From the NCBI RefSeq assembly GCF_001194135.2, contig NC_069005.1:11468913-11532912 (forward strand): 64,000 bases of DNA. The letters run 5' to 3'. This document shows, piece after piece, positions 1-64,000 of the stretch (the first letter of the stretch is position 1; each line of letters opens with the position of its first letter). The notes under the pieces were generated by a model. The model was not told the origin of the DNA, did no database searches, and saw only the letters and a program-made list of their open reading frames with translations. The DNA comes from Octopus bimaculoides (taxonomy: Eukaryota). A program made the position numbers and the translations under genes.

Positions 1-311
1 ATATATATATATATACGTGTGTGTGTGTTTGCATGCATGTATACGGTGTGAGTCAATGAGAGAGGTTCTACGTGATTAGTTGATTTGAAATGCTAACCAT
101 ATCTTATCTTCCACGGTTCACTCCTTACAAGGCTTAAATAACAATGAAGTCTGTGATTTATTCCTAAAACAGAAAATAACTTTGATGTTATATTCATTTG
201 ATATTCACTTTTTATAATAAACCATCTTGCTGAGTACCCAGTTCAGACTACGACAGAAAAAATCTTGCGTTTAATTTTACAAGAGACCAATCTTTTTTGT
301 CTTTATTGTAG

Positions 312-411
312 GTTATGGTCTCAGCTTATTCCTCTAGGTTATTCCTGTTCCAGAACATTTGCGGAATCATTCAAAAAATGGGTCGAAGAAAAGGGAAAAG
401 TGCTATATTGA
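312..411 (+). CDS. Terminal exon of stanniocalcin-like secreted protein, paralog A (upstream exons outside window)
   Basis: Acceptor ccaatcttttttgtctttattgtag|G (phase 2), then LWSQLIPLGYSCSRTFAESFKKWVEEKGKVLY*. Homologous to 18646-18742. Intron phase and position and W-x9-C spacing match vertebrate STC exon 4 (R|YYNRLVRSLLEC, recalled). Confidence 0.8.
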
Positions 412-535
412 AATAACAAGGATCTGTGTATTTCGTTTCTGGAATAAAAATGAAGTTCAATGTTTGCTTAATGTTTCTAATATTTGATTTCGTATACTGA
501 ACCGTGTCACCAAATAGTAGTAGTAGTAGTAGTAG
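412..535 (+). other. 3'UTR of paralog A with AATAAA (443-448), ending in (TAG)n
   Basis: Follows the stop codon; near-identical to 18743-18870. Confidence 0.7.
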
Positions 536-1489
536 AGATCGNNNNNNNNNNNNNNNNNNNNNNNNNNNNNNNNNNNNNNNNNNNNNNNNNNNNNNNNNNN
601 NNNNNNNNNNNNNNNNNNNNNNNNNNNNNNNNNNNNNNNNNNNNNNNNNNNNNNNNNNNNNNNNNNNNNNNNNNNNNNNNNNNNNNNNNNNNNNNNNNNN
701 NNNNNNNNNNNNNNNNNNNNNNNNNNNNNNNNNNNNNNNNNNNNNNNNNNNNNNNNNNNNNNNNNNNNNNNNNNNNNNNNNNNNNNNNNNNNNNNNNNNN
801 NNNNNNNNNNNNNNNNNNNNNNNNNNNNNNNNNNNNNNNNNNNNNNNNNNNNNNNNNNNNNNNNNNNNNNNNNNNNNNNNNNNNNNNNNNNNNNNNNNNN
901 NNNNNNNNNNNNNNNNNNNNNNNNNNNNNNNNNNNNNNNNNNNNNNNNNNNNNNNNNNNNNNNNNNNNNNNNNNNNNNNNNNNNNNNNNNNNNNNNNNNN
1001 NNNNNNNNNNNNNNNNNNNNNNNNNNNNNNNNNNNNNNNNNNNNNNNNNNNNNNNNNNNNNNNNNNNNNNNNNNNNNNNNNNNNNNNNNNNNNNNNNNNN
1101 NNNNNNNNNNNNNNNNNNNNNNNNNNNNNNNNNNNNNNNNNNNNNNNNNNNNNNNNNNNNNNNNNNNNNNNNNNNNNNNNNNNNNNNNNNNNNNNNNNNN
1201 NNNNNNNNNNNNNNNNNNNNNNNNNNNNNNNNNNNNNNNNNNNNNNNNNNNNNNNNNNNNNNNNNNNNNNNNNNNNNNNNNNNNNNNNNNNNNNNNNNNN
1301 NNNNNNNNNNNNNNNNNNNNNNNNNNNNNNNNNNNNNNNNNNNNNNNNNNNNNNNNNNNNNNNNNNNNNNNNNNNNNNNNNNNNNNNNNNNNNNNNNNNN
1401 NNNNNNNNNNNNNNNNNNNNNNNNNNNNNNNNNNNNNNNNCGGCTCTGCCGGCTTACAACATAATAATAATAATAATAACAACAACAAC

Positions 1490-1660
1490 AACGTTGAAGA
1501 ATACCTTAGGAATGAGAACCCAGGTTCGAAATTTCCCTAAGACACCTGATGAAGGCTGGAGTGTATATCAGCCGAAACGTTGTGTTAATAACAAACAAGA
1601 TGAGGACAAATATCTGTCAAATGTAAATAATATAATTATTTATCAGTATAAATATTTTCC
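1490..1660 (+). mobile_element. Penelope-like element terminal-repeat fragment
   Basis: Contains CTGATGA...CCGAAACG hammerhead motif typical of Penelope-like LTRs; follows (AAT/AAC)n. Confidence 0.55.
1541..1586 (+). ncRNA. Minimal type I hammerhead ribozyme motif
   Basis: Stem I (g)ACAC/GUGU(u), core CUGAUGA plus extra A, stem II GGCUG/CAGCC, GAAA, palindromic ACGU stem III, cleavage triplet GUU. Confidence 0.6.
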
Positions 1661-2059
1661 TAAATGGAGTTAACATGCTCGCTACTTGATAGAATCATTA
1701 AATGGGTGTCTCCTCCATTAATTTATTAATCGATTGATTAATTATATGTAAATATATACATAAAAGAGTAGTATAAAACAAGAATCCAGAGAATCGTGTG
1801 GCTATTACAGTAATCTCCTACGAACTCAGCTTTCGGTTCACATAGTACTTAATTACAAATTAAAGTAATTATGCCAGTACAACTTAAAATGTAGAAGATA
1901 CGAGCTATGAATTATTCGACGAAGAACATATAAGAGTTATGGGAGTTGAACGTAGATTTGCTTAACAATATGAAATCCATACGATTACAACCGCTTCACA
2001 ACTTTCTTCTGTTGTATTAATCTCAGAGTGCAGGACTTTATATGTACAAGTTAGCATTA

Positions 2060-2160
2060 GTATTGGTTTCAAATATTGCCACAAGGCTAGAAATTTCGGG
2101 GAGCGGGGGTAAGCTGATTAGATCGTCCCCGGTGCTAAACTGATACTTTTTTTATAGACC
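2060..2160 (-). mobile_element. Fragment of the abundant tRNA-derived SINE (family 1)
   Basis: Matches 3' part of the ~210-bp unit seen at 49415-49624. Confidence 0.6.
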
Positions 2161-2311
2161 ACAGGGAAATAATTACAAGGTAGCTAAATGTTGCCTAAGT
2201 GTCCCAGCATTTAATTCCGGGATAGTAAGTCGTATTCATTTTTTTAAAAATAGGAAAATTGATCAATGAGACGAACGCTCGGGATGCTGCTTAACCATTT
2301 ATATTTTGAAG

Positions 2312-2398
2312 TCTTTTACATATGTTTCGACGGATGCACTCCACAAATGTCCGACAGGATAAATTATGGTCAACAATGCATCGATCTCATCAGGAAGG
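2312..2398 (-). ncRNA. Degenerate hammerhead ribozyme motif (Penelope-type)
   Basis: Minus strand: CUGAUGA-GAUCGAUGCA...UGCAUCCGUC-GAAAC-AUAU-GUA; stem I imperfect. Confidence 0.45.
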
Positions 2399-2889
2399 AT
2401 ATAAATAACCAACTTATCAAACAGACATGTTAACAGAAATAGAAAGTCCTATAAAACGTGACGTATTTATATTCATATACACACATGCGTACACACACTC
2501 AAATATGTGACATGTAAACAGAAACATTACATACATATAAAAACACAAACGTATATAAACGCATATGCATGCGCACGCATTAATATACATACCCATACAC
2601 ATAAACATACACATATATATACATATATACATACATATATATATATATTTACATATTATATATATCATATGTAAACATATGCATAATCATATGAATATAC
2701 ATACACTCAAGTACACATACATATATATTTTCAAATACATAGGCAGAAATATATTCACACACATATGCATATATATCTACACATATACTCGAACATATTC
2801 TCGCGGCAACGACATATAAATATACTTATGCTAAAATATGCATTTATGATCACATCCTTATTCACATAAGGAAATGGTCATTTACATAC

Positions 2890-4000
2890 ATATGTATGTT
2901 CATATCCCAAAACATCGATAGACCTTAATACATAATTGCATACTTATACACACACTTAAGCACATATACATTATTGTTCATTAAAAAAATATTTACATAC
3001 GAACAGGGGCCTCTAGGAATTTAAAATGACGTTATCCAAACAAACTAAATATTGTGAGAGAAGGAGAAGATGTGTAGAAAGGTAGGGAGCGGGAAAGAAT
3101 GGAATGATAAAACAAAGTAAAAGAGAGAGTGTGGGGGAGAGGAAGGGCAAATTGTAAATATAAAATATGCATGGAAAGAAGGGAAAGAAGGGGAGAGGGG
3201 GAAAATTATGGGAAGTAAGATGGAAGGAAAAATAAAAGAAATTTTCAGAGATTATTATGTTATGCGAAGAAATTATTTGAAAGAACAAAACAAGTGTTTA
3301 TTCAAAGAATACATTTGGAAGCTCACTCTCACTCTCATAAGCATATATAACTACACTACTTCAAATAAACAGATACACATATATGATTTAATAGACGTTT
3401 ACGATCTCCCACTTATAGATATAAGCAAACGTTCACACACATACTGAAGAGAACATATATCCCAAAACATCGACAGACACAAACACACTATAATAAACCC
3501 ATACACATACTTACTAAGCACATATACATTATTGTACACACCGAAAATATACATACGCACGATAGCAAAAACGGGTATATATGCATATATATAAATATGC
3601 ATATATATATATATATATGCATATATATATATATATATATATATATACGTATATGGAAAGCCAGGTAGTAAGGTAACTCTAGAAATCTAAAATGGTTTTA
3701 AGGAAATTAATTAGATTGAATGAGAAAAGGAGTAAACGAATAGAAAGATATGGAAATAAACGAAGAAGAAAGAGTGAATAGGAACAGGTGAATTGTATAC
3801 ATGAAAATGATAAAAAGAAAAGTAAAGAAGGGAGAGTTAAGGTTATGGAAAGTAAGGTGGAAGAATAAAGAAAGGAAAATTTGATATTATTTATTAAGAA
3901 TAAAGAAAATAAAATGATATTATTAGATTATGGGTGGATATTCTTTGGAAGAACTAACAGTGTTTCTTTCTAATGAATACATTTGTAAACTCTCTCTGTA
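2890..4000. repeat. Diverged tandem duplication (~0.6 kb unit) upstream of paralog B
   Basis: Shared blocks: atatcccaaaacatcga (~2900/~3455), taagcacatatacattattgt, ctctag(g/a)aat(t/c)taaaatg (3011/3677), gaagggagag, gaatacatttg. Confidence 0.65.
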
Positions 4001-4580
4001 AATGTGTCCACCAATTTAAGCTGAGAGAATAAAATACTGCTCTTCCGTGCACAAAGGACTGAATGATTTCTCTTTATCATAAAGAAAAGATCTAGAAAGG
4101 ATTTTCCATCCTAAAGAAAAAGATGCATTAGAGGCATTGAAGTCTCAGATTAGTTTACTGAGTCCCGTAGAGTTCTGCTTACGATTGTATTTAAAGGTAG
4201 AGGAGTGGTTAGCCAGAAGTAGACCACACACACACACACACACACATACACTTTGAATTTAAAAACAGCTGAATGTCAGTTGATGCTTTCACGATTTTTC
4301 TCCATCCCCTTCCTTTCTATCGCTGTCTGTCTATCTTTCTCTTAATTTCTCTCTCTCTCTCTCTCTCTCTTACCCTTCCAGAGTAGTGTGTATGTGTATG
4401 TAGAAGCAGACGACACACGCAAACACATACACACATGCACACACACACACACACTCATCCGAAATACTAACCAGTTGACGTCAGCTATAGCGAACGATAA
4501 AAACAATATATTGAAGAAAGAAGACATTGACAGCAGTGCATTATATTGGCATTTAAGTGGACAGAAAGAGAAAGGAAAAC

Positions 4581-4797
4581 ATGTGGAAGTACTTCATAGC
4601 TCTTTTGATATTATCGCTGTTTAAAATCGACGATGTTGCCAATCAAGACAATTTACCAAAGCCAGGCACTAAACCAGATAAAGGTAAACCAGATGACAGT
4701 AAACCAGATGAAGGTAAACCAGACAAAGCTTCTAATTTAAATGCAGCTGATCCAAGCAATCCAAGGCATCCACCAGGTCCTATTTCAACGTCAATTG
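4581..4797 (+). CDS. Exon 1 of stanniocalcin-like paralog B: signal peptide plus K-P-D repeat region
   Basis: ATG MWKYFIALLILSLFKIDDVANQ (hydrophobic signal), then KPGTKPDKGKPDDSKPDEGKPDKAS...PISTSI; donor ATTG|GTTAGT, phase 1, matches exon 2 acceptor phase. Confidence 0.8.
4671..4731 (+). repeat. Coding 15-bp tandem repeat (AAACCAGATRAAGGT-like x4) encoding KPDxx
   Basis: aaaccagataaaggt aaaccagatgacagt aaaccagatgaaggt aaaccagacaaagct. Confidence 0.85.
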
Positions 4798-6374
4798 GTT
4801 AGTTCCTTGATGTGTTGGAATGTGTGGGAATTTTTTTTTTATTAACCATTTTACTCTTTTAACTACAGAAATCAGACATGTTTACTCAGAATATTATCAT
4901 CCTTAACTGCGAGTGGCAGATTTATGTATCAATTTATCTCTTGCTTGAAGAATGTCATGGCTGAAGCTATTTTTCTCAAGTTTATCACGGCGATGTGATT
5001 TGCAGAAATACTCACCATTTTGAACAGCATTGTTGCAATCAGTGGTTGACGTATCTCATGTATCAAGCATTCAAACATCTTCATTCATGAATCCAGTTCA
5101 TAATTATCTTAGCAGAGCAAAGAGAATTACATAGTGCTATAAACGAGAAAGGGTTTGTTTCATTATAGAGATATAGCATTGCAACACTTGCGCCTTCTTT
5201 CATATTAATATGCCATTTATTAACACCATTCAGAAGTTTGAGTCTTCGCCTCTGCTGACTGTGTTGCATTGTCACTGCCTTTATTCTTTGTCATAGATCA
5301 CCGAATGTGTATTCATGACTAATGTTCTCGCATTGATGACTTTTAATCGCTGTTTTATAGAAACACAACGGTAACTTGGTTATCCCCTACATTACAGCCA
5401 TTTCTCCAATGAATTACAGTAATGTGATTTAAATATACTTAAAATATGTGACGATTCTGTTCTGATGACAATTGGTGCTGTCTTTTCAGTCCCAATGTTT
5501 ACGATTATCAGATGCTGAAGTCCATCGTGCATCAGAAGGAGGAAATCTCGCAGCCTGGCTGCTTTCATTCATCAAAGATTTCTCCCCACAAGATCTCCCA
5601 CAAGATCTCGCGTTTCGCATTTCTACTGATTTCCTTAAACCTCTGCCTTCCTACCGCTTGTTGTTTCTCTTCATTTGGTCCAGCTGTTCAGATCTTTATA
5701 TCTCAATTGCCCATGCTATTCTGACACGTCATTGCCTTGTTTTTATCGGTCCTTGTGCAACCCTATATTCTACTTATATATTGTCGTCTAATCAATTCAA
5801 AATTCTTCAGGCGATATGATATGAATAGTCATTTAACCACAAACAAAAAGGACAAAATTCCGCTTAATCGAAACTTATAAAGGAAAAAACAAATACGTAC
5901 AAATTCTCGTTCATGAAGAAATGTTAGCTAATTAGCAGTAATAGAGTGCTTGACTTTACGGAAAATTTGATGCTAAGTATTTTAATTAGGTCCCATAATC
6001 CATTGTTCCAGCTATTTGGTACATAAATGCACAACACAGAGTGCTCGACACTGTGGACGAATCAAAATCTTTTTTTTTTTTTACAAGAGATCTCTTCAAA
6101 TATATAGTGGAAAACAAGACTATATATACAGCCAGCGTCCACTAAATTCAAACATGGCAGATGCATGTGCAAGCGTCGAAGACGGAGGTTGTTTACTAAC
6201 GGAGACAGCAACTGAATACCACCTGAGGGAATACACCTATATCCCATTATACAGCTAAATTTTTGCATAATCAAATACTTGTATATATGAAGAACTAGGA
6301 TGAATAGAAACATTTCTCGTGATTAAAAACCAACTGTTCAACCTTATTCCTTCCTGTTGACTCTTCCTGATTCA

Positions 6375-6411
<37 letters not shown>

Positions 6412-6414
6412 GTT

Positions 6415-7447
6415 TTTCGCAAATAGAGTTACCATTTTTCAATCAGTTTTTTGAATGTTATGATTTTTTTCCTTTTGGCATATGGTAGCCGTTACTTTTT
6501 GCTTCCTTTAGAAGTAAATTACGCGTAGTTTTGTTTACAGCTGTTAGTTCTGTGTCAATTTTAATATGGAGTGCAAAAACGATCATTTTTGCCATATTTT
6601 GCTTTTTTCATTTCCGGAAAGGCAAGAAAGCTGCTGAAGCTCACAAAGAGATAAGAGAACTTTATGTCTCTGATTGCTTAACAGAACGTACATATCAGAA
6701 ATGGTTTTCAGAATTCCGCTCTGGAGATTTTTCACTCAAAGATGATAACGTTCTGTTCGACATACTGAAGTTGATGACGACCGAATGAAAGCCATAGTTA
6801 AAACTTATTGTCATATAATCGTGCGAGAGATTGCGGAGTGGTTAAATGTATCACATACAATCAATTGAAAATCACTTAAAATTTCTTGGACTCGTTAAGA
6901 AGATCGATATTTGATTTCCAAATAAATTGAAAGAGATTCACTTAACACAACAAATCAATATTTGTGATATGTATCTCAAACGCAATGAAATCGATTTTTT
7001 TGAAACGAATCATCGCTGGTGAGGAACAATGGATTTTCTATAATAACATCAATCGAAAACGATCATGGACCAAGCGTAATGAACCAGCACAAACCACATC
7101 GAAAGCTGAATTGCATCAAAAAAAGGTCATGCTGTCATTTGGTGGGATTACAAAGGTGTTGTGTATTTTTGAGCTGCTTCCAAGGAACCAAACAATCAAT
7201 TCAGATGCTTACTGGCAACAACTAATGAAACGAGAGGAAGTAATCAAAGAAAAACGGCCAGAATTGGCAAATCGTAAAGGAATCGTGTTCCACCATGACA
7301 ACGCTAGACCACACACGTCTTAGCTAACTCGTGAAAAATTATCGGAGTTTGGTTGGGAAGTGATGTAACATCCACCATATAGCCATGATCTTGCACCATC
7401 AGATTACCATTTATTTGGAAGTTTGCAAAATACTTTGAATGGTAAAG
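6415..7447 (+). mobile_element. mariner (DD34D-type) transposase pseudogene, truncated by gap
   Basis: EQWIFYNNINRKRSW, KKVMLS, VFHHDNARPHTS, HPPYSHDLAPSDYHLF motifs with frameshifts and stops. Confidence 0.9.
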
Positions 7448-8609
7448 NNNNNNNNNNNNNNNNNNNNNNNNNNNNNNNNNNNNNNNNNNNNNNNNNNNNN
7501 NNNNNNNNNNNNNNNNNNNNNNNNNNNNNNNNNNNNNNNNNNNNNNNNNNNNNNNNNNNNNNNNNNNNNNNNNNNNNNNNNNNNNNNNNNNNNNNNNNNN
7601 NNNNNNNNNNNNNNNNNNNNNNNNNNNNNNNNNNNNNNNNNNNNNNNNNNNNNNNNNNNNNNNNNNNNNNNNNNNNNNNNNNNNNNNNNNNNNNNNNNNN
7701 NNNNNNNNNNNNNNNNNNNNNNNNNNNNNNNNNNNNNNNNNNNNNNNNNNNNNNNNNNNNNNNNNNNNNNNNNNNNNNNNNNNNNNNNNNNNNNNNNNNN
7801 NNNNNNNNNNNNNNNNNNNNNNNNNNNNNNNNNNNNNNNNNNNNNNNNNNNNNNNNNNNNNNNNNNNNNNNNNNNNNNNNNNNNNNNNNNNNNNNNNNNN
7901 NNNNNNNNNNNNNNNNNNNNNNNNNNNNNNNNNNNNNNNNNNNNNNNNNNNNNNNNNNNNNNNNNNNNNNNNNNNNNNNNNNNNNNNNNNNNNNNNNNNN
8001 NTATATATATATATATATATATATATAATGATTGCTTCATTTTGACAGATGATAGCCGTCCCATCAACACACTCACCACACCCTCTCAGAAACATTCCGT
8101 TGCTGAGCCCTCAGATCACTTAAGACCAGCTACTGACTGATGGTGTTTGAAATACAAGTGACAGATATTTAAAACACAACTGACAGATGTAGAAGTTTCT
8201 TCTACATCTTTACCGGTTGGAATCTGATTCTGAAAGATTCTTTTTGTGAATTAGCATATGTCTTTTAAAACCAGATATTGTCTTTGCAAATTTTGTGACA
8301 TATGACACAAAGTCGTAAGAGACGGTTATGGTTCAAAACGTTTACCTACTTGGGCATTTTAATTCATGTGACGTCAGATGATTCACATATCCTGCTTTTG
8401 ACATCAGAACACCACTACCAACACTACCAACAACAGCAACAATAGCAGCATCAGCAGTATCAGCAGCAAAAGCAACATTATCAACAATAAAAAAACGATA
8501 CATAACAAAGTCCATAACAATAACAATAACAACATCTGCAGTGACATCTACAACAACAACGGCCATAATCACACATTTACTAAGAGCTTTTTGTTTCTCT
8601 ATTTCTTAG

Positions 8610-8758
8610 GTTCTCAACAACGAGTAGCTGAATGCTATTCTCTTGTTCGAAAGTTGGACTGCAAATTCTACACATGTTTGAGTGAGAGATTAATTTGCCC
8701 TCAAACACTATTAGCGAAGGAAAAGCCTAATGTTTATTGTAAAGGACCCGATGAAAAG
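8610..8758 (+). CDS. Exon 2 of stanniocalcin-like paralog B (Cys-rich)
   Basis: Acceptor ttgtttctctatttcttag|GT (phase 1): GSQQRVAECYSLVRKLDCKFYTCLSERLICPQTLLAKEKPNVYCKGPDEK|GTAAAA (phase 0). C-x8-C-x4-C-L spacing as in STC1 CLNSALQVGCGAFACL; 149 nt versus ~143 nt recalled for STC exon 2. Confidence 0.85.
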
Positions 8759-8850
8759 GTAAAATGATTTTTTATGCTTTTTATGGTGTGGCAATTTAAA
8801 GTTCTGATTGAATGAGCGAAGAAATAGAATGACAGAATGAGTAAAACAAG

Positions 8851-8910
<60 letters not shown>

Positions 8911-9438
8911 TAAAAGATACGAGTTTTCATCAGGGTGACTTAAATTAATAGATATGCACTCTGAGTGCTCAATTTGGTGTGTCATCAAAATTCCAGTTTG
9001 AACTGCTGTTGAACATGCGATTTTGTTACTGCCTTGCTGAAACGGCTAGAATTTATTATTAATTATTGATAATATTTTCGGGATAATTTTCGAATTGAAA
9101 CGCCGGCAGTTTTTATTTACTGCTGACAAGGAGAAGCGCTTGCGTGGTAGATTTGAAAAATTAGAATGTATAAGCACGGGCGTATACTGGATTTCCTCGT
9201 GTATATATGTTTAATGTAGGTGTATCTGCTGAAGAAGACTTCGCCTAGCAAATTATTTTATTTGCTAAAGTAAGTCTGAAACCATGGTCCAGGAGTTAGA
9301 TGGTAAATGTTTTTATTTTTCATTCCTATCGACGTTTTATCCCTAATAGTGGTTTGAAACATAGCTGTTCTTTCTAGCGTGCAAGGAATCCTATGATGGA
9401 TCCCTCTTATATGTTTAAATGTACACTGTATTTATATG

Positions 9439-9509
<71 letters not shown>

Positions 9510-9635
9510 TAGATCCACATATCTTCATAATATTGTTTCATTAGGTCAATGCTGATGAACTAGACTACAACATGGCGTTGTTGAAGAGTTACAATTTTGA
9601 GCAGATGCATATTAAACCAACAATATTTTCAAACC

Positions 9636-10018
9636 GTGGAGGCGCAATGGTCCAGTGGTTAGGGCAGCGGACTCGCGGTCATAGGATCGCGGTTTCGATT
9701 CGCAGACCGGGCGTTGTGAGTGTTTATTGAGCGAAAACATCTAAAGCTCCACGAGGCTCCGGCAGAGGTTAGTGGCGAACCCTGCTGTACTCTTTCACCA
9801 CAACCTTCTCTCTCTCTTTCTTCCTGTTTCTGTTGTACCTGTATTTCAAAGGGTCAGCTTTGTCACGTTGAATATCCCCGAGGTCTACATTAATGGTACA
9901 CATGTCTGTGGAGTGCTCAGCCACTTGCACGTTAATTTCACGAGCAGGCTGTTCCGTTGATCGAATCAACTGGAACCCTCGACGTCGTAAGCGACGGAGT
10001 GCCAACAACAACAACAAT
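9636..10018 (+). mobile_element. tRNA-derived SINE (family 2) with (ACA)n tail
   Basis: A/B-box head ggcgcaatggtccagtggttag...ggtttcgattc; body shared with 31070-31375, 42130-42400 and 52751-53050; ends gccaacaacaacaac. Confidence 0.8.
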
Positions 10019-10304
10019 TTTAAAACCATATAAATCTATATAAAAAATATAAATGTACATAAAAATACATGCGTATATAAATGTATATAAAAATGTATGC
10101 GCAATTGAGTATAAATATTATTAAAGTCTAAACATTAAAAAGCATCTGACGATGGTTTCACGGACATTACTGCCTCCACAATGTAATCAAAATAGATAAG
10201 CATACTGGCAATAATTCCACTCTTCGGAGATGCATGGAGTTATTATATACGTGTTAAAAACGAATGGTATATATAATAAGATGATATTAATTAAAATATT
10301 AAAA

Positions 10305-10874
10305 TGTATACTGTGTATACTGGGGAAAAGGTTCTTCTCTCTATCTGGTGGGATTGCAAAGGAGTAATTCACTTTCAATTGTTACCACCTAATGCAACAA
10401 TCAATGCTCAAGTCTACTGTCAGCAATTAGAGCGTTTGAACCAAGCTTTGAAGAAAAAAAAGGCTTGCTTTAGTGAATCGAAAAGGAGTGATGTTTCATC
10501 AGGACAATGCGCGAGCCCACACTGCAAAGATCACATCACAGAACATCGAAGAGCTTGGTTGGCACAAAATTCCTCATCCACCTTATTCTCCCGACATTGC
10601 TCTTTCAGACTACCATTTGTTTCATAGTTTACAAGATCATTTGGGGGACATAACTTTCGCAAGCTAGGAGGAGGTCGAAACCAACATTTAAGAGTTCTTC
10701 GCCTTGAAACCAAAAGAGTTTTACATTGATGGAATTAAAAAGCTTGTAAATAGATGGAAGGAAATCATAGATAATCAAGGAAAGTACATTGATGATTAAA
10801 TTTCAATTACATATAACATCTGATCACTTGTTTTCTTTATTCAAAATTCGGACAAAACTTACGAGATGACCTGA
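10305..10874 (+). mobile_element. mariner 3' half with right TIR
   Basis: WWDCKGVIHF, FHQDNARAHT, HPPYSPDIALSDYHLF; ends ...acgagatgacctga|TA. Confidence 0.9.
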
Positions 10875-11176
10875 TATTTGGTCGATAAAATAAACTGCAC
10901 TTCAAATACTATAGTTGATGGCATTGATTAACGCTCTACCACAAGATTATTGGTCTTGTGTCTAAGTTGGAAGTCATTCTAACAATTAATAACCTTTTTA
11001 TTTTTTTATTTTTTAACCTCCTACCAACTTGCCCAAATCAGCCAATCTGCCAAAGGGTTTAATCTGATTTCTTATGCAATTTCTGAAAAACAATTTTGTA
11101 ATCTTCAATTATTGTAATCGATGAAAAAATATTCGATGTAAATTGGGTTAATAGATTCATTATTATTATTAATTAT

Positions 11177-11213
<37 letters not shown>

Positions 11214-12360
11214 GCGCGCGCACGCACACACACACNNNNNNNNNNNNNNNNNNNNNNNNNNNNNNNNNNNNNNNNNNNNNNNNNNNNNNNNNNNNNNNNN
11301 NNNNNNNNNNNNNNNNNNNNNNNNNNNNNNNNNNNNNNNNNNNNNNNNNNNNNNNNNNNNNNNNNNNNNNNNNNNNNNNNNNNNNNNNNNNNNNNNNNNN
11401 NNNNNNNNNNNNNNNNNNNNNNNNNNNNNNNNNNNNNNNNNNNNNNNNNNNNNNNNNNNNNNNNNNNNNNNNNNNNNNNNNNNNNNNNNNNNNNNNNNNN
11501 NNNNNNNNNNNNNNNNNNNNNNNNNNNNNNNNNNNNNNNNNNNNNNNNNNNNNNNNNNNNNNNNNNNNNNNNNNNNNNNNNNNNNNNNNNNNNNNNNNNN
11601 NNNNNNNNNNNNNNNNNNNNNNNNNNNNNNNNNNNNNNNNNNNNNNNNNNNNNNNNNNNNNNNNNNNNNNNNNNNNNNNNNNNNNNNNNNNNNNNNNNNN
11701 NNNNNNNNNNNNNNNTTGTTATTGTTATTGGCGTTATGTCACTCCAGTCCAGCTGTGATCAAACAAACACCTTTATGGCGTTCGAGTAGTCGATTGGACG
11801 ACATGTCTTGACAAATAGTTAAATTGTTTCGGATATCTAGATGGATATTTAATTCGATGACACACAATAAAGCACCACCTTCCACATGCAGTGACCCGAT
11901 GAATCGTTGTTCGGCAATTTGTGCTCGTTAGTGTCCAGATGTTTCCCTGTACACTCGCAGATTCTGTACACTTGCAGATGTCCACAACAGTGTCAGGTGA
12001 GACGAGACAGATTTGGTCAGAATGTCGAAACTGACAAGTGCAAGGTAGTTTTTACATCGATGTTACTTCCGCTTGATTACAAACGAAATTTAAGACATTA
12101 TCATCGTAAGTTCTCCGTAAAACAAACGATGCTGAGTTAATCTTTATAAACATTTTACTAATTATTATCAACATATTACTAAATTAATAAGTATACTAAT
12201 GATAATAATTGCATGCGTTTAAAACATGTCAATTGTAATTATTGGCTTATATTAAAAAAGAAGGCATTTACTGGAGGCTATACCGCGCTTTCAAACTCCA
12301 CTCCACAAGCTGATGGCAACCTGATGTGATTTGCGAATAATCTTACCATAGTAAAATGTA

Positions 12361-12584
12361 CGGAATATGAGACAACTGAAAAGTTCCTGGATTTAAGTGT
12401 ATCGCGAAAGACCTAGTTGGAAGCCCAACCTTCCGAGTTCTTTTACATAAGTTAGAAAAACTGAAGGACTGCTGCAGTAAGTGTGTGAATGTGAGAGGAG
12501 AAAATGTAGTATAAAATCATAATTAACTGATCCTCCAGTATTTTCTTTTACCCGAAAGCCAGGAACTTCTCAGTATCCCACCGT
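12361..12584. mobile_element. mariner-derived MITE-like element
   Basis: Terminal inverted sequences actgaaaagttcctgg ... ccaggaacttctcagt. Confidence 0.6.
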
Positions 12585-12619
12585 GTGTATGTATATATAT
12601 ATATATATGTATATATAGT

Positions 12620-14550
12620 GAGAATTTTCAAAAGAAAAACAAAAGACGAAGACGGGTGTGTAAACAACAAACAGATATATTAGTTTAACACTCGGGAAGT
12701 GAAAAAGTCTTTTGCGTTTCGAGCCTATGCTCTTCGACAGAAATAAACAGGGAGAGAAAATAAAAAAGGTTTTGTCGCTATATAAAATACTATATAACCT
12801 TTATATATTACATAATCTATATGTATATAGATTAAAGATACTGTTGTAATAAAAGTCACAAAAAGCACAAGTCACCTGGACAAAATATTAATTTATTTCG
12901 CTATTAATCAAGCTGTTACAACGAACAAGCCGGTTTAGTAACTGCGGGAAAATACACATTTAGAAAAAGACAGAAAGAAACACAAGGAAGATAATTAACC
13001 TCACAGTAAATATAACCAGTGTCTTACAAGTGTTACAATTACATAAACCACACTGAAATGGTTTATGATGTGTCCGGTAGTTTATCATTAATTTCTGATA
13101 AGGTGCATTTTCTAAAATGCAGACATAAAGGAAAAATCTTGACCCTGGTATTTACTCAGTCGCTGGAGAGTCTTAAGCTTTTTAAACGATACAACAGTTT
13201 TTCTAGTGCGCATATGGGATATGTTTTGATCTGTTAATATAAGGGTAGTCATAGAAGAAAATCTTCCATTTTGGGGTTTCCAATGGTGGTCGACAAATCA
13301 CACTGAAAAAAAAAACAACTGTGAAATGAAAATAGTAAAAAAATGGAAATGTGATTTACAGTTTTTCTGATCCTCTTCTAATAGACGCTTTCGCTTGAAG
13401 TGGTATGTTTTGGGATCTGATGAATTTATAATTCTTTTCCGCAAGCGGATCTGATTTTTGATTCGTTAAAATTCTGGTCACGTTTTCTTTCCGTGGTCAA
13501 GCTTGTCGTTCTGCTTGCTTGGTTTCCTTGTGGATACGGTCATAAGTCGTTCTGGCTGGTTGGTTCTCTTAAAGAGTCATTTCGTTGTATTCGTTGAAGT
13601 TCGGCTTTGATTGGTCTTCAGTTAGGTGATGTCAGCAACTGGTGTTTGTAGAATTTCATTGGACTGGAGGTGGGTGACGTCAGCAGTTGATGTTTGTATG
13701 GTTATTTGGAGTTGCGGTTTCGGAACCCAGGTGGAAGATTCTTACTGAAGTTTTCAGAAAAAATTTTTTTCTTGTTCCTGGTTTCTTTGTTAGTCTTTTT
13801 TCTTTTCTTTTTAATGCTTTTTCTTCTTTCCAAAGGATATTCAGCTGTGGTTTATATTTTTTAATCAGTATGTTTTCCTAATTGAAACGGAATTGGGTTG
13901 AACTGTTTCCAGTGCATCGATAGAGAGGGAAGATTTGGTATTTAGGGTTTATGTCTACGGGGCATTGATGTAGGTAATTGCTTACAGGAATTTTCCTAGT
14001 GGTGAGGTCCCAGATTTGTTGCCTGTGTACCGTAAGTCTATCCCTCAAAGTGAAGCTGGTTTGACCAATGTAATAACCACCACAACCTCCATATTTAAGA
14101 ACATAAATTAAGTTCTTCGAAGCACAGGTGAAGTCATATTTTATGGCAAAAGTTTGACCTGACTTACATTTGTATGTGGAGCTCTGTAAGAGGAAGATGC
14201 AAGTTCTGCAGTTAGGGCGGTTGCATTTTTGACTTTTGGGGTTGTATTTTTGGTGGGTAATTTGGCACTGGTGAGTAATTTTTCTAGGGATTGCGGTTGT
14301 CTCTTGCTTTTAATAATCCTATGTGTTTCTAGTGCCTTTTTCATTCGTGGGTCCTTCATAAGGAGGGATATGTTTTAGTGGGTGATGTTGTATGCTTCCA
14401 TGTTTCTTGGATTGTTGATACGTAAGATAGAGTTTTAAGTGTCATGGTGTCTTCTTGTTTTCCGTAACTCTTGGATGTATATCATTTTTGCACGTTCTAT
14501 TCCATTTTTGATTAGACTGGTTGGGTATTTTCTATCTAGTAATGTATTTT
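12620..14550 (-). mobile_element. Penelope-like retroelement remnant (RT C-terminal region plus GIY-YIG endonuclease, terminal repeat)
   Basis: Minus strand: IIKSKRQPQSLEKLLTSAK and FTCASKNLIYVLKYGGCGGYYIGQTSFTLRDRLTVHRQQI (GIY-YIG); hammerhead-like terminal motif at ~12708-12745. Confidence 0.8.
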
Positions 14551-14551
14551 T

Positions 14552-14778
14552 TAAAGAATTTGACCTCTATGAAAGTTCGATAGATCTGTCATTTTAATGA
14601 ATTTTAATTACCTTTTTCTAATGATATCTGAAAATAAACAGCAATTTTAGCAAAATATATTAAGCAACACTAATAACAAATCAAAAGACACAAGAATAAA
14701 GCTTTTGACGGTTTTATATATATTTCAAAATTATGATGCTATGATGTTAGCTGTTTCTATTCTTTTCTCCAACACCTG
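14552..14778 (-). mobile_element. Inverted 5' fragment of a Tc1-like element
   Basis: Reverse complement matches 14815-15040 including TIR-like end, 5'UTR and ATGACAGATCTATCG start; ends CTG|TA. Confidence 0.85.
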
Positions 14779-14814
14779 TATATATACCTCTCTCTATATA
14801 TATGCATATACATA

Positions 14815-16048
14815 CAGGGGTTGGACAAAATAATAGAAGCACTTAGTATCATAGAATCATAATTTTGAAATATCTATAAAACCGTCAAAAGCTTGTTTAT
14901 TTTTATGCTTTTTGATTTATTATTAGTGTTGCTTAATATCTTTTGCTAAAATTGCTGTTTCTTTTCAGATATCATTAGAAAAAGGTAATTAAAATTCATT
15001 AAAATGACAGATCTATCGGACTTTCATACAGGTCAAATACTTGGTACTCGTATGGCAGGTGCTAACGTAACAAAAACAACCGAAATGTTTGATGTATCAA
15101 GAAGTACTGTCTCGAGAGTAATGACAACCTTTAAGAAAGAAGGAAAAACTTTCTTGTCGAAACAAAACTCTGGAAGAGAACCAAAATTTTCAGATAAGAA
15201 CCGTCGGACTCTTACGCGAATTGTTAGAAAAGTACAGCTCCCAAAATTACGGCAGAGCTTAATGACCACTTCGAGAACCCAGTTTCCACAAAAACTGTTA
15301 GCTACACGAAGCCAGATTTCACAGGAGTGCTACAATCAGAAAATCACGACTTTTGAAAACAAACGTTGCAAAGCATTTAGAGTGGAGTAAAAACCTGCAG
15401 AATTGGTCCCAGAGCAGTAGAAGTATGTTATTTTCTCAGAAGAGTCATCCTTTACCATATTTCCGACCACCGGCCGAGTATATGTGTGGAGATAAGCAAA
15501 AGAAGCATTTGACCCAGCCTACCTTATTCCAACCACTAAACATGGAGGATAATCTGTGATGATCTGGAGGTATATATCTTGGAAATCCACCTGCCCAATA
15601 GTTTTCCTTCATGGCAGAATTAATAGTCAAGACTATTTAAGCATTTTATATGATCAAATTCGTCCGATGGTTTCCTATCTGTTTCCGGAGGGAAACGCAA
15701 TCTTTCAGGATGATAATGCACCAATTCACAACGCTAAAGTTGTTACTGAATGGCACGAGAAACATTCTAGTGAAGTTGAACATCTTATCTGGCCACCACA
15801 GTCTCCAGATCTCAATATTATTGAACATTTATGGTACATTTTAGAAAAACAAGTAAGGAGTCAATATCCTCCACCATCATCACTACAAGACCTGGAGATT
15901 GTATTAGCTGAAGAATGGACAAAACTTTGTTTGGGAACAATTCAAACTTTGTACGAGTCCATACCTCGTAGAATTCAAGCTGTAATTACTGCGAAAGGCG
16001 GTCCTACCTCATATTAAATTAAATTTGTCTTAAATTTTAAGGTGTTTC
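14815..16048 (+). mobile_element. Tc1-like (DD34E-type) element with frameshifted transposase, right TIR entering gap
   Basis: TA|CAGGGGTTGGACAAAA TIR; MTDLSDFHTGQILG...SGREPKFS; FQDDNAPIH, WPPQSPDLNIIEHLW, KGGPTSY*. Confidence 0.92.
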
Positions 16049-16206
16049 NNNNNNNNNNNNNNNNNNNNNNNNNNNNNNNNNNNNNNNNNNNNNNNNNNNN
16101 NNNNNNNNNNNNNNNNNNNNNNNNNNNNNNNNNNNNNNNNNNNNNNNNNNNNNNNNNNNNNNNNNNNNNNNNNNNNNNNNNNNNNNNNNNNNNNNNNNNN
16201 NNNNNN

Positions 16207-16850
16207 ATATATATACATGCTTTGGTTTTTCTCAGGCGAGATAAATTTCTGCCAGGATGAGATGGTGAAGACACAGAACTACCGTTGTCTAGAAGTGTCC
16301 CCAAAACATGTGCCCGCATGGCCACAGACTCAACATGGAGGCCTACACTTAATGCCTGGAGGAGGTAGTGCTGCTCTGGTTCAACAGGTGGCTGCTTGAA
16401 GACCCTATGTCTGGCAATGAGAATCTGCACCATGCCACACAACCAAGATAACCCAGTCATGGCTGTCAGACAATTTCTCCGACCACATCACCCCTAACAT
16501 GTGTCTACCTAAGACCCGACTACAACCCTCTTGATAATTATGTGTCGGGTGCAGTTGCGTAAGAGACTGTCAAAACTTCTTGTCATACTAAAGATGAAAC
16601 GAAAGCAAGGATTATGGCAGCATTCACCAACTTAAACAATGACACCGTTCAGAAGAGTTGCAGGATATTCCGAAGTCGTCTGGATGCCACGGTGGAAGCC
16701 AATGGCAATTTAATTGAATAGATTTACTCTTTAGTATTCCAAGATATTTTTAATGTAATTTTGGTAAACGTATCTGCCAAAATGTGATGTCAGCGTTATT
16801 TTCCATTTTTGCGTAAATTAGAAGGCAATTTATTCACCGACCGCACGCTG
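16207..16850 (+). mobile_element. maT/DD37D-like Tc1-mariner remnant
   Basis: Homologous to 58167-59048 (cccagtcatggctgtcagacaa, catcacccctaacat, gaagccaatggcaattt); right end ...gctg|TA. Confidence 0.7.
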
Positions 16851-18645
16851 TACATATATATATATGCATATGCAACTCGGGTGTTAGGAAATACCTACAT
16901 TGCTAGAAATAAGAGCTAAACCACTCTAAAGCTATACTTAATGCGCATATACAGTAATGGGGACCTTAATCGTTCTAAAAGTGCAGATCGAGGATTCTTA
17001 ATATTGACGCGACAGTTTAGGCAATTTCCTTTGCTTCGTCAGTTAAGACAGCCAACTTCGGCTCCTTCTGGATTGCCATTAGTATGTATGCTTTCGTCAT
17101 TCAAATAATTGGATGATTTAACGATTCGTTAATGTGTTTATACAAAATTAATATAAACAGCAGTTTGCAATGTTTCACGAAAAAGGAAAACTACAAATGT
17201 CACTGAATTCGACTAGGGTGTTAGGAAACACCTACATTGCTTGAAATAAGAACTGAACCGCTCTAAAAATGTGACAAAGGGTGCAAGGAATACCAAAATT
17301 GCTAGAAATAAGAGTCAAAGAACCCTTTAGCCACAAAAGCACACTTTTATTTACTGACAGACGAGAGGACCTCCCCACTGCAATTGAGTGACATTAAATT
17401 GGCATGGCAGTTTTGCATGAAATTTAATGCCCATCAGCATTGTTCAGAGTGGCGAAGGTGATTTCTACTCTGTCAGTAGATTGATAAATTTTACCATAAA
17501 TATCAGTGGCTAATTTCGCAAAGTGGTAATGTGAAAAGTATAAAATAAGTAAGGTGACTAGACGCAATTCAAGACCAAAAAGGAAATAATTCAGCGTCAC
17601 TAAAACGACGAAGGGTGCAGAAATAAGAGTCAAAGAACTCATCGACGGCCGTTTCACGGGTACAATGAATGTATGAATAGCGTTTTAAGTATTCAAAATA
17701 CATAAACATAATGCCCTTCTCATCAGATTGGCTTCCTTTGTGATGAAATCCTACATGGTTATAATTCGATAGATTAAAAAATGATGATATCCCTTACCTG
17801 AATTTAGCCGAATCTATATATTTAATTTATCTACCAATTGATCTACCTTATTTGCCCCTGAATTTTTAAATTTTGAACTCTCATCCGACATTTCGTATAA
17901 ACATCAAATTCTGAAGCGATTCGACCAATTCCTTTTGGATGCCCTTTCCTCGAATTTTTATCTCTTTATTTGTCACTCCTACACTCGGTACCTGAACCCA
18001 ACGTACATGATCATAGTTTTCACATATGACTTTTACATGTAATCTTCTTTACTGATTTATAAATTTATATATATANNNNNNNNNNNNNNNNNNNNNNNNN
18101 NNNNNNNNNNNNNNNNNNNNNNNNNNNNNNNNNNNNNNNNNNNNNNNNNNNNNNNNNNNNNNNNNNNNNNNNNNNNNNNNNNNNNNNNNNNNNNNNNNNN
18201 NNNNNNNNNNNNNNNNNNNNNNNNNNNNNNNNNNNNNNNNNNNNNNNNNNNNNNNNNNNNNNNNNNNNNNNNNNNNNNNNNNNNNNNNNNNNNNNNNNNN
18301 NNNNNNNNNNNNNNNNNNNNNNNNNNNNNNNNNNNNNNNNNNNNNNNNNNNNNNNNNNNNNNNNNNNNNNNNNNNNNNNNNNNNNNNNNNNNNNNNNNNN
18401 NNNNNNNNNNNNNNNNNNNNNNNNNNNNNNNNNNNNNNNNNNNNNNNNNNNNNNNNNNNNNNNNNNNNNNNNNNNNNNNNNNNNNNNNNNNNNNNNNNNN
18501 NNNNNNNNNNNNNNNNNNNNNNNNNNNNNNNNNNNNNNNNNNNNNNNNNNNNNNNNNNAAAATAACCATCTAAGGGATAGAAGTATCCATTACACTACCG
18601 GTATATTACTTATATTTAATCCAATCTTTTTTATCTTTATTGAAG

Positions 18646-18742
18646 GCTATGGGGTAATATTTCTGATGTAGCCGCAAACTGTTCAACAGACACTTCGGGA
18701 AAATTCCATAAATGGCTCAAGGAACAGCAAAGTTTGCCATAA
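18646..18742 (+). CDS. Terminal exon of stanniocalcin-like paralog B
   Basis: Acceptor ccaatcttttttatctttattgaag|G (phase 2): LWGNISDVAANCSTDTSGKFHKWLKEQQSLP*; aligns with 312-411 and with STC YYNRLVRSLLECDEDT. Assignment to the same gene as exons 1-2 is inferred from order and strand. Confidence 0.8.
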
Positions 18743-18857
18743 ATGAACTAACAAGTATCTGTGTATTTCGTTTCTGAAATAGAAATAAAGTTCAATGATT
18801 GCTTAATGTTTCTAATATTTGATTTAGTTACTGAACCGTGTCACCAAATAGTAGTAA

Positions 18858-18898
<41 letters not shown>

Positions 18899-18900
18899 CA
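18743..18900 (+). other. 3'UTR of paralog B with AATAAA (18784-18789) and (TAG)n
   Basis: About 7 differences in ~109 nt versus the paralog A 3'UTR. Confidence 0.7.
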
Positions 18901-19282
18901 GGTGTGGGTAAAAGTAGGTATACAGTTGCTTGACCAAGCATTCACTCTATGTCCTCAGAAATCATAAAAACTCGGCTTCCGATGAACTCAGTATCTCCAG
19001 TAATCGTTAGATTTAAAAATGATGATTCCCTTTACCTGAATTTAGACGAATCTGTATATAATTAATTTATCTACCAATTGATCTACCTTATTTGCCCCTA
19101 AATTTTTAAATTTTGAACTCTCATCTGACATTTCGTATAAACATCAAATTCTTAAGCGATTCAAACAGTTCCTTTTGGAAGCCCTTACTTCGAATTTGGG
19201 TTAAAAATTAAGAGAAATTGAGAAAAGAAAAGTACATTCCATTTATATTAAGCAACTATAAACCTACTTTTCCCCCACTCTT

Positions 19283-19323
<41 letters not shown>

Positions 19324-19970
19324 TTTCTTACATAGATATAAATCCTGAAATTGGGTGAAGGATTTGTCGATTACATCGACCCTGGTACTTTATCGATCCC
19401 AAAAGGATCACATTGTTTTTTCTGCTATAATTACAAAGCCTCATATTTTGAAGTGGCGGGGGCAGGGTGGTCGATTTCATCNNNNNNNNNNNNNNNNNNN
19501 NNNNNNNNNNNNNNNNNNNNNNNNNNNNNNNNNNNNNNNNNNNNNNNNNNNNNNNNNNNNNNNNNNNNNNNNNNNNNNNNNNNNNNNNNNNNNNNNNNNN
19601 NNNNNNNNNNNNNNNNNNNNNNNNNNNNNNNNNNNNNNNNNNNNNNNNNNNNNNNNNNNNNNNNNNNNNNNNNNNNNNNNNNNNNNNNNNNNNNNNNNNN
19701 NNNNNNNNNNNNNNNNNNNNNNNNNNNNNNNNNNNNNNNNNNNNNNNNNNNNNNNNNNNNNNNNNNNNNNNNNNNNNNNNNNNNNNNNNNNNNNNNNNNN
19801 NNNNNNNNNNNNNNNNNNNNNNNNNNNNNNNNNNNNNNNNNNNNNNNNNNNNNNNNNNNNNNNNNNNNNNNNNNNNNNNNNNNNNNNNNNNNNNNNNNNN
19901 NNNNNNNNNNNNNNNNNNNNNNNNNNNNNNNNNNNNNNNNNNNNNNNNNNNNNNNNNNNNNNNNNNNNNN

Positions 19971-20039
<69 letters not shown>

Positions 20040-20040
<1 letters not shown>

Positions 20041-20313
20041 GAGATGCTTCCGAAGAAAGAAAACCCTTGGAAAACAGTTTATAGCAGAGACTCCAGCTAA
20101 GAAGATCTGAAGAAGGAATTGTAATTCCGAAATATTATCGGACTATAGATAACCAAATTACAACCGGTATATAGTCCAATTTTTGTTGTATAGTGCATTG
20201 TTGTACCATTCTAAACTTTTCATTCTTTACAAACAATACACAATGCTTCAAGCGAACTACAATACTCTTCTATAATGATAATAATAATAATAATAATGAT
20301 AATAATAATAATG

Positions 20314-20372
<59 letters not shown>

Positions 20373-22183
20373 CCCCGGTTGCCACTGAACAGAAAACTTC
20401 TCCTGAACGCCCTACCTCCCAAACCATGGAAAAAGAAGAGTTGAACGAAAAATGGATCACAGTGACAAAAGGGAGGAGGCGAAAGAGAAGGAGAGAACGT
20501 AGGCCTAGTCCAAGAACTCGACAAAAAAGTTATACAAAAACAACAACAACTGCAACACAATTCATAACCACTACAACAAAAACAAGAACAAGGGTAACAA
20601 CTTCAAAAACAGCAACACCATCAACAACAGCATGGAATCGCGGAAACACAGAAACAACTAGTTATGGAACTTCGAAAACAAGAATATTCATTCGACCGTA
20701 GATGAAATGTATCCATCAATTTCACAGTTGTAGACAACTGTAACAGTGAATTGATGGATTTTGTAAGTCAAAACAAAAACAAAATAGTGATAGAGGGAAA
20801 GGAATTTGAGAAAAAGCCCCATGTAGTAGGATTTAAAAAAATTCAGTTGATAAAATGTTGCTGGAAAAAATTTCGTTAGTAGAGGGGCTCGGATCTTCGA
20901 GGTTTCTTGAAATTCATGGTGAGTCACCTACTCATTTTCTTTCTCCGACTAGCATGACCGTGCTGAGAATGCGACGAGTGAATGTACGAGGCCTGGGATC
21001 AGTTTGGAAGCAAGGTCACTTGCTCAATGATCACAGGTCGCTTGATTTAGACGTGGCTGCCATTAGTGAAACGAGGATCTCCAGAAAACATGATCTAGCA
21101 TCCATTTTCGAGGACTACGATGTATTCTCATCTTGTATTCTAGCGGGATCTGGAGGCGATGTAGCAGTGCTACTCCAGATATCCTTAGATCTCCAAGTAA
21201 GGGCTATCTTCCTGAGACCAGGTGGTAGGGTGGTGGTCCAGGACATAAATAGCAGCGAAGGTAGGGGCCATCAGACTGGTGGTGGTTTATGCCCCAACAG
21301 GGGCCGGAAGGCCAGATTTCTTCAGGCGTCTAGAAACATTCTTGAGAACGTCTCGCACTTTAGTATGGGAATAGTATAGATTGGAATAGTATTTTCGACG
21401 CACGAAAGGACTGTGTGGGTACATGGCAACAGGAGGAATAAAAGCATCAAAAACCTACTCAGGACTTTCCAGCTTCCTGGCAGGAACCATCTGGATTTCC
21501 TTAATGTGCCAGTGTGGACACGGAGCAACCACAACGGGTCATCCAGGTTGTATTCAGGTAGAGTATTTATTAGGTTAGAGTATGGGGATAATATAGGTTG
21601 TCCACAATTGAAATTGGTCGGCTACACGAATCACAAATGCATGATATGCACAGTCGATTAAATAGGATCTGTAGAAAGGGAGTCGGTCACTAGACGTTGT
21701 ATCCGTCCCAACCGGTTCGCAAAGATTACAGAGACCAGATTAGCGAAGTAGTTAAACGGAATTGACAGGGGCAATCGTCAACAACCGAGTAATTAAAGTA
21801 GAATCGATAGCATTTAGCAAAGATTTAGCAATAGTAAGAAATAGATTAGGAGGTCTAGTTAGCAAACTAGAAGAGGCTATTAGTAAAAGCATCACAACTG
21901 ACTATTAGCGGTGCGAATGGCCCTTCACTATTTCATTGAGGCGAAACACGAATGGTGCGTCGTCAGAGGTAAGGCTCGGGCTCTAAAACACGAAGGAACT
22001 AAAACCGTCCAATGGTCCCGAACAGTTGTGACGCGACGTGGAAACAAAACCACGATGAAGCCTTTGGCGGATCTTATGGGGAAATTAAACATCAAACACT
22101 TCTTGCAGGTTCCTTTATTCAATCATTGCTTATTAGTATTCCGGGGAAAGCAAACGAAAATAGTAAATAATGTTTTACATTAA
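20040..22183 (+). mobile_element. Decayed non-LTR retrotransposon (Tx1/L1-like): possible ORF1 remnant plus APE endonuclease region of ORF2
   Basis: MRRVNVRGL...LDVAAISETR...GDVAVLL...GRVVVQDI endonuclease motifs at 20950-21380; downstream frames disrupted; (AAT)n embedded at 20270-20370. The 5' boundary is uncertain. Confidence 0.75.
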
Positions 22184-22903
22184 AAAAAAAAACAAAGTCC
22201 GCATTAAATTGAATAAAAATTCTAGTAGGAAAAAGAAAAGAGAAAAAACACCAGCATGGAAGGTGTCAAGGGAAATCACTCTAATATACAAAAGGTTGAC
22301 GCAATACGGATTTATTTCCCTTTAAATTAGAACTTTGAGAATTGAGAGTTATTTCCCTTGACATCTTTCCTTTCCTTTTTTTACTTGTTGAATAAGAATT
22401 ATTTTTCTTTTTTCTTTTCAAATATTTTAAAGCAAAAGTTTTTCATATAAATGAAGTTACAGACTTAAGTCGTTTCAAACAGGGTTCTTTTCTAGCATTA
22501 CACCCTTTTTAAGGAAATTAATTGAAAGGTAAGACCGTAAATTAAGCGATTTATCCCACTTTAAATCGTTTAATGAAGTAACTAAAAGCCAAGACTGGAT
22601 GTATGTATGTATGTATGTATGTATGTATGTATGTATTAGTGAGTGAGATATCAAATGAATAAAATTCATTGGCCGACAGCTGTTTCTGGTATAAGATGCA
22701 GTGGACACATTGTTGGTACTTCATATTCGAGGCTCAGATGAAGCTATAATGATTCTCAACTATGAGTCAACTTCATGCCACAGAAGAAACAGCTGTGAGT
22801 CAATAAAGATCATATGATAGTCGTTTATTTCTTTCTCATCTCACTTTCTTATTCTCGCTCTGTATTCGACAACGATTCCCTCTCAGGGCTTATAAATATT
22901 GAG

Positions 22904-22946
<43 letters not shown>

Positions 22947-23019
22947 CGGTGAGCTGACAGAATCGTTAAGACGCCGCATAATATGCTTCGCCCGTTTGCA
23001 TATATAATATATTCTATTC

Positions 23020-23109
23020 AGTTTAAATTTCGTTTGATTTCCTTCGATATTATCAGAGTAATTTCAATTTTACTGAAATTTTTTATGGTTGTACATACTT
23101 CTGTGAGAC

Positions 23110-23113
<4 letters not shown>
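23020..23113 (+). mobile_element. Right end/TIR of a Tc1 family (same family as 34913)
   Basis: ...gtacatacttctgtgagacactg is the reverse complement of cagtatctcacagaagtatgtaca at 34913. Confidence 0.75.
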
Positions 23114-23166
<53 letters not shown>

Positions 23167-23999
23167 NNNNNNNNNNNNNNNNNNNNNNNNNNNNNNNNNN
23201 NNNNNNNNNNNNNNNNNNNNNNNNNNNNNNNNNNNNNNNNNNNNNNNNNNNNNNNNNNNNNNNNNNNNNNNNNNNNNNNNNNNNNNNNNNNNNNNNNNNN
23301 NNNNNNNNNNNNNNNNNNNNNNNNNNNNNNNNNNNNNNNNNNNNNNNNNNNNNNNNNNNNNNNNNNNNNNNNNNNNNNNNNNNNNNNNNNNNNNNNNNNN
23401 NNNNNNNNNNNNNNNNNNNNNNNNNNNNNNNNNNNNNNNNNNNNNNNNNNNNNNNNNNNNNNNNNNNNNNNNNNNNNNNNNNNNNNNNNNNNNNNNNNNN
23501 NNNNNNNNNNNNNNNNNNNNNNNNNNNNNNNNNNNNNNNNNNNNNNNNNNNNNNNNNNNNNNNNNNNNNNNNNNNNNNNNNNNNNNNNNNNNNNNNNNNN
23601 NNNNNNNNNNNNNNNNNNNNNNNNNNNNNNNNNNNNNNNNNNNNNNNNNNNNNNNNNNNNNNNNNNNNNNNNNNNNNNNNNNNNNNNNNNNNNNNNNNNN
23701 NNNNNNNNNNNNNNNNNNNNNNNNNNNNNNNNNNNNNNNNNNNNNNNNNNNNNNNNNNNNNNNNNNNNNNNNNNNNNNNNNNNNNNNNNNNNNNNNNNNN
23801 NNNNNNNNNNNNNNNNNNNNNNNNNNNNNNNNNNNNNNNNNNNNNNNNNNNNNNNNNNNNNNNNNNNNNNNNNNNNNNNNNNNNNNNNNNNNNNNNNNNN
23901 NNNNNNNNNNNNNNNNNNNNNNNNNNNNNNNNNNNNNNNNNNNNNNNNNNNNNNNNNNNNNNNNNNNNNNNNNNNNNNNNNNNNNNNNNNNNNNNNNNN

Positions 24000-24044
<45 letters not shown>

Positions 24045-24104
24045 CGTGCATGTTTGTGCACGACCACTGCTTGTGAACTGGTATTGGTTTGCATTCCTAT
24101 AACT

Positions 24105-24360
24105 TAGCGGTTCGGCAAAAGAGGCCGATAGAAAAAGTATCGCCATTTCGAGGGCGGCGAACAGACAGAATCGTTAATGCGCAGGACAAAAAAATACTTA
24201 GCGACATTTCGTTCCATCTTCACGTTCTGAGTTCAAATTCCACGGAGGCTGACTTTATCGTTCACCCTTACGAGATCGATAGAATAAGTACCAGTTGAAC
24301 ACTGTAATCGACTTAACCCTTTTCCTGAAATTGCTAGCCTTGTGCCAAAATTTGAAACCT
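24105..24360 (+). mobile_element. SINE family 1 copy
   Basis: cagaatcgttaa...ttctgagttcaaattcc (B box)...aagtaccagttg...ccttgtgccaaaatttgaaac. Confidence 0.75.
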
Positions 24361-25984
24361 TTCGTCATTCTTGAGAAAGAAGGAAAATCAGGACTGATAC
24401 CGCTTCCACCTCGCTATCACCTTTCACACGCAACGTAATTGATTTTGCATTCTGCTCTTTTGCATTTTATTTCTTATGTTTAATATTTTATCTTTTGTTG
24501 TTTCAGTCAAAGTTATTTCGTCGAACAAATCGATTCCAGTAATTATTCAACAAAGAAAAATCTGGTCCTCATTCTTTCGGCCTCTTATATCAAACTGCTA
24601 AATTCCGGGTACGTAAACAAACCAGCATCGGTTGCCAATCGGCAGGGGGGGAGCCTAAGTCCAGGCACGCACACACACACACATACTCAACACACACGTG
24701 CACGTGCACGCGCATACACACATACATATATGTAAATTGATTATTAGCAGTATTACCACCAAGAGGTAACCCTTATATCCAACATAACTTGGATAATTTG
24801 TTAGAACACCGAATACTGCGTTATTAGCCTTGAGAGAAACTCTCATATAGGCATTTAGTACATGAAAGCACACACACGTAGATTGTAGCAGATGAGAATC
24901 GTCTGTCAAGGACGCCGGAGCTTCCACGTTACGTGATATTATTCGAGAGGCAATTATCAGTGGGAGGTGTCCGGTCACCGTATGCCAGACAAATCTCGCT
25001 GCTACGAAATATAGAAATATAGAGTATAATATGTTGGTATCAGCATCTGTTCAGACTTCCATACCCCAAAAATTTAACAAGCTTATTAGAAACCAACAAT
25101 TAGCGACGGTAATAGTATTAATACTAAATGGTAATTTTTTGTATCTAACTTAACGTGGATACCTTGCCAGAACAATGAACACTGTGTTTTTAACCTTAAA
25201 AGATACTCTCATATAAGCGCCTGGTGCATAAAAGCAGGCAAATAGATTGTAATAGATAAGAATCGTTCGTCATAGGCGCCGGAACTCCCATATCACTTCA
25301 TTTCATTCTAATGTAAATCGTTTTCCACACAATTTTCGTCTACCAAATCAACTGACAAGGCACTGGTCAGTCTGGGGCTATAGTAGAAGACACGTGCCTA
25401 AAATACCGTGCACTAGAACTGAACTTGAAACCACGTAGCTGCAAAGTGATCTACATAACTACTTAGTGTGCCTTTATTCATAGATCCGAAAAAATTAAAG
25501 GCACAAATAACCTCGGCGGGATTTGAAATCAGAACGCAGGGCACCAGAAACGATACAAACAGTCAACTCACTGTCCAGTTTGCCACCTCAATGTAGTGGA
25601 TCCCCTTCGGTTTAAACGATCTGAATTAAATTACCTGCTCCTGAAGTAACATGTCTGTTGCTGAGTACTTCACAGACACTCTAATGCAGAATTAGGACGA
25701 TACAGTATGCGAGAAATCTGTGTCTTTTGAATTATAGGTACAATCCCACTCAAGGATTTCTATATAGTTTCCGTCTACCCTAATTCGATCACAAAGTTAT
25801 GGGTCCACCCGAAGATTTAGAAAAATTACACTTGTCCCAAGATACTGTCATGCACAATGGAATCGATCCTGAAAACCTGATTGCACAGCGACCTGTTTAG
25901 ATAAACCATTCGTCTAGACTGGGCTTGTAACCTCACAATAAATTAGTGAGAGAAGTAAAAAGAAAAAAAGACAAAAGGTAACAT

Positions 25985-26460
25985 TACAGAGTTGCAATGT
26001 TTTTAACGAGAAAGTTGGTGAGTTGGCAGAAACATTAGATCGTTGGGCAAAATGCTTCGCGTTATTTCGTCTGTCTTTACGGTCCGAGTTCAAATTCCGC
26101 CGAGATCGACTTTGCCTTTCATCGTTTCGGGGTGGATAAATTAAGTACCAGTTGTGCATTGGTGTCGATCTAATCGACTGGCCCCCTCCCCAAAAATTTC
26201 GGACTCTTGTGCCTAGGGTAGAAAAGAATATTTTTTACGAGAGAAAGATGGTAACGTAGCAGAGTCGTTAGCACGCCGGGCAAAATGCTTAACGGTATTT
26301 CGTCCTCTGTACGATCTGAGTTCAAATTCCGCTGCGGTCGACTTTGCCTTTCATCTTTTAGTGATCGATAAAATAAATACCAGTTAAGCACTGGGGTCGA
26401 TGTAATCAACTTACTCTTCCCTGAATTTGCTGGCTATGTGCCAAAATTTAAAATCAGTAC
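25985..26460 (+). mobile_element. Two tandem SINE family 1 copies
   Basis: Two units each with gagttcaaattccgc, gactttgcctttcatc, aagtaccagtt, gtcgat(c/g)taatc(g/a)act. Confidence 0.85.
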
Positions 26461-26799
26461 CTTTTAGTAGAGAGAGCAAGAGAGAGCGAGTGAGAGAGAG
26501 AGGTTAGGAAAGAGCGATTGAGAAATAGAGAGAACGAGTGGATCAGAAAGAGGGAGTAAATGAAAGAGGGAGTAAATGAAAGAGAGGGGCTAGAAAGACA
26601 GAGTGTGTTTCTGAGAGAGAGAGAGAAAGAGTGCGAGAGAGAAAGAGATGGAGAGGGAGAGAGACCCATCCTTCAACTAATATTCAGCTGTTTCAATATT
26701 TAGGATTCACGCAGAGCTTGTTTCTTTCATATGGAATTTGCCACCTCATTTCCGATTATTTAACGTCAAAACATAACAGTGTTTAAGTTATGTCATAAA

Positions 26800-26836
<37 letters not shown>

Positions 26837-26962
26837 CACATATGTATAATGTTAACTTACATATATACATACACACCTACATACTTATGTACGTAAATAT
26901 GTGTATATATACATACAAATATAAATACATGCATACATTTAAACATACATACATATATGTAA

Positions 26963-27112
26963 AGGCGCAGGCGTTACTGTGCGGTAAGAAGCTTGCTTCC
27001 CAACCACATGGTCCCCGAGTTCAGTCCCACTGCGTGGAAACTTGGGTACGTAGCCCCGAGCTGACCAAATCCTTACTAGTGGAATTGGTACATGGAAACT
27101 GAAAGGAGTCCG

Positions 27113-27115
<3 letters not shown>
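26963..27115 (+). mobile_element. CORE-like SINE (family 3)
   Basis: gtgcggtaagaagcttgcttcccaaccacatggt...agttcagtcccactgcgtgg head. Other copies at ~25330-25445(-), 27390-27500(-), 28660-28810(-), 44290-44420(-), 56780-56960(-), 61490-61650(-), 63350-63510(-), 63893-64000(+); several carry the CORE-like gcaccttgggcaagtgtctt. Confidence 0.7.
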
Positions 27116-27177
<62 letters not shown>

Positions 27178-28621
27178 TATATATATATATACAAAGATTC
27201 ACACAATTATTTCAGCGGTCCTTAAAGTTTTTCTAAGCCTTGTAAATGAACTCGGAAAATTGAGTCTCCAACCGGGCCTTTCACGACACCCTTTAAAGCC
27301 AGGACTCCACTTCGTTTACACTATGTACAAAGTATTGAGTAATTCTTCGGTTTAATCCTAATTGTCAACAGTAGTTTCTGCTTACTAAGTTCACTTGTAT
27401 GGCATTGTTAGACCCGGGGCTAAAGTAGTAGAAAGATACCTGTTCAAGTTATTCACAGAGAAACAGAAGCCCAAACCAAGCAGTTGCGAAGCGAGCTTCT
27501 TTACTATACAGCGACCTCTCGTCTTATACAATATTTGTGCATCTGTGAGTATGTGTGTACACATGTTTATACACACACACACATCTGTGTCTATACTGGT
27601 GCGTGTATATATGTGTGTGTGTGTAAATATATATATACATACATGGCTACCATATAGCATCATAAATCAGAAAGTGACGCATTATAACCAAAAGCTGGCA
27701 GTTTGTCTTCTTTTGATGTCACCAGTGAAGGGAAAAAGAGATATTTACTTTTAAACGTTACACACGGTTGTTTATGTGTTTTCATCTACCGTGCTGTCAC
27801 TACACACCATCTGGTATCTAGTGTCGATACTGTTTAGCAAACAGAAATTGTGCAGAAACTGGAACGTACAAGGTGGTGTTGGGGATGTTCCAGTGCTTCA
27901 ACCCTTGATAATTTTTCCTCTTCATATAAAAGTGTTCTTTCTCATCCTAACGACTGGCCCTTCTCTTTAGAGTCAGAAGATATTTCAGCCCCTTTCTGCA
28001 TCACTAAATAATTGCCATTCTTCAAAGCTTAAGTGAGGCCTGATGCACCGATAAGAACAAAGAAGGAGGGAGGGAATAATAAACTTCGTGCTAGTTCCTC
28101 GGTTAACTTTGTAGTTCTCCAGCAGACAAAAGGCATAAAAGGAGATTGCAACAAACAGTGGAGGCAATCTTGAAGAGAGACTAAAGTGAAACAAAAGTTG
28201 CGTTGAAGCTCTTGTATGCAGCTCTTGTATTTAAAAACCCTCTGAAGTATACTTTAAAGCCTACTATGAAGCATTACTTCTACAACTGCGATAGCGCTTT
28301 TAAGAAAGTGCCACCCTACTGACCACCGGTGGGCTGGTTGATATAAAATCACAGACATGCTCCTGTTTCTGCTTCACAAGCGTAGTGCGTTGTCCTCTTC
28401 CTATTTGTTATATCGATTCTATAACGACCTGTGCTTCCAAGAAGCAGACCGGATTCATTCTACTTCCGTTCAGATATTTCTGACTCACCCATCTCGTCTC
28501 ACTTTACTCTTTGTTGTATTCAAGTTCGTCACTCACTGCAACATCCAATCTTTGATTCTTGGGACGTTAGCTCCGAGAACCCAGTTATGTGACGTCTTGG
28601 CACAGCTGTTAGGGGAGAAAT

Positions 28622-28656
<35 letters not shown>

Positions 28657-29529
28657 CACACGACGGGCTTCTTACAGTTTCTGTTTGCCAAATCCACTCA
28701 CAAGGCTTAGTAGAAAACACTAACTCAAAGTTGCAAAGCAGTGGGACTGAACCCAGAACCCGGAACTATGTATTGGGAAGCAATCTTCTTGCTACACACC
28801 CACGCCTGCGCCATTTAAATTATATTATTTTTTAATATATATATTTTCATCTCTCCTTGTGAAGTATTAATGAATAGAAGGTTAAATGATTAAGCACGAT
28901 ATGAATACAAATAGATTGGTTAGATGAAAGAGAAAATTAAAAGCGTGACACTATTTTAAAATTTTATCTGCAACACATAATTGTTGCTGTTGTAACTATT
29001 GTTCATAGAGTCGTTGCTTATCCCCGCGTCAGCTCCGATCCAGCATCAACTGTATACCTTTAATCAAACGCATTGCAACCATAATGATTCCATCTTATTT
29101 TCACGCATAATACATCTCACACTATCTTATTTAATATGTTTCTCTTTTAAAAATTGACTAGATATATTATTCGAGAAAGTACTTTGCAGATACTATTTGT
29201 ATGTATTGCCTCAGGTGTCGATTGCTTGGAATGGGGATGACAAAGACAAATGCAATACCAAAATAACAAGACAATGAATTGGAATAAAGGGGTGTGCATT
29301 TGCTGAATTACACTTGATCAGTATGTGGTCAGATGAAATAATTTTAAGAACAAGACTCTGGAAAAGGGTTAAGAGCAGTTGACAAATAAAGAAAAGCAAG
29401 CTGCAACGGATGAAACAAAAGAGAAAGCAAAACAAAACAATACAAAAAGCAACAATAAAACAAAAATGTTATCCAGGTCGGTAGATAGAGATAACGGTTT
29501 CCGATTTTAGTGCGACGTCAGCAATTTTA

Positions 29530-30300
29530 AAGGGTTGGGTGAATCGATTATATGAATCCCAGTGCTGAACTGGTATTTATTCTATCGACCTGGAAAGGAT
29601 GAAAGGTAAAGTTGTACTAGGCGGGATTTGAACTTATAACGTAAACTGCCAGAATAAATACCGTGTAGTCTGACACGCTAACGATTCTGTCTGATCAACA
29701 TGTTTAATTATTTCAAATTTAGGTACACGACTAGCAAATATAAAGGAGGGGAGGGTCGATTATAACAATCACAATACACAACTGGTACCTATTATATCGG
29801 CCCAGAAACGATGAAAAGCTAAGTCGACCTCGGCGGTATTTGAACTCAGAACGTAAAGAGCCGGAAGAAATGCTTCTAAGTATTTTGTCCGACGCGCTAA
29901 CGATTCTTCCTGTTCGCCGTGTTAAAGCTTGTTCTGAGTTCAAATTCCGCCAGGGTCCGATTTTACCTTTCATCATTTCGGAGTCGATAAATTAAGTACC
30001 AGTTGCGTACTGGGGTCGGTCTAATCGACTAGCCTCTACCCCAAAAATGTCGAGCCTTGTGCCGAGAGTAGAAAAGGATAAATTAAGTACCAGTGAAACA
30101 TTGGGGTCGATGTAATCAATTAGTGCCCTTCCCCAATATTTCAAGACCTTGTGCCTTGAAAAGAAAAGAAAAAAATTCGTTCTAAAATAAGCACAAATTC
30201 TTAAATATTTTAGTAGGGGGCATATCAATTACATCGACTCCAGTACTCAACTGGTACTTACACTTATTTTATCGATCCCGAAAGGAGTAAAGACAAAATC
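29530..30300. mobile_element. Cluster of SINE family 1 copies in both orientations
   Basis: Antisense copies at 29530-29700 and 29714-29910, sense copy at 29928-30140, antisense fragment at 30215-30300. Confidence 0.85.
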
Positions 30301-30865
30301 NNNNNNNNNNNNNNNNNNNNNNNNNNNNNNNNNNNNNNNNNNNNNNNNNNNNNNNNNNNNNNNNNNNNNNNNNNNNNNNNNNNNNNNNNNNNNNNNNNNN
30401 NNNNNNNNNNNNNNNNNNNNNNNNNNNNNNNNNNNNNNNNNNNNNNNNNNNNNNNNNNNNNNNNNNNNNNNNNNNNNNNNNNNNNNNNNNNNNNNNNNNN
30501 NNNNNNNNNNNNNNNNNNNNNNNNNNNNNNNNNNNNNNNNNNNNNNNNNNNNNNNNNNNNNNNNNNNNNNNNNNNNNNNNNNNNNNNNNNNNNNNNNNNN
30601 NNNNNNNNNNNNNNNNNNNNNNNNNNNNNNNNNNNNNNNNNNNNNNNNNNNNNNNNNNNNNNNNNNNNNNNNNNNNNNNNNNNNNNNNNNNNNNNNNNNN
30701 NNNNNNNNNNNNNNNNNNNNNNNNNNNNNNNNNNNNNNNNNNNNNNNNNNNNNNNNNNNNNNNNNNNNNNNNNNNNNNNNNNNNNNNNNNNNNNNNNNNN
30801 NNNNNNNNNNNNNNNNNNNNNNNNNNNNNNNNNNNNNNNCATCTTGAAAGTTCTCTTTCTCATTT

Positions 30866-30910
<45 letters not shown>

Positions 30911-30970
30911 ATCTCTCTCTCCCTCTCTCTATCTCTCTCTCCAGGGACTACCGATACATACATACATACA

Positions 30971-31002
<32 letters not shown>

Positions 31003-31069
31003 CATACATATATGCAAACATACTTATATGTATACATACTTATATATATATACATAACTGACACTCCGT

Positions 31070-31375
31070 CGGTTACGACGAAGGGTGTTCCACTTGACCC
31101 CCATCAATGGAACAGCTTGCTCGTGAAATTAACATTCAAGTGGCTGAGCACTCCACAGACAAACGTACCCTTAATGTAGTTGTCAAGGAGATTCAGAATG
31201 ACACACACAATGTGACAAGGCTGACCTTTGAACAGGTCCAACTCATTTTCGCCAGCTGGGTGGAATGGAGCAACATGAAATAAAGTGTCTTGCTCGAGGA
31301 CATACGCGCTGCCGAGAATCGAACACATGACCATACAACTGTGAGTTCAATACCCTAATCACTAAGCCACACGCA
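31070..31375 (-). mobile_element. SINE family 2 copy
   Basis: Reverse complement of the 9636-10018 body (cactccgtcggttacgacg...gtggctgagcactccacagac). Confidence 0.8.
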
Positions 31376-32816
31376 GTCATACACACACACGCATTCACGC
31401 ATACACACACACACACACTCATCCATCCATCCATCCATCCATCCGTCCGCCCGTCCGTCCGTCCATCCATCCATACATACATACATATATACATATAAGC
31501 ATACATACACACGTACATATACATACATGATACAGACATACAGACATCTAGAATCATAGCTATCATATTATGTAAGGAGAGTTAATAAAACATCATGTGA
31601 TAAATGTTTAGTTTTAAATTTTAGAATAGGCTCATGACATAAGACAAGTAAATCTGTACTTACTTAACTATACTGCAATCATTTTTGAGAACTTGAAGCT
31701 ATTAAAGCAATTAGTTTTGATCTACAGTTTCGCATGTCATCAGCTGGCCCTTTTCATCATGGACAGTGCAGCGTTCATAAAACTGACAGTAAATACCCAA
31801 CGAAAGCTTCACATAGCATTCAACAGGTCATCGCCGAAGGGGAGAGAAATAGCTGCCATCCATAAATAAAAGGTTTTTTTTTTACTTATGATATACATAT
31901 TTTTTATCCTGTTAAAATTTTCAGTTTTATTGACATCATATTTCTATAGGAAGAAAAGAAAGGCAAAAAACATTAAAAGTATGAGAGTTTAAATTATCGA
32001 GAAAACAAAATCCCACGTAACTACTTCACCTATGAAAAAGAAACAAAAAGGTGCAGGATTAAGCAGCAAAAAATGGTGGGGGATGAGTTAAATTTCGCTT
32101 TATTTTTATTGTGGATAGGTTTTTTCTACCAAGATATCAACCGTAATAACAAGTTCAAAGATTCCTTAATTTTATTCTGCATTTTAGTCTATTGTGTAAG
32201 CCATGTTTATGATCTTTCAATAAAACGAAAGCTTACCTCTTCGCTAGACATTCACTTCTTTTATCTACAGGGTGTCCACAAAGCTTGGGTACATGGCGGA
32301 TTAACACATACTTTAAGAAATTATTATTTCTTATATTCAATTGTTTATGTTATGATTTTATTTACTCCAGATACCCAGACTCCATGTAAATAGAGGATCT
32401 ATGTCAGACTTTCTGTATGTATCCCTAATACTAGTAACTTATAATTTATTATGCATAACCCTACTTTGTATAGATTATTAGTCTTGTTCGAATATATAAA
32501 CTTACAATTAGTCTTTGAGTAACTGTATATCTTTTGACAGTTTAAATTGAAAATGGTTTGAGTAAGCGTACTTGATAAATTTAATCGTGGAAATAAGGTT
32601 CAGCAAAGCGGACTCGAAAGGAATATGTATGTATGTCATTGTTCAGTTTTATTTCAAGATTTCTTAGCAATAGAGAAAGAGCTGGTTTCTAAAAGGTAAA
32701 TACAAATATATTTATATACGTTTCTATATTCAACTGGAGTACATATCATGTGTCATTTCCTATGACACTCTAGGGATTCTGCCAGTTTGCTGCATATTTA
32801 GTGAGTTTTTGTTAAA

Positions 32817-32898
32817 TTCATCATGGCCATGTGGTTAAAACAGTGGACTAGAAATCCATTATGGTTTCCCCGCATAGGTTCAAATCTTACTTGTAATA
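32817..32898 (+). pseudogene. tRNA-Ser(AGA)-derived pseudogene
   Basis: ggcc-atgtggttaa...tggactAGAaatccatt..ggtttccccgc..aggttcaaatc matches eukaryotic tRNA-Ser(AGA); acceptor stem broken. Confidence 0.75.
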
Positions 32899-33312
32899 AG
32901 AAACAAATAATACTTCAGAATATATATTTTTACTCCAGAATATCTATGTTTATTTTTAACTTGTTTCATTTACTGAACTGCAGTCATGTTGGGGCACAGC
33001 CTTCAAGGGTTTAGTCAAAAAAATCAAATGACTCAAGTACTTATTCTTTTGCTGCACTCCTAAGATACTGGGATGTAGATAAACCAACACCAGTTGTCAA
33101 GTGGTGGTGGTGGACAAACAGTAAGACAAAGACATATGCACAAAAATCCATACATACATGCATTACTTATATATATTCATATATATATATATATATATAT
33201 ANNNNNNNNNNNNNNNNNNNNNNNNNNNNNNNNNNNNNNNNNNNNNNNNNNNNNNNNNNNNNNNNNNNNNNNNNNNNNNNNNNNNNNNNNNNNNNNNNNN
33301 NNNNNNNNNNNN

Positions 33313-34880
33313 GGTGTCAAGATCTTGCCAGCCATGTGCGAACTTGCCAGTCTGCCGTCCATAGCAGAGCTCACCAAGCTCACCAAATCAAGCTCCCTAG
33401 CCAGTGGCAAGGCTCCGGGAAAAGACGGCATCCCTTCAGAGATCATCAAAGCCGGCAAAAACACTGCTCTGCTTCAGAACCTTCATGAGCTTCTGTGTCA
33501 GTGGTGAGAAGAGGGTACAGTCTCTCAGGATATGCGGGATGCTAACATCATTACGCTTTACAAAAACAAAGGTGACCGTGGCGATTGCAACAATTACCGC
33601 GGAATATCTCTTCTCAGCACTGTTGGGAAGACCTTTGCCCGCGTAATCCTGTCCAGGCTACATCTGCTTTCTTCTCGAATTTATCCAGAATCGCAGTGTG
33701 GCTTTAGAAGAAGCATATCAACTATTGACATGATATTCTCCATACTCCAGCTTCAGAAGAAGTCCAGAGAGCAGAAAATGCCATAATATATGGCCTTCAT
33801 TGATCTGACAAAGGCCTTTGACTTGGTCAGTAGAAAAGCCTCTTCCTCCTGCTTCAAAATATTGGATGTCCACCAAAGCTGCTGAGGATCATCGAATCTT
33901 TCCATGATGATATGCAAGGCACCATACAGCACATTGGTTCAACATCAGCCGCCTTCTAAATAAAGAACGGGGTAAAGCAAGGCTGTATCTTTGCTCCTAC
34001 ATTATTTGGTATCTTCTTCTCGCTGCTGTTGTCACATGCCTTCGAGACATCAGATGATGGAGTGTTTCTTCACAGTAGAAGTGACGGGAAACTGTTCAAT
34101 CTCCCGCGTGTGCGTGCCAAGACCAAAATCAGAAACGTCCTGATCAAGATGTTCTTCGCTGATGATGTTGCTCTGGAATCACACTCAGAAGAAGTCCTGC
34201 AAAGGCTCATCAACTGCTTTGAGCAAGCATGTAGAGACTTTGGCTTAGTTATCAGCCTCAAGAAGACCAACATCATGGGTCAGGCTACATCGCACATCCC
34301 AAACATACATATTGGAGACCACAGACTGCGAGAAGTAGAGAAGTTTACTTATCTTGGCTCTAACCTACAACCTATCCCTTGATGCCGAGCTCAATATTCA
34401 CATTGGCAAGGCAGCTGCTGCGGTGATAGTCCGACTCTCCAAGCGGGTATGGGACAACAACAAACTGATGAAGACCACAAAAATGAAGCTTTACCAGGCA
34501 TGTGTACTTAACACTCTATTGCATGGCAGTGAAACCTGGACGCTATACACACGCCAAGAGCGTCGCCTAAATATCTTTCACTTGCGCTGCCTCCAGAAAA
34601 TCCTTGGCATCAAATGGCAGGATCGTGCCCCAACAAAGGTGTCTCTCAAGCAAGCAGGAATACCAAGCATGTTTGCATCCTCACACAAAGACGTATGAGA
34701 TGGCTTGGACATGTTAGTCGCATGGAAGATGGCAGAATCTCCAAGGACATACTCTAGGGAGAGCTTGCTAGGGGCACTAGGTCTGTTAGAAGACCATTCT
34801 TACGGTACAAGGATGTCTGCAAAAGGGTCATGAAAGGCCTGCGACATCAGTATTAGGAACTGGGAAGCGTTTGCCAGCAA
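33313..34880 (+). mobile_element. RTE-clade LINE reverse transcriptase pseudogene
   Basis: KAPGKDGIP, DANIITLYKNKGDRGDCNNYRGISLLS, YPESQCGFR, FFADDVAL, EKFTYLGS, LLHGSETW; stops and frameshifts. Confidence 0.95.
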
Positions 34881-34912
34881 CCGTGGAGATTGCCAAAATT
34901 TGAAACCATATA

Positions 34913-35271
34913 CAGTATCTCACAGAAGTATGTACACCCCTAAAATATTTCAGGAAAATTGCCATCACTCTGATAATATCAAGGGAAATCAAACAAAATT
35001 TATGTTGATTAAAAGTATATTATACATGCTAACATTACACAAATTTGGAACATAAAGCAATAAACATTTTTAAAGATATAAACGAAATATTTATTTTCAA
35101 ACGTTACAAAAATATGTACACCCTAAATGAGAATTTGCCATATTCATTATTTCTTCCAGATATTGTTGATAATTTCAATTCTAATAAATTATTTATTTTC
35201 AAACGTTACAAAAATATGTACACCCTAAATGAGAATTTGCCATATTCATTATTTCTTCCAGATATTGTTGA
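34913..35271 (+). mobile_element. Left end (TIR plus 5' region) of a Tc1 element
   Basis: TA|CAGTATCTCACAGAAGTATGTACACCCC; same family as the right TIR at 23020-23113. Confidence 0.8.
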
Positions 35272-36087
35272 NNNNNNNNNNNNNNNNNNNNNNNNNNNNN
35301 NNNNNNNNNNNNNNNNNNNNNNNNNNNNNNNNNNNNNNNNNNNNNNNNNNNNNNNNNNNNNNNNNNNNNNNNNNNNNNNNNNNNNNNNNNNNNNNNNNNN
35401 NNNNNNNNNNNNNNNNNNNNNNNNNNNNNNNNNNNNNNNNNNNNNNNNNNNNNNNNNNNNNNNNNNNNNNNNNNNNNNNNNNNNNNNNNNNNNNNNNNNN
35501 NNNNNNNNNNNNNNNNNNNNNNNNNNNNNNNNNNNNNNNNNNNNNNNNNNNNNNNNNNNNNNNNNNNNNNNNNNNNNNNNNNNNNNNNNNNNNNNNNNNN
35601 NNNNNNNNNNNNNNNNNNNNNNNNNNNNNNNNNNNNNNNNNNNNNNNNNNNNNNNNNNNNNNNNNNNNNNNNNNNNNNNNNNNNNNNNNNNNNNNNNNNN
35701 NNNNNNNNNNNNNNNNNNNNNNNNNNNNNNNNNNNNNNNNNNNNNNNNNNNNNNNNNNNNNNNNNNNNNNNNNNNNNNNNNNNNNNNNNNNNNNNNNNNN
35801 NNNNNNNNNNNNNNNNNNNNNNNNNNNNNNNNNNNNNNNNNNNNNNNNNNNNNNNNNNNNNNNNNNNNNNNNNNNNNNNNNNNNNNNNNNNNNNNNNNNN
35901 NNNNNNNNNNNNNNNNNNNNNNNNNNNNNNNNNNNNNNNNNNNNNNNNNNNNNNNNNNNNNNNNNNNNNNNNNNNNNNNNNNNNNNNNNNNNNNNNNNNN
36001 NNNNNNNNNNNNNNNNNNNNNNNNNNNNNNNNNNNNNNNNNNNNNNNNNNNNNNNNNNNNNNNNNNNNNNNNNNNNNNNNNNNNGAT

Positions 36088-36317
36088 ATAAGCTTCTGCT
36101 TATTCCTGTCTGAAGTATCGTCCGATACTTCAGACTTATCGTCCGATGAATTTACTTTGTTGACATTCTTCATCGACAGAATTTTTATTCCTTTCAACCT
36201 TTCAGTCAAGTCCGCCTTTCTTCCAGTAACATACTGTCCGTATAATCTTAAATATTTCTTTAACTCAGGCACAGTAAATACTTCGATAGCTGAACCATCA
36301 AGCTGCTTTATATCCAT
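36088..36317 (-). CDS. N-terminal fragment of a SAP-domain protein (3' part lost in gap)
   Basis: MDIKQLDGSAIEVFTVPELKKYLRLYGQYVTGRKADLTERLKG matches the SAP consensus (TV.ELK..L...G...TGRKA.L.ERL); no stop before the gap. Confidence 0.75.
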
Positions 36318-36457
36318 GATAAGACGTAAAACAATAACAATGGCGTGGGTAGTCTCCGAAAGTTTAATTATCTACATGGAGCGCCGCCTAGCCAAGGAAG
36401 ATAACCTACTTATAGGAAAGCCCTATACCCTGGGTGAAAATCTTCATTGTGATTGAA

Positions 36458-36860
36458 ATGGCACCAAAGGAAAAAGAATTGTCTGAAGATTTGAAGAAAA
36501 TTATTTTTAATTTGCACAAGAATCGTTTAAGATACAATTTAATTAGTAAACGAATATATATATATTAGCGTAAACACAGTTGCCAAAGTAATTCAGAAGT
36601 ACAAAGCTAATGGACGGCTAAGCAATAAACATCGTCCAGGTCGTTCATCTATTTTAACTGCACTTCATATTCGCCACTTCCAACGTTGCGTGATGGACGA
36701 CAGGCATCGTCCCGCTTCATCTTTGGCTCAAGAAATATTTTCTGTTAGTAGAAAGAGTGTTTCCGTCGAAAGAGTTCGCCGAAGTTTGAATCAGTATAGT
36801 CTTCATGGATGCATTCCTCGTAGGAAGCCTCTCCTCAATACCAGACATGTGTGTTTGCCT
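36458..36860 (+). mobile_element. Tc1 transposase N-terminal (HTH) pseudogene, 3'-truncated
   Basis: MAPKEKELSEDLKKII...(frameshift)ISVNTVAKVIQKYK...RPGRS...VSVERVRRSLNQYSLHGCIPRRKPLL. Confidence 0.9.
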
Positions 36861-38744
36861 CTAGTACCAAAAAGTACTGTCACCAAAATAGGTTGAATGT
36901 CCAGTCAGCCATCCTTCATTGCCAGTGTCCAAATGGTCATGTCCAATCTTCTTATTCTGAATCTAAAATGACCAGTAGTCATTTGTTAATTCACACAATA
37001 AATAAATAAAACAAATGATACTTGTTGGTTTTATTGTTGTTTAATATTTTTTTATTCCTTTTTATTTTTGTAAGAAGAAGAAAAAATACTAGAGATAATT
37101 TTTATTTTCTTTTTGTATAAAATTATATATTTTTTTTTCACTCAACTATATCTCTCATTTTTTGATTTCACATTTTGAAGAAAAAAAGAAAAGAAAAATT
37201 TTGAAGGAAAAAGAAAAGAAACATTCTTTTGGTTGAGTCCATATGTGGGCACAGGGATGGTCGGTATTTATCTGAAATAGAAAATTTGACTTCAGCAGAT
37301 TTAAAGAACAATCTCTGTATTTTTTCAGTGCTTTTCTTTTCATCCATATATTCTCTTGCTTTTGTTTTTCACAAAATAGATTTTCACTCAATGTNNNNNN
37401 NNNNTTTTGGTTGAGTCCATATGTGGGCACAGGGATGGTCGGTATTTATCTGAAATAGAAAATTTGACTTCAGCAGATTTAAAGAACAATCTCTGTATTT
37501 TTTCAGTGCTTTTCTTTTCATCCATATATTCTCTTGCTTTTGTTTTTCACAAAATAGATTTTCACTCAATGATAATTTATGCAATAAATATGAAAAATCT
37601 TGGTTGAGGTAAGAACCATACAGCAGAAGGGCGGTAGTATGATTAGAATATAGCTTTTCACATGTGACACTGTGTATGTTATGACTCTGGTTAAAAAGTT
37701 CACCTCACAGTCATGCAGATGATTTGAGGTTTCAATCCCAACATACAGTACTATAGTCATATATCTGTCTTCTACCATAGTCAAATAAAGTGCTGTGTAA
37801 AATGTGTTACAGGGAAATGATCACATCTATGCATATACATACATACATACATGCATAAATACATAAAACAAAACAGACAAATCTGCACATATACATACAT
37901 ACATACATACAAAAATATCCTGTTGTTGATGTTGAAATTCCAATGAAGGAGCCTTGAATCTAGGTTAGAAAATGGCTCTTCCTCTATTGGCAAGAAATCT
38001 TGAAATGAAACTGAATAATGACTGACTGACATACATACAGACATACACACACATATATGTTTAGGGTATGACTTCAAAATTTTGATATCCTGGAAACGAC
38101 TTTAAACTGTATTTCACAGTAAGCCCCACTGGTTTGAGAGTTCCATGATTTGAGGAGTGTGAACCACATGTTAGCCACTATTAAAGCTAGGCCCTACTCT
38201 GCCCCAGGTTAGTAGCAACTCTCAGGGTCCTAGATATGAGTTAATTAACATATCATGGAAGAAATTCCAAGCAAAAAATCTTCACTACCTTGTGAGGGGC
38301 TTGGAAAAGGAAAAGACAAAACAAAGTCAACATCATCAGCAAATCAAGAAGTGGTGTTCCTCAGATGGTCCAATGTTGTCTTTGACACCCTTCCATCAAC
38401 TCCAGGGTACATGAAGCTCTCCAGCTCTGTAAATTGATTCACCTAAGAGCAGGCCACTCCAGTGTAAAACCTATAGCTTGCTGGTCACTGCAGTCATCTT
38501 AGTCCACTGAGCCACTGTGGTCAGTCCTCCAAGTCTAAAGAGTGGGATCAAATTGTGCAGACTGACCCACACTTTAAGATGGATAAATTGTTGCTAAACA
38601 GTTTTCCTAGTGTGTTAATGATTCTGTCAGCTCACTGCCTTAACTGATTCAAATACTAACAAAGAAGATGCATTGAATACACATACGTAACATTCTTCTT
38701 TTATACTCATTACAAAAATCTTGAATATTTTTGTTTTGTCACAG

Positions 38745-38858
38745 GTAGCGATGTGTAGTGTCAACGTAAGCACAATATCTGAAAATTGGGAGAGAGAATT
38801 AGTGGATAACATTGACATCACTTCAACATCGGGAAAATTAAATGTAAGTTTAATTTGG
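38745..38858 (+). CDS. Candidate internal exon, resembling the C-terminal strands of a C2 domain
   Basis: Strong acceptor tttttgttttgtcacag|; VAMCSVNVSTISENWERELVDNIDITSTSGKLNVSLIW|GTGAGA (alternative donor GTAAGT after 38843); the only open frame. Domain call is pattern-based only. Confidence 0.45.
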
Positions 38859-40022
38859 GTGAGATTGAACCCAGAAGACAAAGAACTAGACAAATACCAC
38901 CAGGTATTTTGTCTGATGCTCTAAAAATTCTGCCAATCCACTGCCCTAAATAAATAAATATATATTTATAAAATACTCTTTTATCTATTTGTCAGGAGAA
39001 AAAGCAGTGCACATGACTATTTTTAGGGCTCCAAATATTCGTGGATTAGAGGAAATTATCCGTGATCCAGAGACCTGATTACAAAACTGAGTAAGTACTA
39101 TGTTGAGGCCTTGGAGTCATGGACTAGTTACCTAATTTTCATGGTGGATATATGTGACTGAGATCACAATATCATACCCCAAATAAGTCCGTTGCAGTGT
39201 TACTCATTTACAGCTGAGTGGACTGGTGCAATGTGGAATGTAAATGCTTTACTCAAGAACACAACGCATTGCTAGGTCCAGCAGCTGAAACCACAACCTT
39301 GCGATCATGAGTGCAAAGCCGAAACCATTAAGCCATATGCCTTCATCAGCACAGAGTGGACTGGGGCAAGTGTTGAACTGACGGTGGGTGGGGGTAGAAT
39401 ACATCTGCCTCACAAGAAAATTATGGTGGGATTTGAAATCAGACTGAAGGCTATCCCTTAAAAACCATGGAGTAACCAAAGTGTGTTTCATTAGAGGCAA
39501 AACAGCAACAGCAACAACTACACCAATGAAAGCAACTTTCCCTTCCAGTTACCCTGATGGGAAAGGAAGAAAACTTTCAGAGGGAAGGTTCCTTAGACTA
39601 ATACTTTATTGCCCACCCCCACAAGTATGAATGGCTGTAGGGACTTGAACCCAGCAAATATATATATATATATATATATATATGAATATATATATCTTTT
39701 CATAAGTGAATGAAAGGAATGGAAGAAGCAGTTGGTGCACTACATATGTTTCAAAAATGTATGGAATTTCTATTATTTAATGTTAAATATGATATGTAAT
39801 TTTACCATGCACCTCCTATTCAGGAGCAGCTTACTTGTGTTGGGAAATCATTTGCAGTAATGAGTAATTTTGGAAAATGTGAAATGGAAGCAATATACAT
39901 CTTTTGATTGAAAATAGGAGTGGAAAGTGGTTTTGCTAAACCGCCAATCACATTTGTGATTACTTTATGCATTTGATATTGGACAAAGTGGACCACAACC
40001 AATTGAATCCCACTACTTTCAT

Positions 40023-40072
<50 letters not shown>

Positions 40073-40215
40073 AAAGAGTGAGAAATGGAAAAAGGTAAAT
40101 ACAAATATATTTATGTACATTTTTATATTCAACTGGAGTAAATACCGTGTGTCATTTCCTATGACACTCTAGGGATTCTGCCAGTTTGCTGCCTATTTAG
40201 TGAGTTTTAGTTAAA

Positions 40216-40297
40216 TTCATCATGGCCATGTGGTTAAAGCAGTGGACTAGAAATCCATTATGGTCTCCCCACATAGGTTCAAATCCTACTTGTAATA
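40216..40297 (+). pseudogene. tRNA-Ser(AGA)-derived pseudogene, second copy
   Basis: ggccatgtggttaaagcagtggactAGAaatccattatggtctccccacataggttcaaatcctac; lies in a ~500-bp block duplicated from 32690-33200. Confidence 0.75.
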
Positions 40298-42439
40298 AAT
40301 AGATAAATAAAAAACTTCAGAATATATATATTTTACTCCAGAATATCTACCTTTATGTTTAACTTGTTTCATTTACTGAACTGCAATCATGTTGGGGCAC
40401 AGCCTTCAAGGATTTAATCAAAGAAATCGAATGACCCGAGTACTTATTCTTCAGCCAGGTACTTATTCTTTTGCTGAATTCCTAAGATACTGGGATGTAA
40501 ACAAACCAGCACCTGTTGTCAAGTGAAGAAAGTGGACAAACAAAAAGACAAAGACATATACACAAAAATCCATATAATCATAAATCACTTATATATATAT
40601 ANNNNNNNNNNNNNNNNNNNNNNNNNNNNNNNNNNNNNNNNNNNNNNNNNNNNNNNNNNNNNNNNNNNNNNNNNNNNNNNNNNNNNNNNNNNNNNNNNNN
40701 NNNNNNNNNNNNNNNNNNNNNNNNNNNNNNNNNNNNNNNNNNNNNNNNNNNNNNNNNNNNNNNNNNNNNNNNNNNNNNNNNNNNNNNNNNNNNNNNNNNN
40801 NNNNNNNNNNNNNNNNNNNNNNNNNNNNNNNNNNNNNNNNNNNNNNNNNNNNNNNNNNNNNNNNNNNNNNNNNNNNNNNNNNNNNNNNNNNNNNNNNNNN
40901 NNNNNNNNNNNNNNNNNNNNNNNNNNNNNNNNNNNNNNNNNNNNNNNNNNNNNNNNNNNNNNNNNNNNNNNNNNNNNNNNNNNNNNNNNNNNNNNNNNNN
41001 NNNNNNNNNNNNNNNNNNNNNNNNNNNNNNNNNNNNNNNNNNNNNNNNNNNNNNNNNNNNNNNNNNNNNNNNNNNNNNNNNNNNNNNNNNNNNNNNNNNN
41101 NNNNNNNNNNNNNNNNNNNNNNNNNNNNNNNNNNNNNNNNNNNNNNNNNNNNNNNNNNNNNNNNNNNNNNNNNNNNNNNNNNNNNNNNNNNNNNNNNNNN
41201 NNNNNNNNNNNNNNNNNNNNNNNNNNNNNNNNNNNNNNNNNNNNNNNNNNNNNNNNNNNNNNNNNNNNNNNNNNNNNNNNNNNNNNNNNNNNNNNNNNNN
41301 NNNNNNNNNNNNNNNNNNNNNNNNNNNNNNNNNNNNNNNNNNNNNNNNNNNNNNNNNNNNNNNNNNNNNNNNNNNNNNNNNNAATTTAAATTTTCATGTC
41401 TTTTTTTTAATTCTCATTCTCAGATTTGTAAATTATGAAAATATTTCATCTTTTGTTAAACTGTAATTTCTCCCAATACAATAAATAAATAAATAAATAT
41501 ATAAATAGTTAAATAATAAAGCATAAAAAATAATACAATAAAAACGGAAAAGGGAGAAGCAAAAATCATTTAAAATCTAAAATAGAAATTAAAATCTGAT
41601 ATTCTCGTTGTTGCACACAGGCATCATCATCATCATAATTACCATCATCAACAACATTGAACAGGCAGTGCCCCAGTATGGCTACAATCTAATGACTGAA
41701 ACAAGTAAAAAAAGATAAATCATTGTTATAATATTGCCTATTTAAATTTATTATTTATTTCACAGTAACACATATGAAAAGAGGTCTGGCTTTGATCGAC
41801 CCTTTAATGTTTAAACCAGGTCCAAATTTTCTGTTTCATGTACAAACTGGCCAGATTCAACCTCTCACACCTACCCTACTATGTCATTCTAAAAATTATA
41901 CAATGATCATTGAAATCTCAAAGCTATGAGATAATTCATGTTAAATTGAAACCAATTTGAATAAATACGCATTATATCTGACAGATGTTTGAATAATTAG
42001 ATATTTCAGCTTGTAAATTTAGTTCAGTCTCATCCTGAACACAACTGCTATTCAATAAACACATTTTTTCATCTCATCCTTATGTGCTCAACACAGTTTC
42101 AATCTCAGTTCGTATATCTACACAGTACCCTTTCCTGCTCATGATCGTAAGGATGCAAGATTGGTTCCTGGTGGCATGTCGTGTCCTTCAGCAAGATGCT
42201 TTATTTCACAATGCTCAAGTTCACTCAGCTGGCAAAAACGAGTGGTACCTGTAATTCACAAGGTCCAGTCTTGAGACATTCTGTGTCATGCTGAATTTCC
42301 CTGAGAACAACATTAAAAGTACACATCACCGTGGAGTGCTCAGCCATTTGCATGTTAATTTTGGTCTGGTGATTGCATTGACTGGAATACTCATAGTAAT
42401 CCTACCTTGCTCACACTATTTCTTATTACCAGAATAACC

Positions 42440-42780
42440 ACTGCTGCTCCATACCATTGAAAATTAGAGAAACTTTCCTCGATGGTCATTTGACATACAA
42501 GAAACAGTGAAGATTAGAGAAGTTCTACCTGGTGGTCATTTGATGTTCAAGAAACTGCAGCCAAATAGGTCTCAGTGAAGATTAGAGACACTCTTTTTGG
42601 TGCTCCTATGACATGCATAAAATTGCAACCAAATTATCCTCAGAGAAAACTAGAGGAGTTATATCTGGTGGTCATTTGATGTGTAGGAAATTGCATCCAA
42701 TTTGTACTCGGTGAGTATTAGAGAAGCTCTGCTCAGTTGTCATTTGATGTGCAAGAAACTGTAGCCAAATTGTCTCAATG
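42440..42780. repeat. Degenerate ~60-70-bp tandem repeat (about 5 copies)
   Basis: Recurring attagaga...ggtggtcatttga(t/c)...aagaaact/gcagccaaat. Confidence 0.7.
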
Positions 42781-43559
42781 GAATCAAATCTATATAAATA
42801 GAAATGTCTATTTAATTCTAACAGCACACTGTCTGAATAAAAACCAGGATGGTCGCAGGTGCATTGGTTTTGACCATGGGTTTATTATTTCAGCCAGAGC
42901 TGACATATGACTACACAACAGCAACTTTCCAAATAAACAATTCTACAGTTANNNNNNNNNNNNNNNNNNNNNNNNNNNNNNNNNNNNNNNNNNNNNNNNN
43001 NNNNNNNNNNNNNNNNNNNNNNNNNNNNNNNNNNNNNNNNNNNNNNNNNNNCCTATCTAGCTGTCTAATGAGTCAGGTTTAGGCTATGAGTCTACAAAAC
43101 TTTAAATTGCATGGAGCTGAGTCAAACTGTTATTAAATAATATATGTAACAGCAACAGTTTCTCTAATTACGTCTCTAATTTTGTATAGTTTCTTTTTTA
43201 AATTTAAAAAATATATTTACTTTTTATCTGATCAACTACATCTTAGTAAATGGTAGCAGTTATTGACCTCACTTCCCTGTTCTAGAAAGAGTAGAAGGTA
43301 GGTCAATGGATTAAAAGGACAGATAAAGGGCACTGTCCTTTCAACTGGAAATTAGACAAGAACATATAACATTAATACCAAAATATGAGATATAAACAGG
43401 TATATGAGGATAATGAAATGTAGACAAAAATGTTGTTTTTTGAAGAAAACTTTTATCTACGTACATGCATTGATATATTGTGGCAGTGAACTGACAAGAG
43501 AAAACTATATATCATTCATATAGGTTTGATGGGTTTGCCCCAGTACAGCACCCTGCCAC

Positions 43560-44060
43560 TTGTTGCAGATCTTTGTTGAATTTTTCATAGGGTCCAGTAC
43601 TCTGAAATCAACCTTTGTCATTTTTTTCTCATGCTGTTTTACTTCCACAAATGACCTTCCATTGAAACAGCTTCATCTTTCTTCATGTGTCCATACCTTA
43701 CAAACCATTGTCTCTCTTTTTCTGACTACAGCTGATATTGCAAATACATTTATACATCAGTGCTCAGGCAGCAGCTCTTTTCATTTCCAAACCATTGGCA
43801 CATGCACTATGATTTGCCTGAAATACTCTCAGCCTTTGCACACCCTCCACATTTCCACATTCAGTGCACAGATATTGCTCACAACCATACAATATCACAC
43901 TTTGCATACCAACATCATACAATTTGCCTTTCATGTGGACTTTAAAAAAATTTCTCATTTGGTATTCAGGTGTGCATTTAGCCTACCAAGGTGGGTTGAA
44001 CTCTCAGCTATGGCAAAGAAAACTAACTCAGAAGGTAAAGAACTCCAATAGAAAAGCACG
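43560..44060 (-). mobile_element. RTE-like LINE 3' remnant
   Basis: Minus strand MKGKLYDVGMQSVILYGCEQ resembles KGKLY..CVRSVMLYGSETW. Confidence 0.6.
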
Positions 44061-44508
44061 AGGTATATTGTTCATTGGGTCTGTAACAAACATATGTGCC
44101 AACTTTCTGCTCTCGGCATTTCCCAAAAGTGTGGCTGGTCCTTCACCATTGAAAACAAAACCCTTCTGTGAGTAGCCTAACAGTTATAATATTGGCTATT
44201 GGACATCAAGACCTTAATGAGAATCCACTACATACACACACACACACAAATATACATACATATATATTTACATACATGCATACACAGATAATGGCTTTCA
44301 CAGTTTCCATCTATCAATTTCCCTCACAAGGTAGGTGTTAGTCAACTTGAGAAACTTGCCCAAGATGTCACAGAATGGAACTGAACCCAAAATTACATGG
44401 CTGCAAACCAAATTTCTGAACCCTGTGCCCTTGGACTTTAAAAAACAAAAAAATCTCCCTGCAAATACAATGTTATAAAAAGCTTATCTGCAGACAATCA
44501 ACTGAAAC

Positions 44509-44550
<42 letters not shown>

Positions 44551-45009
44551 CATAGAAGTATCATTCTAATAACAAGGTTATAAAAGAAATTAAAATTCTC
44601 TACACACTGAACTGAAAGGGTCTGCTACTACTGGCCTTACATATCAAACAGTCATATATACTGAATCTACTGTATCAGAGAATGTGATATAAAATTGGTT
44701 TCATTCATAGAAAATAAAATTTTCTTTCTCCCTCTCTCTTTCATACAAATATTCTTTGCCAATTAAATTCCTTTAAATTTTTAAGTTTCTGCAGCACTAC
44801 ATGACTAGAGAAGTCCTCAGACAAAACAATATGTGGATATTAGTTTGTTTCATAAATTCACTTTTTTTTTCATTTATTTCAATCCTTTTGAAAGTTATTT
44901 GAATTAATATGAAAAATATTTTTTTTTGTACTGTTTTAAAGGTTTTTAACATTTTTTGTAGCACTACTCTTTCTCTACATGTTCTGTTCATTGTTTTTAA
45001 GTTTTGAAT

Positions 45010-45600
45010 ACATTTCATCTGTTTTCAAACATATGATAATGGAATGTTGAATAGAAAAAAAAATTTTAATGAGCATTTTTGACCCCTGCTTCTCTTCACT
45101 TTCAGTCAAAGTTCCAAAGCTTCCAATGTTGCCAAAACTACCCATGACATTAGTACTATGTACAGAGAAAGTGCTATTACTAAAAGAACTGCACAGAAAT
45201 GGCTTGAGGCTTGAAGGAAGGGAAACTCAACTTCACAGACTCTCTGAATTCTGGCCTACGTGCTCAGTTCAATGAATATCAAATGAATGAGGTAATCCAT
45301 GAGGATCTGTGCCAATCCACTTGGGAATTTACCCAGCCGATGAGATACTCTCATGATACCATTGCCAATCACTTTTACTCAATAGAAGCAATACAGCTGA
45401 AATGACCAGACTGGCAAGACAGGATGCTTTTTCATTGCTATCCAACAGTTTGAAGGACATTTTGTTCAACAACAACATGGAATTGAAAATGTAGCTCAGT
45501 AAAGTTTTTTAATCAAACTTGTGGAACATTAGCAAGAAATTGTGAACAATGAAGGAGAGAGTGTTATTGGATGATTTATTAAAACTTGATGACAAATAAG
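45010..45600 (+). mobile_element. Highly decayed mariner
   Basis: Remnants such as ...WQEIVNNEGESVIG* at 45530-45575 and a CTEKV...KW-like N-terminus. Confidence 0.5.
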
Positions 45601-46017
45601 GATTAAAATAAACAGGAAAAGGGAAAACCAGAGAAAAGAATATACACAAGACAGCTATATATTCTTATAATCTCTCTAGATACTTGATGAGATAGGTTCA
45701 TTCTTTGAGCCTACAAAAGTTTAAGTTGCTTGGAGCTGAGTCAGGCTGTTATCAAATGATATATGTAACTCCTACCAAATGTCCACTCACTCCTCGCTTG
45801 TGGATATATATTATATACACTCTTGGATTGGTTGGCATTAGGAAGGGCGTCCAGCTGTAGAAACCAAATCAGATTGGAGCCTAGTGCAACTCTTCAGTTT
45901 TCAGTCAGACCATCCAACCCATGCCAGCATGGAAAACGAATGTTAAATGATGATGATGATATATGTGTGTGTATATATATATATANNNNNNNNNNNNNNG
46001 TTAAATGATGATGATGA

Positions 46018-46068
<51 letters not shown>

Positions 46069-46716
46069 GTATATATATAAAATATGTAAATATATAATTT
46101 TTTATATATATATATATGTATGTATGTGTGTGTGTATGTATATGTATATATATGATCTCCAGTTGTGATTTGCACACACATATTACTTGGTCAAGTGTAC
46201 CATGCTTTTGTTAAGTTGTTTAGGTGCCTGTTTAGTTGCAAACCAATCATAGATGCACTCCTGACCTCATCTCACCCTTTCACCAAGGAAAACATCCAGG
46301 ATGATGTGATGGATGAAGGGAGAGAGAAAGAGAGTGAGAGTGAGAGAGAGGGGGGAAAGAGATAGAGAGAAAGCAGGAGAGAGTGGGAAAGAGAGAGAGA
46401 GAGAGACAAACAGACAGAGAGAGGGGAAAGCTGCATAAGCATTGGTTCTGGTAATCGTTCCCAGATGAGTAGATTGGAGTATCATGAAGTAAAGTGACTT
46501 GCTCAAGGACACAATGCAAAATGGACTGCCTGGTGCAGGATTCTAACCCATGACCTTTTGATCATAAGGTCAAATCCTGAAACACCAGGTCATAAAGACT
46601 CCACAGATACATACATACACACACATATGCATATGCATGTATGTATGTGTGTGTATATATGTATACACACACACACACACATATATATATACATATACCA
46701 GGTGTGTTACTTTTAG

Positions 46717-46789
46717 GGTATGATGTCTGAAGGTAAATCATTGGCAATCGATGGAAGACTCTTGAAATGTTGGATACAAAATGGCTTTG
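46717..46789 (+). CDS. Candidate internal exon, product unknown
   Basis: gtgttacttttag|GMMSEGKSLAIDGRLLKCWIQNGF(G)|GTAAGC; the only open frame; phase 0 to 1. Confidence 0.45.
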
Positions 46790-46848
46790 GTAAGCTTAAT
46801 TCTTAATTTATCATCAAGAATAAGGAATGGTAAAGCTTTTGACTACAT

Positions 46849-46882
<34 letters not shown>

Positions 46883-47469
46883 CGTTTTAACCAGGCATAT
46901 GACAACCATTTTAATTCTATGCACATATACCCAAATGAGGGAGCCACTACTAGTATGCATTTGACCTGCCAGAAATAGTAGCCAAATCTCCCTTATATTA
47001 CATCCTGTGATTTTACAGAAAGGAAGGACAGATTGGATAATGAAGTCATAAATACTGTTTGAGTATATAAAAATAAATGAAAAATAAGTATTGAGTTGTC
47101 AGATAAATTTGTTCATTTTTATCCAATGTTGTTTGATTTAACAAGAAAAATATTTTACCATAGTCTTTTAGGTTTGATTTTTTTTTGTAGCTCTATTCTT
47201 CTTCTAAAAATTTTGTTTATTGGTTTTAAAATGTGAATAAATGTTATCACTTTTGTCGCATATGATGATGGAGCACAAAATAAAAAATAACGAGCATTTT
47301 CGACATCTGCTTCTTTTCCCAATGCTAATTGGACCAAAAATGCCATTTAAGAGCTTGGTTGAGATGTTCTACCACACCCACTGCATTCTCCTGATATAGT
47401 GCCTTCAGATTATCACCTTCAGTTGTTCTCCAACAACCCCTTGCTCTCCAGCAATCTGTGAGATGTTTT

Positions 47470-47682
47470 GTTCAGCAACAATGTGGAGTGGAAAACATGG
47501 CTCAAGAAATTCTTCCAGTCAAGGCCCTGTGATTTTAACCATCGAGGCGTTAAGAACTGAGTGTAAATTTGGCAAGAAATCATGAACAATGATGGAGAAT
47601 ATATTATCGAATGATTTGTTAAAATTGTAGAAGAAAAATAGAATTAATAAATGAATAAATTTATCTGACAATCCAATAAATA
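47470..47682 (+). mobile_element. mariner 3' end with right TIR
   Basis: ...WQEIMNNDGEYIIE* followed by ttatctgacaatccaa|ta. Confidence 0.6.
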
Positions 47683-49101
47683 AGATTAGATGACAACACA
47701 TGGAATGTCTTTACTGGTAGGTTCTGCTCAACCGGGGCTGACCAGGGGTTAAACAACAACAGTGCATAAGTATGATCAATAATTGAATTGGCAGCAAATA
47801 AGATAGGAATTAAAACCAAGAATATTTGGTCTTTGGTTTTCTAGCAGTAAATCTGATACTATATAAATAGCCACAGCGTTACACATGACTAAATATCTAC
47901 TTCTATAACAAAATATAGAAAAACTATTGCATCTATGAGATCTAATAAAGAATCTACTCATTTTTGCGTATATTAATTAAATTAATTTATAAAGATGAGA
48001 AAAGAAAACAACACAAATGGAGACACAATAACTATAGTGCATAAATATTTTTAAAGCACCAATACTTGCCAAACCATAAATGATTGCATATATATGTATA
48101 TATATACNNNNNNNNNNNNNNNNNNNNNNNNNNNNNNNNNNNNNNNNNNNNNNNNNNNNNNNNNNNNNNNNNNNNNNNNNNNNNNNNNNNNNNNNNNNNN
48201 NNNNNNNNNNNNNNNNNNNNNNNNNNNNNNNNNNNNNNNNNNNNNNNNNNNNNNNNNNNNNNNNNNNNNNNNNNNNNNNNNNNNNNNNNNNNNNNNNNNN
48301 NNNNNNNNNNNNNNNNNNNNNNNNNNNNNNNNNNNNNNNNNNNNNNNNNNNNNNNNNNNNNNNNNNNNNNNNNNNNNNNNNNNNNNNNNNNNNNNNNNNN
48401 NNNNNNNNNNNNNNNNNATATATATATATATACATATATGTATGTATATTACTAACAATATATATTTACACACATATTAATATATACAGTGTCCTGATCT
48501 ATTGATCATAGTAGGCAGTAGTTCACAAGTAAGAAAGAAATTGATGTTAAAATATATATATATATACACATATACCTATAAATATACATTTTTATTTACC
48601 ATATATATATATATATTTACCCGATGTACTATATATTAACTAAAGTTTAATTGATTCCATTTCATGATCTGAAGTATTACCACTCAATAGGTAATCAATC
48701 CTATTGATGTTATCTCCTTGAATAACTAGCTACTCAATCCCAACAATTTGGTTGGGAATTACTATGAAATGCCTGCAGTAGAATTGAACTCCCAACCTAA
48801 AAGTTTGTTAGTTGTCCAATATCTTATTCACTCAACTTTAAAATATATACAAATATATATATTAATAAATTATAGGGCAGCAAAAAAAATTTTAGAAATT
48901 TTATTTACCACCAGGGGTCTAGCGAGAATGAAAAATAAAAACATTTACCAATCTATATTCCGTACCATGGTTTCAAGTCATTTTAGCAAGATAAAAATAT
49001 ACCTTACAAATTATCCCTATTTTTGTGGTATGTAGTCTTTTGCTGCTCTTTCTAGCGGGTCAGATGTCCTATTATAGGCATCTCTATATTTTAAATGAAG
49101 T

Positions 49102-49181
<80 letters not shown>

Positions 49182-49218
49182 TAATATATGGAAATACTAA
49201 TAACAATGGACACTGATA

Positions 49219-50092
49219 TAAGCACAAGGCCATCGAGTTTTAGGGAGAGAATTAGTCAATATCACTGACCCCAGAATTTGACTGCTACTTTATTGAGCCT
49301 ACATGGATGAAAGGCATAGCTGAATGGAGAACATAAAAGGATTTAACAAAATACCACAAGGTATTTTGCTTGATACTAATTATTCTGCCAATCATGTGCC
49401 TTTAATAATGATCTAAAATTTTGGAACAAGGCCAGCACTTTCAGGTGTGGGGAAACAGTTGATTACATCAACCCCAGTGCTCAGCTGGTACTTATTTTAT
49501 CGACCCTGGAAAGATGAAAGGCAAAGTTGACCTTGGTGGAATTTGAACTCAGAAAGTAAAGACGGATAAAATGCCGCTAAGCATTTTGCCCAGCGTACTA
49601 ACAATTCTGCTAGCTCCCTGCCTTAAGTGCGTTTCATAATGATAATAATGATAATTCTTTGAAATTCTGGCACAGTCAGAAATTTTAAGGGGAGGAGTTA
49701 GTCAATTATTTTGATCTCACTGGTGCTTTCTTTTACTGAACCTGAAAGTATGAAAGGCAAAGTTGACTTCAGCTGGATTTGAACTTAGAATGTCATGAAC
49801 CGGAAGAAATGCCACTAAACATTTTGTACAATGTGACAATAACTCTGCCAGCTCACTGCCTTTCAAAAATGTTTCAAATTATGGCACAGAGCCAGAATTT
49901 TTATTTTTTGAAGGAGGTGACCAGCCAAGTGCATTGACCCCAGAATTTAACTGGTACTTTATTTTATCGAACTGAAAAGGATAAAGGCTAAGTCGACCTT
50001 GATAGCATTTGAACTCAGAATGTATACAGCCAGAAGAAATGCCAATAAGCGTTTTGTCCGACGCATTAACAATTTGGCCAGCTCTTTACCTT
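49219..50092 (-). mobile_element. Four head-to-tail SINE family 1 copies
   Basis: Units at ~49219-49405, 49415-49624, 49661-49862 and 49871-50092, each with gcaca(a)g...gatgaaaggc...ttctgcca. Confidence 0.85.
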
Positions 50093-50096
50093 AGTA

Positions 50097-50131
<35 letters not shown>

Positions 50132-50516
50132 CTAAGAATTATAAAATGAAACAATCTTTCATAAAAAAAAATCTGAAAAAAAATGCAATTTTGTGTGTGT
50201 TTGTAAGTGTGTACGAGAGATTCTTATTGGTTTGTAATATAGCCAACAGACTATTTTACTATCAGTCAGGTCAGAGGTGATGAACACTGCACTGCTGCCT
50301 AACAAAACTGCTAGACAAGTAACCCTTAGAAGAAGACTGATCCCTTATATTGACCCATCAGTTTTGGAGATAGAAAGAAGTCAGGGCTGATCAATTCAGA
50401 AATATCAATACCAATATATATATATATACAAATTTTATACATATAAGTATACATTATATATATGTATATCTGTACATGTGTGTGCATGTGTATGTATGTG
50501 TGTGTATGGATCTATT

Positions 50517-50563
<47 letters not shown>

Positions 50564-50609
50564 CTCTCTATCTATATATATTATATGTATATGTAAATAT
50601 CTATATAAA

Positions 50610-50830
50610 AAATACAAAATGGGACAAGAACACAAAACATCCAGACAGTTAGGTGATACAAAAAAAGGGACAACAAAACATCCAGATAGATGATACAAAG
50701 AAAACAAGGATCGGTCATTCCGAGTTTTCTTTCCTCAGTCAAGTTCCAGATTACCTTGGCAATTTCGGCTGGTTTCACTTGAGATTGCTCCAATCTGGCC
50801 AGCCCCAAGGAAAAACTAAGCTAAGAGCAT
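50610..50830 (-). mobile_element. Probable Penelope-like terminal-repeat fragment
   Basis: Composition and position after a microsatellite resemble the other PLE termini in the window. Confidence 0.35.
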
Positions 50831-62700: not shown

Positions 62701-63517
62701 CGAAAACAATAATTCTGACATGTCTAAAATCACTGAGACGTGTGTGTGTGCATGTGCGTGTGTGTGTGTAAGAAAATTCAAATTAAACCCTGAAAAAAAA
62801 AACAACCAAGGGATCTAAAGACACACCCTAATAAGATTAAATACTTGAATACAGAAAAAGGAAAATCATATTGAAATTCTTGAAATATGTGTAAAAAATT
62901 TCACGCCACTTTTATTTTTATTTATTTAATTTTCAAATATTTAAGGAAACCAAGCAAATAAACTAAATGAAAAAATAAACCTGCAAAACCTCATCAAAAG
63001 TTAAAAGATAAGAAAGAAGGAAAATTATTAGGAGTGAGATGAAGGATATTTCTTTAGATTAAAAAGAAACTAATGATATAAATATATTAGATAATAGATA
63101 ATACATACATGTACATAAACACGCATCATTATTTTTTATCTTTTACTTGTTTCAGTCATTAGACTGCGGCCATGCTGGGACACACCTTGAATTTCTTTTA
63201 GATGAATGAATTGACCCAATATTTATTTTTTAAACCATGTATTTATTCTGTCAGTCTCTTTTGCTGAACCACTATGTTACAGGAATGTAAATACACCAAC
63301 ACTGGTTGTCAAGCAGTGATGGGGGGGGGGGAACAAACACACACACACACATGATAGACTTCTTTCAGGTTCTGCAAACCAAATCCACTCAGAAGGCTTT
63401 GGTTGACCTGAGGTTATAGTAGAAGACACTTGCTCAAGATGTCACACAGTGGAACTGAACCTAGAATCATGTGGTTGGGAAGCAAGCTTCTTACCACACA
63501 GCCATGCCTGCAACTAT

Positions 63518-63589
<72 letters not shown>

Positions 63590-64000
63590 GCACATGTATT
63601 TTATATATAATACACACACACATACATAGAAATAGTATTTTTTTCTTCTCCCTTTAATTGCTTAGTCAAAGAGCAAGACCAACATTCACTTAAATATTTC
63701 CCCAGTATGGTGGGCAGAAGAAAGGCAAAATGTTATTTTCAAACAGAGACTTAACCTGAATATTCAGAACCAAGTGGATTCAGGACTATCCGAAAGACAA
63801 CCAAGTGCTAAGTAGAGACATTAAGGTGAGCATCACATTACAATTCCTCTCCATCACTATTACCAAATATTTAAAAAGGCACAACAGGTAGACAGTGTTT
63901 AAGGAGGTTGCTTTGTGACCACATGGTTTTGGGTTCAATTCCATTGCATGGCACCTTGAGCAAGTGACTTTGACTGAAGAGTGAATCTAATAGATGGAAA

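Follow-up and report, generated by a model that had tools for sequence, protein, structure and literature searches.

The locus and the gene to which it belongs

Why should the coding part of an exon differ more between two copies than the intron and the untranslated DNA that adjoin it? The question is raised by a 64,000-nucleotide stretch of Octopus bimaculoides chromosome CM046625.1 (the window, whose start is directly preceded by a gap of 4812 N), in which two copies of a terminal exon, A and B, and only two, were found. The homologous segment extends from 287 to 535 in copy A and from 18621 to 18869 in copy B, and no further. The open reading frames lie where an initial annotation of the sequence had placed them (312-411 and 18646-18742), and in both copies one frame only is open from acceptor to stop. 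That annotation proposed that the exons may be parts of rapidly diversifying secreted effectors built on the stanniocalcin fold, an interpretation that is partly supported as a whole.

Copy B is exon 4 of the gene LOC128250785. The NCBI model of this gene ends in exon 2, where it reads through the donor to 8767 and adds 'VK' and a stop; the annotation is cut short solely because exon 3 falls in an assembly gap (Table 1). Exon 1 encodes a hydrophobic N-terminus (MWKYFIALLILSLF...), which is kept in O. vulgaris and resembles a signal peptide (putative), followed by a Lys/Pro/Asp-rich repeat region; its donor is G/GTTAGT and the intron is in phase 1. The syntenic O. vulgaris locus, L002, is gapless, and the gaps of the window were assessed against it. 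Around the gap that conceals exon 3, positions 10950-11235 align with L002 16038-16318, and positions 11716-12015 with L002 16726-17026.

In O. vulgaris the locus yields a clean, in-frame model of four exons (223, 149, 227 and 97 nt); the splice sites are canonical AG/GT, and the phases, 1, 0 and 2, all fit. The predicted protein of 231 aa consists of the hydrophobic N-terminus, a Lys/Pro/Asp-rich spacer and a stanniocalcin-type domain with 10 Cys, of which five are located in exon 2, four in exon 3 and the tenth in the terminal exon. Exon 3 has the spacing C-x15-C-x13-C-x6-C and lies between the acceptor ttttttcag and the donor gtaagt. The collinear orthologue of copy B is located at L002 20009-20105, in a phase (2) compatible with exon 3, and upstream of the 25 intron nucleotides of copy B the homology to O. 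vulgaris extends further at 90%.

Copy A is located on a contig island of 541 bp, whose borders are microsatellites and N runs (4812 and 899), and no exons upstream of it are visible on this contig. Its homology to B and to O. vulgaris begins abruptly at 287; the similarity upstream of that position is not significant (shuffle p=0.40 and 0.13), and positions 287 to 311 are identical to each of the two at 23/25. The 3' flank of copy A (412 to 541) matches no Rfam family and its predicted fold is not unusual (z=0.24). The stretches of A and B compared below are uninterrupted by any assembly gap.

Table 1. Gene parts, copied segments and assembly gaps in the window
Feature	Position	Strand	Remarks
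Copy A, intron end	287..311	+	Last 25 intron nt; polypyrimidine tract, acceptor AG 310-311
Copy A, putative terminal coding exon	312..411	+	Split-codon base, then LWSQLIPLGYSCSRTFAESFKKWVEEKGKVLY, stop TGA 409-411
Copy A, 3'UTR and downstream flank	412..541	+	AATAAA 443-448; (TAG)n run at edge of gap 542-1440
Gap	542-1440		Truncates downstream flank of copy A at (TAG)n run; contents uncheckable
LOC128250785 exon 1, CDS	4581..4797	+	100% match to NCBI proteins P0001 and P0002; orthologue O. vulgaris P0003
Gap	7448-8001		Within intron 1; mariner remnant adjoins
LOC128250785 exon 2	8610..8758	+	Five Cys, C-x8-C-x4-C-x6-C-x13-C; end AAG/GTAAAA, phase 0
Gap	11236-11715		Both flanks collinear with L002; 407 nt there vs 480 N; conceals exon 3
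LOC128250785 exon 3 (hidden)	gap 11236..11715	.	O. vulgaris counterpart L002 16457-16683, 227 nt
Gap	16049-16206		Within intron 3; collinear with O. vulgaris; 107 nt vs 158 N
Gap	18076-18558		Upstream of exon 4, in O. bimaculoides-only DNA
Copy B, intron end	18621..18645	+	Last 25 nt of intron 3; acceptor AG 18644-18645
Copy B, exon 4 (terminal)	18646..18742	+	Split-codon base, then LWGNISDVAANCSTDTSGKFHKWLKEQQSLP, stop TAA 18740-18742
Copy B, 3'UTR and downstream flank	18743..18898	+	AATAAA at 18784; terminal (TAG)n run

Relation to the stanniocalcin family

The Pfam profile of stanniocalcins (PF03298, gathering cut-off 23 bits) scored 21.0 bits against the whole O. vulgaris protein (E=2.4e-4), which is under the cut-off, and 20.6 bits against exon 3 alone. 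Exons 3 and 4 together scored 24.0 bits (E=2.9e-5), in one collinear stretch that crosses the exon 3/4 junction and covers profile positions 90-177 of 200; exon 2 contributed nothing to the score. The pieces present in the window itself (exons 1 and 2, which make up P0001, and exon 2 joined to exon 4) gave no match to the profile, because exon 3 is in the gap. The best three PDB matches are all stanniocalcin-2 (STC2), at E-values of only 0.17-0.44; the cysteines of exon 3 correspond to those of STC2 column for column (chains 8a7e and 8a7d), and the exon 3 spacing and an 'ECYL' motif align without gaps.

Like the members of this family (vertebrate STC1 and STC2, and STC2 in the STC2-PAPP-A complexes 8a7e, 8a7d and 7y5q), the octopus protein has 10 Cys and is putatively secreted. 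Its gene has four coding exons in O. vulgaris, the last of which begins just before the final conserved Cys; the middle exons of 149 and 227 nt compare with 143 and 212 nt in human STC1, with whose sequence the exon 2 Cys spacing presumably also agrees. It differs from known stanniocalcins in its great divergence, in the long Lys/Pro/Asp-rich spacer after the putative signal peptide and in the lack of a long C-terminal tail. Hormone stanniocalcins evolve slowly, whereas the amino acid identity of the octopus protein between two Octopus species is only about 60%. Since exons 3 and 4 exceed the cut-off, the assignment to the stanniocalcin fold made in the initial annotation probably holds, and the four-exon model with matching phases and the STC2 matches agree with it. 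From their sequence, A and B are plausible terminal exons of a putatively secreted, Cys-scaffold, stanniocalcin-like protein.

Coding sequence and flanks of the two copies

The coding exons of A and B align without gaps and are identical at 52/93 nt (53/94 with the split-codon base; previously counted as 54/96), which is beyond chance for unrelated sequence (about 28% expected, p=1.5e-8). As counted before, 8 of 31 amino acids are shared, namely L, W, C, S, F, K, W and E. Identity by codon position is 12, 17 and 23 of 31 (previously 13, 18 and 23 of 32), so that the third position is the most conserved, and third positions account for only 8 of the 41 coding differences, a deficit (hypergeometric p=0.010). 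The recount of the flanks agrees with the earlier one as well: 2 mismatches in the 25 intron nucleotides, and 7 mismatches with one or two single-base indels over about 109-116 nt after the stop (~94% identity). Coding differences (41/93, 44%) exceed flank differences (9/134, 7%; Fisher p=2.4e-11), which confirms the initial observation, and the boundaries of the divergent block lie no more than 7 nt (5') and 2 nt (3') from those of the CDS. The coding letters of the two copies appear to have changed about ten times more than the adjacent DNA.

Between A and B, dN/dS is 2.6-3.8 (31 codons), but the pure test of dN against dS is borderline (~36/73 nonsynonymous vs 5/20 synonymous, p~0.07, a rough estimate from the dN/dS counts). 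Moreover, dS is 0.2-0.3 and exceeds the flank divergence of 0.07. In copy A, the open frame and the residues W, C and W were kept despite 32 changes, for which the probability under random drift is about 0.007.

Comparison with O. vulgaris

Changes could be assigned to the branches of A, B and O. vulgaris once the latter was added as the third sequence; the counts, like the contrast of A and B, rest on 31 codons and three sequences only. Coding changes numbered 22 in A (8, 9 and 5 at codon positions 1, 2 and 3), 14 in B (8, 4, 2) and 5 in O. vulgaris (0, 0, 5), and flank changes numbered 4, 6 and 13 respectively; the branches are heterogeneous (chi-square p=0.0005). Branch A carries 22 changes in its 93 coding nt and 4 in the 147 flanking nt (p=5e-7). 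For branch B the figures are 14 and 6 (p=0.004), and 12 of the 14 coding changes fall at codon positions 1-2. These counts suggest that both O. bimaculoides copies sped up in their coding sequence only.

Coding differences in exon 4 amount to 24/93 between B and O. vulgaris, 32/93 between A and O. vulgaris and 41/93 between A and B. For B and O. vulgaris, exon 4 diverges by 26% in coding sequence and by 13% in its flanks. The divergence of their UTRs, 14%, is near that of the local non-coding DNA, so that the UTR of B is orthologous and under no special constraint.

Over the whole gene, orthologous CDS diverges by 21.9% against 10.9% in 3570 nt of collinear non-coding DNA (p=6e-10), a yardstick that consists of alignable blocks only and may understate the neutral rate. 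The direction is common to all three comparable exons; exon 1 is 77% identical to O. vulgaris at the nucleotide level, and exon 2 is 82% identical in nucleotides and 67% in amino acids, with flanking introns at 87-90%. Orthologue dN is 0.19, above the non-coding divergence of about 0.12 (p=0.003), and dS is 0.24-0.27. However, dN/dS is 0.6-0.8 for exon 4 and 0.73-0.80 for the whole gene, and the differences are evenly spread over codon positions (24, 18, 23). With dN/dS below 1, classical positive selection is not demonstrated for the orthologue pair, and relaxed constraint with a locally raised mutation rate fits these data equally well. The rapid diversification proposed initially is partly supported, by the nonsynonymous excess between A and B and by the fast orthologous CDS, but not by the orthologue dN/dS.

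The O. vulgaris gene has no A-like copy in the 10 kb that precede it, and the 20 kb examined in that species contain no second copy.

Origin of the two copies

The explanation that we favour, and to which we give about an even chance, is that a divergent stanniocalcin-like gene has its last coding exon in two versions, A and B, which diversified after copying in O. bimaculoides. A piece of about 250 bp (25 nt of intron, the exon and its 3' flank) would have been copied within this lineage, either as a small duplication or by B-to-A conversion of the whole piece. The flanks differ by 6% between A and B and by 14% between the species, so that the copying may be about 40% as old as the O. vulgaris split. 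Amino-acid-changing substitutions in both copies would then have accumulated 5-8 times faster than flank changes, with the Cys, both Trp and a few further scaffold residues retained. As the driver, diversifying selection is the most likely candidate; it would have acted on exposed residues in the C-terminal part of a secreted ligand or effector, by analogy with other fast-evolving secreted Cys-scaffold families. Several points weigh against this explanation: 31 codons and three sequences are few, the test of dN against dS is borderline, the orthologue dN/dS is below 1, the dS between A and B is above that predicted by a clean recent duplication, copy A has only a provisional placement on a contig between two gaps and may be an orphan fragment, and neither predicted terminal peptide is present in a collection of 5.8 billion protein sequences.

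It is unlikely, though it deserves serious weight, that A and B are paralogues older than the split of the two species, whose flanks were recently homogenised by B-to-A gene conversion; the coding block would have escaped conversion, or selection would have acted against converted alleles. Copy B is nearer to O. vulgaris than to A, leaving A as the outlier in the manner of a tree (A,(B,O)), and both the high dS and the lack of detectable homology in the copy A intron upstream of -25 are in keeping with great age. Such a history, however, requires two separate conversion tracts, of 32 nt and at least 125 nt, whose inner ends would have to lie at the stop codon and no more than 7 nt from the acceptor. 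Nor was an A orthologue seen in the 10 kb upstream of the gene in O. vulgaris; A and B agree at 74% of third positions, yet the intron is unalignable; and even on that tree an acceleration of B is needed. The UTR-restricted conversion that the initial annotation had offered as an alternative is weakened, though it keeps some probability. Quite improbable, in our judgement, is that hypermutation or relaxed constraint focused on exons makes them mutate at roughly double the rate of the surrounding DNA, whatever the codon position, with selection guarding only the Cys/Trp scaffold. The even spread of orthologue differences and the elevation of both dS and dN over non-coding DNA (omega about 0.75) would follow, and G+C content offers no other explanation, since non-coding blocks of 39-43% GC diverge by only 8-11%. 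Raised synonymous rates have been reported in the mature-toxin region of conopeptides. The dN/dS above 2.5 between A and B would remain unexplained, as would the third-position-only changes of O. vulgaris exon 4 beside those of A and B, mostly at positions 1-2, and the non-coding yardstick may be too low.

A slightly smaller probability still is given to a non-working copy A, either a small contig placed wrongly in the assembly or the dead remnant of a single exon, perhaps a mosaic or copied from a paralogue located elsewhere; the contrast of A and B would then tell little about a tandem gene pair. The isolated contig, the missing upstream exons, the lack of a counterpart in the syntenic region of O. 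vulgaris and the absence of the peptide from annotated proteins all point this way. Neutral drift, however, predicts equal divergence of coding sequence and flanks, against the 22/93 and 4/147 seen, and would hardly have left the frame, the acceptor AG, the Cys and both Trp intact; furthermore, the comparison of B with O. vulgaris gives faster coding than flanking change without any use of A.

Likeness to venom families and possible roles

In conopeptide and snake-venom PLA2 genes, introns, UTRs and signal regions are conserved and the mature region is hypervariable. The octopus coding block is likewise more diverged than the adjoining intron and UTR, with its Cys scaffold kept, and its synonymous sites, too, change faster than the flanks. 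Between A and B the dN/dS of 2.6-3.8, though borderline on 31 codons, points the same way, whereas for the orthologue pair the ratio stays under 1. Other departures from those families are a signal-peptide exon without special conservation (77% at the nucleotide level) and the lack of a large tandem family in view, the window holding one gene and one orphan exon. No detectable paralogue was found among 1.84 billion representative proteins.

Stanniocalcin 'doppelganger toxins' (superfamily SF5) have been described from the posterior salivary glands of cephalopods, and stanniocalcin-like secreted proteins have been reported from the venom gland of both O. bimaculoides and Hapalochlaena maculosa (Koch et al., bioRxiv 10.64898/2026.02.02.703354). 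The SF5 toxins and LOC128250785 share a species and a fold class, and are likened here by description, not by sequence. BLASTp against stanniocalcin was the means of finding those toxins, an indication that they are less divergent than LOC128250785; the text of the preprint does not mention positive or diversifying selection (10.64898/2026.02.02.703354). A role of the LOC128250785 product as a salivary toxin is thus a candidate, only a lead from the literature.

An exon-targeted diversification process has been proposed for conopeptides. A comparable process acting on octopus stanniocalcin-like effectors, in which the rate of change at coding sites is about double that of adjacent introns, and exon cassettes of 250 bp are copied and then undergo bursts of change, is held to be improbable. 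It would cover synonymous and nonsynonymous sites of every coding exon, each cassette consisting of a single exon with its splice site and UTR. If true, exon-targeted cassette copying would be a mechanism that generates effector variety in cephalopods.

Gene structure of LOC128250785

The window lies on chromosome CM046625.1 of GCA_001194135.2, at about 11,468,913-11,532,912; it is AT-rich, with many microsatellites and 20 runs of N. A plus-strand open reading frame, with a signal-peptide-like start followed by Lys/Pro/Asp repeats, is a 100% match to the NCBI 'uncharacterized protein LOC128250785' (isoforms X1 and X2). The repeat region varies in length between Octopus bimaculoides and Octopus vulgaris by 12- and 6-nt indels, and isoform X2 skips 28 residues via an internal GTAAAC donor. 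The second exon encodes five Cys and is followed by a clear donor, AAG/GTAAAA, which the NCBI model reads through. An exhaustive HMMER search gave one relative, the O. vulgaris protein CAI9741012.1 (75 aa), which consists of exon 1 only and also reads through its donor. Searches of both protein collections with P0001, the NCBI protein of this gene, gave no paralogues; the only matches were an isoform of the same gene and the exon 1 model from O. vulgaris. The terminal peptides of copies A and B, the two versions of the terminal coding exon, were joined as one query and found in no protein of the 5.8-billion-protein collection.

The O. vulgaris genomic locus (L002) is without gaps and collinear with the window from 1517 to 18864. 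Its four exons (223, 149, 227 and 97 nt; phases 1, 0 and 2) join into one 231-aa open reading frame with ten Cys, and its exon 4 is the orthologue of copy B. Exon 3 of O. vulgaris falls exactly at a gap of the window, whose flanks align on both sides; the true exon 3 of LOC128250785 is inside this assembly gap. Directly upstream of the O. vulgaris exon is a long (CA)n/(CT)n microsatellite, which is probably why the short-read assembly of O. bimaculoides broke and exon 3 was lost. A candidate exon 3 in the window ('KCIAKDLV...') was rejected, being within a repeat, without a pyrimidine tract and of unfitting phase. Two public gene models, LOC128250785 and CAI9741012.1, therefore need correction, each being truncated by splice-donor read-through. 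The corrected model is a divergent stanniocalcin-like, putatively secreted protein of the octopus lineage.

Features of the window and of the O. vulgaris locus (L002)
Feature	Position	Strand	Remarks
Copy A exon	312-411	+	acceptor AG 310-311; LWSQLIPLGYSCSRTFAESFKKWVEEKGKVLY then stop
Copy B exon (exon 4)	18646-18742	+	acceptor AG 18644-18645; LWGNISDVAANCSTDTSGKFHKWLKEQQSLP then stop
A/B homology	287-535; 18621-18869		limited to these segments
Exon 1 reading frame	4581-4797	+	repeat region in O. vulgaris: L002 10001-10223
Exon 2	8610-8758		five Cys
Donor read-through	8759-8767		'VK' then stop
Donor read-through, CAI9741012.1	L002 10224-10228
Gap holding exon 3	11236-11715
O. vulgaris exon 3	L002 16457-16683		acceptor ttttttcag, donor gtaagt; four Cys
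O. vulgaris microsatellite	L002 16290-16400
O. vulgaris exon 4	L002 20009-20105
Rejected exon 3 candidate	12383-12476		repeat also at 27304-27197
Mos1-type mariner remnants	~6500-7447; ~10295-10815		intronic
Tc1-type transposase remnant	15004-16047		intronic; L002 18250-19142
Direct repeat around copy B	17766-17957; 19004-19197		192 bp; 90.7% identical
Extra O. bimaculoides DNA	17268-18590		~1.3 kb, includes gap
Exon 4 sequons	18656-18664; 18677-18685		NIS/NLS and NCS
LINE-like fragments	33300-34700
486-bp repeat	32691-33176; 40090-40598		86% identical
Adjoining duplicates	37227-37393; 37405-37571		100%, across 10-N gap
Adjoining duplicates	35085-35169; 35187-35271		98.8%

Two mariner remnants and one Tc1 remnant occupy introns. 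The Tc1 copy is common to O. vulgaris (10.9% mismatches), and is thus older than the species split; it was used as a neutral yardstick. No further stanniocalcin-like exon was seen in the other 45 kb of the window, whose reading frames are repeats and transposon fragments only, among them some that look like pieces of LINE-type reverse transcriptase. The two pairs of adjoining duplicates look like assembly artefacts in which contig ends were duplicated.

Relationship to stanniocalcins

The initial annotation had placed these exons on the stanniocalcin (STC) fold, and profile and structure-database matches support that reading for a very divergent member. Against Pfam PF03298, with a cut-off of 23 bits, O. 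vulgaris exons 3 and 4 scored 24.0 bits (E=2.9e-5) in one collinear stretch over profile positions 90-177 of 200; exon 3 alone scored 20.6 bits and the whole protein 21.0 bits (E=2.4e-4). Exon 4 raises the score, so the terminal exon appears to belong to the stanniocalcin core. The best three PDB sequence matches were all stanniocalcin-2, with weak E-values of 0.17-0.44; they align with the protein at the Cys of exon 3 and at the 'ECYL' motif. The pieces present in the window have no stanniocalcin match in Pfam because exon 3 is missing: plus-strand reading frames of at least 28 aa between 1441 and 18750 matched only mariner and Tc1 transposases. An approximate human STC1 sequence, used as a tblastn query, had no significant match in the window.

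Divergence of the terminal exon

The reading frames and A-B counts of the initial annotation were reproduced within one or two, confirming its central observation. In both copies only this frame is open from acceptor to stop. The ungapped coding block is clearly homologous (p=1.5e-8 versus chance), yet identical at only 52/93 nt and 8/31 aa, whereas 23 of the 25 flanking intron positions are identical and the stretch past the stop (~109-116 nt) has 7 mismatches and one or two indels of a single base. The coding mismatch rate thus far exceeds that of the flanks (p=2.4e-11). Identity by codon position was 12, 17 and 23 of 31, third-position differences being too few (p=0.010), and pairwise dN was ~0.80 with dS of 0.21-0.30 (dN/dS 2.6-3.8). 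Conserved flanks around hypervariable coding sequence are the regime of cone snail and snake toxins. The conserved flank contained no known RNA family in Rfam, and RNA folding gave no unusual fold.

Exon 4 of copy B and of O. vulgaris carries two N-glycosylation sequons, NIS/NLS and NCS; copy A has lost both, with QLI and SCS in their places.

Comparison with O. vulgaris allowed each variable site to be given to the branch differing from the other two.

Differences among copy A, copy B and O. vulgaris exon 4 (O)
Region	A-B	A-O	B-O
Coding, 93 nt	41	32	24
After stop, 116 nt	7	14	16
Intron, 25 nt	2	2	2

Substitutions by branch (codon positions 1, 2, 3 in brackets)
Branch	Coding	Flank	Coding versus flank
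A	22 (8, 9, 5)	4	p=5e-7
B	14 (8, 4, 2)	6	p=0.004
O. vulgaris	5 (0, 0, 5)	13	not significant

Under any rooting, the O. bimaculoides copies changed several times faster than the flanks, mainly by substitutions that alter amino acids; O. vulgaris exon 4 changed slowly and at third positions only. UTR divergence between B and O. vulgaris (14%) is near that of local non-coding DNA (10.9% over 3570 collinear nt, including the shared dead Tc1). Copy B and O. vulgaris thus have truly orthologous UTRs, which are under no special constraint.

Even with B compared to O. vulgaris alone, without A, coding sequence evolves faster than its flanks. Nucleotide identity was 77% in exon 1, 82% in exon 2 and 74% in exon 4, versus 86-92% in the adjacent introns and UTR; pooled coding divergence was 21.9% versus 10.9% for non-coding DNA (p=6e-10), a contrast unexplained by G+C content. 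Coding differences were even across codon positions, with dN of 0.19, above the non-coding distance of ~0.12 (p=0.003), and dS of 0.24-0.27. The toxin-like acceleration proposed initially is partly supported: coding change faster than that of the flanks, in an STC-type gene, holds, but omega between orthologues is below 1 (0.73-0.80).

Origin of the two copies

The best reading, to which we give an even chance, is that duplication, or conversion of the entire piece, copied a 250-bp cassette inside the O. bimaculoides lineage, and that both copies then diversified. Flank divergence (6% between A and B versus 14% between species) would date the copying; protein-level diversification would have followed, with Cys, Trp and a few other residues kept. 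This reading is supported by the coincidence of the divergent block with the coding sequence (differences are dense from 7 nt past the acceptor to the stop codon), by the skew of A- and B-branch changes to nonsynonymous positions, by the sharp homology break in A at -25, and by finding no A-like copy in the 10 kb upstream of the O. vulgaris gene. Against it stand the tiny sample and an A-B dS exceeding flank divergence. Old paralogues whose flanks underwent patchy B-to-A conversion are an unlikely alternative to such copying.

Hypermutation focused on exons, or relaxed constraint, is more doubtful. The orthologue omega below 1 counts against cassette copying; branch proportions are unequal between regions (p=0.0005), so the exon cannot have accelerated evenly on every branch. 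Slightly less probable again is that copy A is a misplaced or dead fragment. Its contig is a 541-bp island on which no upstream exons are visible, and this also weighs against cassette copying. In favor of copying followed by diversification, A retains an open frame and its W, C and W residues (p about 0.007 if A were drifting).

No third copy of the segment occurs in the window. The 608 nt preceding the 4812-N gap that lies before the window hold repeat-like sequence only and no stanniocalcin-like exon; a 177-nt stretch within them has matches in L002 and in a repeat family of the window. Copy B is bracketed by a direct repeat, and the extra exon 4 copy predicted from it was absent at 17300-17760. 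From 55 nt upstream of exon 4, O. bimaculoides has extra DNA relative to O. vulgaris, in which no extra exon copy was found. The key sequence absent from this assembly is exon 3 and the surroundings of copy A. The pattern is striking and now backed by an orthologue; the evidence is thin.

Possible function

Stanniocalcin-mimicking 'doppelganger toxins' (superfamily SF5) of the posterior salivary glands were described in a 2026 preprint from O. bimaculoides and Hapalochlaena maculosa (bioRxiv 10.64898/2026.02.02.703354). A venom or saliva role for LOC128250785 is a reasonable lead, a candidate role from the literature and no finding. Judged from its sequence, LOC128250785 appears to encode a rapidly evolving, secreted protein with a Cys scaffold on a hormone fold. 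If it belongs to these salivary toxins, it would give the first evidence from a genome that such toxins evolve under a conserved-flank, hypervariable-coding regime, and its C-terminal segment would be a candidate target-contact surface. If it lies outside that group, it would still clearly exemplify the release of a hormone-fold gene from constraint.

Follow-up and report, generated by a model that had tools for sequence, protein, structure and literature searches.

Vertebrate stanniocalcin (STC) genes have introns in phases 1, 0, and 2 and exon sizes of 143 and 212 bp. STC genes comprise four exons, whose boundaries are conserved across STC1 and STC2 (PMC8806499, PMC7136389). STC homologues occur in invertebrates and protists, including the mollusc Lottia (Roch and Sherwood 2011, PMC5654410). 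The invertebrate STCs are recognized by a ten-cysteine pattern and a signal peptide, at 13-37% identity (PMC5654410). A recent preprint reports "stanniocalcin doppelganger toxins" of the salivary gland, superfamily SF5, from Octopus bimaculoides and H. maculosa (bioRxiv 10.64898/2026.02.02.703354). Given these STC-like salivary proteins of O. bimaculoides, the statement, made in a preliminary description of the locus studied here, that no such expansion was known to have been described in a cephalopod is not established.

We analyzed a 64,000-nucleotide stretch of O. bimaculoides DNA (GCA_001194135.2, CM046625.1; hereafter the window), which carries a divergent, unannotated STC-family member on its plus strand. 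Positions 4581-18742 (+) probably form a single four-exon gene for a secreted STC-family precursor of about 230 aa. Four exon-like pieces (312-411, 4581-4797, 8610-8758, and 18646-18742) were confirmed at the coordinates and on the strand originally claimed. All lie on the plus strand and none touches an assembly gap.

The coding part of exon 1 (4581-4797, +) opens with an ATG at 4581 and ends at a phase-1 donor (ATTG/GT). It encodes a signal peptide (MWKYFIALLILSLFKIDDVA..) followed by a low-complexity spacer rich in Pro, Lys, and Asp. A second donor after 4713, also in phase 1, gives rise to RefSeq isoform X2, which has 28 fewer spacer residues. Exon 2 (8610-8758, +; 149 nt, phase 1 to 0) is bounded by an AG acceptor and an AAG/GT donor and carries C1-C5 of the STC pattern as C-x8-C-x4-C-x6-C-x13-C. 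A regular expression for this motif also matches elsewhere in low-complexity DNA. By itself the motif is not beyond chance, and its significance comes from the orthologue.

Together, these two exons constitute RefSeq gene LOC128250785, the products of which (XP_052832673.1, 124 aa; isoform X2, 96 aa) both end in VK*. This ending corresponds to read-through of the exon-2 donor at 8759-8767 (+), where GTAAAATGA encodes Val, Lys, and a stop. The Octopus vulgaris annotation is shorter still: CAI9741012.1 covers exon 1 alone and stops after it. This entry led to an ungapped syntenic locus (L002), which is collinear with the window in order and orientation across the gaps at 7448-8001, 11236-11715, and 16049-16206. 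A further gap (18076-18558) falls within an O. bimaculoides-specific insertion (window ~16937-18591) that is absent from O. vulgaris. Orthologues of exon 1 (L002 10001-10225) and exon 2 (L002 12061-12210) were located, the latter with 69% protein identity and all five cysteines kept.

The O. vulgaris locus also contains the exon 3 that had been postulated as the missing part of a four-exon STC-type gene with phases 1, 0, and 2. This exon (227 nt, L002 16457-16683, phase 0 to 2) is flanked by ttttcag and gtaagt and encodes four cysteines, C6-C9, with spacings of x15, x13, and x6, identical to those of STC1 and STC2. Its frame continues into the exon 4 orthologue (L002 20009-20105), and the four exons read in frame throughout to give 231 aa with ten cysteines. 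Its position lies between two aligned blocks (window 10950-11235 with L002 16038-16318, and window 11716-12015 with L002 16726-17026) that flank the window gap at 11236-11715 (+), the expected site of exon 3. No match to exon 3 was present anywhere in the readable part of the window. We infer that the exon is kept in O. bimaculoides. The reading frames, the splice signals, and comparison with the orthologue suggest that exons 2, 3, and 4 would be spliced together. The downstream block (11716-12015, +), a conserved part of intron 3, is 91% identical to O. vulgaris and ends at a consensus-like donor (CAG/GTGAGA, 11996/11997). A 65-nt candidate exon within it (11932-11996) was rejected, as it had no coding signature and 6 of its 7 substitutions were non-synonymous.

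In our reading, the gap misled the annotation and the VK* ending is an artefact: the RefSeq protein stops two codons into intron 2 because exon 3 is hidden in 11236-11715. Should RefSeq instead be correct, the gene would have two exons and encode a five-cysteine secreted peptide of 124 or 96 aa ending in VK*, with exons 3 and 4 outside the mRNA. Its two isoforms are the sole public models, exons 3 and 4 occur in no database protein, and both species have a stop 6 nt into intron 2 (GTAAAATGA and GTGAAATGA). However, that stop falls within a normal donor consensus, the resulting peptide would have an odd number of cysteines, and an exon lying in a gap of this assembly was out of reach of the annotation pipeline. 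The phases of exons 3 and 4 fit exactly in O. vulgaris, where the two exons supply the rest of the ten-cysteine STC pattern, and the STC profile signal stems mainly from these exons. The truncation of the O. vulgaris model after exon 1 also indicates that short models reflect poor annotation rather than biology. We consider the two-exon gene improbable. Neither exon 3 nor exon 4 was present in any protein of the 5.8-billion and 1.84-billion sets searched, and no public annotation or assembled transcript represented there backs the full-length form of the four-exon gene.

Kinship with STC was assessed using the O. vulgaris product. Its cysteine spacings are x8, x4, x6, x13, x16, x15, x13, x6, and x39, compared with x8, x4, x5, x8, x23, x15, x13, x6, and x34 in STC2 (PDB 7y5q_C). 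The Pfam profile search suggested in the preliminary description agreed in part: PF03298 (Stanniocalcin) was the top family among 24,736 and exons 3 and 4 alone scored 24.0 bits (E = 2.9e-5), but the full-length score of 21.2 bits (E = 2e-4) lies 1.8 bits under the gathering cut-off of 23 bits. Exon 3 alone scored 20.6 bits before exon 4 was added, and exon 2 contributed nothing. A hybrid query with O. bimaculoides exons 2 and 4 still matched Stanniocalcin (19.8 bits), and exchanging O. vulgaris exon 4 for the window's upstream terminal exon (312-411) raised the full-length score to 22.6 bits. At E <= 10, Stanniocalcin was not matched by any control query (one reversed sequence, five shuffles that held the cysteines in place, and four unconstrained shuffles). 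As the cysteine-fixed shuffles lose the match, non-cysteine residues contribute to it, for example Q-[KRE]-E-C-Y-L.

Sequence comparisons pointed in the same direction. A search of PDB sequences returned the three STC2 sequences and no others at E < 10, pairwise BLASTP against STC2 gave E = 4e-6, and Smith-Waterman z-scores of 5.4 and 6.7 were reached by 0 of 2000 shuffles. Identity to STC2 is about 20% over the best segment. An hhalign comparison (E = 0.0012) placed C1-C3 and C6-C9 in register, at a probability of 19% with shallow alignments. A structure model of the truncated RefSeq protein was of low confidence (mean pLDDT 52.8). Alignment of the last cysteine with STC C10 is ambiguous. The residue-for-residue match of LWGNISDVAANC with YYNRLVRSLLEC proposed earlier was not recovered, as both MAFFT and phmmer favor a later STC2 segment.

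The low identity, the sub-threshold full-length Pfam score, the modest hhalign probability from shallow alignments, and the differing C3-C4, C4-C5, C5-C6, and C9-C10 spacings would suit an unrelated octopod-specific cysteine-rich secreted protein resembling STC by convergence or chance. Against this, Stanniocalcin ranked first in Pfam, STC2 chains were the sole PDB matches, and the match vanished in shuffles that kept the cysteine positions. Five of nine spacings are identical to STC, the number of cysteines equals the STC core, the number of coding exons is the same, and phases 1/0/2 agree with those of vertebrate STC genes. Recognized invertebrate STCs are as divergent (PMC5654410). Chance or convergence is very improbable, marginally more so than the two-exon gene, and we retain membership of the STC family.

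Exon 4, or terminal exon B (coding part 18646-18742, +), completes the phase-2 codon with one base and continues as LWGNISDVAANCSTDTSGKFHKWLKEQQSLP to a TAA stop at 18740-18742. It bears the tenth cysteine and an N-x-S sequon that is conserved in O. vulgaris. The 3'UTR (18743-18896, +) contains AATAAA at 18784-18789 and a (TAG)n repeat at 18858-18896. Terminal exon A (coding part 312-411, +) has a corresponding arrangement: after the acceptor (AG/G), one base completes the phase-2 codon, followed by LWSQLIPLGYSCSRTFAESFKKWVEEKGKVLY and a TGA stop at 409-411. Its 3'UTR (412-535, +), with AATAAA at 443-448 and a (TAG)n repeat at 515-535, continues into a gap (542-1440). The single frame open in both exons is the one entered by one-base completion of a phase-2 codon, and both encode L-W-x9-C and F-x-K-W. 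Their DNA sequences are homologous (blastn E = 3e-56) from ~25 nt before the acceptor, through the 3'UTR, to the (TAG)n microsatellite. Coding parts are 58% identical and 3'UTRs 93% identical.

With its acceptor, frame, cysteine, stop, and AATAAA all intact, terminal exon A shows, at the level of sequence, local duplication of at least part of the gene. We presume it to be the last exon of an upstream paralogue. The visible part of the second copy is this homologous exon only, and the remainder would lie past a 4812-N gap and outside the window. The tandem pair or larger array envisaged earlier is not established beyond a homologous second terminal exon; no second copy was detected within 10 kb upstream at the O. 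vulgaris locus and no paralogous protein was found in the protein databases searched.

Between O. bimaculoides and O. vulgaris, exons are 20.6% diverged and adjoining introns 11.6% (Fisher p = 1.5e-4); the rate of change in coding exons is roughly double that in introns. The dN/dS between the two orthologues is 0.65. Despite ~20% exon divergence, both species keep the open reading frames, the splice sites, and six of six checkable cysteines, which may be taken as signs of function. A dN/dS of this size and coding sequence less conserved than introns could also mark an STC duplicate decaying under relaxed constraint, with terminal exon A as the orphan fragment of a partial duplication. Consistent with decay, neither transcripts nor full-length annotations appear in the protein sets searched, A-B homology begins just upstream of the acceptor, and O. 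vulgaris has no second copy in the 10 kb examined. Neutral decay, however, predicts exon divergence like that of introns rather than double. The main gene also retains all its splice sites, frames, and checkable cysteines in both species, and terminal exon A is itself intact. Decay of the locus as a whole is accordingly improbable, to about the same degree as a two-exon gene; that terminal exon A alone is an orphan fragment is a more serious possibility, although not the one we favor.

For the four-exon gene, the precursor would begin with a signal peptide, continue with a Pro/Lys/Asp-rich spacer of variable length that the alternative donor shortens, and include a ten-cysteine core of ~155 aa. 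By analogy with the mapped bonds of STC1, five disulfides are predicted (C1-C3, C2-C5, C4-C7, C6-C8, and C9-C10), and the protein would adopt the helical STC fold. It may act extracellularly by binding a partner, as STC1 and STC2 do with pappalysin metalloproteinases. A search of 1.84 billion proteins detected no relatives outside Octopus, which fits a fast-evolving, lineage-specific copy better than a conserved STC orthologue. From the evolutionary pattern and one preprint (bioRxiv 10.64898/2026.02.02.703354), the functional reading that we prefer, although at somewhat less than even odds, is that the protein would be not a housekeeping STC orthologue but a lineage-restricted, rapidly diversifying secreted effector, perhaps of venom.

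Compared with STC1 and STC2 (PF03298; 7Y5Q, 8A7D, 8A7E, 8HGH), the octopus protein is likewise secreted with a signal peptide and shares the ten core cysteines. Spacings are equal for C1-C2 (x8), C2-C3 (x4), C6-C7 (x15), C7-C8 (x13), and C8-C9 (x6), and the Q-x-E-C-Y-L motif at C8 is common to both. The octopus gene has four coding exons, as in vertebrates, with phases measured as 1, 0, and 2. Given the vertebrate exon sizes, octopus and vertebrate STC would agree in the placing of two introns: the second would precede C6 by 10 residues, and the last would precede C10 by 11. The octopus protein differs in C4-C5 (x13 versus x8 in STC2), in C5-C6 (x16 versus x23), and in C9-C10, which is five residues longer. 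It lacks the eleventh cysteine (the dimerization cysteine of STC1), a counterpart of the extra STC2 cysteine that bonds covalently to PAPP-A, the vertebrate N-x-T sequon between C3 and C4, and a long C-terminal tail, ending ~19 residues past C10. The Pro/Lys/Asp-rich spacer of ~50 aa after the signal peptide is an octopus feature.

In venom families such as snake PLA2 and conotoxins, genes are locally duplicated, and sequences coding for mature peptides outpace introns and UTRs while signal peptides and UTRs are conserved. The likeness of the octopus gene to these families is one of pattern only, drawn from two species and two paralogous terminal exons. A point of difference is that, for the octopus orthologues, dN/dS relative to synonymous sites falls below 1.

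Relative to invertebrate STCs, the octopus protein has the expected signal peptide, a length within 150-300 aa, ten cysteines, and low identity (PMC5654410). As described for that group, it carries extra C4-C5 residues relative to vertebrates, and the eleventh cysteine and glycosylation site are variable or absent there as well (PMC5654410). For invertebrate STCs, the C4-C5 insert is described as a stretch of six clearly hydrophobic residues (PMC5654410); the octopus insert, PQTLLAKGQRQVY, does not match that description. With regard to SF5, the available text makes no mention of gene structure, an assembly gap, local duplication, or exons evolving faster than introns. In the SF5 legend, the STC domain runs from signal peptide to C-terminus; the product of our gene has a long spacer. 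By that description, SF5 toxins and the product of our gene come from the same species and are secreted and STC-like, with STC cysteines. The BLASTP match to human STC2 (E = 4e-6) is at a level that the BLASTp screen described by the SF5 authors could have caught, and the gene is possibly one of the salivary doppelganger STC mimics of O. bimaculoides.

The preliminary description had proposed four exon pieces, and all four were recovered on the + strand with canonical AG and GT boundaries and no contact with assembly gaps. Exon 1 (4581-4797) encodes a hydrophobic signal peptide followed by a Pro/Lys/Asp-rich low-complexity stretch and ends in phase 1. Exon 2 (8610-8758) runs from phase 1 to phase 0 and carries the pattern C-x8-C-x4-C-x6-C-x13-C. 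Two homologous last exons, terminal exon A (312-411) and terminal exon B (18646-18742), end in TGA (409-411) and TAA (18740-18742), respectively. Exons 1 and 2 encode a peptide that matches, at 100% identity, XP_052832673.1 (O. bimaculoides, "uncharacterized protein LOC128250785 isoform X1"), a 124 aa protein encoded on CM046625.1 of GCA_001194135.2. The locus fetched around LOC128250785 (L001) overlaps the window by 18,767 bases with 0 mismatches. Isoform X1 consists of exon 1, exon 2, and two read-through codons at the exon-2 donor (AAG/GTAAAATGA, read as K V K stop), while in isoform X2 (96 aa) splicing from another phase-1 donor, after 4713, removes 28 residues of the spacer that follows the signal peptide.

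By inspection, the signal peptide comprises MWK, an 11-residue hydrophobic core, and a polar stretch, and is kept in both O. bimaculoides and O. vulgaris. An AlphaFold2 model of the truncated RefSeq protein placed a helix at residues 3-14, at low confidence (mean pLDDT 52.8, pTM 0.24). The Pro/Lys/Asp-rich spacer (window 4640-4790; 10080-10215 of the O. vulgaris locus, L002) is made of short KPD/GKPD-like repeats and differs between the species by 10- and 12-residue indels. No dibasic cleavage site precedes the stanniocalcin (STC) core.

A HMMER search of 1.84 billion representatives revealed one further protein, the 75 aa CAI9741012.1 of O. vulgaris, which is the equivalent of exon 1 with a read-through stop. 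Its locus, L002, is a gap-free segment of OX597838.1 (20,228 nt) that is collinear with the window. Exons 1, 2, and terminal exon B correspond to L002 10001-10225, 12061-12210, and 20009-20105. The blocks to the left and right of the assembly gap at 11236-11715 (window 10950-11235 and 11716-12015) correspond to L002 16038-16318 and 16726-17026. Between these collinear blocks, at a position corresponding to the gap, O. vulgaris has a 227-nt exon 3 (L002 16457-16683, flanked by ttttcag/ and /gtaagt). Its frame is open solely on entry in phase 0, and it ends in phase 2 and encodes 75 residues with four cysteines, fitting the phases that the preliminary description had called for in a missing third exon. 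Exon 3 sits just past a (CT)n(CA)n microsatellite where the O. bimaculoides assembly breaks. Since it maps to this gap and has no match anywhere in the readable window, we conclude that the gap probably hides a coding exon, which would explain why the RefSeq protein stops in intron 2. Across the remaining gaps, the two assemblies are collinear; the gap at 18076-18558 lies within an O. bimaculoides-specific insertion (window ~16937-18591) with no O. vulgaris counterpart.

The O. vulgaris model CAI9741012.1 (L002 10001-10228) holds exon 1 only, with a donor read-through end (..LG stop). As it ends after exon 1 and the RefSeq model after exon 2, both reference annotations are truncated, at different exons. 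LOC128250785 and CAI9741012.1 each represent an STC-family gene only as a truncated stub, and the former illustrates concretely how an assembly gap can conceal a coding exon and yield a false short "uncharacterized protein".

An ab initio search of the window for exon 3 (AG..GT, entry in phase 0 and exit in phase 2, two or more Cys) gave 11932-11996 (65 nt), with a strong donor, as its best candidate. We rejected it, as the O. vulgaris exon 3 falls in the gap, the candidate has no between-species coding signature, and its use entails a frame shift. The AG..GT segment is open in both species, and its inclusion would shift the exon 4 frame. The intron-3 block that contains it (11716-12015; L002 16726-17026), directly 3' of the hidden exon 3, shares 91% identity across the two species, and this similarity ends abruptly just past a consensus-like donor, CAG/GTGAGA (11996/11997). 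The candidate or its block may serve as an alternative exon or have a regulatory role.

Profile searches with Pfam Stanniocalcin (PF03298; gathering cut-off 23 bits) returned this family as the top hit for every query containing exon 3. The full-length O. vulgaris protein scored 21.2 bits (E = 2e-4), exons 3+4 scored 24.0 bits (E = 2.9e-5), exon 3 alone 20.6 bits (E = 3.1e-4), and exons 2+3 18.9 bits (E = 0.001). A hybrid in which O. vulgaris exon 3 was flanked by exons 2 and 4 from O. bimaculoides scored 19.8 bits (E = 5.6e-4), and replacing exon 4 with terminal exon A gave 22.6 bits (E = 7.7e-5); terminal exons in the frame proposed earlier raise the STC score. None of 10 control sequences (1 reversed, 5 Cys-fixed shuffles, and 4 free shuffles) produced a Stanniocalcin match at E <= 10, and the silence of the Cys-fixed shuffles argues that the match goes beyond cysteine spacing. 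The readable window exons (1+2, 2, and each terminal exon) likewise gave no Stanniocalcin match at E <= 10, the signal appearing solely when exon 3 was included. Relative to the PF03298 cut-off, exons 3+4 scored above it and the full-length protein below it, and the window exons alone were silent.

With the spliced O. vulgaris protein, three STC2 entries were the sole sequence matches in the PDB at E < 10, and pairwise BLASTP against STC2 gave E = 4e-6. Smith-Waterman scores lay 5.4 and 6.7 SD above 2000 shuffles, and hhalign with tiny alignments placed C1-C3 and C6-C9 in register at E = 0.0012 (core cysteines numbered C1-C10). For these comparisons the STC2 sequence was taken from the PDB alignment, and the human STC1 query matched PDB STC2 at 136.6 bits. 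By phmmer, the RefSeq protein found only a low-complexity match in the PDB. The peptides of terminal exons A and B had no match in 5.8 billion proteins, a whole-family profile search returned only three truncated models, and HMMER against the 1.84 billion representatives found nothing beyond the two octopus stubs.

The spliced O. vulgaris product has 231 aa, within the 150-300 aa of the family, and ten cysteines in the STC pattern. The window reads 6 of the 10 (exons 2 and 4); the gap at 11236-11715 covers the positions of the remaining four. The O. vulgaris spacings from C1-C2 to C9-C10 are 8, 4, 6, 13, 16, 15, 13, 6, and 39, compared with 8, 4, 5, 8, 23, 15, 13, 6, and 34 in both human STC2 (PDB 7y5q_C) and human STC1. 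Five of the nine are identical, and the C4-to-C6 span differs from that of STC2 by two residues. The octopus gene has four exons with phases 1, 0, and 2, and vertebrate STC introns may share these phases; the human exons would measure 143 and 212 bp. Our literature check found no published statement of vertebrate STC exon sizes or phases. The STC1 and STC2 genes are reported to have four exons with conserved boundaries (PMC8806499, PMC7136389).

The preliminary description had also aligned LWGNISDVAANC with YYNRLVRSLLEC. This alignment is plausible, since the last cysteine has to pair with C9 and since, with these human exon sizes, introns 2 and 3 would precede C6 by 10 residues and C10 by 11 in both genes. 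However, MAFFT and phmmer favour a later STC2 segment, so we do not regard it as established.

Two vertebrate STC hallmarks are absent from the octopus protein. No N-glycosylation sequon lies between C3 and C4, where the stretch reads LSERLI or LNERLT, and no eleventh, dimerisation cysteine follows C10; exon 4 carries another, conserved N-x-S sequon. Because both hallmarks vary among recognised invertebrate STCs (PMC5654410), their absence does not exclude membership. Roch and Sherwood recognised invertebrate STCs by a signal peptide, a length of 150-300 aa, ten cysteines in conserved positions, and an identity of 13-37% (PMC5654410). As the octopus gene fits this description, we file it, on sequence grounds, as a divergent STC family member that narrowly misses the full-length Pfam threshold. 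It adds a new, mis-annotated member to a known family. The central proposal of the preliminary description, a divergent STC-like gene of four exons with phases 1/0/2, is supported and sharpened by the hidden exon 3.

Comparison of the two species revealed faster change in coding exons than in the introns beside them. Excluding gaps, between-species identity is 79% in exon 1, 83% in exon 2, and 75% in the coding part of exon 4, against 86-92% in the flanking introns. Pooled divergence between O. bimaculoides and O. vulgaris is 20.6% in exons vs 11.6% in adjoining introns (Fisher p = 1.5e-4). Measured against synonymous sites, dN/dS is 0.61-0.68, and dN is ~1.7 times the intron distance. Every splice site and reading frame is retained, as are the six cysteines that can be checked.

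The terminal exons showed a similar pattern. Terminal exons A and B are 58% identical in their coding parts and 93% in their 3'UTRs; the corresponding values are 66% and 88% for A and O. vulgaris, and 75% and 86% for B and O. vulgaris. Judged by its coding part, copy A predates the species split, though its UTR has hardly changed. The 3'UTR segments compared were window 412-514 and 18743-18846 and L002 20106-20210, and their similarity reflects either constraint or homogenisation by gene conversion. In these small samples, a conserved signal peptide and UTR, a fast mature part, and local duplication are what secreted-effector families show.

Terminal exons A and B are both open solely in the frame that takes two bases from the preceding exon, share L-W-x9-C...F-x-K-W, and end no more than one codon apart. 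An AATAAA signal (443 for A, 18784 for B) and a (TAG)n run follow each of them, and the O. vulgaris copy is likewise followed by a (TAG)n microsatellite. Their DNA similarity begins ~25 nt 5' of the acceptor (blastn E = 3e-56). Because terminal exon A is intact in acceptor, frame, cysteine, stop, and poly(A) signal, it likely belongs to a second gene upstream, where 4812 N directly precede window position 1. The tandem array claimed initially is not supported as worded: the window shows only the terminal exon of the second copy, and searching 10 kb upstream from the O. vulgaris gene revealed neither this exon nor a second copy. Neither tblastn nor a Cys-pattern regex detected further paralogous exons in L001, in L002, or between 19 and 64 kb of the window, and a search for an annotated paralogous protein in the databases used was also negative. 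Terminal exon A might instead be an orphan fragment, though less probably than part of a second gene.

Repeats are frequent around the gene. A ~143-200-nt repeat, 93% identical between copies, flanks terminal exon B (17815-17957 and 19055-19197). Its upstream copy lies in the 1.65-kb stretch without O. vulgaris counterpart (~16937-18591, including gap 18076-18558); this represents an insertion or else a local duplication in the assembly. The introns are full of degraded DNA transposons (6531-7447, 10304-10800, and 15004-16017). Two of these are mariner-type (Pfam Transposase_1, E = 8e-18 and 3e-19) and one is Tc1-like (HTH + DDE_3, E = 4e-13); gap 7448-8001 starts within the first mariner copy. 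A tRNA-like SINE-type repeat occurs in intron 2 (9640-10010), at ~52750-52900, and, inverted, in O. vulgaris intron 1 (L002 11532-11704). ARAGORN found no tRNA in the window, Rfam gave a single weak tRNA match (59889-59959, 31 bits), and both scans were empty over the focal-gene range. Reverse-transcriptase (RVT_1) fragments of a LINE-like element lie at 33400-34700 (+) and 35199-36317 (-) (E = 5e-6 and 3e-8), and a minus-strand ORF beside gap 35272-36084 opens with a SAP-motif-like sequence (ELKKYLRLYGQYVTGRKADLTERL).

The Octopus-only occurrence in databases, the rate of change, and the duplication argue that this gene is not the conserved endogenous STC orthologue. The preliminary description knew of no such expansion in a cephalopod, a statement not supported as worded, as a February 2026 preprint reports an STC-like superfamily, SF5, in O. 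bimaculoides (bioRxiv 10.64898/2026.02.02.703354). There, the posterior salivary glands are given as the source of SF5, "doppelganger toxins mimicking stanniocalcin", in both O. bimaculoides and H. maculosa, clustered on a CLANS map with BLASTp at 1e-3 (bioRxiv 10.64898/2026.02.02.703354). The focal gene could encode one of the SF5 proteins. A salivary-effector role for it is conceivable, if on balance somewhat improbable. We consider rather unlikely the fuller reading of a small octopod-specific, locally duplicated STC-derived family, recruited as a secreted effector (e.g. a salivary or venom mimic of prey STC), with mature-peptide exons under diversifying selection, unannotated in both reference genomes, and distinct from endogenous STC and possibly from SF5. 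Its selection component is suggested by exons that change faster than their own introns and by paralogous coding parts at 58% identity beside 3'UTRs at 93%. If the gene is simply SF5, our finding shrinks to a note on gene structure and annotation. If it encodes a salivary "doppelganger" protein, the locus offers a genomic handle (structure, synteny, and selection) on a newly reported toxin class. A minimal ten-cysteine STC core, locally duplicated and changing more quickly than its introns, is a tractable natural experiment in the recruitment and diversification of a conserved hormone scaffold.

Our analysis establishes the predicted product as a secreted ten-cysteine STC-like protein. We infer that it would adopt a helical five-disulfide fold and act extracellularly through partner binding, as STC1 and STC2 do. 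To our knowledge, the STC receptor is still unknown. STC1 and STC2 both bind and inhibit pappalysins (PMC7136389). The octopus protein differs from them in having neither the STC1 dimerisation cysteine nor the extra STC2 cysteine for covalent PAPP-A binding, and at C8 its motif is Q-K-E-C-Y-L, compared with Q-R-E-C-Y-L in STC2.
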